From: an uncultured Solirubrobacteraceae bacterium
GTDB lineage: Bacteria > Actinomycetota > Thermoleophilia > Solirubrobacterales > Solirubrobacteraceae
Assembly: GCA_964422115.1 (NCBI GenBank)
Contig: CAYQZU010000010.1
Location: 16,646-80,645 of the forward strand
DNA length: 64,000 nucleotides
Direction: 5' to 3'
Part shown: positions 1-64,000 of the stretch, piece after piece
Layout: each line of letters begins with the position of its first letter
Numbering within the stretch: the first letter of the stretch is position 1
The notes under the pieces: model-generated
What the model was told of the DNA's origin: nothing
Seen by the model: the letters and a program-made list of their open reading frames with translations, nothing else
Database searches by the model: none
Position numbers and translations under genes: made by a program

Positions 1-725
1 TCTATTACGTCCAGGATTTCGAGCCCTACTTCGAGCCGGCCGGCACCTACAGCGAGCTCGCCGCCAACACGTATCGGTTCGGTTTCCATGGTGTGACGAT
101 CGGCTCGTGGCTGGCGGCGAAATTGAGCCGCGAGTACGGAATGCGCTGCGACGCGGTCGACCTCGGCGTCGACACCAGCCGCTACGCCCTGCGCAACCTC
201 GAAACTCGCTACAAGGTCCTCTTCTACGCGCGTCCGGTGACGCCGCGGCGCGGCTTCGAGCTGGGCGTGCTCGCACTGGAGGCCTTCCACACGGCCCATC
301 CCGAGCTCGAGATTCAGCTCGTCGGCTGGGATCTCGATCGCTACGAGCTGCCGTTCCCGCACGTCAGCCACGGCGTGCTCGACGAGGAGGAGTTGTGCGC
401 GCTCTACAACGAGTGCGCCGCCGGCATGGTCCTGTCGTTCACGAACATGTCACTGCTCCCGCTGGAGCTCCTCGCATGCGGGTGCCTGCCGGTGGTCAAC
501 GATGCCCAGCACACCCATCTCGTTCCCTACGAGGACCAGCTTCAATATGGCGAGTCGAGCCCCCGCGGACTAGCGGCCGCACTGTATGCGGCGGTAGTCG
601 CTGCAGCTCAGCCCGGACGGGTCGAGGAGGCAGCGCGGGTCGCGGCGGCGTTTGACTGGGACCGCTCGAACCGGCGAATCGAGGAGATCGTGCTGGCGGA
701 GCTCGCGCCGAGCCGGTCCGCGTGA
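1..725 (+). CDS. glycosyltransferase, C-terminal portion (5' end outside window); GT-B fold, GT4/WsaF-like
   Basis: The frame is open from nt 3 (YYVQDFEPYFEPAGTYSELAANTYRFGFHG...) into listed ORF 93..725. It shows the GT-B C-terminal Rossmann half (KVLFYARPVTPRRGFELGVLALE, MVLSFTNMSLLPLELLACGCLPVV). Family assigned from motif memory only. Confidence 0.7.
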   Translation, partial: YYVQDFEPYFEPAGTYSELAANTYRFGFHGVTIGSWLAAKLSREYGMRCDAVDLGVDTSRYALRNLETRYKVLFYARPVTPRRGFELGVLALEAFHTAHPELEIQLVGWDLDRYELPFPHVSHGVLDEEELCALYNECAAGMVLSFTNMSLLPLELLACGCLPVVNDAQHTHLVPYEDQLQYGESSPRGLAAALYAAVVAAAQPGRVEEAARVAAAFDWDRSNRRIEEIVLAELAPSRSA

Positions 726-883
726 CGAGTGGCCCTGCGGCTGGGCACCGCTACCCGTGGGGCGGTCTTAAGCTGCGGACGCGGAATGACCTGGAGCTCG
801 CGCCCTCGTCCGGGTTGGGGGCGAGCCGACGCGCCAGCTCGCCGCCGCGCGAACTCACCGGGCGCCTACGGACACTTGTCTGT

Positions 884-1270
884 ATGGCCGCGTTTCCCGA
901 CCGCTTCGAGCCGTTTGACGAGTCTTGGGATTTGCTGGTCGGGGGAGTGCCTCGCGTTTGGCGCCGGTCATCGCCGCGTGTCACGCGGCTGCGGTGCGAT
1001 CTCGATCTCCGTGCGATCCGCTGCCTGGTTGTGCTGAGCGACGAGCACAACTACACGCGCGCAGCCGAGCGTCTTCACATGAGCCAGTCGGGCGTCAGCC
1101 GCTCGATCCTGGCCCTCGAGGAGCGTGTTGGAGCTCTGCTCGTCACTCGCGGCGCGCGGCCGATGAGCCTGACGCGGCAGGGCGAAATCCTCGCTGACCA
1201 CGGCAGGCGGCTGCTCGCGGCCCAGCAGGCGGCGCTCGACGACGTCCTGAACAGCCGCTGGGGGCCGTGA
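884..1270 (+). pseudogene. LysR-family regulator remnant: winged-HTH domain only, effector-binding domain absent
   Basis: LRAIRCLVVLSDEHNYTRAAERLHMSQSGVSRSILALEERVGALLVTRGARPMSLTRQGE is a classic LysR N-terminal HTH. The ORF stops about 30 aa later, whereas full-length LysR proteins are about 300 aa. ATG 884 was chosen as start, but the ORF is open from 722, so the start is uncertain. Confidence 0.5.
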
Positions 1271-1371
1271 CGGGGCTTAAGCGGGCCGATCGCTGCGGGG
1301 GCCGCGGTCTGCGTGCACACACTCAGCGCTCCGACTGGACGCGGCGGCCAGCTTGCTCATACTGTCACGGG

Positions 1372-1971
1372 ATGGCGGCAGATCGAAGTGACCGCGAGCT
1401 GTGGGCTAGCGGGCGGTCCGATCCCGCAGCGTTTGGTCAGCTGTTCGAACGCCATGGACGGGCCGTGTTTGCGTTCTGTGCTCGGCGAACTGGCGATCTC
1501 GCGCTGGCTGACGACCTCACCAACATCGTGTTTCTCGAGGCCTGGCGACGACGCCATTCGGTCAAGTTGGTGGGTGAGAGCGCGCTCCCGTGGCTGCTCG
1601 GGACCGCGAACAATGTGTCGCGCAACTCCCGCCGTGCTCTGCGGCGCTACCGAGCCGCTCTCGAGCGACTGCCGCCCGCGGAGTACGAGGAGGGCGTTGA
1701 TGTCGCGGTGATAGCCCGCGTCGACGCGGAGCGTGCACTAGCGGACGCCCTGCGCGAGATCGAGAACCTGCCGGAGGTCGAGCGCGATGTCGTCCGGCTT
1801 GTGTTGTGGAGCAACCTCTCCTATAACGAGGCGGCCATCGCGCTCGGGGTGCCGGTCGGAACCGTGCGCTCCCGCCTCGCTCGCGCGCGCGAGAAGCTGA
1901 CGCAGGCGCTCTCCTCGGCTTCTCGGGATTCGCTCGACAATGCTCTCGAGACGAGGGAGGAGGCGCCGTGA
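1372..1971 (+). CDS. ECF-type RNA polymerase sigma-70 family factor
   Basis: Region 2 (FGQLFERHGRAVFAFCARRTGDLALADDLTNIVFLEAW) and region 4 HTH (LPEVERDVVRLVLWSNLSYNEAAIALGVPVGTVRSRLARAREKL). ATG 1372 preferred over the upstream GTG 1267. Confidence 0.85.
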   Translation: MAADRSDRELWASGRSDPAAFGQLFERHGRAVFAFCARRTGDLALADDLTNIVFLEAWRRRHSVKLVGESALPWLLGTANNVSRNSRRALRRYRAALERLPPAEYEEGVDVAVIARVDAERALADALREIENLPEVERDVVRLVLWSNLSYNEAAIALGVPVGTVRSRLARAREKLTQALSSASRDSLDNALETREEAP

Positions 1972-2666
1972 CGCTTCCTACACCACCACCCGTTCCGCGA
2001 CCGACGGACCGCTCCGTGTCCGCGCGCGCCGAAGGCCTCGTCGGAGAATTCGCGCGCCAACGACGCTTTGCGGCGATCCGGCGCAGCGGTGCCGTGGCGG
2101 CGATCGCCGCGGTTGGGCTCGTGGCCATGCTCACACCGTTGCTCGGCGAGGGAACCACGCCGAACGCGTTCGCCGGATGGACGGCCGTGCCAAAGGTCGC
2201 AGATCAGGCCCAGTCGCGCGCGGCGCACGCCAGGTGCGCGCGCGTCGAACCCGCGGTCGCACGACCAACCCCGGTCATAGCTGAGCAGCGCGGGCAGTTC
2301 ACGCTGCTTTTATTCGTCGGAGGAGGCCAAACCGTCGTCTGCATCTCCGATCGGCACATGTTGGTGGTCGGCGTGGCGCAGTCGGTGGCGGCTCGCAGTG
2401 CCCCGCGCGCAGTGACGGAGGGCGCGGGCGGCTTCGAGCACCTGAGGGCAAGCCCGGTTACATTCCTCACGGGTCGCGCCGGTGCTGGTGTGAGCACTGC
2501 GGTGCTCGATCTCGCGGATGGACGCCGGGTCACAGCATCGATTTCCCACGGGTGGTACGTGGCGTGGTGGCCGCGATGGGTCGCCGCGCGGCGCGTGTCG
2601 CTGGGCACGAAACGCGGTGCCGTCAACCAGCGTCTCCATCTGCGCACCCCTCTGCGACGTGGGTGA
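1968..2666 (+). CDS. membrane-anchored protein co-transcribed with ECF sigma (putative anti-sigma factor)
   Basis: GTG 1968 overlaps the sigma stop (GTGA). Short cytoplasmic N-terminus, one TM helix (AVAAIAAVGLVAMLTPLL), then an extracytoplasmic domain. No HxxxCxxC zinc motif is visible, so the anti-sigma role rests on position only. Confidence 0.55.
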   Translation: MTLPTPPPVPRPTDRSVSARAEGLVGEFARQRRFAAIRRSGAVAAIAAVGLVAMLTPLLGEGTTPNAFAGWTAVPKVADQAQSRAAHARCARVEPAVARPTPVIAEQRGQFTLLLFVGGGQTVVCISDRHMLVVGVAQSVAARSAPRAVTEGAGGFEHLRASPVTFLTGRAGAGVSTAVLDLADGRRVTASISHGWYVAWWPRWVAARRVSLGTKRGAVNQRLHLRTPLRRG

Positions 2667-2681
2667 GCCAGGGGCATCGCG

Positions 2682-2700
2682 CTATGCGCATTCCGCATAG
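2682..2700 (+). terminator. hairpin after the sigma/anti-sigma pair (possible intrinsic terminator)
   Basis: CTATGCG-CATTC-CGCATAG is a perfect 7-bp stem, 16 nt after the stop at 2666, followed by TTGTTGCTATTG. Confidence 0.35.
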
Positions 2701-2858
2701 TTGTTGCTATTGCGGGCTGCGCCGACGTAGGGTCGGGACCGCGTGCATTCTGACAACCCGCACCGCTCGGCAGGCCCTGTGTTTGCAGGCAATCGGAGTA
2801 GAACAGGCGGCCGACGGCTGAACCCGAGGGGGGTCGCGATTCGTGCGGCCGGCCCACT

Positions 2859-3251
2859 GTGAGGGCGCTCGCTACCCACGCGTCTTTGGTGATCGGTGCG
2901 GTTATCGCGGCATTTGCGACCGGCGCCGCCACCTCGCAGGTGACACCGTCGGAGGCCTACTACCAGTCGTATAACTGCGACTCATTTGTCGGTCGCTCGA
3001 CGTGCAACCAGACCGCGGGCTCCTGGTACACGCTGAACGGCGTGGGTGCCAAGAACTGGGATGTCGGTAACGACATCTGCGCCGCTTGGGGCAACCTGAA
3101 GGGCTCGACGGAGGCTTGCTTCACGTCGGGCGGGGCGCAGTACATCCTGGTCTGCGACAGCGGGACCTACGGCTACGGGTGGGCAGGTACCGCCAACGGC
3201 GACAACCACAACATCTCCGGTCACGAGGACGACTACACGCCGTGCAGCTGA
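2859..3251 (+). CDS. small secreted Cys-rich protein, unknown function
   Basis: GTG start, signal-peptide-like N-terminus (ASLVIGAVIAAFATGAATSQV), 6 Cys in the mature part, high GC3. Confidence 0.6.
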   Translation: MRALATHASLVIGAVIAAFATGAATSQVTPSEAYYQSYNCDSFVGRSTCNQTAGSWYTLNGVGAKNWDVGNDICAAWGNLKGSTEACFTSGGAQYILVCDSGTYGYGWAGTANGDNHNISGHEDDYTPCS

Positions 3252-3330
3252 CGATCACGATCGGACTGGGGGAGCGGCTATGACATCACGCGCCGGCACC
3301 AGCTCGGCGCGCTCCAAGCGCCGCAGCTAT

Positions 3331-3915
3331 ATGACGAAGCTCCTCGCGGTCATGGCGTGTTCGGCCTGCCTGGCCGCGGCCTTTGCGCTGACCTCCGGGG
3401 CGTCGACCCGCCACTTCCACGCTCGGCCCCTGCGACGCACCTTCTCGGTGCTCGCCGCGGCGCGGGCAGCCGCCACGCAGGGCACGCCTTCAATCCAGTA
3501 CCCCGGTGCGGTCTCGACGGCATATGCGGCGTCGGAGGCGGACGGAAACCGGCTGTTCGTATCCCAGCAGGCGGACGGCGACATCTGCATCATCGACCAG
3601 GAGCCCCAGAGTGCGCCGCCGGGCGCGAACGGGACGCTGCGGACCGGCGCGATGGCCTCGGGTTGCTCGACGCCGACTGGAGCCGAACAGAACGGTGGGA
3701 TCCTCTTCCAGCCGGCCAGCGGCTCGCTGCCTGCGACCGCCGCGGTGCTTGTGCCCGACGGCGTTGGCGAGGTGGACTTCAGCCTCTCCGACGGCACGGT
3801 CGTGAAGGTGGCGGTCGCAAACAACGTGGCCTGGTATGCCTCCGCATCGCTCACTCGCGTCACCTTCGACGCGCCGGGCGGCGGCGAGGTCAGCGCAGCA
3901 ACCACCGCAAGCTGA
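3331..3915 (+). CDS. secreted protein, unknown function
   Basis: The internal ATG 3331 gives MTKLLAVMACSACLAAAFALTSGAS, a signal peptide. Coding-like composition. The ORF is open from 3280. Confidence 0.6.
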   Translation: MTKLLAVMACSACLAAAFALTSGASTRHFHARPLRRTFSVLAAARAAATQGTPSIQYPGAVSTAYAASEADGNRLFVSQQADGDICIIDQEPQSAPPGANGTLRTGAMASGCSTPTGAEQNGGILFQPASGSLPATAAVLVPDGVGEVDFSLSDGTVVKVAVANNVAWYASASLTRVTFDAPGGGEVSAATTAS

Positions 3916-3951
3916 CCCCAGGCGATCCGGCGCGGGCCGTAAGCTCGCCGG

Positions 3952-4644
3952 ATGAGCTTTCGACGCGGGGGTTCGCAGTTCCTCGCCGTCGCGCTGGGCG
4001 TGTCGGCGGTGGCTCTTGCGTGTGCCGGAGCCGCCGGAGCCGCAGCCCGTACGGTCCCGGTCGTCAGATGCCCGACCGTGTCTGGACTGCCCCTCGGGAA
4101 GGTCCGGCTGCCGCATCGGCTCGCGGTGCTGGGGGCGCCGGCGTCTGTCAGCGGGCTCGCTGCCTACACGAACACCGACATCTACCTGGTTGCTCCGGCG
4201 GGCATGGCCTGCTCCGGCGCTGTGGCGGTCGACGGCGGGGAGCGCCTGACGGTCTGGGCGCGCGGGCACCGCGTTCCGACCCAGCGGGCGCGCTACGCCG
4301 CCCTGACGCTCTGGCTCGATCCCGCGTGTCTCGGGTGCAAGGCCGATGATGGGTGCCCATTCTTCCCGCAGTTCGCGAGGCTCGAGCACGTCCCGTGCGA
4401 CGCGTCGCTGCCGTCGGGTGAGCACGTCGTTCGACCAAGCTCGAACGTGGCCCTTTTCAGCGACCCGCCAGGAGTGGCCGGATCGGGATGGCCGAGCGGC
4501 GGACCGGATGCCGCTTACGGCGTCGTTGGCATACACGGGAACTTCAGTCAGGGCGCGGTGTACCGCTCGACCTGCACACTGCCGCGTGCGAGGATCGCAG
4601 CGTGCACCGTCAGCCGTGCTGACGTGCGCGCTCGCTACGGCTGA
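3952..4644 (+). CDS. secreted Cys-containing protein, unknown function
   Basis: Signal peptide MSFRRGGSQFLAVALGVSAVALACAGAAGAAA. Several Cys (CPTVSG, MACSG, ACLGCKADDGCPFF). Confidence 0.6.
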   Translation: MSFRRGGSQFLAVALGVSAVALACAGAAGAAARTVPVVRCPTVSGLPLGKVRLPHRLAVLGAPASVSGLAAYTNTDIYLVAPAGMACSGAVAVDGGERLTVWARGHRVPTQRARYAALTLWLDPACLGCKADDGCPFFPQFARLEHVPCDASLPSGEHVVRPSSNVALFSDPPGVAGSGWPSGGPDAAYGVVGIHGNFSQGAVYRSTCTLPRARIAACTVSRADVRARYG

Positions 4645-4678
4645 CGAGCACCGCGCCCGCGCAGCGCTCCGCCGGTTC

Positions 4679-4714
4679 CTCCCGTCCGCGAAGCGCGTGC
4701 TTCGCGGACGGGAG
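4679..4714. terminator. strong hairpin between convergent genes (bidirectional terminator candidate)
   Basis: CTCCCGTCCGCGAAGC-GCGT-GCTTCGCGGACGGGAG, a perfect 16-bp stem with a 4-nt loop, lying between stops at 4644 (+) and 4756 (-). Confidence 0.55.
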
Positions 4715-4728
4715 ACTCCCGGTCTCGG

Positions 4729-4749
4729 GGTCGCCGCCATGCGGCGACC
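4729..4749. terminator. second hairpin between the same convergent genes
   Basis: GGTCGCCGC-CAT-GCGGCGACC, a perfect 9-bp stem, 7 nt from the stop of the minus-strand gene. Confidence 0.4.
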
Positions 4750-4755
4750 ATGCTG

Positions 4756-5292
4756 CTAGGCGCTGCCTGAGGCGAGCTGACTCGCTGAGGGGAGCACTTC
4801 CTTGATCGACGAGCCGGCCTTCTGGGCCAGCGACTCGATTGAGCCGATCGAGTTCTGTGTCGAGCTCACCGTGCTCGGGCTGATGCTCCGGCCCTTGATC
4901 TGTGAGACGAGCTTGTTGAACAGGCTCACAGCCGCAGTCAGTGGCGTGACCAGGAGTTTCAGCACCTTGTTCTGCTGGGCGTCCGCGAGCGCGAGCTTGA
5001 TCTCGTGGTAGACGAAGATCGCCGCGATCCCCGCCTCGAGGTAATTCTTGATCTTTGTGAGGAAGCCCACCTTCGTGAAGTCGCCGTTCTTGAACTTCTC
5101 GTAGATGAAGTGGTGGAACGCACCAAACGCGAGGCCGGCGTGGAAGACGAACTTCGGCACCGCGAGCACGCTCGCGTGGTGAACCGTGGCGATCGCCGCG
5201 GGACGAGGCGCGCTCTGCGCGCCGGCCACGGTGGGCACGGCGAGGATTGCAGCCGCCGCGAGCACCACGGCGAAGAGACGGAGTCGATGCAT
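4756..5292 (-). CDS. secreted Lys-rich protein, unknown function (compositionally atypical)
   Basis: Signal peptide MHRLRLFAVVLAAAAILAVPTVAGAQS. Visibly lower GC and many AAG/AAC/ATC/TTC codons compared with neighbours. Confidence 0.7.
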   Translation of the reverse strand: MHRLRLFAVVLAAAAILAVPTVAGAQSAPRPAAIATVHHASVLAVPKFVFHAGLAFGAFHHFIYEKFKNGDFTKVGFLTKIKNYLEAGIAAIFVYHEIKLALADAQQNKVLKLLVTPLTAAVSLFNKLVSQIKGRSISPSTVSSTQNSIGSIESLAQKAGSSIKEVLPSASQLASGSA

Positions 5293-5806
5293 GCAGTAAC
5301 CCCCTATGGGATCGAATTGGTGGACTCGCCGCCGGTCCCGAGACAGGAGAGCGGCAGGGCGCCGATCGCGCCCAAGAGCCGCTGAGTCGCCTACCCCGTG
5401 CAGCGTGCGAGCACGAACGGCTCCAGGTTACACGGACCGCGCCTCGTGGCCGGCACGTGCCCCGCCCCACCCCGTCGCGCCTGCGTCGGACACAGCGACG
5501 GCCGTTCAGTCCTCGACCGGGGAGAACACGAGGTCGGCGGCACCGCCCCAGTGCTCGACGACCTGGAGGTCGCGAGCGTGCCGCGCGCAGTTACCGAGGG
5601 CGCTGAATACCTGTTCAACGCTGCCCGCGGAGCATCATGCGAGATTCGCATAGAACGGGTCGGTTTGGCGCAGCTGAGGCGGTAGCGTTGCCCGTCGTGA
5701 CCCCCAAACGGACGTGCTGCCGCTCCGCGCAGCGACGCGTTCCGTGTCACGGCCGGCGTCGCGCTCTCCAGGCGCGGCGCCGGCCATCCTTCGACCATGA
5801 AGGACG

Positions 5807-6022
5807 ATGAGCGCCGACGAGGTCGAAAAGCCAGAGGAGTCCTCCGCGGGTCCCGCCGAGAGTGCCGCGGGGGACGTGCAGCGCCACGGAGCGCCCGTCG
5901 CCTGCCCGCGCTGCGGCCTGCGGTTGACCCAGCGTGTCCCTTCGCTCGCCGTGCAGTACTGCCCACGGTGCCTCGCGCGCGCTCGCTTGGCGGTGCAGCT
6001 GAACCGCTTCGACCCGTCCTAG
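5807..6022 (+). CDS. small zinc-ribbon protein (CxxC...CxxC)
   Basis: CPRCGLRL...YCPRCLAR gives two CPRC pairs. AAGGA-like RBS upstream of ATG 5807. Short, so uncertain. Confidence 0.45.
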   Translation: MSADEVEKPEESSAGPAESAAGDVQRHGAPVACPRCGLRLTQRVPSLAVQYCPRCLARARLAVQLNRFDPS

Positions 6023-6048
6023 CGAGTCGAGCGCCGATCCCGGACGTG

Positions 6049-6762
6049 TCAGGTGATGAGGCCGTGTCGAAGGGCCTCTGCAACCGCTGCGGGCCGGTCG
6101 TGCACTCCGAGCTTCTGATAGATGCCGTGAAGCGACGCCTTGACGCTCGATGGGCTCAGCGCGAGATGCGTAGCTATCCGCCCTGTCGTCAGCCCGTCGG
6201 CGCTCAGCCGCAATACCGACTGCTCCCGCGGCGTGAGCAGGACCGATGAGGGATTCCGGTCGTGGCGGGCGAGGGCCGCAAGTTCCTCCTGGATCGTCGG
6301 ATCGAGAAACGTCCCGCCCCGCAGTGTCTGGCGGATTGCGGTGACGAAGTCCTCTGGCGGCGACCGGCGGCTGATCAGGCCGACGATGCCTGCGTGCAAC
6401 GCCCTCCAAGCCTGGTGCGGCTCGATATGGTCATAGACAAGGATCGCCTGGGTCGTCGCGGCGACGGTCCGTAGCATCGCGAGCGCGGTGTCGGCGTCAG
6501 CTGACTGCCAGGGATCGAAGCCGATCAACGTGACGACAGGCGCGGTTTCCGCAACCCTACGCGCCAGATCGAACAGGTCCGACGGGCCCGCGAGCGCTTC
6601 GAGACCCAGCTCGGAAATGATGTGGCCCGAGATGCCGTCGACGAAGACGGGCTGCGGGTCGGCGACCATCACGCGCGCCGCCACCGGAGTCCGTTCGCGC
6701 ACGCGCGCCGGTGCTGGGGCCTGCGCGGCGTCGCCGGGGCCGCTCTCAGGCCTGTCAGCCAC
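6049..6762 (-). CDS. LuxR/NarL-family response regulator with atypical receiver domain
   Basis: C-terminal LuxR HTH (LTPREQSVLRLSADGLTTGRIATHLALSPSSVKASLHGIYQKLGV). N-terminal receiver-like fold (VMVADPQPVF...VTLIGFDPW...). Confidence 0.8.
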   Translation of the reverse strand: MADRPESGPGDAAQAPAPARVRERTPVAARVMVADPQPVFVDGISGHIISELGLEALAGPSDLFDLARRVAETAPVVTLIGFDPWQSADADTALAMLRTVAATTQAILVYDHIEPHQAWRALHAGIVGLISRRSPPEDFVTAIRQTLRGGTFLDPTIQEELAALARHDRNPSSVLLTPREQSVLRLSADGLTTGRIATHLALSPSSVKASLHGIYQKLGVHDRPAAVAEALRHGLIT

Positions 6763-7132
6763 GCGATGTGAACCATGCGGCGGCTTGGGCTCCGCCTCCG
6801 GCCAATCGCCGACGCTCCCGGCAGAGCGAATGCCGTGCGACCAAGCTGCATCCTTGGTTCGAGGGGAGTGTCGCGAACATGAACGTGCGGGTCATCGTGC
6901 GCTTTACAAATAGTCCGCGCGCAGTGCACATCGTGTCATCAGTAATAAGCCGCGGCCGCCTTCGGCCGAATGAAAGCCGGGCGCCATCGCGCGAATCGGT
7001 ACGGTTTCCTGCCGATTAATACGCAGCATTTCCGATGCTTCGCCCTCGAGGATGGCTGCGGTCCAGGCGGTCTGAAGCGCCATCGCGTAAGGGCCTGCGC
7101 TCGCGCCGCCGCGAGATGGCTAACCTGACCGC

Positions 7133-7567
7133 ATGCCCTACCGCCACGTCCTCGTCGCATACGACGGCACCGCCAGGGCTGACGCGGCGCTCAAGGCCGG
7201 CGAGCGGATCGCGCGCGACGCCGGGGCCCAGCTGACGGTGGCCGCGGTGGTCGAGCTTGCGAGCGGCTGCCGTAGCTGTGGAGCATCCCGCGGTTGCGGC
7301 ATCACAACCGGGGACTGGAACCGCATCATGCGCGAATACGCGTGGGAGGAGCTCCTCCACGCACGGACGCAACTCGGCGTTCCGGCACGCCTGGAGATCC
7401 TGTGCGGCGCACCGCGCCGAGCGCTGACCGACGGCGCTCGCGAACTCGGCTGCGACGCGATCGTGCTGCCTGCGCGCAGAGGCGCAGTCGCGCGCCTGCT
7501 GGCTCGCGGTCGTGCGCCGCGTGCGGTCACGCGACGCGCGCACTGCGCGGTCCTCCAGCTCCGCTGA
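7133..7567 (+). CDS. universal stress protein (UspA family)
   Basis: MPYRHVLVAYDGTARADAALKAGERIA...GCDAIVLPARRG is a typical Usp layout. Confidence 0.8.
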   Translation: MPYRHVLVAYDGTARADAALKAGERIARDAGAQLTVAAVVELASGCRSCGASRGCGITTGDWNRIMREYAWEELLHARTQLGVPARLEILCGAPRRALTDGARELGCDAIVLPARRGAVARLLARGRAPRAVTRRAHCAVLQLR

Positions 7568-7594
7568 CGCCACGCCGTCTTCGCGGCGGCTAGG

Positions 7595-8110
7595 GTGCGA
7601 CCGGTGGACGTGATCGACGAGCTTCTCGCGAACAACCGGCGCTTCGCCGCCTCGCTTCCGGTGCGTCACCTCGATGTGCGTCCATCGCGGGAGCTCGCCG
7701 TTGTCACTTGCATGGACTCGCGGCTCGACGTATTTGCGGCGCTCGGGCTGCGTGACGGCGAGGCGCACATCCTGCGGAATGCGGGCGGCGTCATCACCGA
7801 TGACGTGATCCGATCTCTCGCGGTATCCCAACGAAGGCTCGGCACGCTCGCCGTGATGCTGGTCCATCACACCGACTGCGGCATGCAGACTCTGACCGAT
7901 GACGGCTTTCGAGCCGAGCTGCAGTCAGCCACAGGTGTGGCCCCCGCCTTTGCGATCGAGTCCTTCAGCGATGTCGAGGCGGACGTGCGCCAATCGATCC
8001 TGCGTGTCCGCCGCTCGCCGTTCCTGCCCCACACCGGGTCGGTGCGAGGCTTTGTCTACGACGTCGACACTCACCGGATCGACGAGGTTCACGAGACCGA
8101 GGCCAGCTGA
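7595..8110 (+). CDS. beta-class carbonic anhydrase
   Basis: VVTCMDSRLD (CxDxR) and LVHHTDCGM (HxxC) zinc-ligand motifs. GTG start. Confidence 0.9.
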   Translation: MRPVDVIDELLANNRRFAASLPVRHLDVRPSRELAVVTCMDSRLDVFAALGLRDGEAHILRNAGGVITDDVIRSLAVSQRRLGTLAVMLVHHTDCGMQTLTDDGFRAELQSATGVAPAFAIESFSDVEADVRQSILRVRRSPFLPHTGSVRGFVYDVDTHRIDEVHETEAS

Positions 8111-8302
8111 TCACAAGCTGACTTCGCGGCAGGAAATTACCCCTTGCGGCGCTCCGTCGCACTGCTAATTTCGTGCGGCCGAACCGTCGGCGGTGGAAGC
8201 CTCCCCCGCCGAAACTCGCTACGCTGGCGCCGCGCGCCGGGGACGCGGACGGCGGCTTGTAAGCCAAGCGACGCGCGTACACGAAGGGACGGGAGGACGG
8301 AC

Positions 8303-10378
8303 ATGACCGGCTCACGCTCACCAGCCCGCCTATTTGCCGCGGCGCTTGCCGCCGCGATCGCCTCCGTGTCGCTCAGCGCCCAGAGCGCCAGCGCAGCGAC
8401 CACCGACTTCGTATGCTCGATCTGCACCTACAACACGATCCAGGCCGCGATCAACGCCGCCGGGATCGGGGACACGATCAAGGTGGCGGCCGGCGTCTAC
8501 CCTGAGACGCTCGACATAACGACGCCGGTGACGATCGACGGTGCGGGCGCCGGCAACACGATCATCCAAGCCAACCCGGCGACGCTGACGGACAAATTCG
8601 ACCTCGACTCCGGCGCGCTCACCAACTACCCGATCGTCTACGCCGACGCCGCGAACGTGACGATCAAGAACCTCACGGTCAACGGACTCGGCGACGGGAG
8701 CCTGGTTTCGGGCCGCTTCGAGGGCATCGCCGAGCACAACGACAACCTCACGGTCAACGACGTTCACGTCACCGGCATGCAGAACAGCCCGCCGAACGGT
8801 GCGCAGTCCGGGTTCGGCATCCTGGCGGTCAACGACGGCGCGACCCAGCGATCCGTCACGGTCACGAACAGCCGCATCTCCGGCTATCAGAAGAACGGCA
8901 TCGCGATCCAGGGCAACTCGGACGTAACTATCGACGTTGCCGGCAACACCGTCGCTGGCAACGGCCCCGCTCCGATCGGCGACAACGGCATCGAGGTCTA
9001 CGACCTCTACTGGGAGTCGACGCCGCCCGCCGGGCCGACCGGCGTCGTGACCGCCAACGACATCACCGGCAACTCGTGCACGGTCGCGAACCTCTGCGGC
9101 CCCGATTTGCTGGGTGACGGCGCCGTTGCCGGCGACGACAACATCAGCGGCGACGCCGCCGGCATCCTGCTCGGGAACGTGAGCAACCTGACGGTGTCGG
9201 CCAACACGGTGTCCTCAAACGACATCGGCGTCTGGGTCACGACAGCTCCCGGAGCGACGACCACGGTGTCTGCGAACACGATCGCCGGGAACCTCTACGC
9301 CGACGTCCTGGCCGGGTTCGGGACGAGCGTCGTCTCCGCCAACACGATCGGATCGGGTGGCGACTCCACCGCCGGCCTGGCGGGCGTGCTGATCGCGGGC
9401 TACTCCGGCGACCCGGCTGTGCCCAACGCGGCTGTCACCGGCAACACGATCGAGGGGACCGACGCCGGCGTTGAGGTCGCGCAAGGTGAGACGGCGGGCG
9501 CGCCGCTCCCGGTCGCGATCGTCCAGAACAACGCGATCTCGGGCAACACGCAGGGGATCGAGAACAGGACGACGGCGCAGGTCAACGCGGCAGACAACTG
9601 GTTCGGCTGCAACAGCGGAGCGGGCGCGGCCGGCTGCGACACGGTCACCGGCTCGGGCGCAAACCACGTCACGAGCGCACCGTTCCTGGTGCTCGGCGTG
9701 AGCGCGCTGCCGAGCACGATCACGCCCGGCACGACTGCCACGGTTCTCGCCGGCATCCGTCAGGACTCCGCCGGGAATACGTTCACGACCGGCGCGTTCC
9801 CGAGCGGGATCCCGGTTTCTTTCGCAACATCCGCCGGGTCGATCGGCGCCACCGCGACTCTCAGCAACGGTCAGGCGGTGACGGCGGTGTCCGGCACTCC
9901 CCTTGGGACGGCGACGATCACCGGCACGCTCGACGGACAATCGGCGACCGCTTCTCTGAGCACGGCCAACGCCGTGAACACGACGAGCTCAACCTCAACG
10001 ACCACGGTGACCGTCACGGTCCCCGCGACGGTCGGCCCTCTGCTCTCGTTCCTGGAGAGCCCCAGCCTGAGCCTCCTTGCGACCTACCCCGGGAGCGAGC
10101 TGACGGTGACCTGTGTCGACGGGTGCATCGCCCAGGTCGCCGGCACGATTGCGCTCAAGCAGAAGCATGGCAAGCACAAGATGCTGACGCTGACGACGGC
10201 GCAACTGACCGTCGCAGCGGGCGGATCGAGCGTGTACGCGCTCTCGCTCAGCTCATCGCAGCGCAGCCTTGTGAAACACGCGGTCAGCGCAAAGCTCACG
10301 CTGAACGTCTCAGCCAAGGACAACACGACCGGAAAGACGATCACCGGTTCGAAGTCCTTCAACCTGACCCGTAGCTGA
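8303..10378 (+). CDS. secreted right-handed parallel beta-helix (PbH1/NosD-like) repeat protein with Big_1-like Ig domain
   Basis: GGGAGG RBS precedes ATG 8303. Signal peptide ARLFAAALAAAIASVSLSAQSASA. Many repeats of the form ...N.I.GN...GI.. (beta-helix coils), then an invasin-type Ig segment (ATITGTLDGQSATASLS). Confidence 0.8.
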   Translation: MTGSRSPARLFAAALAAAIASVSLSAQSASAATTDFVCSICTYNTIQAAINAAGIGDTIKVAAGVYPETLDITTPVTIDGAGAGNTIIQANPATLTDKFDLDSGALTNYPIVYADAANVTIKNLTVNGLGDGSLVSGRFEGIAEHNDNLTVNDVHVTGMQNSPPNGAQSGFGILAVNDGATQRSVTVTNSRISGYQKNGIAIQGNSDVTIDVAGNTVAGNGPAPIGDNGIEVYDLYWESTPPAGPTGVVTANDITGNSCTVANLCGPDLLGDGAVAGDDNISGDAAGILLGNVSNLTVSANTVSSNDIGVWVTTAPGATTTVSANTIAGNLYADVLAGFGTSVVSANTIGSGGDSTAGLAGVLIAGYSGDPAVPNAAVTGNTIEGTDAGVEVAQGETAGAPLPVAIVQNNAISGNTQGIENRTTAQVNAADNWFGCNSGAGAAGCDTVTGSGANHVTSAPFLVLGVSALPSTITPGTTATVLAGIRQDSAGNTFTTGAFPSGIPVSFATSAGSIGATATLSNGQAVTAVSGTPLGTATITGTLDGQSATASLSTANAVNTTSSTSTTTVTVTVPATVGPLLSFLESPSLSLLATYPGSELTVTCVDGCIAQVAGTIALKQKHGKHKMLTLTTAQLTVAAGGSSVYALSLSSSQRSLVKHAVSAKLTLNVSAKDNTTGKTITGSKSFNLTRS

Positions 10379-10404
10379 GACAAGGGCGAGCAGGGGCGGT
10401 TCCC

Positions 10405-13400
10405 GTGCGAGCAGTCAGACGACAAATGGCGAGGGCCGACCGGCTCGTGCTCGCGGCCGGCCGCGGCGCCGTGTCTGCAGGTGCGGGCGCTCGCGGGCGC
10501 GATACCCGGGCCTGCAGCGGACGCTGGACGCGGGCGGCCGTCGTCGCGGTACTCGCGCTGCTCGCCGGCTATGGCGCTTGGAGCGCGCTACACGCTGCCC
10601 CGGCGCGCCGCGTGCCGACCGCGGCGCCTGGCGCACGAACCGCGCCGACCCCGCACGGCTGGTCGGCCGTCCCGCTGGCTGCGCGGGGCGCCGTGTCGCG
10701 GGGGCTCGGCGCGGACGATCAACGCTATTTCGCGCGAGGGTCCGCTCCGGGCGCGGCGTCGCTTGCGAACCCGGCCCAAAAGCTGCGCGCCAGGTTCAGT
10801 GACGGCGCCATCGCGGTGTCCGCGGCTCACGGGCTGCGCGTTGGGCTCTCCTCGCTTGCGATCGGACGCGGCGGGTCACCGCCATTGGTACCGCGGCTCG
10901 GATCGGCGTCAGAGCGGCAGAACCGCGTCACCTACTCGTCGCCGGTGATCACCGAATGGTTTGCGAACGGTCCCTGGGGGCTCGAGCAGGGGTTCACGGT
11001 TCGCCACCGTCTTGCCGGCATCGGTCCGCTTGCCATCAGCCAGGCGCTTTCGGGTAACACGACCGTACGCGTGAACGCGGACGGCCGCGGTGTCACGTTC
11101 AGCTCGGTGGCGGGGTCCTTGCGCTACGGGGATCTGGTCGTGACCGACGCGACGGGCGCACGCGTCCCGGCGCGCATCAGCGTGACGGCTCACCACCTCA
11201 CGATCACGATCCGTGACGCGCACGCGACCTACCCGCTGCGCGTCGATCCGACGATCCAGCAGACCGCGGAGCTGGCCGCCGGCGACGGTGCCGCGAATGA
11301 TCAGCTTGGGGCTTCGGTGGCGGTGTCGGGGACGACGATCGTCGTCGGCGCTCCAGGTCACGACAGCAATCAAGGGGCGGTGTATGTGTTCAGCGAGCCC
11401 GCGGCCGGCTGGGCGACCGCGACGCAGACGGCTGAGCTGACCGCGAGCGACGGCGTGGCGGGCGATGGCCTCGGGAGCTCGGTGGCGGTGTCCGGGGCGA
11501 CGATCGTCGCCGGCGCCGCTCAGCACAAGGTGGGCTCGCAATCGTATCGGGGCGCCGCGTACGTGTTCACCGAGCCCGCGGGTGGCTGGTCGATGGCGAG
11601 CTCCCCGATGACCCAGACCGCGGAGCTGAGCCCGAGCGACGGAGCTGCGTTCAACGAGTTCGGTGATGCGGTCGCAGTGTCGGGCGCGACGATCGCCGTC
11701 GGCTCCGTTGGACACAGCTTCAGTCAGGGCGCGCTCTACGTGTTCAGCGAGCCCGCGGGCGGCTGGTCGACGGCGAGCTTCCCGATGACGCAGACGGCGG
11801 AGCTGACCGCCAGTGACGGGGCAACCAACGATGAGCTCGGGGCGTCCGTGGCTATCGACGGGTCGACGATCGTCGGCGGCTCTCCCAACCACGAGGTCGG
11901 CTCCAACACCTACCAGGGCTCGGCATACGTGTTCACCGAGCCCGCGGGTGGCTGGTCGACGGCGAGCTTCCCGATGAACCAGACCGCTGAGCTCACGGCG
12001 AGCGACGGTTCTGCCAACGACGACCTCGGGGCTTCGGTGTCTGTGTCCGGTTCGACGGTTGTCGCCGGGGCGCCCCACCACACGGTGGGCTCTAACACCG
12101 ACCAGGGCGCGGTGTACGTGTTCAGCGAACCCGTGGGTGGCTGGTCGACGGCGAGCTTCCCGATGAACCAGACCGCAGAGCTCACGGTGAGCGCCGGCGC
12201 CGCGACCGATCTATTCGGGTATTCCGTCGCAGTGTCGGATTCGACGATCGTCGCTGGCGCCGCCTACCGCAGTAGCCACCAGGGCGCGGCCTACGTGTTC
12301 AGCAAGCCCGCGGGTGGCTGGTCGGCGGCGAGCGTGCCGATGAACCAGACTGCGGCGCTCACCGCTAGCGACGGAGCCGCCGGCGATCAGCTCGGGGCCT
12401 CGATTGGCATTTCTGGCTCGACGATCGTCGCCGGCGCGTTCATGCGCAGCAGCAAGCGGGGTGCGGCTTACGTGTTCCCCGGTCCCGGGCTCGCCACCAA
12501 CGTGTCGCTCGAGTTGAGCCCGTCGTCGATAACCGCGGACGGCAGCGCGACCTCGACGGCGACCGCGACCGTGACGGATGCGTACGGAAACCCCGTATCG
12601 GGCGACACGCTGACCATCGCGAGCGACGGCGCGCAGGGTGTCAGCGGGGTCGTGGCCGGGATTGATCCGGGCACTTATGTGGCGACGATCACCTCGACGA
12701 CCACCGGAGGGATGGCCGACATCACCGCCACCGACACGTCGGCGTCGGACATCTCCGACACACAGACGCTGACGCAGACGAAGCGCTCCACAGGCAGCGT
12801 GTCTTCGCCCACCTCCACCTCGATCGTGCTCGGCGGCAGCGATGGGGACTCGGTGACGGTGTCCGGAGACGCGGGCGGCTCGCCGACAGGCTCCGTGGAC
12901 TTCTACGAATGCGGACCGACGAGCGCCGGCTCATGCGCCTCGACCGCGAACCAGGTCGGCACGAGCGTCGCGGTCACGGCCGGTATCGGCGACACGGCGA
13001 CGGCATCGACATCCACGCCGTTCACGCCGTCCGGCGGGCCCGGAACGTACTGCTTCTACGCGGTCTACTCCGGCGACGGAAGCTACCTCGGCTCCTCCGA
13101 CGGCTCGAGCGACGAGTGCTTCACCGTTACAGCCGCCGCCGCCGCCAGCGTATCTGCCCCGACCGCGTCGATCATCCCGGTCGGCGGCAGCGACAAGGAC
13201 TCGGTGACCGTCTCCGGAATTCCACTCGCCGGCTCGCCGACCGGCTCCGTCTCGTTCTACGAGTGCGGGCCAAACGTCAGCTCGTGCTCCTCGACGGCCG
13301 AGCAGGTCGGCGCGAGCGTGAACCTGGTCGCGGCCGTCGGCAATACGGCGACCGCAACGTCAGCCGGCTTCGCGCCACCGGCCGGACCTGGGACCTACTG

Positions 13401-16400
13401 CTTCTACGCCGTCTACTCGGGCGACGCGAACTATCTCGGCTCGTCTGACGGCTCGAGCGACGAGTGCTTCACGGTCGATCCGCAGCTGCATGTCCTCGTC
13501 CAGGGGAGCCAGACCTACGGCGGGACAGATCAGAGCTTCTCGGCCGTCGGCTACTCCGGGTTCGTGGATGGCGACGGTCCAAGCGCAGTCACCGGCTCGC
13601 TGACGGGTTGCACGACGAGCGTCGGCGCCGACGCCCCGGCGGGGACGGATCACCTGACGATCAGTGACTGCACAGGGCTTTCCGCTCCGGGCTACGTGAT
13701 CGAATACGTCGACGACGGCTTCACGGTGACGCCGGCGCCCCTGACGATCACCGCATCCGACGGCTCGATGACCTACGGCGGCGCGGCGCCCGCCATCACA
13801 GCTCAATACAGCGGTCTCACCGCCGGCGACACCGCGCCGGCGACCGCGCCGCTCTGCCTGACGGCCGCGAGCTCCGCGAGCCCGGTCGGGAACTACGCGT
13901 CCACTTGCATCAGCGCGGTCGACCCGAACTACGCGATCACCTACAAGGGTGGCACCGTCTCGGTGGGCAAGGCGCAGCTCACTGTCACGGCGTCCAGTCC
14001 ACAGGCGACCTACGGCGGCCCGACCCCAACGGTCGGCCCGAGCTACTCCGGGTTCCTCAACGGCGACAGCGCGACGAGTCTGACCACGCAGCCGGCGTGC
14101 GCGATCACGGGCGGCAGCGCCCCGTATGCCGCCGGCTCCTACACGACCCACTGCTCCGGTGCCGTCGCGGCCAACTACACGTTCCAGTACGCAACAGGCA
14201 CGCTTACGGTCGGCCCGGCGCCGCTCACTGCATCGATCATCGGCTCGCAGGTCTATGGCGGTACCGGCCGCGCCTACCTCGTGGCGTCCTATAGCGGCTT
14301 CCAGAATGGCGACACGCAGGCCCTGATGACCGGCCAGACCCCGACCTGCTCAACGAGCGTGCCCGCCTCCGCCTCCGCCGGGACCTACTACCAGACGGTC
14401 ACGGGCTGCTCGGGGATCACCGCGTCGAACTACACGCTCCACTACGCCGATGCCGGCTTCACCGTCAGGCCCGCACCGCTCACGATCACCGCCTCGAGCC
14501 CGACCATGACCTATGGCGATGCGGTACCGATCGTCACCCCGAGCTACGGCGGCTTCACCAACGGTGATGGCCCCTCGAGCCTCACAAACGATCCGACCTG
14601 TTACACGCCCGCCGTCCCCTCGAGCCCAGTCAGCGGACCGCCGCCACCGACGCTCTGCGTGGGTGCCGCGGATCCGAACTACACGTTCACCTATCATCAC
14701 GGCAGCGTCACGATCATCCCGGCGCAGCTGAAGGTCACCGCTTCGAGCCAGACGATCCTCTACGGCGCCAACGTCGCAGCGGTGACCCCCGGCTACAGCG
14801 GCTTCGTCAACGGTGAGGGAACGACGAGCCTGGCGACGCTCCCGTCGTGCTCGACATCTGCATCGAGCGCGAGCTCCGTCGCCGGCTCGCCATACGACAC
14901 GAGCTGCTCCGGCGCTGTCGACGCGAATTACGCGTTCAGCTACGTTGACGGCGCGGTCGAGGTGGACCGCGCGCCGCTCACGATCACCATCACCGGCGTA
15001 CAGGTCTACGGCGGCTCTCCGAGCTTCGCGATCGCCGGCTACGCCGGCTTCGTGAACAGCGAGAGCGCGACGACCTCCTCGCCGGTGACCGGAGCAGTCA
15101 CGGGGTCGCTCGGCGGCTGTGCGACGAGCGTGACCGGCACCTCGCCTGCAGCCGCCTATCACGGCACGATCAGCTCGTGTGGCGGCCTGAGCGCGGCCAA
15201 CTACGCGCTGACCTACGCGGACGGTGGCTTCACGGTGACCGACGCCACCACCTCGAGCGTGTCGGCGCTACCGCTCGCGAGCATCGCGGTGGGCGACGAG
15301 GAGTCCGACAGCGTGCTCGTCACGGGCAACATCGTCGGGGGGTCGCCAACCGGAACAGTCTCCTTCTTCGAGTGCGGCGTGCAGACCGGCGGATCGATCG
15401 TGCCCTGCGCGACCGGCGGAACGCCGCTGGGCATTCCCGTCACGCTCAGGGCGGCGCCCAACTCGACCGCGACCGCGTCGTCGATTGACTTCACGCCGAC
15501 CGACGGCCCGGGCACGTACTGCTTCCGCGCCCACTACTCGGGTGACAACAACTACAACGGATCGACCGACGCGAGCACCGGCGAGTGCTTCTCGGTGACA
15601 CAGGTCGGCGCTCCGGCGACCTCGACACCAGCCGCAGCGAGCATCGCCCTCGGCGCCGCCAACACCGACAGCGTCACGGTCGCGGGCAACTTCGCGGGCG
15701 GCTCCCCGACCGGGCAGGTGACGTTCTTCGCCTGCGCGCCGGGAACGACACCGTGCTCGAGCGGCGGCACGCAGGTCGGTCCGGCCGTTGACCTTGCGCC
15801 GGCGCTGAACGACACCGCGACCGCGACCTCGCGCCTGTTCATCCCGTCGAGCGGTCCCGGCACCTACTGCTTCCGCGCCGTCTATAGCGGCGACAGCACC
15901 TATACCGGCTCCAGCGACGGAACCGGCCGCGAATGCTTCACGGTGACCAAGGGCGCTAGCTCGACGGTCGAGGCCCCGACCGCGCCGGTCATTCCCGCGG
16001 GCAGCTCCGACAACGCCGGCGTAACTGTGCAGGGCAACGGGGCGGCAGGGCCGCCCACGGGGACGGTCTCGTTCTACGTCTGCGGTCCCGGCGTCGCGTC
16101 GTGTGCCTCGACAGCGCAGGCGGTCGGCGGTCCCGTCACGCTCAGCGTCGGCGCGGGCAACAGCTCGAGTGCGACTTCGGTGCAGTTCACGCCCGCCGGC
16201 GCGGGTACGTACTGCTTCTACGCGGTTTACGCCGGGAGCTCGAGCTATCTCGGGTCATCCGACGCGACCGGCGACGGTTGCTTCACCGTGAGCGCGCCCG
16301 CCGCAAGCCAGCCCGCCGCCACGACGCCCCCGAGCAACTCGTTCCGGATTGCGAGTCACTCGTTCAAGAACCACAGGATCGGCCTTACGCTCGTGCTCCC

Positions 16401-16647
16401 CGGCCCGGGAACGCTCACGGTCACGGCGACTCATGCAGGCGCCACCCTACCGCTCGGTACGCGCACGCTCACCGTCGCGGCGGCCGGGCAGCTCGCGACG
16501 ACGCTCGGGCTGAGCAGGGCAGCGAGCGCCGCGGTCGGATCGGCGACTACGCGCCACTCCGCCTACCACGCGACCGTGACGCTCACCTTCACTCCGACCG
16601 GTGGATCGCCGCGGACACAGACGTTCACGCTGCTGCTCGCAAAATGA
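10405..16647 (+). CDS. giant (2080 aa) surface protein: N-terminal anchor, 7 FG-GAP-like repeats, Big_1-like domain, 5 Cys-containing Ig-like domains, 7 MBG (YGG/YSGF) domains, C-terminal domain
   Basis: TM/signal AAVVAVLALLAGYGAWSAL. Seven units of the form AELTASDG..D.LG.SV.VSG.T.V.GA...G..QGA.YVF.EP.GGWS at nt ~11254-12489. Big_1-like domain at ~12490-12780. Ig-like units with GSPTG.V.F(Y/F)ECG...GPGTYCF.A.YSGD at ~12781-13475 and ~15244-16290. MBG units (PLTITAS...YGG..P....YSGF.NGD...NY...Y..G..TV) at ~13476-15243. Only 26 nt downstream of the beta-helix gene. Confidence 0.85.
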   Translation: MRAVRRQMARADRLVLAAGRGAVSAGAGARGRDTRACSGRWTRAAVVAVLALLAGYGAWSALHAAPARRVPTAAPGARTAPTPHGWSAVPLAARGAVSRGLGADDQRYFARGSAPGAASLANPAQKLRARFSDGAIAVSAAHGLRVGLSSLAIGRGGSPPLVPRLGSASERQNRVTYSSPVITEWFANGPWGLEQGFTVRHRLAGIGPLAISQALSGNTTVRVNADGRGVTFSSVAGSLRYGDLVVTDATGARVPARISVTAHHLTITIRDAHATYPLRVDPTIQQTAELAAGDGAANDQLGASVAVSGTTIVVGAPGHDSNQGAVYVFSEPAAGWATATQTAELTASDGVAGDGLGSSVAVSGATIVAGAAQHKVGSQSYRGAAYVFTEPAGGWSMASSPMTQTAELSPSDGAAFNEFGDAVAVSGATIAVGSVGHSFSQGALYVFSEPAGGWSTASFPMTQTAELTASDGATNDELGASVAIDGSTIVGGSPNHEVGSNTYQGSAYVFTEPAGGWSTASFPMNQTAELTASDGSANDDLGASVSVSGSTVVAGAPHHTVGSNTDQGAVYVFSEPVGGWSTASFPMNQTAELTVSAGAATDLFGYSVAVSDSTIVAGAAYRSSHQGAAYVFSKPAGGWSAASVPMNQTAALTASDGAAGDQLGASIGISGSTIVAGAFMRSSKRGAAYVFPGPGLATNVSLELSPSSITADGSATSTATATVTDAYGNPVSGDTLTIASDGAQGVSGVVAGIDPGTYVATITSTTTGGMADITATDTSASDISDTQTLTQTKRSTGSVSSPTSTSIVLGGSDGDSVTVSGDAGGSPTGSVDFYECGPTSAGSCASTANQVGTSVAVTAGIGDTATASTSTPFTPSGGPGTYCFYAVYSGDGSYLGSSDGSSDECFTVTAAAAASVSAPTASIIPVGGSDKDSVTVSGIPLAGSPTGSVSFYECGPNVSSCSSTAEQVGASVNLVAAVGNTATATSAGFAPPAGPGTYCFYAVYSGDANYLGSSDGSSDECFTVDPQLHVLVQGSQTYGGTDQSFSAVGYSGFVDGDGPSAVTGSLTGCTTSVGADAPAGTDHLTISDCTGLSAPGYVIEYVDDGFTVTPAPLTITASDGSMTYGGAAPAITAQYSGLTAGDTAPATAPLCLTAASSASPVGNYASTCISAVDPNYAITYKGGTVSVGKAQLTVTASSPQATYGGPTPTVGPSYSGFLNGDSATSLTTQPACAITGGSAPYAAGSYTTHCSGAVAANYTFQYATGTLTVGPAPLTASIIGSQVYGGTGRAYLVASYSGFQNGDTQALMTGQTPTCSTSVPASASAGTYYQTVTGCSGITASNYTLHYADAGFTVRPAPLTITASSPTMTYGDAVPIVTPSYGGFTNGDGPSSLTNDPTCYTPAVPSSPVSGPPPPTLCVGAADPNYTFTYHHGSVTIIPAQLKVTASSQTILYGANVAAVTPGYSGFVNGEGTTSLATLPSCSTSASSASSVAGSPYDTSCSGAVDANYAFSYVDGAVEVDRAPLTITITGVQVYGGSPSFAIAGYAGFVNSESATTSSPVTGAVTGSLGGCATSVTGTSPAAAYHGTISSCGGLSAANYALTYADGGFTVTDATTSSVSALPLASIAVGDEESDSVLVTGNIVGGSPTGTVSFFECGVQTGGSIVPCATGGTPLGIPVTLRAAPNSTATASSIDFTPTDGPGTYCFRAHYSGDNNYNGSTDASTGECFSVTQVGAPATSTPAAASIALGAANTDSVTVAGNFAGGSPTGQVTFFACAPGTTPCSSGGTQVGPAVDLAPALNDTATATSRLFIPSSGPGTYCFRAVYSGDSTYTGSSDGTGRECFTVTKGASSTVEAPTAPVIPAGSSDNAGVTVQGNGAAGPPTGTVSFYVCGPGVASCASTAQAVGGPVTLSVGAGNSSSATSVQFTPAGAGTYCFYAVYAGSSSYLGSSDATGDGCFTVSAPAASQPAATTPPSNSFRIASHSFKNHRIGLTLVLPGPGTLTVTATHAGATLPLGTRTLTVAAAGQLATTLGLSRAASAAVGSATTRHSAYHATVTLTFTPTGGSPRTQTFTLLLAK

Positions 16648-16945
16648 GGCGGCGACTTCGTGCGGGTCCCTGTGATCACGCGTCGAGGCCCCGACCCTGC
16701 GCCGCAAGCTTCGCCAAACCCGGGCGCGCCTGAGCGCCCGCCCGAGCGTGACGTTCTTCGCGCGGCGCGCGATCGGCTTCGGACTCCCCGACGCGAGCGC
16801 TGACAGGTCGTTCGAGCTCCCGGATTCTGGTCTCGCGAACGCCGGTCCGCCGACCGCCAACATTTACGCACCCTCCGGCGATGCCTGATAGAAGGTGCCC
16901 ATCTAACAGCGATGACGGCGCGCAACCAGCGCACGAGGTGAATTG

Positions 16946-17674
16946 ATGAGACTGATTGGTGCCGGACTACCCCGGACCGCGACCACGACGACGCTGATCT
17001 CCTTTGAGCAGCTCGGCTTCGCGCCCTGCTACCACATGCGCGACCTGCTCGCCGACCTGCCGGGGCAGCTGCCGCTGTGGGAGAAGGTCGCTGAGGGCGA
17101 TCCCGATTGGGAGGCGATCTTCGCGACGTCTGAGTCGACCTGCGACTTTCCGGCCTCGGCGTTCTACGCCGAGCTCATGGACGTCTATCCCGACGCGAAG
17201 ATCGTGATGTCGGTGCGCTCGCAGGAGAGCTGGGTCAAGTCGATGCTCGCGACGATCTGGCCGATCTTCTACGGCCGCTCGGTGATGCATTACGTCAACG
17301 ACGCCCGCCGTGTCATCGATGCGGATTGGGATCGCTACCTGACGCTGATGACCCACCTGTGGACGAAGACCGGGATGACCGCGGACCCGGACTCCCCGGA
17401 AGCCCTTGGCGCGGCGATGGAGAAGTGGAACAGCGATGTGATCGCCAAGGTTCCCGCCGACCGCCTGCTCGTGTGGCAGCCCGCCGACGGTTGGGAACCG
17501 CTATGCGGATTCCTCGACGCCGCGGTCCCGGACGGTCCGGTGCCGAACGTGAACGACACCGCCGCCTTCCAGGAGGGTCTGCTCGGCGGCAGCCTCGCGG
17601 TCGTCAATGCCTGGTGGGACAAGCGCGAGCGCCCCTCCGGCGGACTGCACGGAGCACCGGCGCCGGAGGACTGA
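16946..17674 (+). CDS. sulfotransferase family protein (PAPS-dependent type)
   Basis: N-terminal GLPRTATTTTLISFEQLGFAPCYHM matches the GLPRTGTTS 5'-PSB loop of the bacterial sulfotransferase family. GAGGTG RBS before ATG 16946. Confidence 0.75.
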   Translation: MRLIGAGLPRTATTTTLISFEQLGFAPCYHMRDLLADLPGQLPLWEKVAEGDPDWEAIFATSESTCDFPASAFYAELMDVYPDAKIVMSVRSQESWVKSMLATIWPIFYGRSVMHYVNDARRVIDADWDRYLTLMTHLWTKTGMTADPDSPEALGAAMEKWNSDVIAKVPADRLLVWQPADGWEPLCGFLDAAVPDGPVPNVNDTAAFQEGLLGGSLAVVNAWWDKRERPSGGLHGAPAPED

Positions 17675-17713
17675 GCCGGCCACTCGACTAAAGGGCTAAG
17701 GTCTCGCGCGCCT

Positions 17714-19132
17714 ATGGCGAGCGCGATCCCCACACCTCGAAGCGTCAAAGAGCGTGCCGCCGCGGGCAAGGCGGCACGCTCCGCCGTGCCACGCGAGAGC
17801 CACGCGACCTTTGCGCCGCCGGCGGACCGCTCGGACCCGGTCGCGCTCCTGCAAAGCCAGGACTCCCACCGTGTCGAGTCTCTCCTGCCGATCCGCTACG
17901 GCCGAATGGCCTCCTCGCCGTTCGATTTCCTGCGTGGCGCCGCAATCATCATGGCGAGCGATCTCGCGGGCACGCCCCGCAGCGGCATCACGACGCAGAT
18001 CTCAGGCGACGCCCACGTCGCCAACTTCGGCGTCTTCGCCTCACCGGAGCGTGATCTCGTCTTCGACCTCGACGATTTCGATGAGACGCTCGCGGGCCCG
18101 TGGGAGTGGGACGTCAAGCGCCTTGCCGTCTCGCTGGCGGTAGCCGCCCGCCAGAACGGCCTGCGGCAGGGCCGCCAGGACATGGTCGTCGCCCGGGCGG
18201 TGGCCGAGTACCGCACGACCATGAGGCGCTTTGCGGCGATGCGCAACCTTGACGTCTGGTACGCGCACCTCGATGTCGACGAGGCGCTGGCACTCCTGCG
18301 GCCGGAGGGCGACCGTAGGCTCGTCAGACGCACGGCGCGCTCGCTTGCGCTCGCCCAGACGAGCGCGCGCGAGTCGCTCGCCGCCGCTACGAAGCTGACG
18401 CGACGCGTGGACGGCGCGACGCGCATCGTCGCCGAACCGCCGCTGATCGTCCCGCTCGACGACCTGGCGCAGGGCGCCGAGCACCGGGAGATGGCGCTCG
18501 CCCTGCACGAACAGCTGAGCACCTATCGCGAGTCGCTCGCCGACGATCGCCGCCGCCTGCTGGAGCAGTTCGAGGTCGTCGACTTCGCCCGCAAGGTCGT
18601 GGGCGTGGGAAGCGTCGGCACGCGCGCATGGATCGCCCTTCTGCTCGGGCTCGACGGGGACGATCCGCTGTTCCTGCAGCTCAAGGAGGCCGACCCGTCG
18701 GTTCTCGAGCCGCACCTCGGCGAGAGCGGTTACCGAAACCACGCGGAGCGTGTGGTGACCGGCCAGCGGTTGATGCAGGCGACCCCCGACATCTTCCTCG
18801 GCTGGCTGCGCCTGAACCCGGGTCCCCGCGGCGGCCCGCCAATGGACTTCTACGTCCGCCAGCTCCGCGACTGGAAGGGAGCGGGCGACCTGACCACGAT
18901 GTCAGCCGGCGCGATGGCTCAGTACGGCCGCTTCTGCGCCTGGACCCTCGCGCGCGCGCACGCCCGCACCGGCGATCGCATCGCGGTCGCGTCCTACCTC
19001 GGCAAGGGCGACGCATTCGACCGCGCGATCGTCGTCTTCGCCGGCGCCTACGCCGAGCAGAACGAGCGCGACTGGCAGGCGCTGAAAGCGGCGGTCCGCT
19101 CCGGCGCGATCAAGGCGCAGACCGGCGTCTGA
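17714..19132 (+). CDS. DUF2252 domain-containing protein
   Basis: RYGRMASSPFDFLRGAAIIMASDLA...GDAHVANFGVFASPERDLVFDLDDFDET...WEWDVKRLAVS is the characteristic DUF2252 core. Confidence 0.8.
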   Translation: MASAIPTPRSVKERAAAGKAARSAVPRESHATFAPPADRSDPVALLQSQDSHRVESLLPIRYGRMASSPFDFLRGAAIIMASDLAGTPRSGITTQISGDAHVANFGVFASPERDLVFDLDDFDETLAGPWEWDVKRLAVSLAVAARQNGLRQGRQDMVVARAVAEYRTTMRRFAAMRNLDVWYAHLDVDEALALLRPEGDRRLVRRTARSLALAQTSARESLAAATKLTRRVDGATRIVAEPPLIVPLDDLAQGAEHREMALALHEQLSTYRESLADDRRRLLEQFEVVDFARKVVGVGSVGTRAWIALLLGLDGDDPLFLQLKEADPSVLEPHLGESGYRNHAERVVTGQRLMQATPDIFLGWLRLNPGPRGGPPMDFYVRQLRDWKGAGDLTTMSAGAMAQYGRFCAWTLARAHARTGDRIAVASYLGKGDAFDRAIVVFAGAYAEQNERDWQALKAAVRSGAIKAQTGV

Positions 19133-19263
19133 TTGACTCGGCGCGACATCCCTGCCCCGATCCTCGTGGATTCTTGGGGGCGTGGTCGGTAGACGCGGGC
19201 GCGCACTTCAGCCTGTCCTCCGAAGGGAGGGAAGTCGGCGCCCCGCGCTTCCGGGTCGTCGGC

Positions 19264-19980
19264 TCAGCCGCCGGTCAGCTGCGAGATGTCGACGCTGCTG
19301 GACGGCGCCGTGATCGACACCGGCTGGTTGAAGCCGCTGAAGGTGATGTGTCCGGTGCCGGGTTTTGGCGAGGTGAGCTGCACCGGGTAAGGCTTGCCTG
19401 TTGTTGCGACGTAGAGCGTGCCGCCCTTCGCCGTGTCGGTGAGTCCGATCACTTTCTGGCCGTCGATCGTCGTTGCCGCCGCTTTCTTGAGCGCGCCGTG
19501 CGAGCCGAGCAGCTTGCCGAAGAGGTCGTGCAGGTTGGTCAGCGCCGCGAGTGAGCCGAAGCTTGGACTGCTCGTCGTCGTCTTCAGCCATTTGCCGTTG
19601 AAGAGCGTCGCCGCAGCCTTGCCGCCGAACTTCTCCCAGAACTTGGCGCTGCCGTTGATGAACACGAGTTTTCCGACCGAGATTAGCTTGAAGCTGAGCC
19701 CGTTCTCGGACAAGGTGCCGGTCGCGCCCTTGCCGGACACGAGGTAGAGGTCGAGCGTGATCGGCGTGCCGTTGCTCGTCAGCGAGCCCGACATGTGAAG
19801 AGCGCTGAGGTTGGACGTGGCGGCGGTCGTCGCCGCGAGGATCGCCTCGGCTGACTTGCTCGCGACGCCGTTGTCAGAGCCGCCCGAGCTGCCGCCGCTC
19901 CCGCCACAGGCCGAGAGCAGCGCGGCGACGAGCGCGATCGAAACCGCTACGTAGGCCCCCCGGAAGCGCATGCGGCGCAA
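19264..19980 (-). CDS. lipoprotein (LolA/LppX-like fold suspected)
   Basis: Lipobox ALLSAC followed by a Gly/Ser linker. Start could also be ATG 19971. Confidence 0.7.
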   Translation of the reverse strand: MRRMRFRGAYVAVSIALVAALLSACGGSGGSSGGSDNGVASKSAEAILAATTAATSNLSALHMSGSLTSNGTPITLDLYLVSGKGATGTLSENGLSFKLISVGKLVFINGSAKFWEKFGGKAAATLFNGKWLKTTTSSPSFGSLAALTNLHDLFGKLLGSHGALKKAAATTIDGQKVIGLTDTAKGGTLYVATTGKPYPVQLTSPKPGTGHITFSGFNQPVSITAPSSSVDISQLTGG

Positions 19981-20060
19981 ACCCTAGCGGAAGCGAAGGC
20001 GGAGCGGAGCAACGAGGTCGCTTCCGCTGGAACGCGGACGCGACCGGGCATACTCGAACA

Positions 20061-20876
20061 GTGACCCTCGTGCTGATCACCGGCGCCACGCGCGGAATCG
20101 GCGAGGCCGCCGCGCTCGAGTTCGCGCGGGGGGGAGCCGAGCTGGCGATCGTCGGCCGCGACCGCGAGCGCGTCGCTGCGGTCGCCGTGGCGTGCAGGAA
20201 CGTGGGCGCCGCGCCTGTTTACGAGCACGTCGCGGACCTCAGCCTGATGTCCGAGGTTCGCGCGCTCGCCAAGCATGCGCGCGAGAGCTACGGCCACATC
20301 GACGTCCTCGCCAACAACGCCGGCGCCATCTTCCGCAGGCGCGAGGTGACCGCGGAGGGGTTCGAGCGAACGTTTGCGCTCAACCACCTCGCGCCGTTCC
20401 TGCTCACCAACCTGCTGCGCGACCGCCTCGCGGGCGCGCAGGTCATCACGACCTCCTCCGATGCGCACAGGATGGGGCTGCTCGATCTCGATGACCTCCA
20501 ATCGGAGAAGGCCTATACGCGGCGCGTGTACGGCACGACGAAGCTGTGCAACATCCTCTTTACGAGGGAGCTCGCCCGGCGCGCCGGGGAGCTGCGCGCC
20601 AACTCCTTTCACCCCGGTGTCGTCCGCACGGGTTTCGCCCGCAACGAGGGAGGCCTCGTCAAGCTCGCGGTGATGCTCGCCTCCCCGTTCCTGCGCTCGC
20701 CCGCCCACGGCGCTCGCTCCCTGCTCTGGCTGGCGACCGCGCCGCCGGCCGCCTCGCTCAACGGCTCCTACGTGGTCGACGAGAAGGTCGTGCAGCCGAG
20801 CTTGCAGGCCCAGGACGAAACGCTCGCGCTGGAGCTCTGGGAGCGCAGCGCCGAACTCGTCGGCCTCCCGACCTAG
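20061..20876 (+). CDS. short-chain dehydrogenase/reductase (SDR)
   Basis: ITGATRGIG cofactor motif, NNAG, and a YGTTK (YxxxK) catalytic motif. GTG start. Confidence 0.85.
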   Translation: MTLVLITGATRGIGEAAALEFARGGAELAIVGRDRERVAAVAVACRNVGAAPVYEHVADLSLMSEVRALAKHARESYGHIDVLANNAGAIFRRREVTAEGFERTFALNHLAPFLLTNLLRDRLAGAQVITTSSDAHRMGLLDLDDLQSEKAYTRRVYGTTKLCNILFTRELARRAGELRANSFHPGVVRTGFARNEGGLVKLAVMLASPFLRSPAHGARSLLWLATAPPAASLNGSYVVDEKVVQPSLQAQDETLALELWERSAELVGLPT

Positions 20877-22513
20877 CGGCTCGCGAGCCGCTGGTGGACC
20901 AGGCGAACCGCCATCGAGCCCTCACCGACAGCGGAGGCGACGCGTTTGATCGAGCCGGCGTGGACGTCGCCAACCGCAAAGATCCCCGGCCGGCTCGTCT
21001 CGAGGAAGAAGGGCTGCTCCTCGCCGTGGCGTGCGAGGTCCTCGCCCTCGATATCGCGGCCGGTAAGGAGAAAGCAATGCTCGTCCATCGCGACGTGCCC
21101 GCGCAGCCAGTCGGTGTGTGGTGAGGCGCCGATGAATACGAACAGGGCCTTTGCGGCGAGCTCGCTGCGCTCACCGCTGCGTGGGTCGGCGACGACGACC
21201 GCCTCCAGCGCCTCCTCGCCGCGCAGCTGCACGATCTCGCGGTGCGTCAGCACCTCTATCTGCTCGCGTTGCTCGATCTCGTCCACCAGGTAGCGCGACA
21301 TCGACTTGCCCAGGTCGCCGCCGCGGATCACGAGCCGGCAGCTGGCGGCGTGCCGGCTGAGGAACATCGCGGCCTGCCCCGCCGAATTGCCGCCCCCGAC
21401 GACGATCACGTGGTCGCCGGCGCACTGCGAGCCCTCCGCCTGTGTCGCGGCGTAGTAGACGCCCGCGCCCTCGTAGCGCTCGTTGTCGGGCAGGTCGAGC
21501 TTGTTGTACTGCGCGCCGGTTGCGACGATCACGGTCCGCCCGTTGATCGCGCCGCCGTCGGCCAGCTCGATGCGGTAGTGGCCGTCGGCCTCGATCAGCC
21601 CGACGGCTTCCGAGGGCACGACGAGTCGCGCACCGAGCCGCCGCGCCTGAAGCTGTGCGCGCTCCGCCAGCTCGCTGCCGGAGATGCCGGTCGGGAACCC
21701 GAGGTAGTTCTCGATCCGCGCCGAGGTGCTCGCCTGACCGCCGAAGGCCACGGCATCGATCGCCTGCGTGTCGAGACCCTCGGACGCTCCGTAGAGCGCC
21801 GCGGCGAGCCCTGCCGGCCCGCCGCCGACGATCACGAGATCGCACATCGCGGGCGGCGCGCCTCGCGAGCCGAGGCCGAGCATCGCCGCCAACTCCGCGT
21901 TCGAGGGGTTTCGCAGCACGCCTCCACCCCCGACCACGATCGGCGTCTGCGAGGCCTCGATCCCGAGCGCCTCGAGCAGCTTGTCGGCCTCCTCGTCCTC
22001 CTCGAGGTCCATCCAGTGATATGGCATCCGGTTGCGCGCGAGGAACTCGCGCAACCGCCGCGTGTCGCGCGAGTATCGCGAGCCGACGAGCTTCACGCCC
22101 GCGCCGAGGTCGATCATGATCGACCGGCGCCCGAGGAAGGCCTGCAGGATCAGGTTGCTCAGCTCCGGATCCTCGCCGACCAGCTTCCGCAGCTTGGCCA
22201 CCGGCACCTCGATGACCTCGCCGGCGTCTCGGACGACCGCGGTGAGCAGCGGCGGCGCTCCGGTCAGGAGGTTCAGCTCGCCCAGGAAGCGGTGCTTTCC
22301 GTGGATCGCGATGACACGGTTCTCGTGCCCGTACCCCTGGACGACCGCGACGGCGCCCGACTGCACGACGAAGAAGTCATAGCCGCGGTCGCCCTCTCGA
22401 AAGAGCACCTCGCCCGAAACCACCGGCCGGATCGTCCCCGCGTCGCGCAGGCGAGCGAGATGCCTCGCTCCGAGCCGCGGAAACGCGCCCTCGCGATCGG
22501 CCGGCTCCTCCAT
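20873..22513 (-). CDS. cyclic-nucleotide-binding domain fused to thioredoxin-reductase-like FAD/NAD(P) oxidoreductase
   Basis: N-terminal cNMP-binding fold (VLFREGDRGYDFFVVQSGAVAVV...FLGELNLLTG). C-terminal TrxR-like domain (DLVIVGGGPAGLAAALY, VIVVGGGNSAGQAA, GIFAVGDV). ATG 22513 chosen as start. The listed 714-aa ORF has an implausible Arg/Ala-rich N-terminal extension. Confidence 0.85.
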   Translation of the reverse strand: MEEPADREGAFPRLGARHLARLRDAGTIRPVVSGEVLFREGDRGYDFFVVQSGAVAVVQGYGHENRVIAIHGKHRFLGELNLLTGAPPLLTAVVRDAGEVIEVPVAKLRKLVGEDPELSNLILQAFLGRRSIMIDLGAGVKLVGSRYSRDTRRLREFLARNRMPYHWMDLEEDEEADKLLEALGIEASQTPIVVGGGGVLRNPSNAELAAMLGLGSRGAPPAMCDLVIVGGGPAGLAAALYGASEGLDTQAIDAVAFGGQASTSARIENYLGFPTGISGSELAERAQLQARRLGARLVVPSEAVGLIEADGHYRIELADGGAINGRTVIVATGAQYNKLDLPDNERYEGAGVYYAATQAEGSQCAGDHVIVVGGGNSAGQAAMFLSRHAASCRLVIRGGDLGKSMSRYLVDEIEQREQIEVLTHREIVQLRGEEALEAVVVADPRSGERSELAAKALFVFIGASPHTDWLRGHVAMDEHCFLLTGRDIEGEDLARHGEEQPFFLETSRPGIFAVGDVHAGSIKRVASAVGEGSMAVRLVHQRLASR

Positions 22514-22601
22514 CCCGGCGCCGAGCGGCTCGCTCACGGCCGCGCTCCGTCTAGGTGTTTCGCACGGATGCCCATGGCCCAGACAGCCTAACCTTCGGCG
22601 C

Positions 22602-24950
22602 ATGGCGGAACGTGAACCGAGCGCACGACCGCCTCGTGGCCGGCTCGACTGGCTGCGCTCGCGCGACAGCGGCCTTCTCGCTCTGCGCCGCGCCGGCCGC
22701 ACGGCGATCGTCATGCCGGCGATGTTCGCGCTCGGCGACGAGGTGATCGGTAACCCGGTGATCGCGACGTTCGCCGCGTTCGGCTCGTTCGCGATGCTGC
22801 TGCTCGTCGATTTCGGCGGCCGGATGCGCGACCGCCTGCGGGCGCAGGCGCTCCTGGCCGTGGCCGGGGCCGTTTTCGTCACGATCGCGACCTTCGCCTC
22901 GCACTCCGTCGTGGTCGCGGCGATCGCAATGGCGCTCGTGGGCTTCGCCGTCCTGTTCGCCGGTGTCGTCAGCTCGGTTCTTGCGGGCGCCACGACCTCG
23001 CTGCTGCTCGCGTTCATCCTCTCCGTCTCGCTCGCCGGGCCGAACTCTCAGGTTCCCGACCGCCTCGCCGGGTGGGGGCTGGCGGCCGGCGCCGCATGGC
23101 TGGCCGTCGCGTTGCTGTGGCCCGCGCCGGCCCGCGACCCCCTCCGCGACCGGGCGATCGTGGCCGCCGGCGCCATCGCCGCACGCCTGCGCTCCGACGC
23201 GGCGGTGTCGCTCGGCGGAGCGGGGGCTCCGACGGCGGCAGAGCACGCGGCCGCGATTGCGACGGCTAGCGAGGCGACGGCGCAGCTGCGCCGAGCCTTC
23301 TTCGCGACGCCCTACCGACCGACCGGCCTGGAGACCGCGGCGCGCATGGTCGTGCGTCTGGTCGATGAGCTCACGTGGCTGGACGCGATAGTCGCCGAGT
23401 CGGCTCGTGACAGGGGCGGGGCGCGGTCGCATCCGGCTCCGGTGTGCGAGGCCAAGGCTGCGGCGGCCTCGGTGCTTGAAGCCGCCGCCGTCCTCCTGCG
23501 GTCGCCGCGAGGGTCCTCCGACGGCCTTGACGGAGCACTCGCCCGCCTGCGCGAAGCGACCGCCGCGCTCGAGCTCGGCGCGGGCCTTGCCCTCCCCAAG
23601 GGACGCGCCGGCAAGCGTCAGCCGCTCGACGCATTCGTGACCTCGCTTGACCCGAGCTTCCGGGCGCTCGAGCTCAGCTTCGTCGTCGCCCAGCTCGCGG
23701 CCAACGTCGAGGTCGCGGCAGCAGCCGACCGGCGCAGCTTCCTCGCGCGTCTGATCGGGCGGACGCCCGCCGGTTCGACCCCGACGCTCTCAGCCGCTCG
23801 CGAACGCGCCGGCGCCCACGCGGAGCGTCACTCGGTGTGGCTTCACAACAGCCTCCGCGGCGCGGCCGGCCTCGGCCTCGCGGTCCTGGTCGCGCAGCTG
23901 GCCGGCGTCCAGCACTCCTTCTGGGTCGTGCTCGGAGCGCTCACCGTGCTGCGCTCGAACGCCCTCAGCACCGGCCAGAACGTCCTGCGCGGTCTGCTCG
24001 GTACGACGGCCGGATTTGTCGTCGGCGGCATCCTCGTGTACCTGATCGGAACGGACACGACCGTGCTATGGCTGCTGCTGCCGGTCGCGGTCCTGCTCGC
24101 CGGCCTCGCGCCCGCCGCGGTCTCCTTCGCGGCCGGCCAGGCCGCCTTCACCCTCACCCTGCTGATCCTCTTCAACATCATCGCTCCTGCCGGCTGGCAG
24201 ATCGGTCTCGTCCGCGTCGAGGACGTCGCGCTCGGCGGCGCGGTCAGCCTCGTCGTCGGGCTGCTGCTCTGGCCGCGGGGCGCGGGGGCCGCGCTCGGCA
24301 CCGCCCTGGGCGAGGCCTACAGCGACAGCGCCGCCTACCTCGCGCGTGCCGTCGAGTACGGCATGGGGCGCTGTGACAGAGGCTCGCCCTCGATCCCGCC
24401 GCCGAGCGCCGAGGCGACTCGCGCTGCCGCCGCGACGCGGCGCCTGGACGACACGTTCCGCGGCTACCTCGCCGAGCGCGGCACCAAGCTCATCCCGCTC
24501 GCCGATGTCACCGCTCTCGTCACCGGCGTCACCGGGCTGCGCCTCGCCGCCGATGCGGTCCTCGACCTCTGGCAGCGGGACGCGAGCTCAGACGGCGATC
24601 GTTCCGCCGCGCGCGAGGAGCTCCGTGCGTCCACTTCTCAGATGCTCGCCTGGTACACGGCTTTCGCCGACAGCCTCGCTGCCGCGTCTACCGTCCCGGG
24701 CCCACTCGACCGCGACGGCGACGCCGAGCACCGCCTGATCGACGCGGTCGTGCATGACCTTCGGCGCGAGGATGGCCGCCCGAGCGCCACCGCCGCACGC
24801 ATGGTCTGGACCGGCGACCATCTGGACGCGGTCCGCCGCCTGCAGGCGATGCTCGTCACCCCGGCGCGCGCGGTCTCCGAGCAGCGCCGGCCGGCGGCCG
24901 AGCTGCGCGCAGCGCTACCGTGGATCCGCGTCGCCGCGCGAACCTCTTGA
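22602..24950 (+). CDS. FUSC-family (fusaric acid resistance/aromatic acid exporter-like) membrane protein
   Basis: Two multi-TM blocks separated by a long soluble Ala/Arg-rich linker. The N-terminal LALRRAGRTAIVMPAMFALG...ATFAAFGSFAMLLLVDFGG is typical of FUSC. Confidence 0.75.
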   Translation: MAEREPSARPPRGRLDWLRSRDSGLLALRRAGRTAIVMPAMFALGDEVIGNPVIATFAAFGSFAMLLLVDFGGRMRDRLRAQALLAVAGAVFVTIATFASHSVVVAAIAMALVGFAVLFAGVVSSVLAGATTSLLLAFILSVSLAGPNSQVPDRLAGWGLAAGAAWLAVALLWPAPARDPLRDRAIVAAGAIAARLRSDAAVSLGGAGAPTAAEHAAAIATASEATAQLRRAFFATPYRPTGLETAARMVVRLVDELTWLDAIVAESARDRGGARSHPAPVCEAKAAAASVLEAAAVLLRSPRGSSDGLDGALARLREATAALELGAGLALPKGRAGKRQPLDAFVTSLDPSFRALELSFVVAQLAANVEVAAAADRRSFLARLIGRTPAGSTPTLSAARERAGAHAERHSVWLHNSLRGAAGLGLAVLVAQLAGVQHSFWVVLGALTVLRSNALSTGQNVLRGLLGTTAGFVVGGILVYLIGTDTTVLWLLLPVAVLLAGLAPAAVSFAAGQAAFTLTLLILFNIIAPAGWQIGLVRVEDVALGGAVSLVVGLLLWPRGAGAALGTALGEAYSDSAAYLARAVEYGMGRCDRGSPSIPPPSAEATRAAAATRRLDDTFRGYLAERGTKLIPLADVTALVTGVTGLRLAADAVLDLWQRDASSDGDRSAAREELRASTSQMLAWYTAFADSLAAASTVPGPLDRDGDAEHRLIDAVVHDLRREDGRPSATAARMVWTGDHLDAVRRLQAMLVTPARAVSEQRRPAAELRAALPWIRVAARTS

Positions 24951-25252
24951 GCCTGGCTGCACGGGCCGCTGTCCGCGGGCATGTCCAGGGGGTCGGCTTC
25001 CGCGACGCCATCGTTGGACGAGCCGTGGAGCTTGGGCTGACGGGCTGGGTCCGAAACGGCGAGGACGGCGCGGTCCTCGTCCACGCCGAGGGCGAGCAGG
25101 CGGCCGTCGAAGGGCTCGTCGCGTTCCTGCACGCAGGCCCACCGCAGGCGCGGGTCGGGGGCGTGGAGATCGCCGCGATCGCCAGCGAAATCGTCGCGCA
25201 GCGGCCGGAGTCGGTGCTGAGCGGGTGGCGGCTCGACTCCCCGGTGGGGTGA
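24920..25252 (+). CDS. acyP: acylphosphatase
   Basis: V.G.VQGVGFR signature (VRGHVQGVGFRDAIVGRAVELGLTGWVRNGEDGAV). Start is either GTG 24920 or TTG 24947; the latter overlaps the FUSC stop (TTGA). Confidence 0.8.
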   Translation: MDPRRRANLLSLAARAAVRGHVQGVGFRDAIVGRAVELGLTGWVRNGEDGAVLVHAEGEQAAVEGLVAFLHAGPPQARVGGVEIAAIASEIVAQRPESVLSGWRLDSPVG

Positions 25253-25327
25253 TCTGACACACGCGCGGCGCGGTCTGCCGCGACGGTTGAAGGCTTGCTC
25301 GACTCAGGGGCTTTCGGCGAGCGGCCG

Positions 25328-25447
25328 ATGCATCCGGTCATGGCGCAGATCGCGCTCTCCGGGGTCATCGGCGCGCTTTCGCACGCACTCGACATCGCCG
25401 AGGGGCAGTCACGCGGGCACGCGGTTCGCACCTGCTTGAATCCGTGA
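25328..25447 (+). pseudogene. detached N-terminal fragment of the downstream HD-GYP-type gene
   Basis: An unlisted 39-codon ORF, MHPVMAQIALSGVIGALSHALDIAEGQSRGHAVRTCLNP*, carries the ALSxALDxxEGQxxGHxxR opening of an HD-type domain. It stops at 25445-25447 and lies in a different frame from 25473..26450. Confidence 0.45.
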
Positions 25448-25472
25448 CGAGGGCGATGTCACGCGCAGCTTC

Positions 25473-26450
25473 ATGGAGGCGAGGTGCGACCGCGGCGCCG
25501 AGATCGCGCGAATGCTGTTCCTCTCCGAGCGAACCGCCGGAGCGATCCGCAGCCTCGACGAGCATTGGGACGGCCGCGGAATGCCCGACGGGCTTCGCGG
25601 CGAGGAGATTCCGCTCGCTGCGCGCATCGCGTGTCTCGCGCAGACCGTGGAGGTGTTCCACCACGAGCGCGGCCTGCGCGCGGCGCGGGCGGTCGCGCGG
25701 CGGCGGCGCCGGCGCTGGTTTGATCCGTCGCTCGTCGACGCGTTCCTGGGGATCTGTGGCGATCGGGGGTTCTGGGCCGCGCTCGAGGTGCCGGACGTCT
25801 CGGAGTGGGAGCCGGCGCGTCTGGCGGTGGCGGCCGACGACGCCCGGCTCGACCGCATCGCGCAGGCGTTTGCGCGAGTGATCGACGCGAAGTCGCCGTT
25901 CACCGCAAGTCATTCCGAGCGCGTTGCTGAGATCGCGGACGGCATCGTCGATGTCCTCGGATTTGACCTGGACGCGCGTCGAACGATGCGCCACGCCGCC
26001 CTCCTGCACGACATCGGCAAGCTCGCGATTTCGAACCGCATCCTCGACAAGCCGGGCAGCCTGACCGATGAGGAGTTCGACGCGATCAAGGCCCACCCCG
26101 TGCACACGCTCAGCATCCTCGGGCGAGCTCCGTGCTTTTCTGGGCTGGCGGACCTGGCTGCCAACCACCACGAGAAGCTCGACGGAAGCGGCTATCCGCG
26201 AGGGCTGGACGCGGCGGCACTCGATCTGCCGATGAGGGTCCTCACGATGGCCGACGTCTACGAGGCACTGACGGCGCAGCGGCCCTACCGTCCCGCACTC
26301 ACGGCCCAGGAGGCGCTCACGATCATCGACCGTGACGTGCCTGGGCGTCTGGACCCGACGGTGCGCTCTGCCCTCGGACTCCACCTCGAGCGCTCGACGT
26401 TCGGGCAGAAAGCCGCCGTCATGCGCAGCGAGCAGCGGGGAGCCGCGTAG
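25473..26450 (+). CDS. HD-GYP domain phosphohydrolase (c-di-GMP phosphodiesterase-type), possibly 5'-truncated
   Basis: HSERVAEIA...HAALLHDIGKLAI...HHEKLDGSGYPRGL are intact HD and GYP motifs. The N-terminal part (EHWDGRGMPDGL) is a degenerate first HD-GYP-like half. Confidence 0.8.
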   Translation: MEARCDRGAEIARMLFLSERTAGAIRSLDEHWDGRGMPDGLRGEEIPLAARIACLAQTVEVFHHERGLRAARAVARRRRRRWFDPSLVDAFLGICGDRGFWAALEVPDVSEWEPARLAVAADDARLDRIAQAFARVIDAKSPFTASHSERVAEIADGIVDVLGFDLDARRTMRHAALLHDIGKLAISNRILDKPGSLTDEEFDAIKAHPVHTLSILGRAPCFSGLADLAANHHEKLDGSGYPRGLDAAALDLPMRVLTMADVYEALTAQRPYRPALTAQEALTIIDRDVPGRLDPTVRSALGLHLERSTFGQKAAVMRSEQRGAA

Positions 26451-26468
26451 CGGCGCGCGCCGCTCTCG

Positions 26469-27635
26469 TTAGCCGGATTCGCCGATCAGGAGCTCGGACG
26501 GTTCGGGTGCCAGCACGTGATGGTCCGTCAGGCTTGGCGAGAACCATCTCTGCGCGATCGCCGTGGGCACGATCGCCGATAGGACGACGACCGTGACCAG
26601 GAGCGAGAACTGGGTACGGTCGATGATGTGCGCGGTCAGGCCGTAGAGCGCGCTGATCGTTCCGAACGTCAGGCCTGTGCTCATCAGAAGCGTCGTAAAG
26701 GTCGCGTTCGGCTTCGCCCAGCGACGCGCGAACGGGTAGATCATGGCGAGCTTCGGGACCATCTTCGCGGCCGCGAGCGCGCCGAGGATGCCGAGGTTGG
26801 CGAAGACCGCGGCGAGCGAGACGTTGAGGCCGCCGCGCAGGAAAAAGAACGGTGTCAGGAATGCAAACGCCACCACCCGCATTCGCCGCTGCTCCTCCTG
26901 GTGGCGCTGGTAGTGGCGCGACATCACGAGACCGAGTACGAACGCGGGCAGCACCGCCTGGCTGTTGGCCTGGTCGGCAAGGACCATCAGGCCCAGGAGG
27001 ATCGCGAAGACGATCTTGATCTCCGGCTCGATGACGCGGTTGCCATAGCGCTTGAAGAACCAAGGCGAGAGCTTTGGCAGCGCGACGATCACCGCGATCG
27101 ACACGGCGAGGAACGCGGGGAACCAGGCCGTCGGTTTGATGAAGATCACCGAGAGCGCGATCACCGTGCACATGTCGGTGACGAAACAGGCGCTCATGAT
27201 CAGCTTCCCGATACGGACCGTGTTGAGGCCGGTCTCGACGAGGACCGCGTAGACGACAGCGAGGCTCGTGGTCGAAAGCGCGGTGCCGGCGATCAGCGAT
27301 GCTTTCGTGCTCCAGCCGAGCGGGCCGAGGGCGACGAGTGTGGCAACGACGAACGGTCCGGCGAATGACACGACGCCGATCGTCATCGCGGCGCCGAACC
27401 GCTCGCGGAAGTAGTCGGGGTCGACCTCGGCTCCAGCCAGGAACGTCAGCACGACCGAGGCGAAGCTGGCTATGAAGACGAGCCAGCTCGCGTCCGGGTT
27501 CAGGTGAAACGTGTTGCCCAGCGCGACGCCGAGGGCGAGCTCGATCAGAGCGACTGAGATCCCGAGCTCGACCGAGACCATGCTGGCCAGGAGGATCCCG
27601 CCGGCCAGAATTGCTGCGAGGTATACAGGCTCCAT
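26469..27635 (-). CDS. cation:proton antiporter (CPA2/Kef-type Na+/H+ exchanger membrane domain)
   Basis: About 12 TM helices. The FLAGAEVD motif region is typical of Na_H_Exchanger family proteins. Confidence 0.85.
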   Translation of the reverse strand: MEPVYLAAILAGGILLASMVSVELGISVALIELALGVALGNTFHLNPDASWLVFIASFASVVLTFLAGAEVDPDYFRERFGAAMTIGVVSFAGPFVVATLVALGPLGWSTKASLIAGTALSTTSLAVVYAVLVETGLNTVRIGKLIMSACFVTDMCTVIALSVIFIKPTAWFPAFLAVSIAVIVALPKLSPWFFKRYGNRVIEPEIKIVFAILLGLMVLADQANSQAVLPAFVLGLVMSRHYQRHQEEQRRMRVVAFAFLTPFFFLRGGLNVSLAAVFANLGILGALAAAKMVPKLAMIYPFARRWAKPNATFTTLLMSTGLTFGTISALYGLTAHIIDRTQFSLLVTVVVLSAIVPTAIAQRWFSPSLTDHHVLAPEPSELLIGESG

Positions 27636-27764
27636 CTGTGCGCCTCCACGGTGCGTCGTCTGACGGTGTGGTAGAGGCCATCAGCGGCAACTGCCGCGGT
27701 TATGGAGCGAGCCTCATCGCTCAGCCGGCATCGTAGCGCGGATCAGAGCGACGGGAGGGCGCAG

Positions 27765-28274
27765 CTACCAGGAGCCGTCGCGGCAGGCGCCGCTCGCCGT
27801 CCCCGTGCACGTCTGCGTCGGCGTGCCGGTTGCCGATTCGCCCAGGCTGAACGTGTCGCCGCTGATCGAGGTGGCGGTGACCGTGTAGCCGGCGCCGCTG
27901 TCAAGCACGATGACGCCGCTTGCCGGGTCTACGTAGGGCTTGCCCGCCCCGGGCGCGAATTGAAGCGTGGGATCGAGCGCCCCGAGCGCTGTTGCGGTCA
28001 TGCCGCTGTAGTTCCCGTTGTTGTTGTTGCCAAACGTCGTCGCCGCCGTGGAGGTGGCCTGCGCGAGCATCTGCGCTGCCTGGTCGGCGCGAATCGCGAC
28101 CGCCGCCTCTGCGGTCGCTCCCGTACTCGACGTTGATGACGGCGGCGAGGTGGAATGTGTCGGTGGCGGGGGCTTCAGCTTGACCGCGACGGTCTTCGTG
28201 CCGCAGCCGGCGGCGACGAGCGCGCCCGCCAGCATCGTTGCGAAGGTTGCGCTGCGCGCCAAGCGAGTCCTCAT
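27765..28274 (-). CDS. lipoprotein, unknown function
   Basis: ATG 28274 gives MRTRLARSATFATMLAGALVAAGCG (lipobox), then a Pro/Ser/Thr linker. Same strand as the hybrid kinase and downstream of it. Confidence 0.65.
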   Translation of the reverse strand: MRTRLARSATFATMLAGALVAAGCGTKTVAVKLKPPPPTHSTSPPSSTSSTGATAEAAVAIRADQAAQMLAQATSTAATTFGNNNNGNYSGMTATALGALDPTLQFAPGAGKPYVDPASGVIVLDSGAGYTVTATSISGDTFSLGESATGTPTQTCTGTASGACRDGSW

Positions 28275-28454
28275 CGGATCCGACGGGGCCGATGGGCGGC
28301 GGGACTGGATTCGGTGCGGCGCGCTGATCGCGACGTTGCCATGCTCACGGTTTCCCCACGGCGAGGCGTCCCCCTCCCGACGCAACGAACTCCTCAGAGC
28401 TCTGACCGACGGTGGCCCACCTCGGCCGCAGCTTGCACGCGGCGCCGGCCGTAC

Positions 28455-30743
<2,289 letters not shown>

Positions 30744-30991
30744 ACGGGACTATCGGTGCGTCACAGAGCCCGCTTTAGGGTTGCACCGCGCGTCGTGAGG
30801 AGCTGCCAGCGGCTGTCAAACCCCGCGCGCCCCAAAGCGCCTCCTGACCTGCATCGAACCCCGATCTCGCCCTACGCAGCGCCATCGCACCAACCGTTAG
30901 CGCAGCGGTCTCGTCGGGCGCCACTGCACCATCCCGCCCACTGGACATCTGTTCGAGCCCGCCGCGCCACGCTGTTACCCTCGCTTGGAGG

Positions 30992-31936
30992 ATGCGAGCC
31001 TCGATCGCCCTCGCCGCGTCGCTGCTGGTCGTCGCGTTCACCGCGGCGGGCTTCGCGATCGCCTCGCCCGCCGCCTACCCGCTGGGGCGCGGCGATGGTC
31101 GGTGCAATGTTTTCCCGCCCGCCAACCCGTGGCACGAGAACGTGGCAAGCCTCCCGCTGAGCCCGCTGTCGAGCGAGTACATCGCTTCGATCGGCGCCGG
31201 GCTCGACCTGCACCCGGACTTCGGGCACGAGCGGACCTACGGCATCCCCTATGCGGTCGTGCCGGCGACGCAGCCGAAGGTTGCAATCCATTTCACGGCT
31301 TACGGCGACCAATCCGATCCGGGGCCGTACCCGATCCCGCGCGGGGCGCCGATCGAGGGCGGCCAGGGTGCGAGCGGCGATCGGCACGTGCTGGTCCTGC
31401 AGAAGCACACGTGCAAACTCTACGAGCTCTACGACGCGCACCAGCTCCCGGACGGTTCGTGGGACGCGGCGTCGGGCGCGGTCTTCAACCTCCGGTCCCA
31501 CAAGCTGCGCCCGGACGGTTGGACGTCGGCTGACGCCGCCGGTCTCTCGATCTTCGCCGGGCTGATCCGCTACGACGAGATCAAGCGCGGGTACATCGAT
31601 CACGCGATCCGCTTCACAGTGCGCCAGACACAGGCCGGCTTCATCCACCCGGCGACCCACTTCGCCTCCAGCCAAACCAACCCCGCACTGCCGCCGATGG
31701 GCCTGCGCCTGCGACTCCAGGCGAGCTACCCGATCGCCGGCTTCCCGCGGACCGACAGGATCATCCTTCAGGCGATGAAGACCTACGGCCTGATCGTCGC
31801 CGACAACGGCAGCCCGTGGTTCTTCCAGGGCGCCACCGACCCGCGCTGGAACGACAACGTGCTCGACGCGCTGAAGACAGTTCCCGGCAGCGCCTTTGAG
31901 GTCGTCGAGACAGGTCCGATCCTCCGTGCCGGCTAG
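30992..31936 (+). CDS. secreted conserved protein of unknown function
   Basis: GGAGG RBS and signal peptide MRASIALAASLLVVAFTAAGFAIA. Well-ordered globular sequence with high GC3. I recognise no named domain. Confidence 0.75.
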   Translation: MRASIALAASLLVVAFTAAGFAIASPAAYPLGRGDGRCNVFPPANPWHENVASLPLSPLSSEYIASIGAGLDLHPDFGHERTYGIPYAVVPATQPKVAIHFTAYGDQSDPGPYPIPRGAPIEGGQGASGDRHVLVLQKHTCKLYELYDAHQLPDGSWDAASGAVFNLRSHKLRPDGWTSADAAGLSIFAGLIRYDEIKRGYIDHAIRFTVRQTQAGFIHPATHFASSQTNPALPPMGLRLRLQASYPIAGFPRTDRIILQAMKTYGLIVADNGSPWFFQGATDPRWNDNVLDALKTVPGSAFEVVETGPILRAG

Positions 31937-32039
31937 CTCGTCGGCGGCAGGAGAGCGCGCGGCTACGCTGAAGCGCACACTGTGAGGCCACCGGGGGCGC
32001 GAATGTTGTTCGGCCGGGAGCGCGCGTGACGGGTCCGCC

Positions 32040-32735
32040 GTGTTCGTGATCGTTTGGCTGGCGCGACGGCTCGTGCTCCTCGTCCTGCTGCTCGCGATCC
32101 CGGCGGTCGCGGGTGAGTTGATCGCCCGCAAGCTCGTCAGCGATACCGTCGGGGGCAAGGTGACCGCGCAGTTCGGCGGCAAGCCATCGGTCGACTTCGG
32201 CTCTACGCCGCTGCTACTGCAGCTGCTGCGTGGTCGCGTAAACCTGAGCGTCAGCGAGCCCGACGCCAGCGTCGCGGGCCTGCCGCCCGTGGCGCTCCAC
32301 GCGGACTTCGAGAACATCCGCGTGACGTCGCTGCTCGGCCTGCACGGGGTGATCGGCACCGTTACGGCCCATGCGACGCTCGGCCCCAAGGGCGTCGGTC
32401 GGCTGCTCCTCCAAAGCGGCTGCGCGGGGGCTCTCCCGGTCGGCATGCGGTCGGCCCTGAGCGCCGGTTCACGGATCGTGATCGGCGCCGGCCACATGAC
32501 CGTCCTGGCACGCCGTGGCGCTCAGCGGGCGCGAATTGTGCCGACGGCGATTGGCGGACGCGTCGCGTTCAACGTCGTAGGCGCGTCCGCGGGCTCCGCG
32601 CCGCCGGCCGGAGGGTCGGGGTGCGTCGCAACCCTTGGAGGCCTTCCATTCAACCTCTCGCTCGCGTCGGCGATCGCCGACGGCGGGGTCCTCGACCTCG
32701 CGTTCACAGGGCGGGGCGCGCGCTTTTCCGGCTGA
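32040..32735 (+). CDS. DUF2993/LmeA-like membrane-anchored protein
   Basis: An N-terminal TM helix, followed by ELIARKLVSDTVGGKVTAQFGG.PSVDFGSTPLLLQLLRGRV, which is typical of the DUF2993 (LmeA) family. Confidence 0.65.
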   Translation: MFVIVWLARRLVLLVLLLAIPAVAGELIARKLVSDTVGGKVTAQFGGKPSVDFGSTPLLLQLLRGRVNLSVSEPDASVAGLPPVALHADFENIRVTSLLGLHGVIGTVTAHATLGPKGVGRLLLQSGCAGALPVGMRSALSAGSRIVIGAGHMTVLARRGAQRARIVPTAIGGRVAFNVVGASAGSAPPAGGSGCVATLGGLPFNLSLASAIADGGVLDLAFTGRGARFSG

Positions 32736-32926
32736 GCCGGGGTAGCCTTCGCGGCGTGGAACAAAGGTTCGGTTCACGCGGCCGACGCCACGCGTCAACC
32801 GGGCGCGCACGACTCCGCGCTCCCGACGCCACCCGCCCCGGTGCGCCGGCGCGCCCGCAGGAGGCGCCACGGAGCAGGCGCGCTTCGCGGCCGGCACGCA
32901 TCACCACGCCGCGCGTCCTCGTTCTC

Positions 32927-33148
32927 GTGCGCTACGTCCTGCCGGCGGCGATCATTCTCGCCGGCGGCGTCGCTCTGCTCTGGGGCACCGAGGACTCCTT
33001 CTACGGAGGCGTCAGCCTGATCGGCGCCGGCATGTCGGTGTGGCTGATTAGCTGGGCCTACCGGGTCGGTGTGAACGGCGACCGTGACCGTGACACCGAG
33101 GATCAGGCGCGGCGCTACTTCGACCGCTTCGGGCGTTGGCCCGATTAG
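32927..33148 (+). CDS. small two-TM membrane protein
   Basis: GTG 32927 gives VRYVLPAAIILAGGVALLWG...VSLIGAGMSVWLISWAY. The upstream part of listed ORF 32621..33148 is Arg/Pro-rich and implausible. Start uncertain. Confidence 0.35.
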   Translation: MRYVLPAAIILAGGVALLWGTEDSFYGGVSLIGAGMSVWLISWAYRVGVNGDRDRDTEDQARRYFDRFGRWPD

Positions 33149-33332
33149 GACCGCTGGTCAGACGAGCGTCGCCGCCCGCGGCTGGTGATGGCGTGCTCGG
33201 CCGACCAGTCGAGGCCCGCTGCGCCAAGCAGTTCCACGAGCTCCGGCGCCGCCTTGGCAAGGCTCTCGCCGCGGCTGGCGTCGAGGTCGTGGCCGCTCCG
33301 AGGCGGGCGGACCGAGCCGGCCGCCTCGATCG

Positions 33333-34409
33333 CTAGCGGTTCCAGCTCGCGTCGGCGCCGTGTCCCGCCAGCACGGTCGGCCTGCCGCCGCCCCACGGGA
33401 CCGCCTCGACCGATGTCGCGTTCCCCTCGAACCCGTTCGTCAGGAGCACCGCCGTGCCGTCGCGTGAGATCGCGTCCGCGATGTTCCCGTCCCTGATGCC
33501 GTTCAGGGGTCGGGGGGACACGCTAGGCTGCGAGAGGTCGACTGTCCACGCCGCGCTGGTATCGGTGCCCTCGAAGTCGGCCAGCAGGTGGCGGCCGTCG
33601 GCGGAGATCGCGGTCGGAACGAGGCCTTCGACGAGCGGCCCGACGGACATGTGGGTGAGCTGACGCGCGCCGGAGCCGTTCGGCGAGATCGACCAGAGTT
33701 GGTTGATCGGTGCTTCCTGGGACCCGCGCGAGCGCGCGCGAACGAACACGATCGACCGCGGGCCCCAGATGGGATCCGAAGAGGCGCCGTCGTGGGTGAT
33801 CTGTACGCTCGGCCCGCCGCTCGCGAGCTTCACGAAGAGGTTGACCTGCGACCCGACACGTAACGATTTCGCGAGCCCGTAGACGACATCGTACGAGTCG
33901 TGCGGCGCGAAGCTCGCGCCCTCGACCAACCCGCGTGCGAGCACGGTCGATCTGCCGTTCGCGACGTTCACGATCATTAGCGGCCCGGTTTCGTCGCCGC
34001 CGGAGGCGAACGCGAGGACCAGCTTGGAGTCGCGCGACCAGCCGATCAGCTCGAGGTAACCGTGCTCGCGCAGGAGCTTGCGAGCGGGGCCTGCGTGCTG
34101 GGAGTAGAGCAGCAGCTGCGAGGAGCTGTTGCTCTGCGGCCCGACCGACGCCACCACAGCCACGGAACTACCGGACGGGGAGACCAGGGCGGTCATCCCG
34201 GCGCCGAGACGTCGCGGGCGCGAGCCGTCGACGCCTGCGATCTCGACGCTCGGATGGAGCGTGCGCGAGTTCGCGATGAACGTCAGCAGCGGCGTGTGTT
34301 CTGGCGAGCTCGCCTGTGCGAGGCCGTCGCCGAGCAGGGCGGCGCCCACGAGCATCGCGACCCCGACGCGGGCCCAGCGCTGCCGAACAGTGCCAAGTCC
34401 TCGCTGCAT
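33333..34409 (-). CDS. secreted TolB/PD40-like beta-propeller protein, paralog 1
   Basis: Signal peptide (ARVGVAMLVGAALLGDGLAQA). Repeated ...SPDG/SADG... strand patterns. Paralogous to the next two genes. C-terminal ASWNR. Confidence 0.75.
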   Translation of the reverse strand: MQRGLGTVRQRWARVGVAMLVGAALLGDGLAQASSPEHTPLLTFIANSRTLHPSVEIAGVDGSRPRRLGAGMTALVSPSGSSVAVVASVGPQSNSSSQLLLYSQHAGPARKLLREHGYLELIGWSRDSKLVLAFASGGDETGPLMIVNVANGRSTVLARGLVEGASFAPHDSYDVVYGLAKSLRVGSQVNLFVKLASGGPSVQITHDGASSDPIWGPRSIVFVRARSRGSQEAPINQLWSISPNGSGARQLTHMSVGPLVEGLVPTAISADGRHLLADFEGTDTSAAWTVDLSQPSVSPRPLNGIRDGNIADAISRDGTAVLLTNGFEGNATSVEAVPWGGGRPTVLAGHGADASWNR

Positions 34410-34441
34410 GGCTGTGCCCTCCTCGCGCTCCACGACCGGAC

Positions 34442-35545
34442 CTAACCGTTCCAGCTCGGGTCGCTACCCGCTGCGATCACGTGCGCCCGCGCGCCGGCCC
34501 AGGTCGTCGTCACGATCTCGCTCGTGCCGTTCGCGGCCCTTGCCCGGATCAGAAGCGCCCTGCCGCTGCGGGCGATCGTTGCGCTCAGGACCTTCGCGCC
34601 CACGAGTGTGACCTGCCTCGCTGCTGCCCGTCGATGCGTCAGGTCGATCGCGAGACTCGTGCGCTTGCCGGAGGGCGTGCGCAGATTTGCCACGATCCGT
34701 GTGCCGCTCTCCGAGATTGAGATCGCCATCGCGGTCCCGATCGCGCTCGGCGGGCCGGCCGCGAAATCGCCGACGCGATGTCCGGCGCTGCCCGGCTCGC
34801 GCACCCACAGAGCGTATAGCGGCGAGCGCGTCTCGCTGCCGAGCGTCAGAAGCTTGGCGTAGACGATGCCGCGCGGCCCCCAGGCGGGCCCGTAGGCGAG
34901 CCCGCTGTGGGTCAGCGCGCGCGTCGCCCGCCCGCCGGGGTCGGTCTCGTAGAGCAGTGACTGCCCCCGGTCCAGTTGCTCGACGGTCGCGCGCGAGTAG
35001 ACGAGCTTGTCCGCAAGCGATGGGGAGAAGCTCGCGCCGAGGAAGTTCCCGGTCGCGACCGTCACGATCCGTCCACTCGAGCAGTTCGCTACGAGGAGAG
35101 CTGTCTGCTCGCCGCCGCCGGTCACCTCGTCGGCGCTCAGCACCACGTAGCGGGAGTCGGCGGACCAGCCGAGCAGCCGCACTGTGTTCGGCGCCCAGCG
35201 AGGCGCCGCAAGCCGAGCGAGCGATCGCGCCACCTGGTGGCGAGTGCCGGTGAACAACTTCAGCGTCGTCGCCTGCGTCGACGCTGCGGTCGCGAGGACG
35301 CGCGCTCCGTCCGGCGCTATCAGTGCCTGCGACGCGGCACCGAGCGAGCGGGCGCCGCGGCCGTCGGGCGCTACGAGCATCAACCTTCCCGCGGTGCCCA
35401 GGTAGGTGAGCGCGATCCGCTCCGGGGTCGCGATTGTCCCCGTCTGCCCGCCACAGCTCGCGAGGGCAAGCGCAGTCGCCACGAGCGAGGCGCGCAGGAG
35501 CGTTGTGCGGGGCCGCGTCGAGCCGCGCCCGTTTGTGAGTGTCAA
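34442..35545 (-). CDS. TolB/PD40-like beta-propeller lipoprotein, paralog 2
   Basis: Only the C-terminal ~370 aa of listed ORF 34442..36955 are plausible. TTG 35545 (or GTG 35557) gives LTLTNGRGSTRPRTTLLRASLVATALALASCGG (lipobox). Ends in PSWNG. Confidence 0.7.
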   Translation of the reverse strand: MTLTNGRGSTRPRTTLLRASLVATALALASCGGQTGTIATPERIALTYLGTAGRLMLVAPDGRGARSLGAASQALIAPDGARVLATAASTQATTLKLFTGTRHQVARSLARLAAPRWAPNTVRLLGWSADSRYVVLSADEVTGGGEQTALLVANCSSGRIVTVATGNFLGASFSPSLADKLVYSRATVEQLDRGQSLLYETDPGGRATRALTHSGLAYGPAWGPRGIVYAKLLTLGSETRSPLYALWVREPGSAGHRVGDFAAGPPSAIGTAMAISISESGTRIVANLRTPSGKRTSLAIDLTHRRAAARQVTLVGAKVLSATIARSGRALLIRARAANGTSEIVTTTWAGARAHVIAAGSDPSWNG

Positions 35546-35604
35546 TCTGCCAGCCACCGTTCCGGCTCCTGCGGGACGGCGGATCGTATCCCGCTGCGCG
35601 GCAG

Positions 35605-36729
35605 CTACCGGTTCCAGCTCGCGAACGCGGCGTGCGCCGCGAGCACCGTGGGCGTGCCGCCGCTCCATGGCTCGACCTCGACCGATTGGCCGCTGAAGTC
35701 GCCGGGCGTTGCCGAGTCCGCGCCGTCGGTCAGGAGGATCACACGACCGTCGTGCGATAGCGCGTTGCCGATTGTGGTGGCCCCCGGCGCGCCGAGGGAC
35801 CGCGCCGCCAGTGGCTTGGCCCCCAGGTCGACCGCATAGGCCTCCGTCGCGGCGTTGCCGACGAGGTTTGCGAGAAGGTGCTTGCCGTCGGCCGAGACGG
35901 CAACGGGCACCAGGCCGTAAAACGGGGCGGTGACAGTCACGTTGGTCAGCGCTCGCAGATCGTGTCCGTTGGAGCGGACCTGCCACAGCTGGTAGCTCGT
36001 CGTCGTGTGCGAGGCCTCGCGCGAGAACACGATCCCGTAGGGGCCCCAAAGCGGATACTCGCTGAGGCCGTCGTGCGTCACCTGGCGCGCGCGTCCGCCG
36101 CTCAGCGGCACGACGTAGAGGTTCACAGTGGCGCTGACGAGCAGCGAGGTGGCCTTCGAGTAGACGAGTCGATCGGGGGCGGTCGGCGCAAAGCTCGCCC
36201 CGTTGATCGTCCCGGTCGCGATGACGCGCGCGCGACCTTTCAGCGGGATCACGACGAGCGAGGTCCCGTCGAGTGCTGCGATCCAGCGGCTGTCGGGCGA
36301 CCAGGCGAGGATCGTGATCTGTCCCGTGGAGCTGCGCACGCGCCGCGAGGTTGCGGGACTCTGCGACAGGCGGTACAAGACGAGCGTCGAGCCCATCGGC
36401 GGCGTGCCGCTGCCCGGGCTGACAGCTGCGACGAACTGGCCGTTCGGCGAAAGGACGGCAGTGCTCGCGCGGCCCAGAGGCTTGGGACTCCCGCCGTTGG
36501 TGGCCGCGACCATCACTTCGGCTCCGGTCGCCGGGGGGGTCGCGCCCGCGATGAATGTCATCCGCGCGGGCGCGCTGGCGATACCGGCGCGGGCAGGCAC
36601 GACACTGGCGGCGGGCCTGCGGGCCGTGCTGGCGGTGGCGAGCGCGCCGGCGAAAACAAGCGATGCGAGGATCGCGCCGGCGCACGCCAGCGAGAGACAG
36701 CCAGGCATTCTGCTCGGCCGGATCCCCAT
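35605..36729 (-). CDS. secreted TolB/PD40-like beta-propeller protein, paralog 3
   Basis: Signal/TM CLSLACAGAILASLVFAGALATA. Strong similarity to paralog 1 (GASFAP, THDG, WGP..IVF, SADGKHLLAN, ASWNR). Start is ATG 36729, or alternatively 36708 or 36765. Confidence 0.75.
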   Translation of the reverse strand: MGIRPSRMPGCLSLACAGAILASLVFAGALATASTARRPAASVVPARAGIASAPARMTFIAGATPPATGAEVMVAATNGGSPKPLGRASTAVLSPNGQFVAAVSPGSGTPPMGSTLVLYRLSQSPATSRRVRSSTGQITILAWSPDSRWIAALDGTSLVVIPLKGRARVIATGTINGASFAPTAPDRLVYSKATSLLVSATVNLYVVPLSGGRARQVTHDGLSEYPLWGPYGIVFSREASHTTTSYQLWQVRSNGHDLRALTNVTVTAPFYGLVPVAVSADGKHLLANLVGNAATEAYAVDLGAKPLAARSLGAPGATTIGNALSHDGRVILLTDGADSATPGDFSGQSVEVEPWSGGTPTVLAAHAAFASWNR

Positions 36730-36881
36730 CGCCTTCCTCCTGCCATCCAAGATCGTTACCAGCAACCGCCGCCCCCATCGTACGCAGCGGCTGGACGGCG
36801 TGTCGCGGTAGGAGCCTCGCGCGACTACAGTTTCGCCCGCATGCTCGCTCCCGCGCGCCGGCTACAGTCAACTCGCGCCTG

Positions 36882-37529
36882 ATGGCGCGGCGAGGCACGC
36901 CCCAAGCCGTGCGCCCAGCGGCGCCACCGGCCGCCGAGCGTCGGCTCGCACGCACCGGCGCCGCCGTACTGTTCGCGGTCGCAGCGGCGTTCTTCGCCGG
37001 CTACCTCGTAGCGCCTCGCGGCCACGGCGGCCTGGTTCTCGAGACTGATCGCGGAGGCAACCTCTGGGCGCTCGTGCCGACCGGTTGGATGGACGCGAAC
37101 CGCGTCGCCCCCTACGGCACGGAGCTCGACAGCTGGTTTGACCCGGGCGATCCCGTCTCGAGCGAGACCGTGCTCGCGCGGCGCCCCGCGACCGCGACGC
37201 CGGCGCAGCGGGCCACTACGCGCGCTGGCGAACTGCACGCTCTCGACGGCTACGTCCAGTCCTACCTCGGTCCGGTCACGTTCCCGGGCGGTCGGCGGGT
37301 GTACCTGCTCCAGTACGCGCTCGGCGGCGTCTACACCGGGGTCTTCGAATTCGACGCCTGCACGGCGCCAGCGGTCGCGGTGACCGTGACGATCGACGCT
37401 GCGACCCAGGGCAAGCTGAGCAGCGAGGAGAACTCTCTACCGGAGGGCGCCGAGCCGGTCTGCGATGGCTCCGCCTTCACTTCGCCCGATCGCGCCCATC
37501 TAGCGATCCCGCTTCACTTTCCGGCCTGA
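36882..37529 (+). CDS. membrane-anchored protein, unknown function
   Basis: ATG 36882 gives MARRGTPQ..., followed by a TM helix (AAVLFAVAAAFFAGYLVA) and an extracytoplasmic domain. The upstream part of listed ORF 36555..37529 overlaps the paralog-3 gene and is Arg-rich. Confidence 0.55.
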   Translation: MARRGTPQAVRPAAPPAAERRLARTGAAVLFAVAAAFFAGYLVAPRGHGGLVLETDRGGNLWALVPTGWMDANRVAPYGTELDSWFDPGDPVSSETVLARRPATATPAQRATTRAGELHALDGYVQSYLGPVTFPGGRRVYLLQYALGGVYTGVFEFDACTAPAVAVTVTIDAATQGKLSSEENSLPEGAEPVCDGSAFTSPDRAHLAIPLHFPA

Positions 37530-38472
37530 CGCGCTCCGCGAACCCCCGCAGAGCCGCGTTGAAGCGCAGCGGCCGTTCGGCCATCGGGATGTGCCCGGTG
37601 TCCTCGAACACAACGAGTTCAGAGCCCACGATCATCTGCGCGAGCGCCTCGCTGTCCGAACACGGGATCAGGACGTCGTCACGTCCGTGTACGACGAGTG
37701 TCGGCGCGCGAATCTCACCGAGCTCGCTGCTCACGTCGTGCAGACTCAGCGCGGCGAGCGCGCCCGCAGCGCCTGGCGGGCGCGACTCGCCCGCCAACTC
37801 GACCAGCGTGTCGGGCGCGATGCGCGTTGGGTGGCGGAGCAACGCCGACCACAGCAGGTGCCGGGCGCGAGGACGTGCGACCGCGCCGGTGTGTCCGCGC
37901 AGCAGCGAGCCGGCTATGCGCCCACCGGCGACGAGCGCGAGCTGTGCCGTACGCGAGTCGAGGTCAGCCGGCGTGAGGCACGCCGCGGACACGAACGCGA
38001 GCGCGCCGACCCGCGCGGGGAAGCGGAGCGCGAACTCGGCGACGACGCTCCCGCCGAGCGAGTTGCCGACGACCAGCGGGGCCTCCAGTTCGAGCAGGTC
38101 GCAGACGCGTTCGAGGGTGTGCGCGTAACCCTCGATCGAGATCGGCTCGACTGGCATCTGAGAGCGCCCGAACCCGGGTAGGTCGATCGCGACGACGCGG
38201 CCGCGCTGGGCGAGTGGTGCGAGGTTCTCGATCCAGTTCTGCCAGCGGCCACCCAGGCCGTGAACAAGCAGGATCGGCATGCCGCAAGCCGTGCCGAGAT
38301 CGACGATGTGAATGCGCCGCGACTCCACGGTCACGGCACGCATGTGCTCCGCCCAGTGGACCGTGCGCCAGTCGGGCGCGTCGGTGCGACCGTAGTCGGC
38401 GCCGGCCGATCCGGCGGCCCACCAGCCTGTCGGACGCCCGCGCGCTGCAAGGATTCGACGATGAGGATCCAT
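37477..38472 (-). CDS. alpha/beta-fold hydrolase
   Basis: ILLVHGLGGRWQNW (oxyanion HG), nucleophile elbow GNSLGG, and a C-terminal DTGHIPM (His). ATG 38472. Confidence 0.85.
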   Translation of the reverse strand: MDPHRRILAARGRPTGWWAAGSAGADYGRTDAPDWRTVHWAEHMRAVTVESRRIHIVDLGTACGMPILLVHGLGGRWQNWIENLAPLAQRGRVVAIDLPGFGRSQMPVEPISIEGYAHTLERVCDLLELEAPLVVGNSLGGSVVAEFALRFPARVGALAFVSAACLTPADLDSRTAQLALVAGGRIAGSLLRGHTGAVARPRARHLLWSALLRHPTRIAPDTLVELAGESRPPGAAGALAALSLHDVSSELGEIRAPTLVVHGRDDVLIPCSDSEALAQMIVGSELVVFEDTGHIPMAERPLRFNAALRGFAERVRPESEAGSLDGRDRAK

Positions 38473-38519
38473 ACGGCGAAGCGTAGTTGGCGCGCCGCGC
38501 GCCGGGCAGGCGCGCACGC

Positions 38520-38822
38520 ATGACCCTCGAGCGCGCGCCGTGGTGGACGGTCCGCCCGGCCCAGAACCGCAAGCCCGCGACCTACCGCTGCCCGATCTGT
38601 GACCGCCTGCTGCCGTCGCTCAGCGATCACATGCTGCTGCTCCCGGAGGGCGACGCCTCGCGACGGCGCCACGCGCACACGGCCTGCGTTGTTCGCGCGC
38701 GCGCCGCCGGTCGCCTACCGTTGCGGGAGGACTGGCAGCGGACCCAGCCCCGGCCTCCGTCGTTCTGGCAACGTTTGCGTCAGCGCGCGCGCGCGGGCAG
38801 GGACGAACCGCCGAAGCGCTGA
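38520..38822 (+). CDS. small CxxC-containing conserved protein
   Basis: MTLERAPWWTVRPAQNRKPATYRCPICDRLLPSLSDHMLLLPEGDASRRRHAHTAC. Divergent from the hydrolase gene. Confidence 0.5.
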   Translation: MTLERAPWWTVRPAQNRKPATYRCPICDRLLPSLSDHMLLLPEGDASRRRHAHTACVVRARAAGRLPLREDWQRTQPRPPSFWQRLRQRARAGRDEPPKR

Positions 38823-38950
38823 ACACAGGGGTGAAGGTGGCCCCGCGCGCCCGCGTGGCCCCGCCCAACCACTTTGAGAGTGTCCGTGCAGGCATCCGAG
38901 CCGCCGATCCAAACGGGGACCCGTCGCGTTGTAGCAACAGAGCGAATCCG

Positions 38951-40666
38951 ATGACAAACCGAAATCGCCTCAGCGCCGCAACCCTCCTCGCCGGCCTCGC
39001 GCTCGGACTGCTTGCGCAGTCGGCCGGGGCCTCCAGCGGTGGCGCGGTGGCACCCGCAACCGGTCCGGCGAGCGCCACGCCGCCGACGACGACGACCGGG
39101 TCGAAGTCGCATGCGACCGGCCCTGCGTCGCATGCCACCGGTTCCAAGTCCCACAAGCCGACGAACGGCTCGTCCTCGACGGGCGGAGCGACTGCCGGCA
39201 CGACCGTCACCGCACGCCGGGTGACGCGCGGCCCGCACCCCGTCATCAGCTCGGCGAGCTGCTACGGCGTCGGCAAGACACACTGCCAGGCGCATAACCG
39301 ACGGATTGTTCAGATCACCGGCGAGCTTGTCATCCGCGGACACCATTTCGCCGGGTCGATGACCGTCTATTTCCCGGCGAGCGGTGTCACCGCTGCTCGC
39401 GTTGATCCGATCGCGGCGCCGCTGCGACCGACGCCGCACGGTTTTGCGGTCACGGTCCCGGTCGGCGCCTCCAGTGGCCACATCTTCCTCGAAAACGGCA
39501 CCGGCACCCGCTCGAACAGCTACGGGCCGATCAAGGTTGCTGCCGCGCCGATCACCGCGGTCGCGACCCCCGCGCCGCTCACGAGCTCCGCGTTCGATGG
39601 CACGGGGATGTGGATCTGGTATGTCAGCAAGTCGGACGGCGGCAACCTGAGCGCGATCGCCGCACAGGCCAAAGCGGCGGGAATCACGACGCTCTTCATC
39701 AAGTCGAGCGACGGGCCGAGCAACTTCTGGGCGCAGTTCACGCCCACGCTGATCGGGGCCTTTCACGCCGTCGGGATCGACGTTTGCGCCTGGCAGTACG
39801 TGTACGGCCAGAACCCCGCGGGCGAGGCCGCAATGGGAGCGCAGGCGGTGGCCGACGGCGCCGACTGCCTCGTCATTGACGCCGAGAGCACCTACGAAGG
39901 CAAGTACTGGGCGGCGCAGACCTACATGAGCGACCTGCGCGCGGCGATCGGGCCCAACTACCCGGTCGGCCTGACGTCCTTCCCGTACGTGAACCTCCAT
40001 GAGACCGAGCCTTACTCGGTGTTCCTGGGGCCGTCGGGCGCCCAGTACAACGTGCCGCAGATCTATTGGAAGGACATCGGCGACTCGCCCGACAGCGCCT
40101 ACGCGCAGACCTACGTCGAGAACCGCATCTACGGACGGCCGATCGTGCCCGTCGGTCAGTCCTACAACAACGTGCCGCCGGCGCAGATCACGCGCTTTCG
40201 CCAGCTCGCGAGCGCCTACGGCGCAATCGGGTTCTCCTTCTACAGCTGGCAAGCGGCTTCAAGCGGCGACTGGGGCGCACTCGAGCAGCCGTTCGCTCCC
40301 GGCGCAACGGTGGCGCTGCCGACGAGTTGGCCGGCGCTCGGGCAGGGCAATAAGGGCGACCAGGTCCTGTGGATGCAGGAGCACCTGGCGAGCGCGCAGC
40401 CGAGCACCCCGACCAGTGGCGCTTTCGACGCAGCCACCGAGTCCGCGCTGCTCGCCTTCCAGCGCGCACACGGCCTCCCGCCGAGTGGAATCACGGATGC
40501 GCCAACGTGGACCGCCCTGCTCGCGCTCGCTCCGGTAGCTGTGCAGTTCCCGCAGCCGACCGGCCCGACCGGCCCAACCGGAACGACCGGCTCGACCGGC
40601 TCGACGGGCACCAGCGGCACCTCCGGGGCGAGCGGCCCGAGCGGCACCGGCGGCACCACCGCCTGA
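38951..40666 (+). CDS. secreted protein: glycoside-hydrolase-like TIM-barrel (Rv2525c/GH25-like) domain, PG_binding_1 domain, short collagen-like Gly-X-Y tail
   Basis: Signal peptide MTNRNRLSAATLLAGLALGLLAQSAGA. GMWIWYVSKSDGG...ITTLFIKSSDG...CAWQYVYG is hydrolase-like. GDQVLWMQEHL...AFDAATESALLAFQRAHGLPPSGI is peptidoglycan-binding. Then PTGPTGPTGTTGSTGSTGTSGTSGASGPSGTGG. Confidence 0.8.
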   Translation: MTNRNRLSAATLLAGLALGLLAQSAGASSGGAVAPATGPASATPPTTTTGSKSHATGPASHATGSKSHKPTNGSSSTGGATAGTTVTARRVTRGPHPVISSASCYGVGKTHCQAHNRRIVQITGELVIRGHHFAGSMTVYFPASGVTAARVDPIAAPLRPTPHGFAVTVPVGASSGHIFLENGTGTRSNSYGPIKVAAAPITAVATPAPLTSSAFDGTGMWIWYVSKSDGGNLSAIAAQAKAAGITTLFIKSSDGPSNFWAQFTPTLIGAFHAVGIDVCAWQYVYGQNPAGEAAMGAQAVADGADCLVIDAESTYEGKYWAAQTYMSDLRAAIGPNYPVGLTSFPYVNLHETEPYSVFLGPSGAQYNVPQIYWKDIGDSPDSAYAQTYVENRIYGRPIVPVGQSYNNVPPAQITRFRQLASAYGAIGFSFYSWQAASSGDWGALEQPFAPGATVALPTSWPALGQGNKGDQVLWMQEHLASAQPSTPTSGAFDAATESALLAFQRAHGLPPSGITDAPTWTALLALAPVAVQFPQPTGPTGPTGTTGSTGSTGTSGTSGASGPSGTGGTTA

Positions 40667-40784
40667 CCCGTGCGGACCACCCGCGTCCGGGTAGGAATCC
40701 CCCCAAGGAGGGTGGCGGTTCTCGCTCGCAATATTTGCCACGAACGGATATGTTGCGCGGCGACGGGAGTGAGAGCGATGGCAT

Positions 40785-40812
40785 AGAGCAGCGTCGGCGC
40801 CGACGCTGCTCT
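40785..40812. terminator. perfect palindromic hairpin between convergent genes (bidirectional terminator candidate)
   Basis: AGAGCAGCGTCGG-CG-CCGACGCTGCTCT has 13-nt perfect inverted arms. It lies between stops at 40666 (+) and 40849 (-). Confidence 0.55.
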
Positions 40813-40848
40813 AACCATCATCGGGACGCAGGAGTCCCGACCGACCTC

Positions 40849-42363
40849 CTAGACGGTGACCGTCGGTGACTGACCGAGCACGCTCCCCCCGGCGTCGAGT
40901 GCTCGTACGGCGATCCGCTGGGCTGCGCCATGGGCGACCAGCGCGGTCTCGAACCCGTCGCGCGGCCGGGCTGTCGAAGGCACTAGGGACCCGCCCGCGG
41001 CGCCTGCCATCACGACCCAGAAGCGCGTGCGCGTATCGCCGTTCCAGCTCGCAAAGATGTCGATGCCGTGCCGGCGGCGCGTCGCCGCCACCGCCGGTGT
41101 CCCGGAACCCGCACCGTCCCACGGCAGGCGGTAGGCGCGGTAGGAGATGTACTTCTCGCCGAGCTGCGCGTCGAAGACGAGCTCGCCGGAGCGTGTGAAC
41201 TCGGACACGAACGGCTCCGCTCCCCAGCCGACGAACACGTTGCCGCCTTCAAGCACCTGGACGCTGCCTTGGCTTGTCGCGAGCAGCGGGGAGGGGTGGC
41301 GGTACTCGCGCAACAGGCGCGCGGTCCGCGCGCGCTCATCGACCTGGAGAACGATCGCCCGGGACTGCTGCCCGTATGGCTTCCCCTGATTGTCGAAGAT
41401 CGTGATCGTCCCGTCGGGCTGGCGGCGCGCGTCGTGCTGCCAGCGGAAGACGGCTGCCGGGTCGATATCGAACTGGTTGCTCTTGCCCCCCAGCCGCCAG
41501 ATGATCTTCCCGCTGTGGCGGTCGAGCTTGTAGACGCAGTGTGTGTTGCGCGAGGAGACGAGCAGGTTGTTGTCGTCGTCCACGTCGATCGAGTTGATGT
41601 GGACGTAGTCCCACGGTTCATACACGGGCCAGTCGGACTCGCTGAGCGGGATGTGGTCAAGGCTGTGCCATTCGAGCAGCACCCGGCCGCTCGCGAGGTC
41701 GAGCTCCTGGAAGATCGCGTCCTGGATCTGCCCGCCGTTGTAGCCCCCGACGCTTCGCAGGTCACGGCGCACGATGTTGTAGGAGGTGAGGAGCGCCGTC
41801 CCCCGCTCGGTCAGCGTGAACTCGTGCAGGTCGCCTCGCAGACCACCTCCCGCCTGAACCGTGCGCAGCGGCGCGTAGTCGAGCCCGGCGATCGTGTAGC
41901 CGCCGATCCCGTGACCGTTGCGGATCAGGCCGTCCCACCAGGTCAGCGCCGGCTGCCCGCGGTAGCGCTGAACCTGGAAGTTTGCGGTGACGAGCCCTGC
42001 CAGCGGGTGCTCCCAGACCGGCTCACCGGTGCTGTCCACCAGCACCGCCCCCGCCTGCTGGCCGGGCGGGGCGTTGTACGGAGCGATGAAGATCGGGTCG
42101 CTCGATGCGCGTGCGTCGCTCGCGGCGACGCTCAGGCCCGGGATCCGCAGGTCGGGTCGTGAGGCGAAGTCGGGGTCGTTCGGCGCGACCCGCGACAGCA
42201 CCCGGTTGACGCGGAGCGGCGCGACCACGCCGCCCAGGCTGTCGCCGGCCGCGCTCCCCGCGAGCGCCGCGACCGCAAGTCCCCCGCCTGCACGCAGCAG
42301 CTCGCGCCGCGTCAGGCCTGCGGCCCGCGTGCCTGCCGCCGCCGCCTCAGTCGATCCGGCCAC
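40849..42363 (-). CDS. arylsulfotransferase (ASST) family beta-propeller protein with Tat-type signal
   Basis: Twin-arginine signal (LTRRELLRAGGGLAVAALAGSAAG). ASST-like core (DLHEF.LT..GTALL, WHSLDHIPLSES, DYVHINSIDVDDDNNLLVSSRNTHCVYKLDRHSGKIIWRLGG). Confidence 0.8.
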   Translation of the reverse strand: MAGSTEAAAAGTRAAGLTRRELLRAGGGLAVAALAGSAAGDSLGGVVAPLRVNRVLSRVAPNDPDFASRPDLRIPGLSVAASDARASSDPIFIAPYNAPPGQQAGAVLVDSTGEPVWEHPLAGLVTANFQVQRYRGQPALTWWDGLIRNGHGIGGYTIAGLDYAPLRTVQAGGGLRGDLHEFTLTERGTALLTSYNIVRRDLRSVGGYNGGQIQDAIFQELDLASGRVLLEWHSLDHIPLSESDWPVYEPWDYVHINSIDVDDDNNLLVSSRNTHCVYKLDRHSGKIIWRLGGKSNQFDIDPAAVFRWQHDARRQPDGTITIFDNQGKPYGQQSRAIVLQVDERARTARLLREYRHPSPLLATSQGSVQVLEGGNVFVGWGAEPFVSEFTRSGELVFDAQLGEKYISYRAYRLPWDGAGSGTPAVAATRRRHGIDIFASWNGDTRTRFWVVMAGAAGGSLVPSTARPRDGFETALVAHGAAQRIAVRALDAGGSVLGQSPTVTV

Positions 42364-42369
42364 GTGCCG

Positions 42370-43026
42370 TCAACCCGCCGGAAGCACTCGCGGTAGCGCG
42401 AGCGCCAGCCAGTTTGCTGCAGCCGCCGCGTTCGCCTGCTCGATCTGGTGCGAGCCCGCCGTCTCGTGGTATTCGACATCGAGGCCACCCGTCTCGAGCA
42501 GTTCGCGCGCGCTCCGCGCGAACTCGACGCCGATCACCGGGTCGCCCGCCCCGTGGGCGATGAACACCGCCATGCCCGCTCGTCCGGCCAGATCCGGACT
42601 CCAGTCCGCCACCGTCGGAACGAAGCCCGAGAACGCGAGGATCCCGGCGGGTCGCGGCCGGTCGCCGCCAAGCCCGAGCGCGTAGCTCATCACGCAGCCC
42701 ATCGAGAAGCCCCCGAGCACCGTCCGCTCCGGCGGGGTGCCGGTCCGCTGCCAGAGTTCGTCGTGAAACGCGCCGAGCTCGAGGTAGCCGGCGTGAAAGC
42801 TCTCCGGGTCGGGATAGCCGACTCGCGGCACCACATACCAGTGGTAGCCGCCCATCCCGGCGAGCGTCATCGGCGCCCGCGGGCAGACCACGTGCAGCCG
42901 CCGCTGCGGGTCGAGCACGTCGGCCAACCCGAGCATGTCCTGCTCGTCGGAGCCGCGACCGTGGTGCAGCACGAGCAGGCCGTCCGCTGCTCCCTCCGCG
43001 GGACGCTCCGCGTATGTCAGCGCGCA
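42370..43026 (-). CDS. phospholipase/carboxylesterase-family alpha/beta hydrolase
   Basis: LLVLHHGRGSDEQDM, nucleophile elbow GFSMGC, and HGAGDPVI. ATG 43026. 7-nt gap to the ASST gene downstream. Confidence 0.8.
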   Translation of the reverse strand, partial: CALTYAERPAEGAADGLLVLHHGRGSDEQDMLGLADVLDPQRRLHVVCPRAPMTLAGMGGYHWYVVPRVGYPDPESFHAGYLELGAFHDELWQRTGTPPERTVLGGFSMGCVMSYALGLGGDRPRPAGILAFSGFVPTVADWSPDLAGRAGMAVFIAHGAGDPVIGVEFARSARELLETGGLDVEYHETAGSHQIEQANAAAAANWLALALPRVLPAG

Positions 43027-43069
43027 CATACCCCCATGATGGCGCAAGCCGGGAATGCTGCTCGCGGGG

Positions 43070-43145
43070 GGCGTATACCTGTGCCCCGAACGGGGTACGC
43101 CCCCCGGCCGATCGGCGCATGCCTGTGCCCCGCATGGGGTACGCC
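43070..43145. repeat. two tandem copies of a 32-nt hairpin-containing element (period 44 nt) in a divergent intergenic region
   Basis: GGCGTATACCTGTGCCCCGAACGGGGTACGCC (43070-43101) and GGCGCATGCCTGTGCCCCGCATGGGGTACGCC (43114-43145) are identical at 28/32 positions. Each has GGCG.A...TACGCC outer and CCCC....GGGG inner inverted repeats. The second copy is flanked by GCCGATCGG palindromes. Confidence 0.6.
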
Positions 43146-43266
43146 GATCGGAGCCCGCACCCGGGCAGGTAGTTCATACGGACCCGCCTGCCGTGCGACA
43201 CGGATGCCGCGTGCGCCCGCGGATGCGAGCCTCCGCGTGCACAGCGAACGATCGAGAGGACGGCAC

Positions 43267-43587
43267 ATGCCACTGCTTCCGAAGGAGCCTGCGGACTTGG
43301 CGCTCGCGCCGGTCGCGGCGCACGTCGACCAGAACCTCGCGCGGCTGCGCGACATGAGCGTCGCGCAGATCGAGGCCGATCTCGCGCTCCAGCGCAACGA
43401 CGAGCCGCATCACTCCGACCCGAGCGCCCGCGCCGCACGCGTGCTGTTCGCGGCGCTGCGCTTCACCGACATGCATGGCTGGCAGGCGGAGATCACGAGC
43501 GACTACGCGCGCGTGCGACTGAGCGGGGGATCGGTCTCGGTTGAGCTCGGGTTGAGTCCGACGATTCGTAGCTACATCATGGGGTAG
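43267..43587 (+). CDS. small hypothetical protein
   Basis: ATG 43267 follows a GAGAGGA RBS (43254-43260, 6-nt spacer). MPLLPKEPADLALAPVAAHVDQNLARLRDMSVAQIEADL... has coding-like composition. The rest of listed ORF 42448..43587 is antisense to the esterase. Confidence 0.45.
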   Translation: MPLLPKEPADLALAPVAAHVDQNLARLRDMSVAQIEADLALQRNDEPHHSDPSARAARVLFAALRFTDMHGWQAEITSDYARVRLSGGSVSVELGLSPTIRSYIMG

Positions 43588-43628
43588 ATGCGCGCTCGCA
43601 GGCAGGCGAGGGCCGCCGAATCCGGCAC

Positions 43629-44624
43629 CTAGCGGCCGAGCGGCACGAGCACGGCGCTGCGCGGATCGTCGAGGTAGCCTGGGCGGCTGGCGGCGACGCC
43701 GCTGTGGCCGTACTGCCAGACGATCCGCTTGGTCCGCCGGTCGATCACGATCACGCGGTCGTTGCCCGAGTCGACGACGAGGACCGCGCCGTCCGCGAGG
43801 ACAGTCGCGAGCGCGGGACGGTCCAGGCGGCCGCGGCCGCTGTGCGGCCCGTAGCTCCACCTGACGGCGCCGGTCACTCGGTCCAGCTCCTCGACGCGGC
43901 CCGGGTTACTCTGGTCGGCGACGATGAGACCGTCCGCCCCGTACGCGTTCGCGTCGGCGGGGCGTCTCAGTCCGTGCAGCGCGATCGCGCGCATCAGGGC
44001 GCCGCGAGCGCTGAGCACGTCGATCCAGCCCCGCTCGGTGACCACCAGCTCGCCGCCGGCGCTCGGGAACGCCGCGACCGGGGACGCGAACCCGGCGGGG
44101 GGACGGTGCGAGCAGCGATCCTGCGCACCCAGCGTCTCCACCGGCCGTGCGCGCGCCGGCGAGAGGAAGACGATCTCGCAGCGTCCGGCGTCGGCGACCA
44201 CCAGTTCGCCGTTCGCGGTCTCGAGTGCGGTGCGCGGGCTCGCAAGCGCTCGGTAGCTGTAGCTGACGCGCCGATCGTCGATTCTGCGCATCGCGACGGT
44301 ACCGCGGTTCGCCTCCGCGACGATCAGCGTTCGCCCGGTCCGTGTCACGAACACCTGCGTCGGATCGGCCTGCCGGAGCCCCCACACGACCTGCCCGCGC
44401 GGCGAGATGGAGACGACGCGCCCACCGGCCTGCGCGATCAGCAGGTTGAGCGGGAGCGCCCGGCGCTCGCGCGCGACCGTCAGATGGGTCGGGCCCCGGC
44501 CAGGGTGGGTCGCAGCCGAGCCCGGCCAGGGCGCCGCCGAGGCCGCTGATGCGGTGGCGAGCGCGGCTACGAGCAGCGCACCGAGCGAGCGGGTCACCCC
44601 GCCGCGCCGGGGAATCGAACACAT
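43629..44624 (-). CDS. secreted beta-propeller repeat protein (PQQ-like/Arylsulfotran_2-like)
   Basis: ATG 44624 gives MCSIPRRGGVTRSLGALLVAALATASAASA. Repeated motifs GRVVSISPRGQVVW, GELVVAD, GLIVADQSNPGRVEELDRVTGAVRWSYG and VLVVDSGNDRVIVIDRRTKRIVWQYG. Confidence 0.7.
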   Translation of the reverse strand: MCSIPRRGGVTRSLGALLVAALATASAASAAPWPGSAATHPGRGPTHLTVARERRALPLNLLIAQAGGRVVSISPRGQVVWGLRQADPTQVFVTRTGRTLIVAEANRGTVAMRRIDDRRVSYSYRALASPRTALETANGELVVADAGRCEIVFLSPARARPVETLGAQDRCSHRPPAGFASPVAAFPSAGGELVVTERGWIDVLSARGALMRAIALHGLRRPADANAYGADGLIVADQSNPGRVEELDRVTGAVRWSYGPHSGRGRLDRPALATVLADGAVLVVDSGNDRVIVIDRRTKRIVWQYGHSGVAASRPGYLDDPRSAVLVPLGR

Positions 44625-44765
44625 GTCCACGTCGATCTTCACCTGCTCCCCGGACAGCGCGCGCCGGGCTCTGCGCGTCGCTACACTCGGGGCGGGGAAC
44701 TGACCGTAAAACGGGGCGCACACGGACGTGGCTCCGCGAGCCGCACCGCCCATTTGAACCGGCCA

Positions 44766-47063
44766 ATGATGCGCCAACCCAAACGACTCGCTCTGATGGT
44801 CCTGCTCGTTGCAGGGCTTGGTGCTGCGGTGATCCTCGGGTCTGGCCTTCCGGGGTCGTCGGCCGCCGGATTTCGCCTCGCCGAGCGCCACGGCCCCGCG
44901 ATCTTTCGCGGGCATCCTGCGGCCGGCTCGCGCAGGCCTCGCGTGCTCCTCTTCAGCGCAACCCCGGCGATGCTTCCCGCGGCCGGTGGTACGGTGAAGC
45001 TCTCGGCGCTGGTCGCAGGCGCCAGCGAGTGTCGCTTCGGCGCGGCGGTGCGCGTCGGCACGCTTCCCGCCGCCAGACGCTGCGGGGCCGGCAGCGCGAG
45101 CGTGACGGTGCGTGTCGAACCGAACACCGGCACGGCAGCGGCGACCTACTCATTCACCCTGAAGGTCTACGGTAAGCACGGCAAGCTCGTCGCGCCTCAC
45201 GCGGTGGTTCAGGTTGCGGGCCTCGCCGTGACCCCGAAGCCCGACACCACGACCGCCCCCGGCAGCTCGACGGGTGCCTCGCCGGCTGCGTCTGCGCCGC
45301 CGCACGTCACGAGCAGCCCGACCGACTTCTCGACGCCCTTCGGAACGACGGCGACGTTCAACGCCGCCGCCTCGGGCAACCCCGTACCGGGCGTGCAGTG
45401 GCAGGTCTCGAGCGACGGCGGCTCCGTTTGGAGCGATGTGGCCGGCGCGACCGCGGCGACCTACTCGTTCACGGCCGCTACGGACGGCAACCGCTACCGA
45501 GCGGTCTTCACCAACAGCGCGGGCAACGCGACCAGCACCGCCGCGACGCTGACCGTGACGGGGAGCCCCGTCGCGCCGAGCGTGTCGGCGGACCCGTCCG
45601 ACACGACGGTCACCGCCGGCACCGTCGCCTCGTTCACCGCCGCCGCGACCGGCAGTCCGACCCCGACAGTGCAGTGGCAGGTGTCGACCAACGGCGGCTC
45701 CGTTTGGACCGACGTGGCCGGCGCGACCGCCGACACGCTGTCCTTCAACGCCACCGCGGCGCAGAACGGCCGTGAGTACGAGGCGGTCTTCAGCAACGAC
45801 GCCGGGCCAGGAGGGACGAAGGCGTCCGCCACCACGGCGCCCGCGACGCTGACCGTCAACACGGCGCCACAGGTAACGACCGAACCGCAGGCCGACATCG
45901 TCATCTCCGGCAACAGCGCGTCGTTCACCGCGCACGCCGCCGGATCACCCAGCCCGAGCGTCCAATGGCAGCTCTCCACCGACGGCGGCTCGACCTGGAG
46001 CGCGGTGTCCGGCGCGACTGCCGACACGCTCAGCTTCACAACAAGCGCCGGCCAGACCGGCAATCTCTACCACGCGCTCTTCACGAACGCCGCTGGTTCC
46101 GCGACCTCCGCCGCGGCGACTTTGACAGTCGAGACAGCGCCGCAGGTGAGCTCGCAGCCCGCCAACGCGACCGTCACCGTCGGCGGTACGGCCACGTTTG
46201 CCGCGTCGGCCTCCGGGCTGCCCGCGCCGACGGTGCATTGGGAGTTCTCGAGCAACGGCGGAACCAGCTGGGGAGCGGTGGCCGGTGCCACCTCAGCGAC
46301 CTACTCGTTCCCGACGCTCGAAGCCGAGAACGGCTACGAGTACCGGGCCGTGTTCGCCAACGTGCTCGGGTCGATCACCACGAACGCCGCGACATTGACC
46401 CTCAAGGACCAGACCACCACGAACTGGTCGGGCTATGTGGTCAGCGGGGCGACGTTCACGGCGGTCACCGGCAGCTGGATCGTGCCGAGCGTCAACTGCA
46501 CGTCGCACGCGCACGACTACTACTCGGCGCAGTGGATCGGCATCGACGGCGACTCGAGCCAGACCGTCGAGCAGGACGGCACCGAGGCCGACTGCTTCGG
46601 CACCACCGCGGTCTACGGCGCCTGGTATGAGATGTACGGCGATAACGCGATTGCCGGCGGCAACGAGGTGCCGCTTGGCTACACCGTCCAACCAGGTGAC
46701 GCGATCAGCGCGTCGGTCTCGGTCGCGAGCAACGAATGGACGCTCACGATCGCCGACAGCACGCAGAGCTGGAGCTACTCGACGCCGCAGATCCCCTTCA
46801 CGGCGGCGCAGTCCTCGGCCGAATGGATCGGCGAGCGCCCCTACGTCTGCTACCCGTGCGGACTAGCCTCGCTCGCGAACTTTGGGAGCTTCCGGTTCAC
46901 GGGCGCGAGCGCAACGACGGCCGGCGGCGCGCCGACCCCGACCACTGGCTTCCCGAGCTACACCCCGCTTGACATGGTCGGCTCCGCGAAGCTCGCCGCG
47001 CCGGGCCCGATCGACCCGACAACCGGGGCGGCGTTCACCGATTACTGGTACGGATCGAGCTGA
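44766..47063 (+). CDS. secreted protein: N-terminal Cys-pair module, four Ig-like repeats, C-terminal peptidase G1 (eqolisin/Peptidase_A4) domain
   Basis: Signal MMRQPKRLALMVLLVAGLGAAVILG. Four ~90-aa units (F.A.A.G.P.P.VQWQVS..GGS.W.DV.GAT..T.SF...NG..Y.AVF.N..G..T...ATLTV) at ~45295-46400. The G1 blocks are TTNWSGYV, AQWIGIDG, VEQDGTE, YGAWYEMY and SAEWIGERP. Confidence 0.85.
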   Translation: MMRQPKRLALMVLLVAGLGAAVILGSGLPGSSAAGFRLAERHGPAIFRGHPAAGSRRPRVLLFSATPAMLPAAGGTVKLSALVAGASECRFGAAVRVGTLPAARRCGAGSASVTVRVEPNTGTAAATYSFTLKVYGKHGKLVAPHAVVQVAGLAVTPKPDTTTAPGSSTGASPAASAPPHVTSSPTDFSTPFGTTATFNAAASGNPVPGVQWQVSSDGGSVWSDVAGATAATYSFTAATDGNRYRAVFTNSAGNATSTAATLTVTGSPVAPSVSADPSDTTVTAGTVASFTAAATGSPTPTVQWQVSTNGGSVWTDVAGATADTLSFNATAAQNGREYEAVFSNDAGPGGTKASATTAPATLTVNTAPQVTTEPQADIVISGNSASFTAHAAGSPSPSVQWQLSTDGGSTWSAVSGATADTLSFTTSAGQTGNLYHALFTNAAGSATSAAATLTVETAPQVSSQPANATVTVGGTATFAASASGLPAPTVHWEFSSNGGTSWGAVAGATSATYSFPTLEAENGYEYRAVFANVLGSITTNAATLTLKDQTTTNWSGYVVSGATFTAVTGSWIVPSVNCTSHAHDYYSAQWIGIDGDSSQTVEQDGTEADCFGTTAVYGAWYEMYGDNAIAGGNEVPLGYTVQPGDAISASVSVASNEWTLTIADSTQSWSYSTPQIPFTAAQSSAEWIGERPYVCYPCGLASLANFGSFRFTGASATTAGGAPTPTTGFPSYTPLDMVGSAKLAAPGPIDPTTGAAFTDYWYGSS

Positions 47064-48226
47064 TGAGCCCCCGGCTCGCACGCCCGTCCCTCGCCGCGGC
47101 GCTGCTCGTCTGCGCGCTCGGCTGCCTGGCGCTCGCAGCGGCCTCGAGCTCGCGTGCCGCGCGAACGCGCTCGCCGAGCGTGCCCCAGCCCTCGATCACG
47201 AGCCTGACCGTGTCGCCGGCGATCCTTCCAGCGTCAGGTGGTCTCGTCAAGCTGGTGACGCGCGTCAGCGGCGCGAGGACGTGCCTGTTCACGACAACGA
47301 GCCCCGCGGTCCTCGGGCTTCCGCTGAGCGCCCCATGCCGTGGCGGCCACGCGAGCGCGCGTCCGACGATCGTGTCGGGGCTTGCCGCCTCCGGCACGTT
47401 CTGCGTCACCGCCAACGCGCCCGGCGCTGCGACCGCGAGACGGTGTGTCAGCGCGGCGGTGAGCACCGACGGCGCGACCGGGCAGAGCGGCACGAGCGCG
47501 AGCACATCGGCGAGTGGACCGACGGGGCCGAGCGGTCCGCCCGGCTCCGCGCGAAGCTGGCACCAGATCTTCGACGGCGGGTTCGCTGGAGGCGTCCTCA
47601 ACACGTCGCAGTGGTCCGTCGGCTGGGACGGTCACGGAATCACCGGTCCGGTCGACCCGGTCAAGGAGCTCGAGTGCTACGACCCGTCGCACGTCAGCCT
47701 TTCGGGTGGTGTGCTGGGCCTCCTCGTGACCGCGACGCCCGAGACCTGCAGGAGCGGCTCGTCCTCGTTGCAGGAGGGCTACGCGTCGGGCATGATCAAC
47801 ACGCAGGGCAAGTTCAACTTCACCTACGGCTACGTCGAGGTTCGCGCGTGGCTCCCGGGCACGACGTCGATCGCCGACTGGCCGCAGATCTGGGCGGTCG
47901 GACGCAACTGGCCGGCCGGGGGCGAGCTGGATCTGATCGAGGGACTACGCGACGGCGCGTGCTTCCATTTTCACAACCCCGCGGGCGCGGAGGGTGGTTG
48001 CGCGCCGGGCGATTACGCCGGCGGCTGGCACACATTCGCAGCCGACTGGGAGCCGGGGATCGTCACCTGGTACTACGACGGTGTCGCTGTCGGCAGCGTA
48101 ACCTCCGGAGTCACGAGCTCACCCATGTTCCTGCTGGTGAACCTCGCGGTTGATCACACCTACGGCGGGCCGATCGCGACACCGGCGACGATGAAGGTCT
48201 CCTACGTGCGGATCTGGCAGCACTGA
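47063..48226 (+). CDS. secreted glycoside hydrolase family 16 (beta-glucanase-like) with N-terminal Cys-pair module
   Basis: ATG 47063 overlaps the upstream stop (TGATG). GH16 catalytic block WPAGGELDLIEG (ExDxxE), and GWHTFAADWEPGIVTWYYDG. Confidence 0.85.
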   Translation: MSPRLARPSLAAALLVCALGCLALAAASSSRAARTRSPSVPQPSITSLTVSPAILPASGGLVKLVTRVSGARTCLFTTTSPAVLGLPLSAPCRGGHASARPTIVSGLAASGTFCVTANAPGAATARRCVSAAVSTDGATGQSGTSASTSASGPTGPSGPPGSARSWHQIFDGGFAGGVLNTSQWSVGWDGHGITGPVDPVKELECYDPSHVSLSGGVLGLLVTATPETCRSGSSSLQEGYASGMINTQGKFNFTYGYVEVRAWLPGTTSIADWPQIWAVGRNWPAGGELDLIEGLRDGACFHFHNPAGAEGGCAPGDYAGGWHTFAADWEPGIVTWYYDGVAVGSVTSGVTSSPMFLLVNLAVDHTYGGPIATPATMKVSYVRIWQH

Positions 48227-48250
48227 GCCGCGGTGGTGGCCGTGCGAACG

Positions 48251-48406
48251 ATGATGACCGGCGCCAAAGATCACGAGAACGAGCGCGACGCGGGTGATGA
48301 GCACGCGGACGACCTGGACGAGGTCGGCCGCGAGTCCTTCCCGGCAAGCGATCCGCCGGCATCCTGGTCGGGCCCCGAGGAGGATGCGCAGGCGCCGCTC
48401 GACTGA
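48251..48406 (+). CDS. small acidic protein with ESFPASDPP motif (unlisted 51-codon ORF)
   Basis: MMTGAKDHENERDAGDEHADDLDEVGRESFPASDPPASWSGPEEDAQAPLD*. I recall the SFPASDPP motif recurring in small bacterial hypothetical proteins. Too short for certainty. Confidence 0.4.
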   Translation: MMTGAKDHENERDAGDEHADDLDEVGRESFPASDPPASWSGPEEDAQAPLD

Positions 48407-48427
48407 CGGCGGCGCCCGGCGCCGGTC

Positions 48428-48805
48428 CTACTTGCCTGTGCGAGTGGCGCCGGCGGCCTGCCGGAGCGTCCAGCGCGAAGGATGCCCCGGCGGGAAGTCG
48501 TGGATGCCGACCTCATGCGGCAGATCCCCGTCCATGTTGAACGGGTCCGTGACGTCCACCGCCATTACCGGCAGCGGCCCGTCTCCGTGGCCCGCGACGC
48601 TGCTCGCCTGGTGCCTCGCGAGAACCGACTCGAACACGGCGAACACGATGATCAGCCCGAACAGCACCGCGGTCGCCGGCAGGTATGTGCGCTGTCCCGT
48701 GGCGAGCAGGACACCCGCAAAGATCGCGGCCACCAGCGCCAGGATGAGCAGCATCGGCAGAAGGCTGCCGCTCGTCAGGCCGCGCCGTTTGGCTGGGACA
48801 CTCAC
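48428..48805 (-). CDS. small two-TM membrane protein
   Basis: GTG 48805 (or ATG 48754) gives ...LLPMLLILALVAAIFAGVLLA...AVLFGLIIVFAVFESVL, followed by a soluble tail. Downstream of the DUF202 gene on the same strand. Confidence 0.5.
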   Translation of the reverse strand: MSVPAKRRGLTSGSLLPMLLILALVAAIFAGVLLATGQRTYLPATAVLFGLIIVFAVFESVLARHQASSVAGHGDGPLPVMAVDVTDPFNMDGDLPHEVGIHDFPPGHPSRWTLRQAAGATRTGK

Positions 48806-48982
48806 CTGCGGCACTCTACCCGCCGTAGCGCGCGGAACGCCGGTTACACGCCGTTTCCGGCTGAGCGCTCCGACCAGGCGCACCAGGGCGGGGCCCGGAC
48901 CGCAAAGCTGGATCACCCGCCGGGAACGCAGATGGCCTCGCTTCGAACCGGTTCCGCAGCCGTCAGCTCCGCAGGTCGCTGT

Positions 48983-49390
48983 TCAGCGCAACGCGACCAC
49001 CAACACAGCGAGCGCGATCGCGGCCAGCGCGAATGCCAACACGCCGGCGGTAAGGATGTGCGGCAGCCGCGTGGCGGGAAGCGGCCTGTCCGCACGTATC
49101 GCGTCATCGACGCCACGCCACAAGCGGTGCGAGCACGCCGCGATGAACGCGCCAAAGCAGATCAACAGGAGGCCGACGATTAGCTCAGCGGCGCGTGAGC
49201 CGACGGTGACGAATCGAACGACTGCGACACCACCCGCGATCAGCGCGAGCGCCGTGCGGTTCCAGGAGAGGAAGGTTCGCTCGCTCGCGAGCAGGAAGCG
49301 CGGGTCGGGCTCACTTCGTCGAGCTCCATCCGGCGGCTGCGCGGCGACGATTGCGCCGGGCGTCGCCGGAACTGCGGTCTCGTCGGTCAT
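48983..49390 (-). CDS. DUF202 (YidH-like) membrane protein
   Basis: LASERTFLSWNRTALALIAGGVAVVRF is the DUF202 signature. ATG 49390. Confidence 0.75.
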   Translation of the reverse strand: MTDETAVPATPGAIVAAQPPDGARRSEPDPRFLLASERTFLSWNRTALALIAGGVAVVRFVTVGSRAAELIVGLLLICFGAFIAACSHRLWRGVDDAIRADRPLPATRLPHILTAGVLAFALAAIALAVLVVALR

Positions 49391-49471
49391 CCGCAGGGGC
49401 TCCTCGCGGGGGCGCATGGGACGGTACGGACACGAACGGAGCGGCATATCGCTCCGCGGACATCTTAGTCG

Positions 49472-49497
49472 CGCGACCGCCCGCGACCGCTCGCGAC
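49472..49497 (+). promoter_or_regulatory. three helically phased direct repeats (CGCGAC every 10 nt) upstream of the cluster's first gene
   Basis: CGCGACCGCC-CGCGACCGCT-CGCGAC at 49472, 49482 and 49492, lying 50-75 nt upstream of GTG 49547. Confidence 0.3.
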
Positions 49498-49546
49498 GAG
49501 GTCGGTTTGTCGCCGCCGATACGATCCAGCCGGGCGGGCGGACCAG

Positions 49547-50752
49547 GTGGTGGACATCAAAGCATCTTCAACCGCGCCGATCGGCGCCATCGTTCTCGGC
49601 ATGGGTCGAAGCGGTACGAGCGCCGTGACGCAAATGCTCGTTTCCGCTGGGTTCTTTGCAGGGCTGTCGAGCGAGCTCATGGTTCCGCTCGAGTCAAACC
49701 CGTTGGGGCATTTCGAGCACCTCGGCATCGTCGCCGTCAACGAGGAGATCCTCGGCGAACTCGGTGGAAGCTGGCAGCAGCCTCCGCCGCGCGCCGCCCA
49801 GCTCTCAGCGCGGGAGCACGCCACGCATCGCGTGCGAGCGCAGCTGCAGGCGCTCGTCGAGCGCTCGGACGGAGCGCCAATAGCGGTCAAGGATCCGCGA
49901 GTGGGCATGTTGTTGCCGATCTGGGGCCCGCTGATCGACGAGCTCTTCATGACCGTGCTCACGGTGCGCCATCCGCTCGAGATCGCGCAGTCGCTCGCAC
50001 AACGTGATGGGACACCGCTCGCACTTGGGTTGGCGATGTGGGAGCTTCACACAACCGGGCTGCTCAGCTTTCTGAACGGGCGCACGGCCATCGTCGCGCC
50101 GTACGAGCAACTGATCGCGACGCCCGAGATCGCCGTGCTGATCGTGAATTCCGTGGTCGATGGACTCGACGATGAGCAGGCCGGCTTGGTGGCGGCGGCG
50201 GCTGCTCCGGCGGCGCTCGCCACCGAGCTGCGCCATCACCGTGCGAGCGCCAGGGATGCAGAGGAGATGCTCACCGGACGCCAGCTCAACATCTGGAAAC
50301 TGCTTGAGCAGTTGCCGGCCGGGGCGCAGCGCATCGAAGCGAACGAGCAGCTGTGGAGCCCAACGGCCGTGAGCCTTGACGCAGTCAATGCTGAACGTCA
50401 TCGACTTCGCGTGGCCGGCTCCGCGCGCGATGCCGAGCGGCTACCCGGCGAGCTGGCTGAGCAGCGTCAACAGGCACAACTACTCGTAGGTGAGCGCGAC
50501 GATCTCACGCGTCAGCTCGACCTGGCGCGAGCTGACGCCGACGCCGCCGCGGCCGGACACGCGGTTGCGGTTCACTGGCTGAACGAGATCAAAGGATCGG
50601 CGAGCTGGCGACTCACGAGCCCGCTGCGGAGGGTGATGCGATGGCTACGCCGTGCCGGACGTGGCGTTCGGGGTGCGCCACAGGCCGTCGCAGGGCCAGC
50701 GCCGCAGAACGCTGAGGCGGCAGACACGCACCATGGCGGCGCGATACTGTGA
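49547..50752 (+). CDS. sulfotransferase-like domain fused to C-terminal coiled-coil region
   Basis: IVLGMGRSGTSAV is a PAPS 5'-PSB-like loop. VKDPRVGMLLPIW, VRHPLEIAQSL. The C-terminus is heptad-like (LAEQRQQAQLLVGERDDLTRQLDLARADAD) and ends in SASWRLTSPLRR. Paralog of 59466..60680. Confidence 0.7.
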   Translation: MVDIKASSTAPIGAIVLGMGRSGTSAVTQMLVSAGFFAGLSSELMVPLESNPLGHFEHLGIVAVNEEILGELGGSWQQPPPRAAQLSAREHATHRVRAQLQALVERSDGAPIAVKDPRVGMLLPIWGPLIDELFMTVLTVRHPLEIAQSLAQRDGTPLALGLAMWELHTTGLLSFLNGRTAIVAPYEQLIATPEIAVLIVNSVVDGLDDEQAGLVAAAAAPAALATELRHHRASARDAEEMLTGRQLNIWKLLEQLPAGAQRIEANEQLWSPTAVSLDAVNAERHRLRVAGSARDAERLPGELAEQRQQAQLLVGERDDLTRQLDLARADADAAAAGHAVAVHWLNEIKGSASWRLTSPLRRVMRWLRRAGRGVRGAPQAVAGPAPQNAEAADTHHGGAIL

Positions 50753-50843
50753 GCCGGATTCCTGCACGGAGGGACAGCGCCATGTCGAGACGGTTTGCAG
50801 CGCCTGATTGCGCCAAGGACCGTAAGCGGACGACCCCCGCGGG

Positions 50844-53800
50844 ATGACGGCCGGCCGGCGTGCCGGCGCCCCGCGGCTGATCGACTGGACGGGCGAGCGC
50901 TGCGTGCCCTGGGGTCCCGACGTACCTGTTCTGTACGAGCACATGCACCGCTACCTGTGGGCGGCACAGTTGGTTGGGGGACTGCGCGTCCTCGACGTCG
51001 GCTGCGGCGAGGGGTTCGGGGCCGCGATCCTCGGCCAGCGCGCCGCATCGGTGGTTGGCGTCGACATCGACGAACGGACTGTCGAGCATGCCCGCCTGAA
51101 CTACGCCAGCCCGACGATCTCGTTCCGCTGCGACAGCGCGACTGACCTTTCTGCTCTCGACGCCCAGTCTTTCGGTGCAGTGGTGGCGTTCGAGGTTATC
51201 GAGCACCTCGACGAGCAGGAGCTGATGCTCGCCGAGATCGCGCGGGTGCTCGACAAGGACGGACTGCTGATCCTGTCGACGCCCGATCGCCTTCTCTACT
51301 CGGACGGCGCCAGTCCGCGCAACCCATTTCATCGGCGCGAGCTCTCCCAGGGCGAGCTCGCGGAGCTCCTAAAAGCCCGCTTCGCGCAACTCGCACTCTT
51401 TGGCCAGCGAACGATCACCGGCTCCCACCTCGCGAGACTCGACGAATCACAGCACGGCGCGGAAGGCGCCACGAGTTCGTTCTTCATCGAGCGCAGCGGC
51501 GACGAGTGGCGGCAGGCCGCTGACCCAGCTCCGCTCTACATGATGGCGGTCGCCTCGAACTCGCCACTGCCAACGCTTCCGCGTGACTCGACGTTGGCTG
51601 ACTGCGGGTTGGAGCTGATGCGCGTGCCAGAGCGCGAGGTCGCTCGTTTGACCGTCGAGCGCCAACACGACGCCGTTCGCTTCGAGCGGGAGCGCGAAAA
51701 GCAGGCGGTCGAACTTCTGGCTGCCGGTGCTGAGGAAGCGAACCGCGCGGCGCAGGAGCACGAGCGCGAGATCGCCGAGTTGGCCGCGGGCGCGCGCCTA
51801 CAAACCGAGAGCGCAACCGCGGAGCTCGAGCGCCTGGGGAGACTCGTCCTCGACCTGGGGGTTCATGGCGCCAACCGCGACGCGACCGTCGCGATGCTGC
51901 AGGACCAGCTCGAGGCGGTCAGTGAGCGCGAAGCCCACGCCCAGCTGCTGCTACGCAAGGCCGAGGACTCGGTGACCTGGCGGCTGTTCCTTTTGTCCCG
52001 ATCGAAGCTGTTCGGGGCCATCGGAGAAGACTCGCCGTCGGCGCGCACGCTCCGTTGGTCGTTGCGAGTGCTTGGGCGCCACCTGACGAGCGAGCAGCCA
52101 CCACTCGCGCCGGCGATCGCGCCGCAGACGGCCCCCCCGACGCGCGCGACCATCATCTTTCCGACGTTCGAGCAGCCGCTCGTGTCGATCATCGTCGCGT
52201 TGCACACTCGGGCCGATCTCACCCGCGCCTGCCTGATGAGCATCCGCGACCATACCCCGCCGACGAGCTACGAGCTGATACTGGTCGACGATCTGGCCGA
52301 TGCCGCGACCAAGGAGCTGCTCGGATCGGTCGAGGGCGCGCGCATCGTCACCACCGAGCACCAGCTCGGCTACCTGCGGAGCATCAATTGTGCCGCCGAG
52401 AGCGCCACCGGGCGCTGGCTCGTGGTTTGTAACAACGACATCGAGGTGCATCCAGGGTGGCTCGCCGCGCTACTGGAATGTGCCGAGTCGGCCGACGACA
52501 TCGGAGTAGTTACGCCGCGCTACATCTATCCGGACGGTCGGCTGAACGAAGCCGGCGCTCTCCTCTGGACCGATGGAACCGGCGTGAACTATGGACGCGG
52601 CGAGGACCCTCAGGACTTCCACTACCGTTACCGGCGCGAAGTCGACTACGGCTCGGGCGCCGCTCTGCTCGTGCGCGGCGAATTCTGGCGCGATGTCGGT
52701 GGCTTTGATGAGCTTTTCTTGCCCATGTACTACGAGGACGCCGATCTCTGCTTCGCCGCGCGGGAGCACGGCTGGCGAGTGGTGTACGAACCGGCCGCGC
52801 TGGTCACTCACCTCGAGGGGGCCACTGCGGGGACGGACCTCTCGTCGGGTCTCAAGCGCCATCAGGAGGACAACCGCCCCAAGTTCGTCGAGAAGTGGCG
52901 GCGGCAACTCGAGCGCGACCACATGCGTCCGGCGAACACGCACGTTCGCCGCGCCTCCGACCGTCGCGGCGGACCGCGCGTGCTGATCGTCGACCACCGA
53001 GTGCCGGCTTGGGACCGCGACGCCGGATCGCTGCGCCTCCTGCGGATGATCGAGGCTCTTCAAGGTCTGGGGGCACGCGTCACTCTGCTGCCTGACAACT
53101 TCCATCCGCTGGAGCCCTACACCACCGCGCTGGAACGGTCAGGGGTGGAGGTGTTTCACGGGCCCGTGGATATCCGCGGTGAGCTCGCTGAAGCGGGGCC
53201 GTCGCTCGCGCTGGCGATTCTCTGCCGGCCGACGATCGCGAGCCGCTGGCTGGATTTGGTCCGTGAGTATGCGCCGGCGGCGCGCGCGGTTTACGACACG
53301 GTGGACTTGCACTGGTTGCGCGAAACGCGCCGCCGGCTCCCTGAGTACGTCGATGATGGCGCGCGGCGGATTCCACCGCAGGCGACGGTGCTGCGCGAGC
53401 TCGAGCACGCGCTGATCCGCTCGGTGGATGTTACGTTCGCGGTCAGCGACGTTGAACGGCGCCAGATCGAGGCCGACCTGCCAGGTGCCGAAGTTCGCGT
53501 CGTACCCACGGTCCACGAGCTCGAGCGCGACGTTCCTGCTCCGGAGGGTCGGTCCGGTGTGCTGTTCATCGGCGGTTTTGAGCATCACCCGAACGTAGGC
53601 GCTGCGCTTCGCCTGATACGCGACATCATGCCGCTTGTGTGGCGGGAGTTCGGCGATGTCCCCGTGACGATCGTCGGCGCCGACGCGCCGCCGGAGATCT
53701 GCGCATTGGCGTCGGCGCGCGTCGACGTCGCCGGCTGGGTCGAGGATCTCGGACCGCTGCTGCGTCGCTCGCGCGTGATGGTGGCGCCGATCGTCTATGG

Positions 53801-54137
53801 CGCCGGTCTGAAAGGCAAGGTCACCCAGTCGCTGGCCGCTGGCCTGCCGGTCGTGACGACCCCAGTCGGTGCCGAGGGCCTCGGAGTAGAGGATGGCGAC
53901 CGGCTGCTGGTCGGCGCGACCGATGACGATCTGGCTGCGCGAACAATCGCCGTGCTACGCGACAACGAGTTGTGGACGAGCCTGTCGCGCGGTGGCCAAC
54001 AGCTCGTCGCCGAGCACTGCAGCCCGGCGCATATGCGCGACTCCCTCGCTGAGTTGCTCGACCCCCAAAGCCCATTTCCGGAGCCGCTTGCAGCGCGGGT
54101 CTTCGAGCCCGCAGAGACGATGCAATACCCGACGTGA
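50844..54137 (+). CDS. multidomain glycan synthase: class I SAM methyltransferase, coiled coil, GT2 glycosyltransferase, GT4 (GT-B) glycosyltransferase
   Basis: VLDVGCGEGFGAAIL is MT motif I. An E/R/A/L/Q-rich region spans aa ~250-390. GT2 domain: VSIIVALHT...ELILVDD...YYEDAD. GT-B domain: GGFEHHPNVGA...APIVYGAGLKGKVTQSLAAGLPVVTTPVGAEG. Confidence 0.9.
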   Translation: MTAGRRAGAPRLIDWTGERCVPWGPDVPVLYEHMHRYLWAAQLVGGLRVLDVGCGEGFGAAILGQRAASVVGVDIDERTVEHARLNYASPTISFRCDSATDLSALDAQSFGAVVAFEVIEHLDEQELMLAEIARVLDKDGLLILSTPDRLLYSDGASPRNPFHRRELSQGELAELLKARFAQLALFGQRTITGSHLARLDESQHGAEGATSSFFIERSGDEWRQAADPAPLYMMAVASNSPLPTLPRDSTLADCGLELMRVPEREVARLTVERQHDAVRFEREREKQAVELLAAGAEEANRAAQEHEREIAELAAGARLQTESATAELERLGRLVLDLGVHGANRDATVAMLQDQLEAVSEREAHAQLLLRKAEDSVTWRLFLLSRSKLFGAIGEDSPSARTLRWSLRVLGRHLTSEQPPLAPAIAPQTAPPTRATIIFPTFEQPLVSIIVALHTRADLTRACLMSIRDHTPPTSYELILVDDLADAATKELLGSVEGARIVTTEHQLGYLRSINCAAESATGRWLVVCNNDIEVHPGWLAALLECAESADDIGVVTPRYIYPDGRLNEAGALLWTDGTGVNYGRGEDPQDFHYRYRREVDYGSGAALLVRGEFWRDVGGFDELFLPMYYEDADLCFAAREHGWRVVYEPAALVTHLEGATAGTDLSSGLKRHQEDNRPKFVEKWRRQLERDHMRPANTHVRRASDRRGGPRVLIVDHRVPAWDRDAGSLRLLRMIEALQGLGARVTLLPDNFHPLEPYTTALERSGVEVFHGPVDIRGELAEAGPSLALAILCRPTIASRWLDLVREYAPAARAVYDTVDLHWLRETRRRLPEYVDDGARRIPPQATVLRELEHALIRSVDVTFAVSDVERRQIEADLPGAEVRVVPTVHELERDVPAPEGRSGVLFIGGFEHHPNVGAALRLIRDIMPLVWREFGDVPVTIVGADAPPEICALASARVDVAGWVEDLGPLLRRSRVMVAPIVYGAGLKGKVTQSLAAGLPVVTTPVGAEGLGVEDGDRLLVGATDDDLAARTIAVLRDNELWTSLSRGGQQLVAEHCSPAHMRDSLAELLDPQSPFPEPLAARVFEPAETMQYPT

Positions 54138-54883
54138 CCGGCCTGTACGTCGCGCCACAGACTGGGAAGCTGCGCGACGAATGCGTGTTCTACCACGTGA
54201 TGGAGATTCCAGGTCACGGTCTGTTGGGTGAATCCTGGGACCTCCGTGCAGGTGTCGACGACTACCTCGGACACGTTCCGCTGGCGAACCAGCGCGTACT
54301 CGAGATCGGGCCGGCGAGCGGATTCGTCACCTTTCATATGGAGCGGCAGGGAGCCGAAGTGGTTTCGGTCGAGCTCGGTCCCGACAGCGATTGGGACGTC
54401 GTGCCGCACGCGCGTTTGGATGTCGCCCGCATCCTTGAGGTCCGCCGCGCCGGGATGCAGATGATTCGCAACAGCTTCTGGTTCGCTCACGAGCGACTTG
54501 GCAGTCGCGCCCGCGTGCACCACGGCACAGCCTATGAGTTACCGGATGAGCTCGGCCGCTTCGATCTCGCGATCCTCGGATCTGTGCTGCTGCACATGCG
54601 GGATCCGCTACGCGCGCTCGAGCGGTGCGCGAGGCTGAGCGACGCACTCGTCATCACCGAGACCTACTCCCACGAGCTCGGTGAAGGCCCGGTCGCCCGA
54701 CTCTACCCAACCGTCGACTCATCCCAGTGGGACACCTGGTGGAGCTTCACGCCCCAGCTGCTGAAGCAGTTCCTCGAGGTGCTTGGGTTTCGTCGCGTAA
54801 CAGTTACTCATCACAGCCAGACGTTCGTGAACGCCGGCGCTGCGATGCAGATACCCATGGTCACGCTGGTCGCCAGGCGTTAG
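54134..54883 (+). CDS. class I SAM-dependent methyltransferase
   Basis: GTG 54134 overlaps the upstream stop (GTGA). RVLEIGPASGFVTFHMERQGAEVVSVE is motif I plus the acidic loop. Also FDLAILGSVLLHMRDP. Confidence 0.8.
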   Translation: MTGLYVAPQTGKLRDECVFYHVMEIPGHGLLGESWDLRAGVDDYLGHVPLANQRVLEIGPASGFVTFHMERQGAEVVSVELGPDSDWDVVPHARLDVARILEVRRAGMQMIRNSFWFAHERLGSRARVHHGTAYELPDELGRFDLAILGSVLLHMRDPLRALERCARLSDALVITETYSHELGEGPVARLYPTVDSSQWDTWWSFTPQLLKQFLEVLGFRRVTVTHHSQTFVNAGAAMQIPMVTLVARR

Positions 54884-54892
54884 TCCTAGCGC

Positions 54893-55636
54893 GTGACGTG
54901 GACCTGCATCCTTTGCGGCATCGCGCAAGGCGAGCCGCGCGGCCCGCTCGAGCGCGGCGCGGTCCCTTGTCAAGACTGCGGCGCCGTTTGGCTACATCGG
55001 GCGATCGGGCTGGTGATCCTCCAGGGGCTCCGCCTGCCGATCACGCCTTTCTCCTCGCTCGCCCCCGACCTTTCCAGACGTGGCCTCGGGATCAGCGATT
55101 CATTCCCTCTCGCGGCCGTTCTGGGCGGCCGGTTTGACTACGTCAACAGTTGGTATCACCGCTTCCCAAGAGTCGATCTCACCTGCGTTCCGGAGGAGCT
55201 GCGCGAGCAGTTCGAGTTCGCCGTCTGCTCGGAGGTGCTCGAGCACGTCCCGCCACCGGTCGAACACGCGGTGCGCGGGATCGCCGACCTGCTTCGACCG
55301 GGAGGATTCGTCGCCCTCTCAGTACCGGCCGCGGGCGCCACCACGACGGAGTTCTACCCCGGTCTCGCGCGCTACGAGCCGGGAGACGGCAGCGTTCGAT
55401 GGGCCGATGGCGCGGGCAACTGGCAGATCGACGACAACCCCGAGTTTCACGCCGGCATCGGGCAGACGCTCGCGTTTCGCCGTTTCGGCGACGGCGACCT
55501 GGCCGCGCAGCTCATCGAGGCTGGATTCGCAGCACCCGAGCCCGTCACCTGGAACGATGATCTCGGCGTTCAGCCGGTCGCGTTTCCGAGTGTCTACCTC
55601 GTGCGTAAGCGGACCGTTGCGCGATCACCAACCTAG
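54893..55636 (+). CDS. methyltransferase-like protein with N-terminal zinc ribbon
   Basis: CILCG...CQDCG ribbon. FEFAVCSEVLEHVPPPVEHAVRGIADLLRPGGFVALSVP matches the post-I/II/III motifs of class I MTs. Motif I is degenerate (GLGISD). Confidence 0.6.
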   Translation: MTWTCILCGIAQGEPRGPLERGAVPCQDCGAVWLHRAIGLVILQGLRLPITPFSSLAPDLSRRGLGISDSFPLAAVLGGRFDYVNSWYHRFPRVDLTCVPEELREQFEFAVCSEVLEHVPPPVEHAVRGIADLLRPGGFVALSVPAAGATTTEFYPGLARYEPGDGSVRWADGAGNWQIDDNPEFHAGIGQTLAFRRFGDGDLAAQLIEAGFAAPEPVTWNDDLGVQPVAFPSVYLVRKRTVARSPT

Positions 55637-56592
55637 GGCGAGAACTCGAGAATCCCGATTCGCTCCTCGTGCTCGAGGATCGCACGCTGGGCGAGGCCGG
55701 CGTTCTCCGCGTACCAGCTCAGATGCGCCGTCAAGAGTTGGGCGACAGGTGTGCGGCAACCGCCGATCGTCCAATCCTCGCGCGGTACCGCACGTAGCTC
55801 GAGCGCCGCGATCACACTCCGCTCCAGCGGGGTGCGAATCTCCCCGAGCAGGTCCTCGCCCGGCAACAGCGGCTGATAGGCAAGATTCAGCTGCAAGTGG
55901 ATCTGCGATACGAGCTGCGCCAGCGCGACGTTGGTTGGATGGTTGATCGTCAGAAAGGATCGTCCGTGCAGCGCCGGTCCCAGGAGCCGCTCGGCGACCC
56001 GGATGTCAACCTCCTGGTCGATCGCGAGCAGCGCCGCGCGGGCACGCGACGCGAGCGCCCGGATCCCGGCGACCGAGGGCGCTAGGTCGCGCAGCCAGGC
56101 GAGCGACCTGTCGAGGCTCCAGCCGGCGGCGGCACAGTAGATGAAGCGTAGGTCGTGGTAGATCGAGTAGGGCGCCGGCAGGGCCTGGCCGCGCTGGTCG
56201 CGCACGTGAACCTGAAACGGATACAAGCCGTCGTAGCGGAGCGCCGGGATCGTCACCAGCCGGCAGTCCGCTGGCGCTGCCTGGACGACCTCGTGGGAGC
56301 CCACCGCGAGACCGTGGTAGCCGTCGCGGACCCTTTGGGAGATCACGAGCGAGGCGCGCGAGACGATCCGTCGGATCCTCGGCACATCGTCGGCGGTTGC
56401 CTCGTGCACGGCGGGTAGCGCCAAGGTGCGGAACGCGGAGCAGAATGTCGGCGAGCGCTCCAGGAGAACGCGAAGGGACTCCGCTTGGCAGTTGCCGTGA
56501 AGCACGCACAGCGGCAGCTGTGTCCGCTGCGATCGCGCCGCCGCATGGCCGAGGGTGGCACCGCTCGCGTCGATCATCACAGCCAGGAGCAT
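55633..56592 (-). CDS. WcbI-like polysaccharide biosynthesis protein (putative acyl/modifying enzyme)
   Basis: ATG 56592 gives MLLAVMIDASG...CVLHGNCQAESLRVLL. As I recall it, the N-terminal GNCQ motif and ~320-aa size fit the WcbI family. The rest of listed ORF 55633..56967 is an implausible extension. Its stop overlaps the convergent stop of 54893..55636 (CTAG). Confidence 0.55.
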   Translation of the reverse strand: MLLAVMIDASGATLGHAAARSQRTQLPLCVLHGNCQAESLRVLLERSPTFCSAFRTLALPAVHEATADDVPRIRRIVSRASLVISQRVRDGYHGLAVGSHEVVQAAPADCRLVTIPALRYDGLYPFQVHVRDQRGQALPAPYSIYHDLRFIYCAAAGWSLDRSLAWLRDLAPSVAGIRALASRARAALLAIDQEVDIRVAERLLGPALHGRSFLTINHPTNVALAQLVSQIHLQLNLAYQPLLPGEDLLGEIRTPLERSVIAALELRAVPREDWTIGGCRTPVAQLLTAHLSWYAENAGLAQRAILEHEERIGILEFSP

Positions 56593-56787
56593 GCACGAAC
56601 AGCGCCAACGATGATCGCCGCAACCGCCTCGTCGATGCCCGATGGTAAGTCGACGACCTCCAACGATTCGGCCCCTGGCCGGCGGATGATCGCCGCGGCG
56701 TCGCTCGTGTGCCACCGCGACCCCCGCCGGGGTGGGTAGGATGTCCACCGCAGCTCGCGCGCCATCTGATCCCGAGGCATCGACCCG

Positions 56788-57657
56788 ATGAAACTGGTGA
56801 TGACGCTGGTCGTCCGCGACGAAGCGGACATTCTGCGCGAGAACATCGAGTTCCACCTCGCGCTCGGCGTCGACGAGTTCCTCGTGATGGACAATCTCTC
56901 GGTCGACTGGACGCCCGACATCGTTCGCGAGTACGAGCGGGCCGGCGTGGCGCGCCTCTGCCATCAACCGGTCGATGACTACTCACAGGGCCGCTGGGTT
57001 ACGGGGCTGGCTGCTCGGGCAGTCAACGAGCTTCGGGCCGACTGGGTGATAAACAGCGATGCCGATGAGTTCTGGTGGACACCCGGCGGATCGCTCAAGG
57101 ACGCGTTGGCACAGGCGGACCCTCAGATCGTCGCGGTATCGGCCGAGCGAACCAACTTCGTTCCACGGCCCGAATCCGATGCACCGTTCTGGCGGCGCAT
57201 GAACGTGCGCCACTCGGTTTCCTTCAACCTCCTCGGCCAGCCGATTCCGCCGAAGGTTGCGCATCGCGGACGCGGCGACATCACGGTTGCAGACGGTAAT
57301 CACAGTGTGCGCGTGGCGGGCGCTTCGACACTCGCTGCGCCGTCCTCGGTCACGATCCTCCACTTCCCGCTGCGCACCCGCGAGCAGTTCAGAAACAAGA
57401 TTGTCCTCGGGGGCGCGGCGCTCGCGCGTAACACCGAGGTTGATGGCGGAGTCGGAAGCACCTGGCGGCAGATGTACGATCGCCATCTGCTGGGCGAACT
57501 TGACGCGGTCTACGACGCCGAATGCCGCTCCGAGGCGGAGCTCGCTCGCGGATTGGCCTGTGGTGAGCTGGTGCGCGACACGCGGCTGATCGAGACGCTC
57601 GAGCGCACACGGCTTGGCGGGCAGCCCAATGGCGAGGCGCGAAGTCGCGTTCAGTGA
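56788..57657 (+). CDS. glycosyltransferase family 2-like (Glyco_tranf_2_4 type)
   Basis: LVVRDEADILRENIEFHLALGVDEFLVMDNLSVD...WVINSDADEFWW is typical of this GT-A subgroup. Confidence 0.75.
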   Translation: MKLVMTLVVRDEADILRENIEFHLALGVDEFLVMDNLSVDWTPDIVREYERAGVARLCHQPVDDYSQGRWVTGLAARAVNELRADWVINSDADEFWWTPGGSLKDALAQADPQIVAVSAERTNFVPRPESDAPFWRRMNVRHSVSFNLLGQPIPPKVAHRGRGDITVADGNHSVRVAGASTLAAPSSVTILHFPLRTREQFRNKIVLGGAALARNTEVDGGVGSTWRQMYDRHLLGELDAVYDAECRSEAELARGLACGELVRDTRLIETLERTRLGGQPNGEARSRVQ

Positions 57658-58493
57658 GCGCCCTCGCCGACCCCGACCGTGCGTCCGAATCGCGCGCCGT
57701 CGTGACGGCGTGCGACGCGAACTACTTCCAGGGTCTCCTTGCACTGCACGCCTCGGTACAGGCCTCCGCTCCGTGCCCGGTGCTCTGCTACGACCTCGGT
57801 CTTACTGCGCCCCAGCGGGCGCAAGCGGAGCGGCGGCCGAACCTGTCGGTGGCGGACCTGCCGGCGGACCCGCTGATCGAGGAGCTGATCGACGCCACGC
57901 GCGAGGACGCGCCGCTGGCCAAGTCCGACAAGCGCCTGTGGCCGCTGTGGATCTGCCCGCTGCTGATCCGCGCGGCACCGCTGCGCGACGTGGTGTGGCT
58001 CGACTGCGACCTACTTGTGCTGCGAGGGCTCGATGAGCTGTTCGCGCTGCTCGACACCGGACCCGTCTTCACGCCGGAGCTTCATGCGCCGGAGCTGACC
58101 CCGAACCACCCGGAGCTCTACCGCCTTATGCCGATTCGGCGCGAGTTCGACCAGTTGCTCCCGGTCGTCAACGCCGGTGTGTCCGGATGGCGGCATGGCC
58201 GCGACGACGCCGCGCTGGCCGCCTACATCCTGCCCGTGGCGACCGCCGCGCGTGACCGCGCGGTACGGGATGCGATCGCATGGTGGGACCAGGGGGCGCT
58301 GATCTGGGCGATTCAGTCGCTCGGGCTCGAGCATCGCGTGCTGTCATCACCGGCCTGGAACCTGCCGGTTGCACAGGCCGACCTCGCGCCGGAAGCGTTG
58401 ACCTGGAACGACGGTCTGCTCGCCCGGCTTCAGGCGGCTCTACCCGCGGTCAGGATCGTCCACTGGAACGGGCGGCCGGCGCCATGGACTTGA
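57654..58493 (+). CDS. GT8-like nucleotide-diphospho-sugar transferase
   Basis: GTG 57654 overlaps the upstream stop (GTGA). AVVTACDANYFQGLLALHASV and VVWLDCDLLVLRGLDELF (DxD) resemble GT8/GT-A. Confidence 0.65.
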   Translation: MSALADPDRASESRAVVTACDANYFQGLLALHASVQASAPCPVLCYDLGLTAPQRAQAERRPNLSVADLPADPLIEELIDATREDAPLAKSDKRLWPLWICPLLIRAAPLRDVVWLDCDLLVLRGLDELFALLDTGPVFTPELHAPELTPNHPELYRLMPIRREFDQLLPVVNAGVSGWRHGRDDAALAAYILPVATAARDRAVRDAIAWWDQGALIWAIQSLGLEHRVLSSPAWNLPVAQADLAPEALTWNDGLLARLQAALPAVRIVHWNGRPAPWT

Positions 58494-59469
58494 GCGCGGC
58501 GGCGACGAGCAACAGCCGCCGCCATTCGATTACCAGATGCAGGCGGAAGGCGAGCGCGTAGGCCGCAACGACGAGCAGGAAGCGGAGGTCGTCGCGAGCA
58601 GCGTCGAGAGCGAGCGCCAGCGGACCCCATGCCTTGTAGAAGCTGTCCTCGATGAGGGGCAGGTATCGCTGGCCACCGCGCCGGAACGCGGTGACCTGGA
58701 AGCCCCCGTGCACGGTCTTGAACGTCTCGTAGACGAGGTAGAGGCCCGCGACTCCCCAGAGCACTGGCCCGGTGCGGGCGAGCGCCAGAGCTGCCCCGAA
58801 CGAGACCGCTTCGATCGGCAGGATGATTCCGATCATCACGGCTTCGAGCCGGAAGGTGCCGTGCCGGTGCGCCACCGTGCTCAGTCCGGCACGCTGATCC
58901 GCTTCGGCGCCCTGGACCTGGTGGGAGAGGATCCCCCGCAGCCCGGCGGCAGCCGCCCACACGATCACGCAGGCCGACAAACCCAAGCTGACAGGCCGGC
59001 GGTACCACTCAGCCCACGCAACCAGCGCGAGCACGGCCGGGTAAGCGTGCGCCGCAAGCCCATCGACCGCTGCCCCAAGCCACTCGCGCTCCTTCAGACG
59101 GATCGGAGGCACCGAATAGATCAGCGGCAGTCCGAGCTCGACCCCGGTGACGGCCGTCCCGGCGGCACCGGCGGCCAGCGTGGCGAGCAGCACCGCGACC
59201 AGCGCCGAGCCGGCGGCGATCACCGCCACACGCCGTCGACCGACAGCGGCCGCGGCGTTGTCGCGCCCCAGCAGCGCGTCCTCGCGCAGGTCGTACAACT
59301 CGTTGATCGCATAGCCGTAATTGGCGACCGCGCAGACGGTCGCCGAAACCGACAGGGCCATAGCGAGGGCGTCACCCGAGAATCGATGTCCGTCAAGCAA
59401 GACCAGCAGGAGCGTGATCGTGAACGGGACCTTGCTGAACCACCACGCGCGTGGTCTGACGAGGATCAC
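58450..59469 (-). CDS. UbiA-family integral-membrane prenyltransferase
   Basis: First Asp-rich motif NELYDLREDALLGRDN. About 8-9 TM helices. GTG 59469 overlaps the stop of the upstream gene (GTGA). Confidence 0.8.
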   Translation of the reverse strand: MILVRPRAWWFSKVPFTITLLLVLLDGHRFSGDALAMALSVSATVCAVANYGYAINELYDLREDALLGRDNAAAAVGRRRVAVIAAGSALVAVLLATLAAGAAGTAVTGVELGLPLIYSVPPIRLKEREWLGAAVDGLAAHAYPAVLALVAWAEWYRRPVSLGLSACVIVWAAAAGLRGILSHQVQGAEADQRAGLSTVAHRHGTFRLEAVMIGIILPIEAVSFGAALALARTGPVLWGVAGLYLVYETFKTVHGGFQVTAFRRGGQRYLPLIEDSFYKAWGPLALALDAARDDLRFLLVVAAYALAFRLHLVIEWRRLLLVAAALKSMAPAARSSGRS

Positions 59470-60680
59470 GCGTCGCTTCGCACCGTCGAAGCTCCCAGCT
59501 GTTGGCGGAGCTCGCGGATCTGGGACTCCAGACGCGCCTGCTCGCTGCGGACGACGGCGCGCAGACGCATGATCTCGCCCTCGTCCCGGGCGCGTTGCTC
59601 GTTCACGGCCACACTTGCGGCTTCCACCTCCGCCTGCAGCCGCAGCTGTTCGCTGCTTACAAGCGCCCGCAGGCGTTCGATCTCGCGTTCGTGCCCGAGC
59701 AGTAGCTTTTCTTGCACCGCAGCCCGCTCGATGATCTCCCGGCGCACCCGCTCAGCGTCCGTCAGCGCCCACGCGGCGACGCGGTCGACGAGCAGTTCCT
59801 CGGGCACGGTTAGTGCCTGGGTCTGCGGTTGCAACGTCTCGAGCCAACCCCAGAGCGCCCGCTGGCGGAAGCTGAGCGATTCCTCGTCGGCGAAAGCACT
59901 GGGCGCAGCCGCGTCGGACCGCACCTCGGGGGCGAAGACGGCGGCTGCCGCAGCTGGCTCGACCTGCCGGCGTCGATCGGGCTCGAGCGTCGCGGCCGCA
60001 TCACGGACCAGCTGCTCGGCAGCCCCCGGCGTGCCGAGTGCGGCGTACGGCGCAACGGTCACCTGGGCACCCTGAAGACGGCGCAGTAGCTCCACCAGAT
60101 GAAGCTCCCACGCGGCGAGCGCAAAGGGCACCGGCGACCCGTCGCGCGCCGCCAGCGAGGCGGCGACCTCGAGCGGGTGGCGCACCACCAGGACGGGCGC
60201 GAATCGCTCGGCCAGGATCGGCAGCCAGAGGTCGAGCAGCATGCCGATCCGCGGGTCTTTGAGAACCACGGGCAGCGGACCCGCCTCGGTGACTAGCTCG
60301 TCGAGAACGACCTGCGCGCGACCTCGATCGACGCCGCCGGGCTCGTATCGCGATCCGGCTCGCGGCGGCTGAAACCAGGTCGCGCCGGCCGCGCAGAGAA
60401 TCTGATCGTTGAGCTCAACGATCTCACGGCGCTCGAAATAGCCCCGCGGATTGGCCCAATTTGGCGCCAGCAGCCCCGACGGCGGACCGGAATGGAAGCC
60501 TGCCGCAACGAACATGCTTGCGACCGCACTCGTACCGCTACGGCTCATTCCGAGGATCACGACGCCGGCCGCGCGGTGACCGACGACCGGCGGGAATCTC
60601 GAGGCACCGACCTGGGATGCGGCCACTCCCAGCCCAACGGAGTGGCCGCCGTCGCGGTCCGACCCGGGAATCCACGCCAT
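59466..60680 (-). CDS. sulfotransferase-like domain fused to C-terminal coiled-coil region (paralog of 49547..50752)
   Basis: VILGMSRSGTSAV, LKDPRIGMLLDLW, VRHPLEVAASLAARDG. The C-terminal ~110 aa are heptad-like (EREIERLRALVSSEQLRLQAEVEAASVAVNEQRARDEGEIMRLRAVVRSEQARLESQIRELRQQL). Confidence 0.7.
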   Translation of the reverse strand: MAWIPGSDRDGGHSVGLGVAASQVGASRFPPVVGHRAAGVVILGMSRSGTSAVASMFVAAGFHSGPPSGLLAPNWANPRGYFERREIVELNDQILCAAGATWFQPPRAGSRYEPGGVDRGRAQVVLDELVTEAGPLPVVLKDPRIGMLLDLWLPILAERFAPVLVVRHPLEVAASLAARDGSPVPFALAAWELHLVELLRRLQGAQVTVAPYAALGTPGAAEQLVRDAAATLEPDRRRQVEPAAAAAVFAPEVRSDAAAPSAFADEESLSFRQRALWGWLETLQPQTQALTVPEELLVDRVAAWALTDAERVRREIIERAAVQEKLLLGHEREIERLRALVSSEQLRLQAEVEAASVAVNEQRARDEGEIMRLRAVVRSEQARLESQIRELRQQLGASTVRSDA

Positions 60681-60899
60681 CGCTTGAGCCTATCTGCTGT
60701 CGTGGGGCGCGCTGCACAGCGGGACACCGGTTGTGCCCGGCCGCTCTGCCCGCTGACGATCGAGCGCGCGGTTAGGGCGTATGCGATTGGCTAGGCGACG
60801 CGCGACTGCGATCTTCCCGAAGCGCGCAACGCGCAAGTTGTAAGCTCGGACGGTCCGCCAGTCGGCCGCACCGGCAGCCTGGCGATCCCCGTCCTCGGA

Positions 60900-61943
60900 A
60901 TGTCGGATCACCCAGACGCGTCGGCTGAGTTGCGGTTGGCGCGGGCGACAGCTGCGGCGCTTGGCTTTCTCGGTCGACGTCAGCTGCCCAACGGCCAGTT
61001 CGAAATGCGGATGGGCGGGCGGTTGCACAGCAGTGCTGACGGGGTCTCCGATTCCTGTACGTTCGCCACCGCGCTGATCGTCTACTCGCTCGGCTTCTCG
61101 GGCACGGTTGCGGCGCGCGAGATCATCGCCCGCGCCTTGCCGTTCCTCCAAGCGGAGTTGCTACCCAACGGTGTCTGGAAGTACTGGACAGCCGACCACC
61201 CGGGCCGTCAGTCGATGCCGCCCGACGTAGACGACACCGCTTGCATCTCCCACACGCTGCGCGCCCACGGCCTTGAGGTTCCGGACAATCGGAGGCTGCT
61301 GGCGGCGAACCGTGATCGCCGGGGGCGCTTCTACACGTGGCTGGCGCCCAGGTTGGCGCCGCCACCGCGCAACGTCGATTACTGGCGCATCGTGCTTGGG
61401 CAAGTGCGCACGCGCGCCCGCTCGCGCGCGTTCTGGACCAACAACAACCTCTCGCCCAAGGACGTGGCCGCTGTTGTCAATGCCAACGTCCTGCTCTACC
61501 TCGGAGATTGCCGGGCAACGGGCCGCGTCAGCGATTACCTGCACGACGTGCTTCGAAGCGAGGGCGAGGCGGATTCGGACCAGTGGTACCGCAGTCGTTT
61601 CGCCTTCTACTATGCCGTGTCTCGCTGCGCGTACGCCGGGATCGAGTCAGTGACGCCGCTGCTCGACGTGATCGTGGAGCGGATCCTTGCCGCGGCAGGC
61701 GCCGGCGGAGTGATCGGCGCTGACGCACTGGACACCGCACAGGCAGTGTGCGCGCTCCAGAACTGCGGGCACTCTGGAGCCGACCTGGATTCAGCCGTAG
61801 AGTTCCTACTTTCCAGACAATCCGCTGAGGGGGGATGGTCGATTGCGCCCTTCTATTTTGGCGGCGACGTGCAGTTCGGCTCGGAGGAGGTCTCGACAGG
61901 CTTCGCCTTAGAGGCGCTCTCCCGATACCGCGCAGGCGGGTAG
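60900..61943 (+). CDS. prenyltransferase/squalene-oxidase-repeat (alpha/alpha-toroid, terpene-cyclase-like) protein
   Basis: Repeated LL..Q..(D/N)G.W motifs (FLGRRQLPNGQFEM, LQAELLPNGVWKYW, FLLSRQSAEGGWSI) and a DVDDTA motif. Confidence 0.7.
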   Translation: MSDHPDASAELRLARATAAALGFLGRRQLPNGQFEMRMGGRLHSSADGVSDSCTFATALIVYSLGFSGTVAAREIIARALPFLQAELLPNGVWKYWTADHPGRQSMPPDVDDTACISHTLRAHGLEVPDNRRLLAANRDRRGRFYTWLAPRLAPPPRNVDYWRIVLGQVRTRARSRAFWTNNNLSPKDVAAVVNANVLLYLGDCRATGRVSDYLHDVLRSEGEADSDQWYRSRFAFYYAVSRCAYAGIESVTPLLDVIVERILAAAGAGGVIGADALDTAQAVCALQNCGHSGADLDSAVEFLLSRQSAEGGWSIAPFYFGGDVQFGSEEVSTGFALEALSRYRAGG

Positions 61944-62152
61944 GACGCAGACGCAAAGGCGCACCAACACGGCTGGCCCGTCACGGAACGGGAGCAGTTG
62001 ACCGCCTTGAACTGCGGCCTAGCCCCAGACGCCGGCACACGCGCCAGCGACAACACGGGTCACGTCAGTCGCGCGATGGGCGGGTCGGCAAGCGTGTTGA
62101 GCAACGCTCTGAACCAGTCGGGCGGCACGGCACGTCCTACTTGCCCACCCCA

Positions 62153-62225
<73 letters not shown>

Positions 62226-62356
62226 TTGTTGCCTGCGGAGGCGCGCTTGACGCGAAACAACGCGTGTGCGCGATGCAGGGCCTGCGGATGTTAGCGGCGA
62301 TGGATCCTCGCGGGCCAGTACCGAATCGGCGATTTCAGCGAGGCGCTCGGGCGCTG

Positions 62357-63142
62357 TCAGTCGCGCTTTGGCGCCCTCGGAAAGAAGCCGCTGGTTCGCT
62401 CGATGTAGTCGCGGTAGCCGGGTCGGCGCTCTTCGATGTCCTTCTCGAGGATCGGCTTGCCGCTGACGCGCGTGAGGATCAGCGTGTCGACGGCAGAGCC
62501 GACGAGGCCCCAGGCGGCGGCCCAGCCGGCGCCGAGCGCGATCAGGCCGAATCCCCACCAGATCGTCGTGTCGCCGAAGTAGTTGGGGTGGCGGCTGTAG
62601 CGCCAGAGTCCCTGGTTCATCACCTTGCTCTTGTTCGCGGGGTCGGCCTTGAAGCGGTCGAGCTGTAGGTCGCTGATCGCCTCGAAGCCGAAGCCGACGA
62701 GCCAGACCGCGCCGCCGACGATGTCCCAGACCCCGAGTCCGTGGCCGCCGCCGAGCGACCCTGCCGCCTGCAGCGGCAGGGAGATGATCCAGCAGACGAC
62801 CGCCTGTGTGAGGAAGACGCGGCGCAGCGACGTGAGCCAGAAGCGGTCGCCGTCACGCGCGCGCATCGCGACGTAGCGGCGGTCCTCGCCGTGGCCGAAG
62901 TTTCGGCGCGTGATGTGAAACGCGAGCCGGACGCCGTAGACGGTCACGAGGGAGGCGAGGAGCAGGCGGCGTCCTTCGGAGCCGTGACCGTAGGCGACGG
63001 AGATCCACGCGACGACGACGAAGCCCAGGCCCCAGAAGCTGTCGACGATCGACGCGTCCCGCAGCGGCACGCTTGCGACCCAGATCGCAAAGAACAGCGC
63101 GAGGACGGCGATCGCGCTGGCTAGCATCACGGTTGCGGTCAC
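62357..63142 (-). CDS. DUF1295 (steroid 5-alpha-reductase/ICMT-like) membrane protein
   Basis: NQGLWRYSRHPNYFGDTTIWWGFGLIAL is the family's C-terminal signature. Multiple TM helices. Confidence 0.8.
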   Translation of the reverse strand: MTATVMLASAIAVLALFFAIWVASVPLRDASIVDSFWGLGFVVVAWISVAYGHGSEGRRLLLASLVTVYGVRLAFHITRRNFGHGEDRRYVAMRARDGDRFWLTSLRRVFLTQAVVCWIISLPLQAAGSLGGGHGLGVWDIVGGAVWLVGFGFEAISDLQLDRFKADPANKSKVMNQGLWRYSRHPNYFGDTTIWWGFGLIALGAGWAAAWGLVGSAVDTLILTRVSGKPILEKDIEERRPGYRDYIERTSGFFPRAPKRD

Positions 63143-63184
63143 TGTGCACTCACCGTAGCGGACGACGCTCGGGCGCAGGCGTCG

Positions 63185-64000
63185 CTATCCGCGAACCCGA
63201 GCCGACTCCGGGTCAAACAGCGGCTCGGTCGCGATCTCCCCGGCGACCCATTCGCCGAACACGTCGATCTCGACAGCAGTCCCCTCGGCGTGCTGGGCGG
63301 GCACGTAGGCGTAGGCGATCGAGCGCTCGATCGTGTAGCCGTAGCCGCCGCTGGTGACGCGTCCGACGATCTCGCCGTCGATCCGGACCGGCTCGTTGCC
63401 GAGCGCGACCGCGTGCGGGTCGGCGAGCGTGATGGCACGCAGCCGGCGCTCCGGCACGCTGAGCGCGTCCGAGCCGATGAACGTCTTGTCGGAACGCACG
63501 CAGAACCCGAGCCCGGACTCGAGCGGCGTGTCGTCGGGCGTGATGTCCGCGGCCCACACCCGGTAGCCCTTCTCGAGCCGCAGCGAGTCGATCGCGCGGT
63601 AACCGCCGGCGAGCATCCCGTGCGGCTGGCCCGCCTCCCACAACGTGCTCCACAACGCTGCGCCGTACTCGGTCGGGCAGTAGAGCTCCCAGCCGAGCTC
63701 GCCGACGAACGTCACGCGCAGCGCCCTGACCGGCACGTCACCGACCGTGATCTCGCGCAGGCGCATGTAGCCGAAGTCGAGTGGGTCGCTCGTCAGCGGC
63801 GCGAGGATGTCGCGCGCGCGAGGACCCCACAGGCCGAAGCACGCCCAGCTCGCGGTGACATCGGTGAGCCGGACCGACCCGTCGTCCGGCAGGTGGCGCG
63901 TTATCCAGCCGCGGTCGTGGTTGCCGAACGCCGTGCCGGTGACGATCCCGAACCGCTCCTGCGCGAGGCGGGACACGGTGAAGTCGCACTCGATCCCGCC
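63185..64000 (-). CDS. GcvT-like aminomethyltransferase domain, C-terminal part of a dimethylglycine/sarcosine oxidase-dehydrogenase-type protein (5' end outside window)
   Basis: GELGWELYCPTEYGAALWSTLWEAG, GYRAIDSLRLEKGYRVW, GNEPVRIDGEIVGRVTSGGYGYT. The frame stays open to nt 64000 (GGIECDFTVSRLAQ...). Confidence 0.85.
   Translation of the reverse strand, partial: GGIECDFTVSRLAQERFGIVTGTAFGNHDRGWITRHLPDDGSVRLTDVTASWACFGLWGPRARDILAPLTSDPLDFGYMRLREITVGDVPVRALRVTFVGELGWELYCPTEYGAALWSTLWEAGQPHGMLAGGYRAIDSLRLEKGYRVWAADITPDDTPLESGLGFCVRSDKTFIGSDALSVPERRLRAITLADPHAVALGNEPVRIDGEIVGRVTSGGYGYTIERSIAYAYVPAQHAEGTAVEIDVFGEWVAGEIATEPLFDPESARVRG

Follow-up and report, generated by a model that had tools for sequence, protein, structure and literature searches.

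The locus described here is a gene block at positions 49547–61943 of a 64-kb stretch of DNA (64,000 nucleotides, hereafter the window) from an uncultured Solirubrobacterales (Thermoleophilia) soil actinobacterium. It comprises ten genes, whose coordinates and strands in the ORF list agree with the ENA gene calls (source contig ERZ27245396 k141_879887, 300 kb). An earlier, sequence-only reading of this DNA had counted eleven genes—its own list gives ten—but its coordinates and domains hold up against the ORF list, the ENA calls, and Pfam. The block differs in composition from its surroundings, with a GC3 of 0.74–0.82 versus 0.85–0.93 in the flanks. Its features are the following:

49547..50752, + strand: ST1, 401 aa, a sulfotransferase-like head with a stalk and an anchor helix
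49607..49621, + strand: predicted 5'-phosphosulfate-binding loop RSGTS of ST1 (residues 21–25), from the alignment
49967..49993, + strand: predicted 3'-phosphate-binding (3'-PB) motif RHPLEIAQS of ST1 (R141 to S149), from the alignment
50366..50629, + strand: ST1 helical stalk (50366–50596) and SASWRLTSPLR motif (50597–50629), from the AlphaFold2 model, motif search, and HMM
50844..54137, + strand: methyltransferase (MT)–stalk–GT2–GT4 terminator–polymerase fusion, 1097 aa, from Pfam and the MT-stalk HMM
50973..51326, + strand: MT head of the fusion (Pfam)
~51606..51968, + strand: helical stalk of the fusion
51969..52001, + strand: degenerate anchor motif SVTWRLFLLSR of the fusion
52182..52826, + strand: GT2 module of the fusion (Pfam)
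53526..54035, + strand: GT4 module of the fusion (Pfam)
54134..54883, + strand: stand-alone SAM methyltransferase, 249 aa (Pfam Methyltransf_23/11)
54893..55636, + strand: second stand-alone SAM methyltransferase, 247 aa (Pfam Methyltransf_23/11)
55633..56592, − strand: WcbI-family protein, 319 aa in the ENA call (Pfam WcbI, E 2.5e-50)
56788..57657, + strand: GT2_4-type glycosyltransferase, 289 aa (Pfam Glyco_tranf_2_4, E 1.3e-15)
57654..58493, + strand: GT8-like (GT-A, DxD) protein, 279 aa, from motifs seen by eye
58450..59469, − strand: UbiA-family polytopic membrane protein, 339 aa (Pfam UbiA)
59466..60680, − strand: ST2, 404 aa, a sulfotransferase-like head with a C-terminal helix of ~102 residues
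60900..61943, + strand: single-domain alpha/alpha-toroid protein, 347 aa (sub-threshold SQHop_cyclase_C)

Profile-HMM searches assign Pfam domains to most of these ORFs; ST1, ST2, the GT8-like protein, and the toroid protein yield sub-threshold matches or none. Hereby, ST1 scores 16.9 bits against Sulfotransfer_3 (PF13469), below the cut-off of 27, and ST2 has no match in the Pfam scan. The two end proteins are paralogs, as had been proposed: BLASTP aligns them with 41% identity over 289 aa (E 4e-53), and the peptide matches quoted between them are real. In an NJ tree they fall in different subfamilies, with ST2 in one clade with P0010, P0027, and the sulfotransferase (ST) of the related locus L035; the pair is therefore no recent inverted duplication, and the description as a "duplicated" sulfotransferase had to be given up.

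The head of ST1 (residues ~13–262) is divergent and PAPS-sulfotransferase-like. Its RSGTS loop is invariant in all 34 aligned homologs and lines up with PRSGTT, the equivalent loop in tick TPST. In the 3'-PB motif, which can be aligned with its counterparts in SULT1A3 and TPST, R141, P143, and S149 are invariant across the aligned family. E57 and K115 are likewise invariant, the latter within a KDP motif aligned to TPST. ST2 bears RSGTS at 60528–60542 (residues 47–51) and RHPLEVAAS at 60156–60182. AlphaFold2 models both proteins confidently (pLDDT 87.9 for ST1 and 87.3 for ST2), and their best Foldseek matches in the PDB, the top 16 for ST1 and the top 17 for ST2, are all sulfotransferases, including CurM, OLS, TPST1/2, and Mtb Stf1, with M. 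avium Stf9 ranked lower for ST2. The top matches have E-values of 1e-4 to 3e-2 and a probability of about 1.0, at modest TM-scores of 0.35–0.47. Invariant PAPS-binding motifs and a confidently predicted fold support the sulfotransferase identity of the end proteins, and both motifs and models suggest that ST1 and ST2 use PAPS. That they are instead P-loop kinases, or inactive scaffolds with a sulfotransferase-like fold, is very improbable: the poor Pfam scores and the presence of dephospho-CoA kinase and PFKFB3 among the lower-ranked Foldseek matches would fit such a reading, but the loop reads R-S-G-T-S as in TPST and Sulfotransfer_3 and not GxxxxGK[ST] as in kinases, the Arg/Ser pair of the 3'-PB motif is kept family-wide, as is the lysine of KDP, every top-ranked structural match is a sulfotransferase, and more distant family members do reach PF13469.

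ST1 and ST2 thus have the fold, the RSGT(S/T) loop, the 3'-PB Arg/Ser pair, and the KDP lysine in common with TPST, CurM-ST, and mycobacterial Stf1. However, identity to these enzymes is only 13–19%, with scores below the Pfam threshold, and the long C-terminal helix and the anchor motif are additions. The presumed acceptor also differs, being a lipid-linked glycan as opposed to tyrosine, a polyketide, or trehalose. The family of stalked sulfotransferases to which they belong is large, with thousands of clusters, and by no means rare.

The C-terminal regions had been read as coiled coils. In the AlphaFold2 models, both end proteins indeed carry long, ordered helices: in ST1 a helix at residues 274–350 (77 residues) precedes a helix at about 351–370 bearing the anchor motif and then a disordered tail, and in ST2 a single helix spans residues about 301–402 (about 59475–59780). 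A heptad signal, on the other hand, is found for ST1 only; in the single-register test, periodicity is clear in ST1 (z 3.0, p 0.006) and absent in ST2 (z −1.45). The fusion stalk is marginal (p 0.04); members of the ST family (n = 36) reach a median z of 2.9, with z > 2 in 75%. Fourier analysis of stalk periodicity is ambiguous. Stalk length in the family ranges from 57 to 127 residues. Among close homologs, P0023, P0026, and P0024 have stalks of 92, 99, and 127 residues, and the differences of 7, 28, and 35 are multiples of seven because the stalks contain tandem EQDRRLV heptads.

The anchor motif, SxSWRxTxPLR, is common to 16 ST and 6 MT-stalk ORFs of the related loci, whereas ST2 lacks SWRxTxPLR. 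An HMM of the MT-stalk proteins matches the stalk and motif segment of ST1 (E 3.6e-6) as well as stalk plus motif in the STs of 17 loci, and it covers the N-terminus of the window fusion (E 7e-63). Judged by these profile matches, the stalk and C-terminal motif of ST1 are homologous to the methyltransferase-stalk family. The stalk might act as a ruler, and the anchor motif might provide docking.

The fusion is the central enzyme of the block. Pfam places Methyltransf_11 at residues 50–144 (E 4e-21), Glycos_transf_2/Glyco_tranf_2_3 at 447–661, and Glyco_trans_1_4 at 905–1040. It has 507 homologs at E ≤ 1e-10, and among the 120 of these listed most are full-length (~1050–1150 aa), with identities around 55%. 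The ST1 gene precedes the fusion by 91 bp on the same strand, and the start of the methyltransferase gene 54134..54883 overlaps the fusion stop. In other proteins the link between ST head and polymerase is covalent: the metagenomic P0207 is an ST–stalk–GT2–GT4 fusion whose head shares 43% identity with ST1 and whose polymerase half shares 55% with the window fusion (784 alignment columns). P0326 is an MT–ST–stalk–motif–GT2–GT2 fusion, P0301 and P0287 are ST–RgpF fusions, and P0201 is a GT2_4–ST fusion. By adjacency in the window and by this Rosetta-stone evidence from the fusions, ST heads are physically or genetically coupled to polymerising GT modules.

Conservation of the block is limited to parts of it. 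Contrary to the expectation that it forms one syntenic unit, relatives keep sub-blocks only, an outcome that the earlier reading had itself listed as counting against it: ST2–UbiA–GT8-like–GT2_4–fusion recurs in L035, and fusion–WcbI recurs in L014, L045, and L046. In L045 and L046 the WcbI gene directly follows the fusion ortholog, as a WcbI-like gene does in L014, and WcbI—whose Pfam-scanned ORF, 55633–56967 on the − strand, is longer than the ENA call—can on this pattern be regarded as a conserved partner of the GT2–GT4 polymerase. The GT2_4 protein and the GT8-like protein have orthologs in L035 with 66% and 75% identity, respectively. The latter has no Pfam, NCBIfam, or PDB match, and its assignment comes from motifs recognised by eye (VVTACDANY, LDCDLLV, and NAGVSGW, with DCD at 58002–58010).

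The UbiA protein scores 36.0 bits against a Pfam cut-off of 34.2, has five TM-like regions, and carries an NELYDLRED motif; threshold, polytopic topology, and Asp-rich motif together identify 58450–59469 as a UbiA superfamily member. No equivalog-level NCBIfam model matches it, including that for polyprenyl-phosphate phosphoribosyltransferase, and its homologs bear generic prenyltransferase names only. Its start and the ST2 stop share 4 nt (ATGA), an arrangement to be expected under translational coupling, and its 68% identical ortholog adjoins the ST2 ortholog in L035. The toroid protein carries a DVDDTA motif of the class II cyclase type (residues 109–114, 61224–61241), and its weak PDB matches (E 0.01–0.8) are to class II terpene cyclases only. 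These features would suit a separate lipid or meroterpenoid pathway, in which UbiA, the DxDDTA toroid protein, and ST2 prenylate, cyclise, and sulfate a small molecule beside the glycan genes by chance. We consider this improbable, as L035 retains ST2–UbiA together with the GT8-like, GT2_4, and fusion genes and has no toroid protein, and as ST2 and the glycan-linked STs are members of one family. None of the related loci contains an ortholog of the toroid gene, whose membership in the cluster is doubtful.

The sequence-only reading had found no exporter, flippase, Wzy-type polymerase, or initiating transferase in or beside the block, which holds for the whole 64-kb window. Pfam scans of 50 ORFs across it reveal no Wzx, Wzy, WecA, or WbaP family member, and HMMs built from relatives find no Wzt or Wzm in its six-frame translation; the same Wzt HMM did match unrelated ABC ATPases in other loci. 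The window also holds no other ABC ATPase, no initiating transferase, and no genes for PAPS synthesis. A missing wecA-type initiator is not unusual, as the O-antigen locus of E. coli does not include wecA either.

The same reading had left the export route open. This no longer seems warranted, since neighbours in relatives point to Wzm/Wzt: in 11 of 36 relatives a Wzt gene, a Wzm gene, or both are found no more than 10 kb from the ST homolog. In L003 and L025 the ST is followed directly by Wzt, and only an MT-stalk gene intervenes in L008. Pfam confirms the cap-binding domain Wzt_C for L003 and L008/L039; five other Wzt proteins are ~420–500 aa long, which suggests that they carry it as well. 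Orthologs of the fusion itself adjoin a Wzt(Wzt_C)/Wzm pair in two of the three cases examined (L044 and L045). Other relatives look different. L035, the closest syntenic block, contains no Wzm/Wzt, ABC ATPase, or initiating transferase and is flanked by LigA and helicase genes; the ST homolog of L041 stands alone among housekeeping genes, and that of L040 is coupled to a PMT-type GT-C enzyme. WsaF-type GTs are present in related loci and at the left edge of the window. Export through Wzm/Wzt would fit the neighbourhoods best.

According to Kelly et al. 2024 (PMC11231755), ABC-pathway glycan systems invariably have their terminator on a coiled-coil protein, at its distal end, while polymerase modules are flexibly distributed. 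WbdD of E. coli O9a/O8 and K. pneumoniae O3 has a capping head, an extended helical stalk, and a C-terminal tether to membrane and polymerase; its partners are a separate polymerase and a Wzm/Wzt exporter in which Wzt carries a domain that binds the cap (PMC3482155, PMC11231755). ST1 repeats this head–stalk–anchor layout and adjoins a polymerase gene. The head of ST1, however, is sulfotransferase-like instead of kinase plus methyltransferase, its stalk of 77 residues is shorter, its host is a monoderm actinobacterium, and the window has no Wzm/Wzt gene. ORF6 of K. pneumoniae O7 combines a methyltransferase-kinase, a coiled coil, and two GT2 modules (PMC11231755). Like ORF6(O7) and WbbB of K. 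pneumoniae O12, the window fusion has an N-terminal capping-type head, a helical stalk, and two GT modules, and P0207 and P0326 show this layout with an ST head. The heads differ—MT in the window fusion and ST or MT plus ST in its metagenomic relatives, versus Kdo transferase or MT-kinase in WbbB/ORF6(O7)—as do the GT families, with GT2 plus GT4 predicted for the window fusion. When the ST family alignment was used as a profile against the PDB, neither WbdD nor WbbB was among the chains retrieved, and the likeness of the STs to these proteins is best described as architectural only.

Two further systems are instructive by analogy. WsaE of Geobacillus stearothermophilus is reportedly a multifunctional methyltransferase and rhamnosyltransferase that methylates the non-reducing end of the S-layer glycan. 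Its pathway concerns a Gram-positive, ABC-transporter-dependent glycan, as proposed here for the window block; no sulfotransferase is known from the G. stearothermophilus S-layer glycan system. In animals, the HNK-1 sulfotransferase stops matriglycan elongation by the dual-GT polymerase LARGE1 by sulfating the terminal sugar. This system operates in the eukaryotic Golgi, is unrelated in sequence to ST1 and ST2, and has neither a stalk ruler nor an ABC exporter.

We propose that the block belongs to a Wzm/Wzt-type capped-glycan pathway with a sulfotransferase head in its Solirubrobacterales host, and put the probability of this reading at roughly 0.55. The block would encode those steps of an ABC-transporter-dependent pathway in which a cell-envelope polysaccharide is assembled and decorated in the cytoplasm. 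In the fusion, a capping MT head would sit at the far end of the stalk and the polymerising GT2 and GT4 at its near end. ST1 would be a stand-alone version of this design, composed of the sulfotransferase head, the stalk, and the SxSWRxTxPLR helix, which most likely docks it to the membrane or the polymerase complex. From this position ST1 might transfer sulfate to the non-reducing terminus of the polyprenol-linked chain as it grows; the sulfate would be a cap in addition to, or in place of, the methyl group and would help to end elongation once the stalk-defined length is reached. ST2, from a separate subfamily without the motif, is translationally coupled to the UbiA-family protein and perhaps anchored to it; its most likely role is the addition of another sulfate, either to the chain or to a lipid-linked intermediate. 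Decoration of the polymer would fall to the two additional methyltransferases and to the WcbI-like protein—possibly an acyltransferase—and the GT2_4 and GT8-like enzymes would add adaptor or side-chain sugars. The exporter would be Wzm/Wzt with a cap-reading domain in Wzt, and both transporter and initiating transferase would be encoded outside the window.

The core of the earlier suggestion, a chain-terminator-type enzyme-plus-stalk with a sulfotransferase head, is thus supported, strongly so on the comparative side: fold, helices, the ST1 module, the fusions, and the Wzt/Wzm neighbours speak for it, whereas ST2 falls short in motif and heptads. This leads to the most serious competing explanation, namely that the STs decorate rather than terminate. 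Like rhizobial LpsS/KpsS-type enzymes, they would place sulfate on residues inside the polymer or on a lipid-linked intermediate, with the stalk only oligomerising the enzyme or holding it in the assembly complex, and the MT head of the fusion would set the length. The fusion indeed already has its own capping-type head, most Wzt-linked loci hold an MT-stalk protein beside the ST that might itself be the terminator, neither anchor motif nor heptad signal is present in ST2, and some ST homologs occur outside glycan loci. But P0207 has an ST head in place of the MT head on the same polymerase and hence no other capping head. Moreover, in L003, L017, and L025 the ST lies beside Wzt/Wzm without a full MT-stalk protein, with Wzt_C confirmed in the first of these, and stalk length varies in heptad units, as that of a ruler would. 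On balance, pure decoration seems unlikely, though it deserves to be taken seriously.

Against the capped-glycan pathway count the transporter, initiating-transferase, and PAPS-synthesis genes missing from the window, the relatives that deviate, and the literature searched, in which no bacterial ABC-pathway glycan with a sulfate cap is documented. The ST architecture suggests sulfate as a so far untried chain-capping chemistry. A wider generalisation is more tentative, and we hold it at somewhat less than even odds: sulfate, with or without methyl, would be a true chain-terminating cap for ABC-exported glycans of Thermoleophilia and other bacteria, read by the carbohydrate-binding domain of Wzt. 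A large, unrecognised family of stalked sulfotransferases would install this cap, with ST and MT heads interchangeable on a common SxSWRxTxPLR stalk–anchor cassette that may be free-standing or fused to the polymerase.

The glycan gene block at positions 49547–61943 of the window is made up of ten genes (the sequence-only reading spoke of eleven, while its own list holds ten), whose positions agree with both the ORF list and the ENA gene calls:

49547–50752, +, ST1, sulfotransferase-like protein with a long C-terminal helical stalk
50844–54137, +, fusion of methyltransferase, stalk, GT2, and GT4 (1097 aa)
between the fusion and WcbI genes, +, two stand-alone methyltransferases
55633–56592, −, WcbI protein
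56788–57657, +, GT2_4-type glycosyltransferase
57654–58493, +, GT8-like protein
58450–59469, −, UbiA-family membrane protein
59466–60680, −, ST2, second sulfotransferase-like protein with a C-terminal stalk
60900–61943, +, toroid protein (347 aa), a single-domain alpha/alpha-toroid with QW-like repeats and a sub-threshold cyclase match

At several gene junctions of the block, a start and a stop codon share 4 nt. The domains proposed from the sequence alone are recovered by Pfam for the fusion (methyltransferase, GT2, and GT4), the two stand-alone methyltransferases, the WcbI protein (E 2.5e-50), the GT2_4 protein (Glyco_tranf_2_4), and—barely above threshold—the UbiA protein. This does not extend to ST1 and ST2, which match no Pfam sulfotransferase family at threshold, to the GT8-like protein with its zero profile matches, or to the toroid protein; NCBIfam gives a specific name to none of the cluster proteins. 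Thermoleophilia are monoderm Actinomycetota, and the G+C content of the window is 69%. GC3 is lower in the block (0.74–0.82) than in its flanks (0.85–0.93), which could stem from horizontal acquisition of a surface-polysaccharide island or from a distinct codon usage. ST1 is encoded on the 300-kb ENA metagenome contig ERZ27245396 k141_879887.

Outside the block, the window encodes:

3–725, +, WsaF_C glycosyltransferase (454 aa, rhamnosyltransferase-like), cut by the left edge; at 991–2355 on contig L042
8144–10378, +, right-handed beta-helix protein (744 aa)
10405–16647, +, surface protein (2080 aa) with FG-GAP, MBG, Big, and invasin-type repeats
16943–17674, +, Sulfotransfer_4 protein (E 1.7e-53)
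40849–42363, −, PAPS-independent arylsulfotransferase of the ASST type (E 4e-52)
44754–47063, +, secreted protein with Ig-like repeats and Peptidase_A4, shortly upstream of ST1
47063–48226, +, GH16-like glycoside hydrolase, shortly upstream of ST1
48983–49390, −, small DUF202 membrane protein, shortly upstream of ST1

Counting ST1 and ST2, four sulfo-transfer genes lie in the 64-kb window. The genes of the beta-helix and the 2080-aa surface protein show an unusual codon-position composition (GC1 ~0.58–0.59), and both products could be glycosylated envelope proteins. An independent Logan contig (L002) likewise has the DUF202 gene alongside ST1.

The two end proteins had been proposed to be sulfotransferase-like paralogs; they are paralogs, and they show the PAPS-binding signature and the predicted sulfotransferase fold on which the proposal was to stand or fall. 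They share 41% identity over 289 residues (E 4e-53). In an alignment of 34 homologs, the 5'-phosphosulfate loop R21-S22-G23-T24-S25 and the residues R141, P143, and S149 of the 3'-phosphate motif are invariant, as are N51, G54, E57, K115, P117, and R118. For the AlphaFold2 models (pLDDT 87.9 for ST1 and 87.3 for ST2), the top 16–17 Foldseek ranks hold sulfotransferases only, namely the ST domains of CurM and OLS, TPST1/2, and Stf1 of M. tuberculosis; Stf9 of M. avium follows somewhat lower. Searching the PDB with a profile gives only weak matches, the majority of them sulfotransferases, in which the P-loop and the KDP lysine align with tick TPST. From motifs and models, we conclude that ST1 and ST2, both divergent, belong to the PAPS-sulfotransferase superfamily and have a presumed sulfotransferase activity. 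Because the end genes are only 41% identical and fall into separate clades, a recent origin by inverted duplication is rejected; ST2 groups with the ST of the related locus L035 and the metagenomic proteins P0010 and P0027, which lack the C-terminal motif described below. An impression of rarity, gained from 67 matches in a word-indexed search, was overturned by an exhaustive HMMER search: the ST-stalk family counts 23,570 cluster representatives at E ≤ 1e-3, of which 3,803 reach E ≤ 1e-30.

The C-termini, described earlier as coiled coils, are helical and not disordered in both proteins, but a heptad pattern is found only for ST1. AlphaFold2 predicts a single helix for residues 274–350 of ST1, followed by a helix at 352–370, and a single C-terminal helix of ~102 residues for ST2. 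Tested over the whole stalk in a single register against composition-preserving shuffles, heptad periodicity is evident for ST1 (z 3.0, p 0.006) and for the family at large (median z 2.9 among 36 members, 75% above 2), marginal for the fusion stalk (p 0.04), and without signal for ST2 (z −1.45). The whole-stalk test was used in place of a 28-residue sliding scan, which was not significant for ST1 and ST2; Fourier analysis of stalk hydrophobicity was ambiguous. Stalk lengths range from 57 to 127 residues across the family, and those of three close homologs (92, 99, and 127 residues) differ by multiples of seven, arising from tandem EQDRRLV heptads. Such heptad-unit steps would fit the pattern expected for a length-setting coiled coil.

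Most ST family members end in the motif SxSWRxTxPLR plus basic residues, which is present in ST1 but not in ST2. The same motif ends ~360-aa methyltransferase-stalk (MT-stalk) proteins of related loci. An HMM of this MT-stalk family spans the N-terminal ~390 residues of the fusion (E 7e-63), which is therefore an MT-stalk joined to GT2-GT4; a degenerate version of the motif, SVTWRLFLLSR, lies where the two parts meet. With its C-terminal third, this HMM also matches the stalk plus motif of ST1 (E 3.6e-6) and of ST proteins at 17 loci; hence, ST and MT heads sit on a homologous stalk-anchor cassette. This exchange of heads is seen directly in the metagenomic protein P0207 (1125 aa), an ST head-stalk-GT2-GT4 protein, whose head shares 43% identity with ST1 (E 3e-72) and whose stalk end, anchor, and GT2-GT4 part are 55% identical to the window fusion over 784 alignment columns. 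Its gene is followed by a WcbI gene, like those of fusion orthologs. A second protein, P0326 (1297 aa), combines MT-ST-stalk-SWRxTxPLR-GT2-GT2 in one polypeptide. This layout parallels the methyltransferase-kinase-coiled coil-2xGT2 order of K. pneumoniae O7 ORF6, but bears a sulfotransferase in the place that the kinase takes in methyltransferase-kinase terminators (WbdD, KpO7 ORF6), and hints at a cap combining methyl with sulfate. Other family members are fused with RgpF, GT2_4, or a methyltransferase. Such fusion architectures are described as hallmarks of polymerization-termination machines by Kelly et al. (PMC11231755).

The 36 genomic loci encoding ST1 relatives, all of them from MAGs, belong mostly to Solirubrobacterales, with two from Acidimicrobiales and two labeled only "uncultured Actinomycetes", in keeping with a host that is most likely among the Thermoleophilia. 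Across these, conservation of the block as a unit is not borne out. Locus L035, flanked by LigA and helicase genes, keeps the relative order of an ST2-like gene (60% identity), UbiA (68%), GT8-like (75%), a methyltransferase, GT2_4 (66%), and the fusion (50%), with no exporter in its block; the fusion and WcbI genes are paired again in L014, L045, and L046. The fusion itself is far more widespread than at first sight, with 507 homologs at E ≤ 1e-10 that are, among the 120 matches listed, mostly full-length at ~55% identity.

With HMMs for the ABC exporter, Wzt and/or Wzm are found within 10 kb of the ST in 11 of the 36 loci, where the chance occurrence of such a transporter pair in a 20-kb window is roughly estimated at ~1%. 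In L003 and L025, the gene next after the ST is Wzt, while L008 has the MT-stalk gene as the sole gene between them; Pfam confirms the cap-binding domain Wzt_C in L003 and L008/L039. The order in L039 reads ST, MT-stalk, Wzt (ABC_tran+Wzt_C), Wzm, GT2/WsaF GT, PMT_2, DUF2142, GT2. Wzt (Wzt_C)/Wzm also adjoin two of the three fusion orthologs examined. Some ST homologs are solitary, beside ribonucleotide reductase (L041). On the metagenome contig L040 (7659–11176), an ST homolog is translationally coupled to a PMT-family GT-C glycosyltransferase of 781 aa, whose stop codon it overlaps; a GT2/GT92-like gene lies upstream of the pair, a partnership unlike the Wzm/Wzt loci.

For the window itself, none of 50 ORFs scanned with Pfam matches a Wzx, Wzy, WecA, or WbaP family, genes that the sequence-only reading had also missed in and beside the block, and Wzt and Wzm HMMs against the six-frame translation yield nothing, not even a generic ABC ATPase. 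To the left, a single 4.4-kb Logan contig reaches 1.6 kb past the edge into an unrelated gene, with no transporter. Hence, the genes for exporter and initiator must both lie elsewhere. Such a placement is ordinary for an initiator, since E. coli wecA likewise lies outside the O-antigen loci. An exporter outside the locus is less usual and is the main gap of the model.

The best-supported reading, drawn from these sequence comparisons, is that the block encodes an ABC-transporter-dependent capped-glycan pathway. The fusion would polymerize the chain and then methyl-cap it; ST1, docked via its anchor helix, would sulfate the chain end at stalk distance; and ST2, coupled to the UbiA-family membrane protein, might perform a second sulfation with uncertain target. 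In the main rival reading, the sulfotransferases only decorate the polymer, leaving the MT head as sole terminator. Against this, in L003, L017, and L025, the ST stands without a full MT-stalk protein alongside, and in P0207 the ST head takes the MT position. A smaller rival assigns ST2, UbiA, and the toroid protein to a separate prenyl-lipid pathway. The toroid gene adjoins the UbiA-family gene region, its DVDDTA (61224–61241) is the motif that supplies the catalytic acid in class II terpene cyclases, and its PDB matches, all weak, are squalene-hopene cyclase, copalyl-diphosphate synthases, and drimenol synthase only. However, it has no ortholog in the related loci and is absent from L035, where the remaining genes stay joined. 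UbiA homologs carry only generic automatic names, which speak neither for nor against a polyprenyl-phosphoribose-synthase role (cf. PMC11127046).

The caps described so far for ABC-transporter-dependent glycans comprise methyl, methyl-phosphate, and beta-Kdo (PMC11231755). The searchable literature—which does not comprise the 2019 terminator census of Mann, Kimber and Whitfield, where one may be listed—holds no bacterial sulfotransferase terminator; the nearest match is a small, unexplained sulfotransferase-domain ORF between wzt and wbbB of Aeromonas salmonicida (PMC4483657). A stalked sulfotransferase terminator is thus a predicted addition to the known ones, for which the head swap gives unusually direct support.

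If true, a sulfate cap would be a new, strongly anionic terminating chemistry and would imply Wzt binding modules recognizing sulfate. The head swap—one stalk-anchor, one GT2-GT4 polymerase, and either an MT or an ST head—offers a testable sequence rule for cap chemistry. The ST family is concentrated in soil Actinomycetota that are abundant but have hardly any cultured members and almost no characterized envelope glycans, and sulfated surface polymers would affect their cell charge, hydration, metal binding, and phage recognition.

Follow-up and report, generated by a model that had tools for sequence, protein, structure and literature searches.

In every terminated O-polysaccharide system, a carbohydrate-binding module (CBM) on Wzt is paired with a coiled-coil terminator protein, and in the characterised systems the Wzt_C-type module binds the cap (PMC11231755). 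ORF6 of Klebsiella pneumoniae O7 is built as MT-(kinase)-coiled coil-GT2-GT2, where MT stands for methyltransferase and GT for glycosyltransferase (PMC11231755). WsaE combines an N-terminal 2-O-methyltransferase, which caps the chain, with two rhamnosyltransferase domains, and its methylation in vitro did not depend on chain length (PMC2943079). Here we describe P0001, a protein encoded in a stretch of 64,000 nucleotides from an uncultured Solirubrobacteraceae bacterium (the window), which we predict, with a probability of about 0.65, to be both polymerase and terminator, on one chain, of a cell-surface glycan whose assembly depends on an ABC transporter.

Domain architecture of P0001

The ORF of P0001 is stop-free over the span and the 1097 aa given for it in the earlier note (Table 1), and its stop codon overlaps, in the letters GTGA, the GTG with which the next gene begins. 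It is a real gene and not a chance frame, because the database holds 967 homologs, the best 120 of which span the whole length and contain the same domains. The order MT, helix, GT2 and GT4, which had been read from the letters alone, is recovered by Pfam (for the MT, GT2 and GT4) and by the AlphaFold2 (AF2) model, which was built with 48 homologs and displays confident MT, GT-A and GT-B domains joined by one unbroken helix at residues 261-375. The motifs also lie where they had been placed, namely VVAFEVIEHL at residues 113-122, SVTWRLF at residues 376-382 (nt 51969-51989) and, in the upstream neighbour, SASWRLTSPLRR at nt 50597-50632.

Table 1. Features of P0001 and of neighbouring genes, in positions of the window
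Feature	Position (nt)	Strand	Evidence or remark
P0001, whole gene: MT, predicted coiled coil, GT2, GT4	50844..54137	+	1097 aa; ORF, Pfam, homologs
Class I SAM methyltransferase, residues ~28-250	50925..51593	+	Pfam, high pLDDT, invariant columns
Single continuous alpha-helix, candidate coiled-coil spacer/ruler, residues 261-375	51624..51968	+	AF2 DSSP, homolog lengths, conservation
Conserved junction, residues 376-414	51969..52085	+	Homolog conservation, AF2
Pro/Ala-rich low-confidence linker, residues 415-440	52086..52163	+	pLDDT <50 at 414-433; conservation 0.37
GT2 module (GT-A fold), residues 445-693	52176..52922	+	Pfam, AF2, motifs, Foldseek
GT4 module (GT-B fold), residues 712-1075	52977..54068	+	Pfam, Foldseek, motifs
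P0002: sulfotransferase-like domain, 77-residue helix, C-terminal tail, then basic end	49547..50752	+	Upstream neighbour
Methyltransferase (Methyltransf_23/11), translationally coupled to P0001	54134..54883	+	Downstream
Second downstream methyltransferase	54893..55636	+	
WcbI-family protein	55633..56592	-	
Second sulfotransferase-like coiled-coil paralog	59466..60680	-	41% identical to P0002; tail motif absent

The N-terminal domain matches Methyltransf_11 (residues 50-144, 4e-21) and features motif I, VLDVGCGEGFG (residues 49-59), which is retained in 113 of 119 homologs, as well as a conserved N-terminal block, YEHxHRYLW (residues 31-39). The earlier label of this domain as capping-type is unreadable from the MT sequence, to which generic MTs (3l8d, 6e-9) are closer than WbdD (5e-4); a specific homology to the WbdD MT was rejected on account of this weaker match. 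What P0001 does possess, distal to its GT modules, is a terminator-type module in the form of a SAM-dependent MT with an intact motif I and a putative capping role. Pfam and NCBIfam detect no kinase domain in P0001, and GT2 and GT4 are fused to it instead, unlike in the WbdD terminators. At the level of the family, most homologs combine the MT with the GT parts; the MT is missing altogether from three (L074, L082 and L084). Stand-alone MTs in the genomes of these variants were rejected as replacements, being devoid of a coil and far from the GT gene.

The GT2 module is matched by Glycos_transf_2 (residues 448-574, 2.5e-17) and Glyco_tranf_2_3 (residues 447-661) in Pfam and resembles the GT-A domains of ppGalNAc-T enzymes in Foldseek; its motifs ILVDD (479-483), NND (530-532) and YYEDAD (629-634) are retained in 100-119 of 119 homologs. 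In the GT4 module, which matches Glyco_trans_1_4 (residues 905-1040, 1e-19), the motifs FEHHPN (912-917), GLKGK (988-992) and GAEG (1009-1012) are found in 113-119 of the 119, and the top Foldseek matches are the GT4 enzymes ManT (7qsg), BshA and PimB' (TM-score 0.67-0.73 on the target). With the conserved DD, NND, YYEDxD, FxHxPN, GxKGK and GAEG signatures on one chain, both modules are predicted to be catalytically competent.

The central helix and its junction with the GT modules

The earlier note had described a heptad-like segment of about 140 aa between the MT and the GT2 module. Its helical nature stands, the centre of P0001 being neither globular nor disordered, but the helical stretch measures about 115-125 residues and not 140; AF2 models residues 261-375 as helix with a pLDDT of 52-69. 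The survey of coil length across homologues that had been suggested identifies the helix as the sole strongly length-variable segment (60-174 residues; s.d. 12.8 aa vs at most 6.5 aa in other segments), and its majority-residue frequency is 0.45 vs 0.70-0.77 in the domains. Among species-level homologs, the helix length equals 1 modulo 7 in 42 of 55 and 5 modulo 7 in another eight. A tree computed from the columns outside the helix implies 42 length changes, of which 18 are by multiples of 7 (binomial p = 7e-6) and a further 11 equal 4 modulo 7 (+4, +11, -3 or -10), and such steps, mostly multiples of 7 or +4/+11 residues, are what is expected of a coiled-coil spacer.

Individual sequences show a weak hydrophobic heptad signal (Fourier p = 0.076 for P0001; p < 0.05 in 12 of 70 homologs), and the whole-segment Fourier test was accordingly dropped as proof of a coiled coil; the assignment is based instead on the helix modelled by AF2, on the a/d register where it holds locally and on the step sizes of the indels. 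The register is constant over residues ~301-384, where a/d positions are 75-88% hydrophobic or Ala vs 30-35% elsewhere, and the dominant spectral periods of the homologs are the heptad harmonics 7, 3.5 and 2.3. Together, the indel steps, the 115-residue helix and the local register favour a coiled coil, for which oligomerisation is predicted.

The helix breaks at the SVTW motif, which is followed by a helix at residues 377-393 and a cationic amphipathic helix at residues 398-414. This junction has a hydrophobic moment of 0.62 and a net charge of +4, and its conservation equals that of the domains (0.70 over residues 371-414): W379 is invariant, S376, V377 and T378 are each at least 90% conserved, and the pattern S.TW is found in 117 of 119 homologs.

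Distribution of homologs and linkage to the Wzm/Wzt exporter

Full-length relatives of ~45-59% identity occur in the genomes of at least 80 species, nearly all labelled as Solirubrobacterales or its families, including one cultured strain, Conexibacter arvalis DSM 23288 (locus L058, 48% identity). Their spread is patchy: of 201 genomes sampled from the order, 11 have a homolog, as do none of five from the genus of P0001 itself. Open frames of 1500-1900 aa at three loci (L058, L059 and L042) were set aside as their upstream extensions contain no Pfam domain and are probably open GC-rich frame, and apparent natural gene splits at L069, L073, L077, L080 and L085 were not counted, as pieces in adjacent frames could be sequencing frameshifts.

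In 47 of 80 loci, the homolog has within 10 kb a Wzt ortholog whose C-terminal domain resembles Wzt_C; at two of them (L092 and L093) this Wzt is the divergent neighbour of the homolog, and Pfam confirms its Wzt_C. The Wzt of the closest homolog (L002) is without a CBM. Neither the window nor the rest of its contig (C10) contains Wzm or Wzt genes. In the same genome, Wzt (Wzt_C, 7e-18), Wzm and RmlC (57535-58050) are encoded at 53.9-58.1 kb of another contig, C11. A partnership of P0001 with this exporter is assumed, because the C11 locus has GT2+GT4 proteins of its own and an 802-aa GT4 protein where P0001 homologs usually sit.

Neighbouring genes and a widespread C-terminal tail

The upstream neighbour P0002 had been called sulfotransferase-like, a description borne out by a weak Sulfotransfer_3 P-loop match and by the best PDB matches of its model, the sulfotransferase domains of CurM and OLS (E about 6e-4). 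A WcbI-like gene such as the one downstream of P0001 recurs near 26 of 80 homolog loci (median match start about 13.3 kb, just beyond the end of the homolog) and at L092 directly follows the homolog. GC3 is 0.75-0.85 in the cluster vs 0.87-0.93 in the flanks, which is within the spread of the genome and speaks weakly for a foreign origin.

P0002 ends its helix in the tail S-A-S-W-R-L-T-S-P-L-R-R, which is a clear match to a tail profile (A3, 61.6 bits). We found the underlying pattern, S-x-S-W-R-x-T-x-P-L-R, in 2431 protein clusters, mostly at the C-terminus, and its carriers comprise GT2, GT4, RgpF, TagF-like, MT, sulfotransferase-like and WbdD-like proteins; a string search of the literature returned no description of it, and a profile search of the PDB no match. 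The earlier proposal of a docking or junction motif shared by P0002 and P0001 thus holds in so far as the P0002 tail is real and widespread, but its homology to the SVTW motif is weak: the tail profile HMM gives no significant score against the P0001 family (at most 2 bits), and the profile-profile match reaches E 5.4e-4 at 30% probability. The claim that the two motifs are homologs was therefore dropped. A broader, unlikely scenario would make the tail a general means of docking or capping for glycan-assembly proteins, placed at the end of the coil nearest the membrane, through which P0002 would join the P0001 assembly; the two proteins would then act as alternative terminators, P0001 adding methyl in cis and P0002 sulfate in trans, each with its own ruler, and the heptad-step helices (60-174 aa) would tune chain length in each species.

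Proposed function and alternative explanations

In the reading that we prefer, that of a polymerase-terminator, the GT2 and GT4 modules (from CAZy families that are inverting and retaining, respectively) would take turns in lengthening, on the cytoplasmic side of the membrane, a glycan linked to polyprenol. The junction, which includes the cationic amphipathic helix, would hold them at the membrane or the assembly base, and the 115-residue helix, ~17 nm long if a straight coiled coil, would oligomerise and keep the SAM methyltransferase off the GT active sites. Only sufficiently long chains would reach the MT, whose O-methyl cap would end growth, and the Wzm/Wzt exporter, here the one on C11, would recognise the capped end through its carbohydrate-binding module, Wzt_C. 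By analogy with the characterised systems we infer the capping, the oligomeric state, the ruler role and the identity of both the donor sugars, with L-rhamnose as a possibility, and the final acceptor. The fused terminator-ruler-polymerase of the earlier note, three points of which are corrected here, fits the domain order, the motifs, the phase-preserving helix lengths and the Wzt_C linkage. Against it speak the chain-length-independent methylation by WsaE in vitro (PMC2943079), the three homologs that lack an MT, the absence of Wzm/Wzt genes from contig C10, the CBM-less Wzt of the closest homolog, and the weak heptad signal and moderate AF2 confidence of the helix. In addition, P0001 is immediately followed by two further MTs, and methylation could thus occur elsewhere than at the chain end.

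These MTs, together with the two sulfotransferase-like genes of the cluster, point to heavy decoration, and it is possible, if unlikely, that P0001 is a polymerase with a modifying MT that O-methylates every repeat internally, the helix being an oligomerisation scaffold and length being set otherwise. The generic Methyltransf_11 domain, with no specific likeness to known terminators, would suit such an enzyme, as would the fold of the GT4 module, which is best matched by the mannosyltransferase that serves the methylmannose polysaccharide pathway of mycobacteria. However, a plain scaffold has no need of a poorly conserved helix that changes length in phase-preserving steps, a modifier is expected beside the GT active sites rather than about 17 nm off, and the linkage to Wzt_C points to a terminal epitope, because this module binds the cap in characterised systems (PMC11231755).

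The helix itself might be read differently, as a single alpha-helix that stays monomeric (a stalk of the ER/K type) or as part of a hairpin that folds back on itself, perhaps serving as a spacer and not as an oligomeric ruler of the WbdD/WbbB type. Its richness in E, R and A (20, 14 and 22 of 115 residues) with EREREK-type runs, the weak Fourier signal and its appearance as an isolated helix of moderate confidence in AF2 are in keeping with this, and 7- or 11-residue indels would equally preserve the rotational setting of one rigid helix. Typical single alpha-helix domains, however, are less hydrophobic than this segment, in which L, V, I, M and F account for 23%, and the constant a/d register and heptad harmonics described above further render a lone helix improbable. 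We hold it very improbable that each GT module contributes a single residue to a fixed adaptor or side-branch, which the MT then modifies, with polymerisation left to other enzymes such as the GT2+GT4 proteins on C11. Typical homolog loci do have additional genes for a GT2+GT4 protein of ~700 aa and for an MT of ~400 aa, with such proteins also present on C11, and the gene is accessory in the order; nevertheless, the paired GT modules of WbbB, O7 ORF6 and WsaE, which share the layout, polymerise (PMC11231755, PMC2943079), and a long spacer between MT and GT has no obvious role in single additions.

If P0001 is indeed a polymerase-terminator, the coiled-coil design known from enterobacterial O-antigens would extend to Actinomycetota of the soil (Solirubrobacterales, Conexibacter), a group with essentially uncharacterised surface glycans. 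The family also constitutes a natural experiment on the ruler idea, with dozens of orthologs whose main difference is the length of the helix, which changes by steps of 7 and 4/11 residues. The tail motif may mark the bases of rulers and could aid in finding terminators in genomes.

Comparison with known systems

WbdD/WbdA of Escherichia coli O9a and K. pneumoniae O3 resemble P0001 in their MT-type terminator and in a coiled coil that keeps the polymerase apart and has, at its base, a region close to the membrane; unlike P0001, WbdD couples its MT to a kinase, has no GT and recruits WbdA as a separate polymerase. In WbbB (K. pneumoniae O12/Raoultella terrigena), terminator, coiled-coil ruler and two-module polymerase reside in one protein, as predicted for P0001, and the linked Wzt has a cap-reading CBM (summarised in PMC11231755); here, however, the terminator is a GT99 beta-Kdo transferase rather than an MT, and the pathway is that of Gram-negative LPS. 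By layout alone, O7 ORF6 is similar in having an N-terminal MT, a central coiled coil and two C-terminal GTs on a single chain (PMC11231755), but it exceeds 1400 aa, has its MT separated from its coil by a kinase and a CBM-like domain, installs a methyl-phosphate and has GT2 twice, whereas P0001 is without the kinase and pairs GT2 with GT4. WsaE, a soluble trifunctional enzyme of the Wzm/Wzt pathway for the S-layer glycan of the Gram-positive Geobacillus stearothermophilus NRS 2004/3a, is likewise comparable by layout alone, with an N-terminal MT followed by two GT domains (PMC2943079). The GT domains of WsaE-type enzymes are rhamnosyltransferases that use dTDP-L-Rha; for P0001, the presence of RmlC on C11 makes such a donor conceivable. 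The presence of all parts on one chain, which the earlier note had emphasised, is thus true of P0001 but not new, since WbbB, O7 ORF6 and WsaE are already so organised (PMC11231755, PMC2943079). As both the architecture and the mechanism have been published, the finding confirms known biology and opens no new category: P0001 adds a further member to the group formed by O7 ORF6, O12 WbbB and WsaE.

Domain Architecture of a Fused Methyltransferase–Glycosyltransferase Protein

The 1097-aa protein studied here (P0001) is encoded by an uninterrupted run of 1097 codons, and every peptide quoted in the earlier note, which read P0001 as a possible fused terminator, ruler and polymerase on one chain, is found where that note placed it. 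Pfam recovers the proposed methyltransferase (MT), GT2-type and GT4-type glycosyltransferase (GT) domains, and an NCBIfam search returns nothing more specific. We reject a GC-rich phantom ORF, as a database search yields 967 homologs, the best 120 of which are all 1051–1156 aa long with an identical domain set. Against PDB sequences, P0001 matches generic small-molecule/sugar O-methyltransferases (3l8d, 6e-9), with WbdD behind 3l8d at only 5e-4, and, in its GT part, ppGalNAc-T GT-A domains. The AlphaFold2 model, built with 48 homologs as input (mean pLDDT 76.5), has its best PDB fold matches among GT4 enzymes (7qsg ManT, BshA, PimB′) and GT-A ppGalNAc-transferases. The centre is neither globular nor disordered, because the model gives it as one unbroken helix, with pLDDT values usual for an oligomeric coil modelled as a monomer. 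The catalytic and binding motifs (MT motif I; GT2 VDD, NND and YYEDxD; GT4 FxHxPN, GxKGK and GAEG) are retained in 100–119 of 119 homologs, and neither GT has thus lost its catalytic residues.

Coordinates of protein segments (P0001 residues), genes and loci
Feature	Position	Strand	Source or remark
P0001	window 50844-54137	+	
Methyltransf_11	residues 50-144		Pfam, 4e-21
Glycos_transf_2	residues 448-574		Pfam
Glyco_tranf_2_3	residues 447-661		Pfam
Glyco_trans_1_4	residues 905-1040		Pfam
MT domain	residues ~28-250		AlphaFold2, confident
Single unbroken helix	residues 261-375		AlphaFold2, pLDDT 52-69
Two short helices	residues 377-393 and 398-414		AlphaFold2
Pro-rich linker	residues 415-440		AlphaFold2, low confidence
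GT-A domain	residues 445-693		AlphaFold2
GT-B domain	residues 712-1075		AlphaFold2
Small membrane-protein gene	window 48428-48916	-	
DUF202 gene	window 48983-49447	-	
Whole cluster	window 49547-62226		
WcbI-family gene	window 55633-56592	-	
UbiA-family prenyltransferase gene	window 58450-59469	-	
Second sulfotransferase-coil paralog	window 59466-60680	-	
tRNA-Thr(GGU)	window 62152-62226	-	cluster end
Further polysaccharide region (L004)	G000:C11:24000-43600		upstream on C11
Own ABC-transporter glycan locus (L005)	G000:C11:44000-59100		conserved

Length Variation of the Central Helix

The stretch between the invariant C254 and W379 is the only strongly length-variable segment (86–174 aa, sd 12.8 across 48 aligned homologs; 6.5 or less in the remaining segments). 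Helix lengths are quantised: among 84 database homologs, 51 equal 1 mod 7 (92, 99, 106, 113, 120) and 22 equal 5 mod 7 (103, 110, 117, 124), and these classes hold 42 and 8 of 55 species-level genome homologs. Allowing for shared ancestry by parsimony on a tree of the non-helix columns, 18 of the 42 inferred length changes divide exactly by 7 (binomial p = 7e-6), and another 11 equal 4 mod 7 (+4, +11, −3, −10). The segment cast as a ruler by the earlier note thus varies in length across homologs, mostly in heptad, stutter and hendecad steps, which leave the seam of a coiled coil in phase. In sequence, the helix is conserved at 0.45, versus 0.70–0.77 in the catalytic domains, with the junction (residues 371–414) level with the latter at 0.70.

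It is possible that the helix is instead a monomeric single α-helix, whose rotational setting would also be kept by 7- or 11-residue steps; this fits the weak hydrophobic periodicity over the whole segment (p = 0.076 in P0001; p < 0.05 in 12 of 70 homologs). However, large hydrophobic residues make up 23% of the segment, which favours a coiled coil. A local register scan finds a constant a/d register from residue ~301 to 384, and the dominant hydrophobic periods are heptad harmonics. We regard the case against a coiled coil as real but limited.

A Tail Motif on Glycan-Assembly Proteins

The upstream neighbour, P0002, is modelled (pLDDT 88.9) as a sulfotransferase-like domain, a 77-residue helix and a tail helix. 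Its tail, S-x-S-W-R-x-T-x-P-L-R-x-x-K/R (window 50597–50632), is kept in 29 of 64 P0002 homologs, ends a small MT-coil protein elsewhere in the same genome (G000:C11:29168–30055; L004:5169–6056) and is present on proteins encoded in 8 of 80 related loci (L009, L023, L025, L027, L034, L039, L043 and L052). A 41-position tail profile, run against a library of 1.84 billion, matches 2431 protein clusters. The top 150 matches comprise 148 new proteins, 145 of which carry the motif; the last copy lies ≤30 aa from the C-terminus in 117 of these carriers, and 25 proteins have several copies (sometimes two or three). Carriers include GT2, GT4, RgpF, TagF-like, MT, HAD and sulfotransferase-like proteins, as well as a WbdD-like MT-kinase-coil protein whose coil ends in the tail just ahead of an amphipathic C-terminal region. 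On a wide variety of glycan-assembly proteins, the tail, usually C-terminal, forms the end of a coiled coil; we found no Pfam model, PDB chain or literature string for it. The P0001 junction is itself conserved (family consensus ESVTWQxF, W379 invariant), and it clearly has in common with the P0002 tail a position at the end of a coil; common descent, or the shared docking or junction element suggested by the earlier note, is only a possibility. The profile match is weak: the junction reaches at most 2 bits with the tail profile, and profile-to-profile comparison aligns the two in register (E 5.4e-4) at only 30% probability.

Gene Neighborhoods and Distribution

P0002 precedes P0001, which is translationally coupled by a GTGA overlap to a downstream methyltransferase gene; beyond it lie a second methyltransferase, WcbI-family, GT2_4/GT92-like and GT8-like genes, and then the UbiA-family gene and a second sulfotransferase-coil paralog, themselves translationally coupled. 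A WcbI-like gene is found close to 26 of the 80 homolog loci, in L092 immediately after the homolog, which suggests a functional link to P0001, possibly O-acylation of the same glycan. By analogy, the UbiA-family prenyltransferase may be part of a polyprenyl-phosphate pentofuranose side-branch system of the kind described in PMC11127046. A 444-aa ORF rich in Arg, Ser and Pro (window 48294–49628, +) is an off-frame artefact; the actual genes lie on the minus strand.

Scanning one genome per species, we found 192 relatives, the best 80 of which are nearly all labelled Solirubrobacterales or its families, with a few labelled just as Actinomycetota/Actinomycetes MAGs; one of the 80 is from a cultured strain, Conexibacter arvalis DSM 23288. 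The gene is an accessory one and far from universal, since matches at E ≤ 1e-50 occur in 11 of 201 sampled genomes of the order and 0 of 5 of the same genus. Given the lack of a P0001 match in these five same-genus genomes and a GC3 (0.75–0.85) slightly below that of flanking genes (0.87–0.93), the cluster may be an accessory island; no integrase was seen. In most homologs, MT and GTs are still joined. Those in L074, L082 and L084 are MT-less (match starting at ~residue 300–343), with a short coil, ESVTW junction, GT2 and GT4, and no MT-coil partner gene was found nearby; some homologs seem to be split, but frameshift errors may account for this.

A Wzt ortholog with a Wzt_C-like C-terminal domain, called by its match to the Wzt_C part of the own genome's Wzt, lies ≤10 kb from the P0001 homolog in 47 of 80 loci. 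Typical loci (L092, L093) run from DUF2142/GT-C and GT2 through a GT2+GT4 protein of ~700 aa and an MT of ~400 aa to Wzm and Wzt(Wzt_C), which are divergent from the P0001 homolog; RmlC and CtaA lie further downstream in L093. No Wzm/Wzt was found on the P0001 contig. The 44–59 kb region of contig C11 in the same genome is syntenic with loci of other species that carry P0001 homologs, encoding DUF2142/GT-C, GT proteins of 658 and 685 aa (GT2+GT4), a Trm112-MT, an 802-aa GT4 protein, Wzt with Wzt_C (7e-18), Wzm, RmlC and CtaA. The 802-aa protein occupies the usual place of the P0001 homolog; P0001 therefore sits in a separate accessory cluster and, we assume, would use the C11 exporter in trans. 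The further C11 region encodes a UDP-glucose/GDP-mannose dehydrogenase, methyltransferases, a DegT aminotransferase, a Wzx-like Polysacc_synt protein and several GT2s; DegT and Wzx-like orthologs directly adjoin the closest P0001 homolog (L002).

Proposed Mechanism and Comparison with Known Systems

In all characterised terminated O-polysaccharide systems, a coiled-coil ruler carries the terminator at its distal end, and the carbohydrate-binding module of Wzt binds the terminal cap, with only capped chains exported (PMC11231755). By their logic, the GT2 and GT4 of P0001, from an inverting and a retaining family respectively, would build a polymer with a two-linkage repeat at the membrane. The base of the assembly would be the place of the conserved junction, whose helix 398–414 is cationic and amphipathic (hydrophobic moment 0.62, net charge +4). 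The ~17 nm helix would separate the MT from the GT sites, such that the MT would cap with methyl only long chains, which would then be exported. Alongside the observed architecture, motifs, helix behaviour and transporter linkage of the homologs, we infer by analogy the methyl cap, oligomeric state, ruler effect, donors and acceptor.

The fusion observed in the earlier note is confirmed and its interpretation largely stands, but the architecture is not novel. Single chains of this design are published in K. pneumoniae O7 ORF6 (MT-(kinase-CBM)-coiled coil-GT2-GT2) and O12 WbbB (terminator, ruler and polymerase), with WbdD/WbdA as the split form (PMC11231755), and in Geobacillus WsaE, an MT with two rhamnosyltransferase domains that acts in the S-layer glycan pathway of a Gram-positive bacterium (PMC2943079). 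Two features merit further work: the series of helix lengths and the unexplained tail motif. P0001 differs from the published design in two ways: unlike O7 ORF6, with its kinase and GT2-GT2 pair, it pairs GT2 with GT4 and has no kinase.
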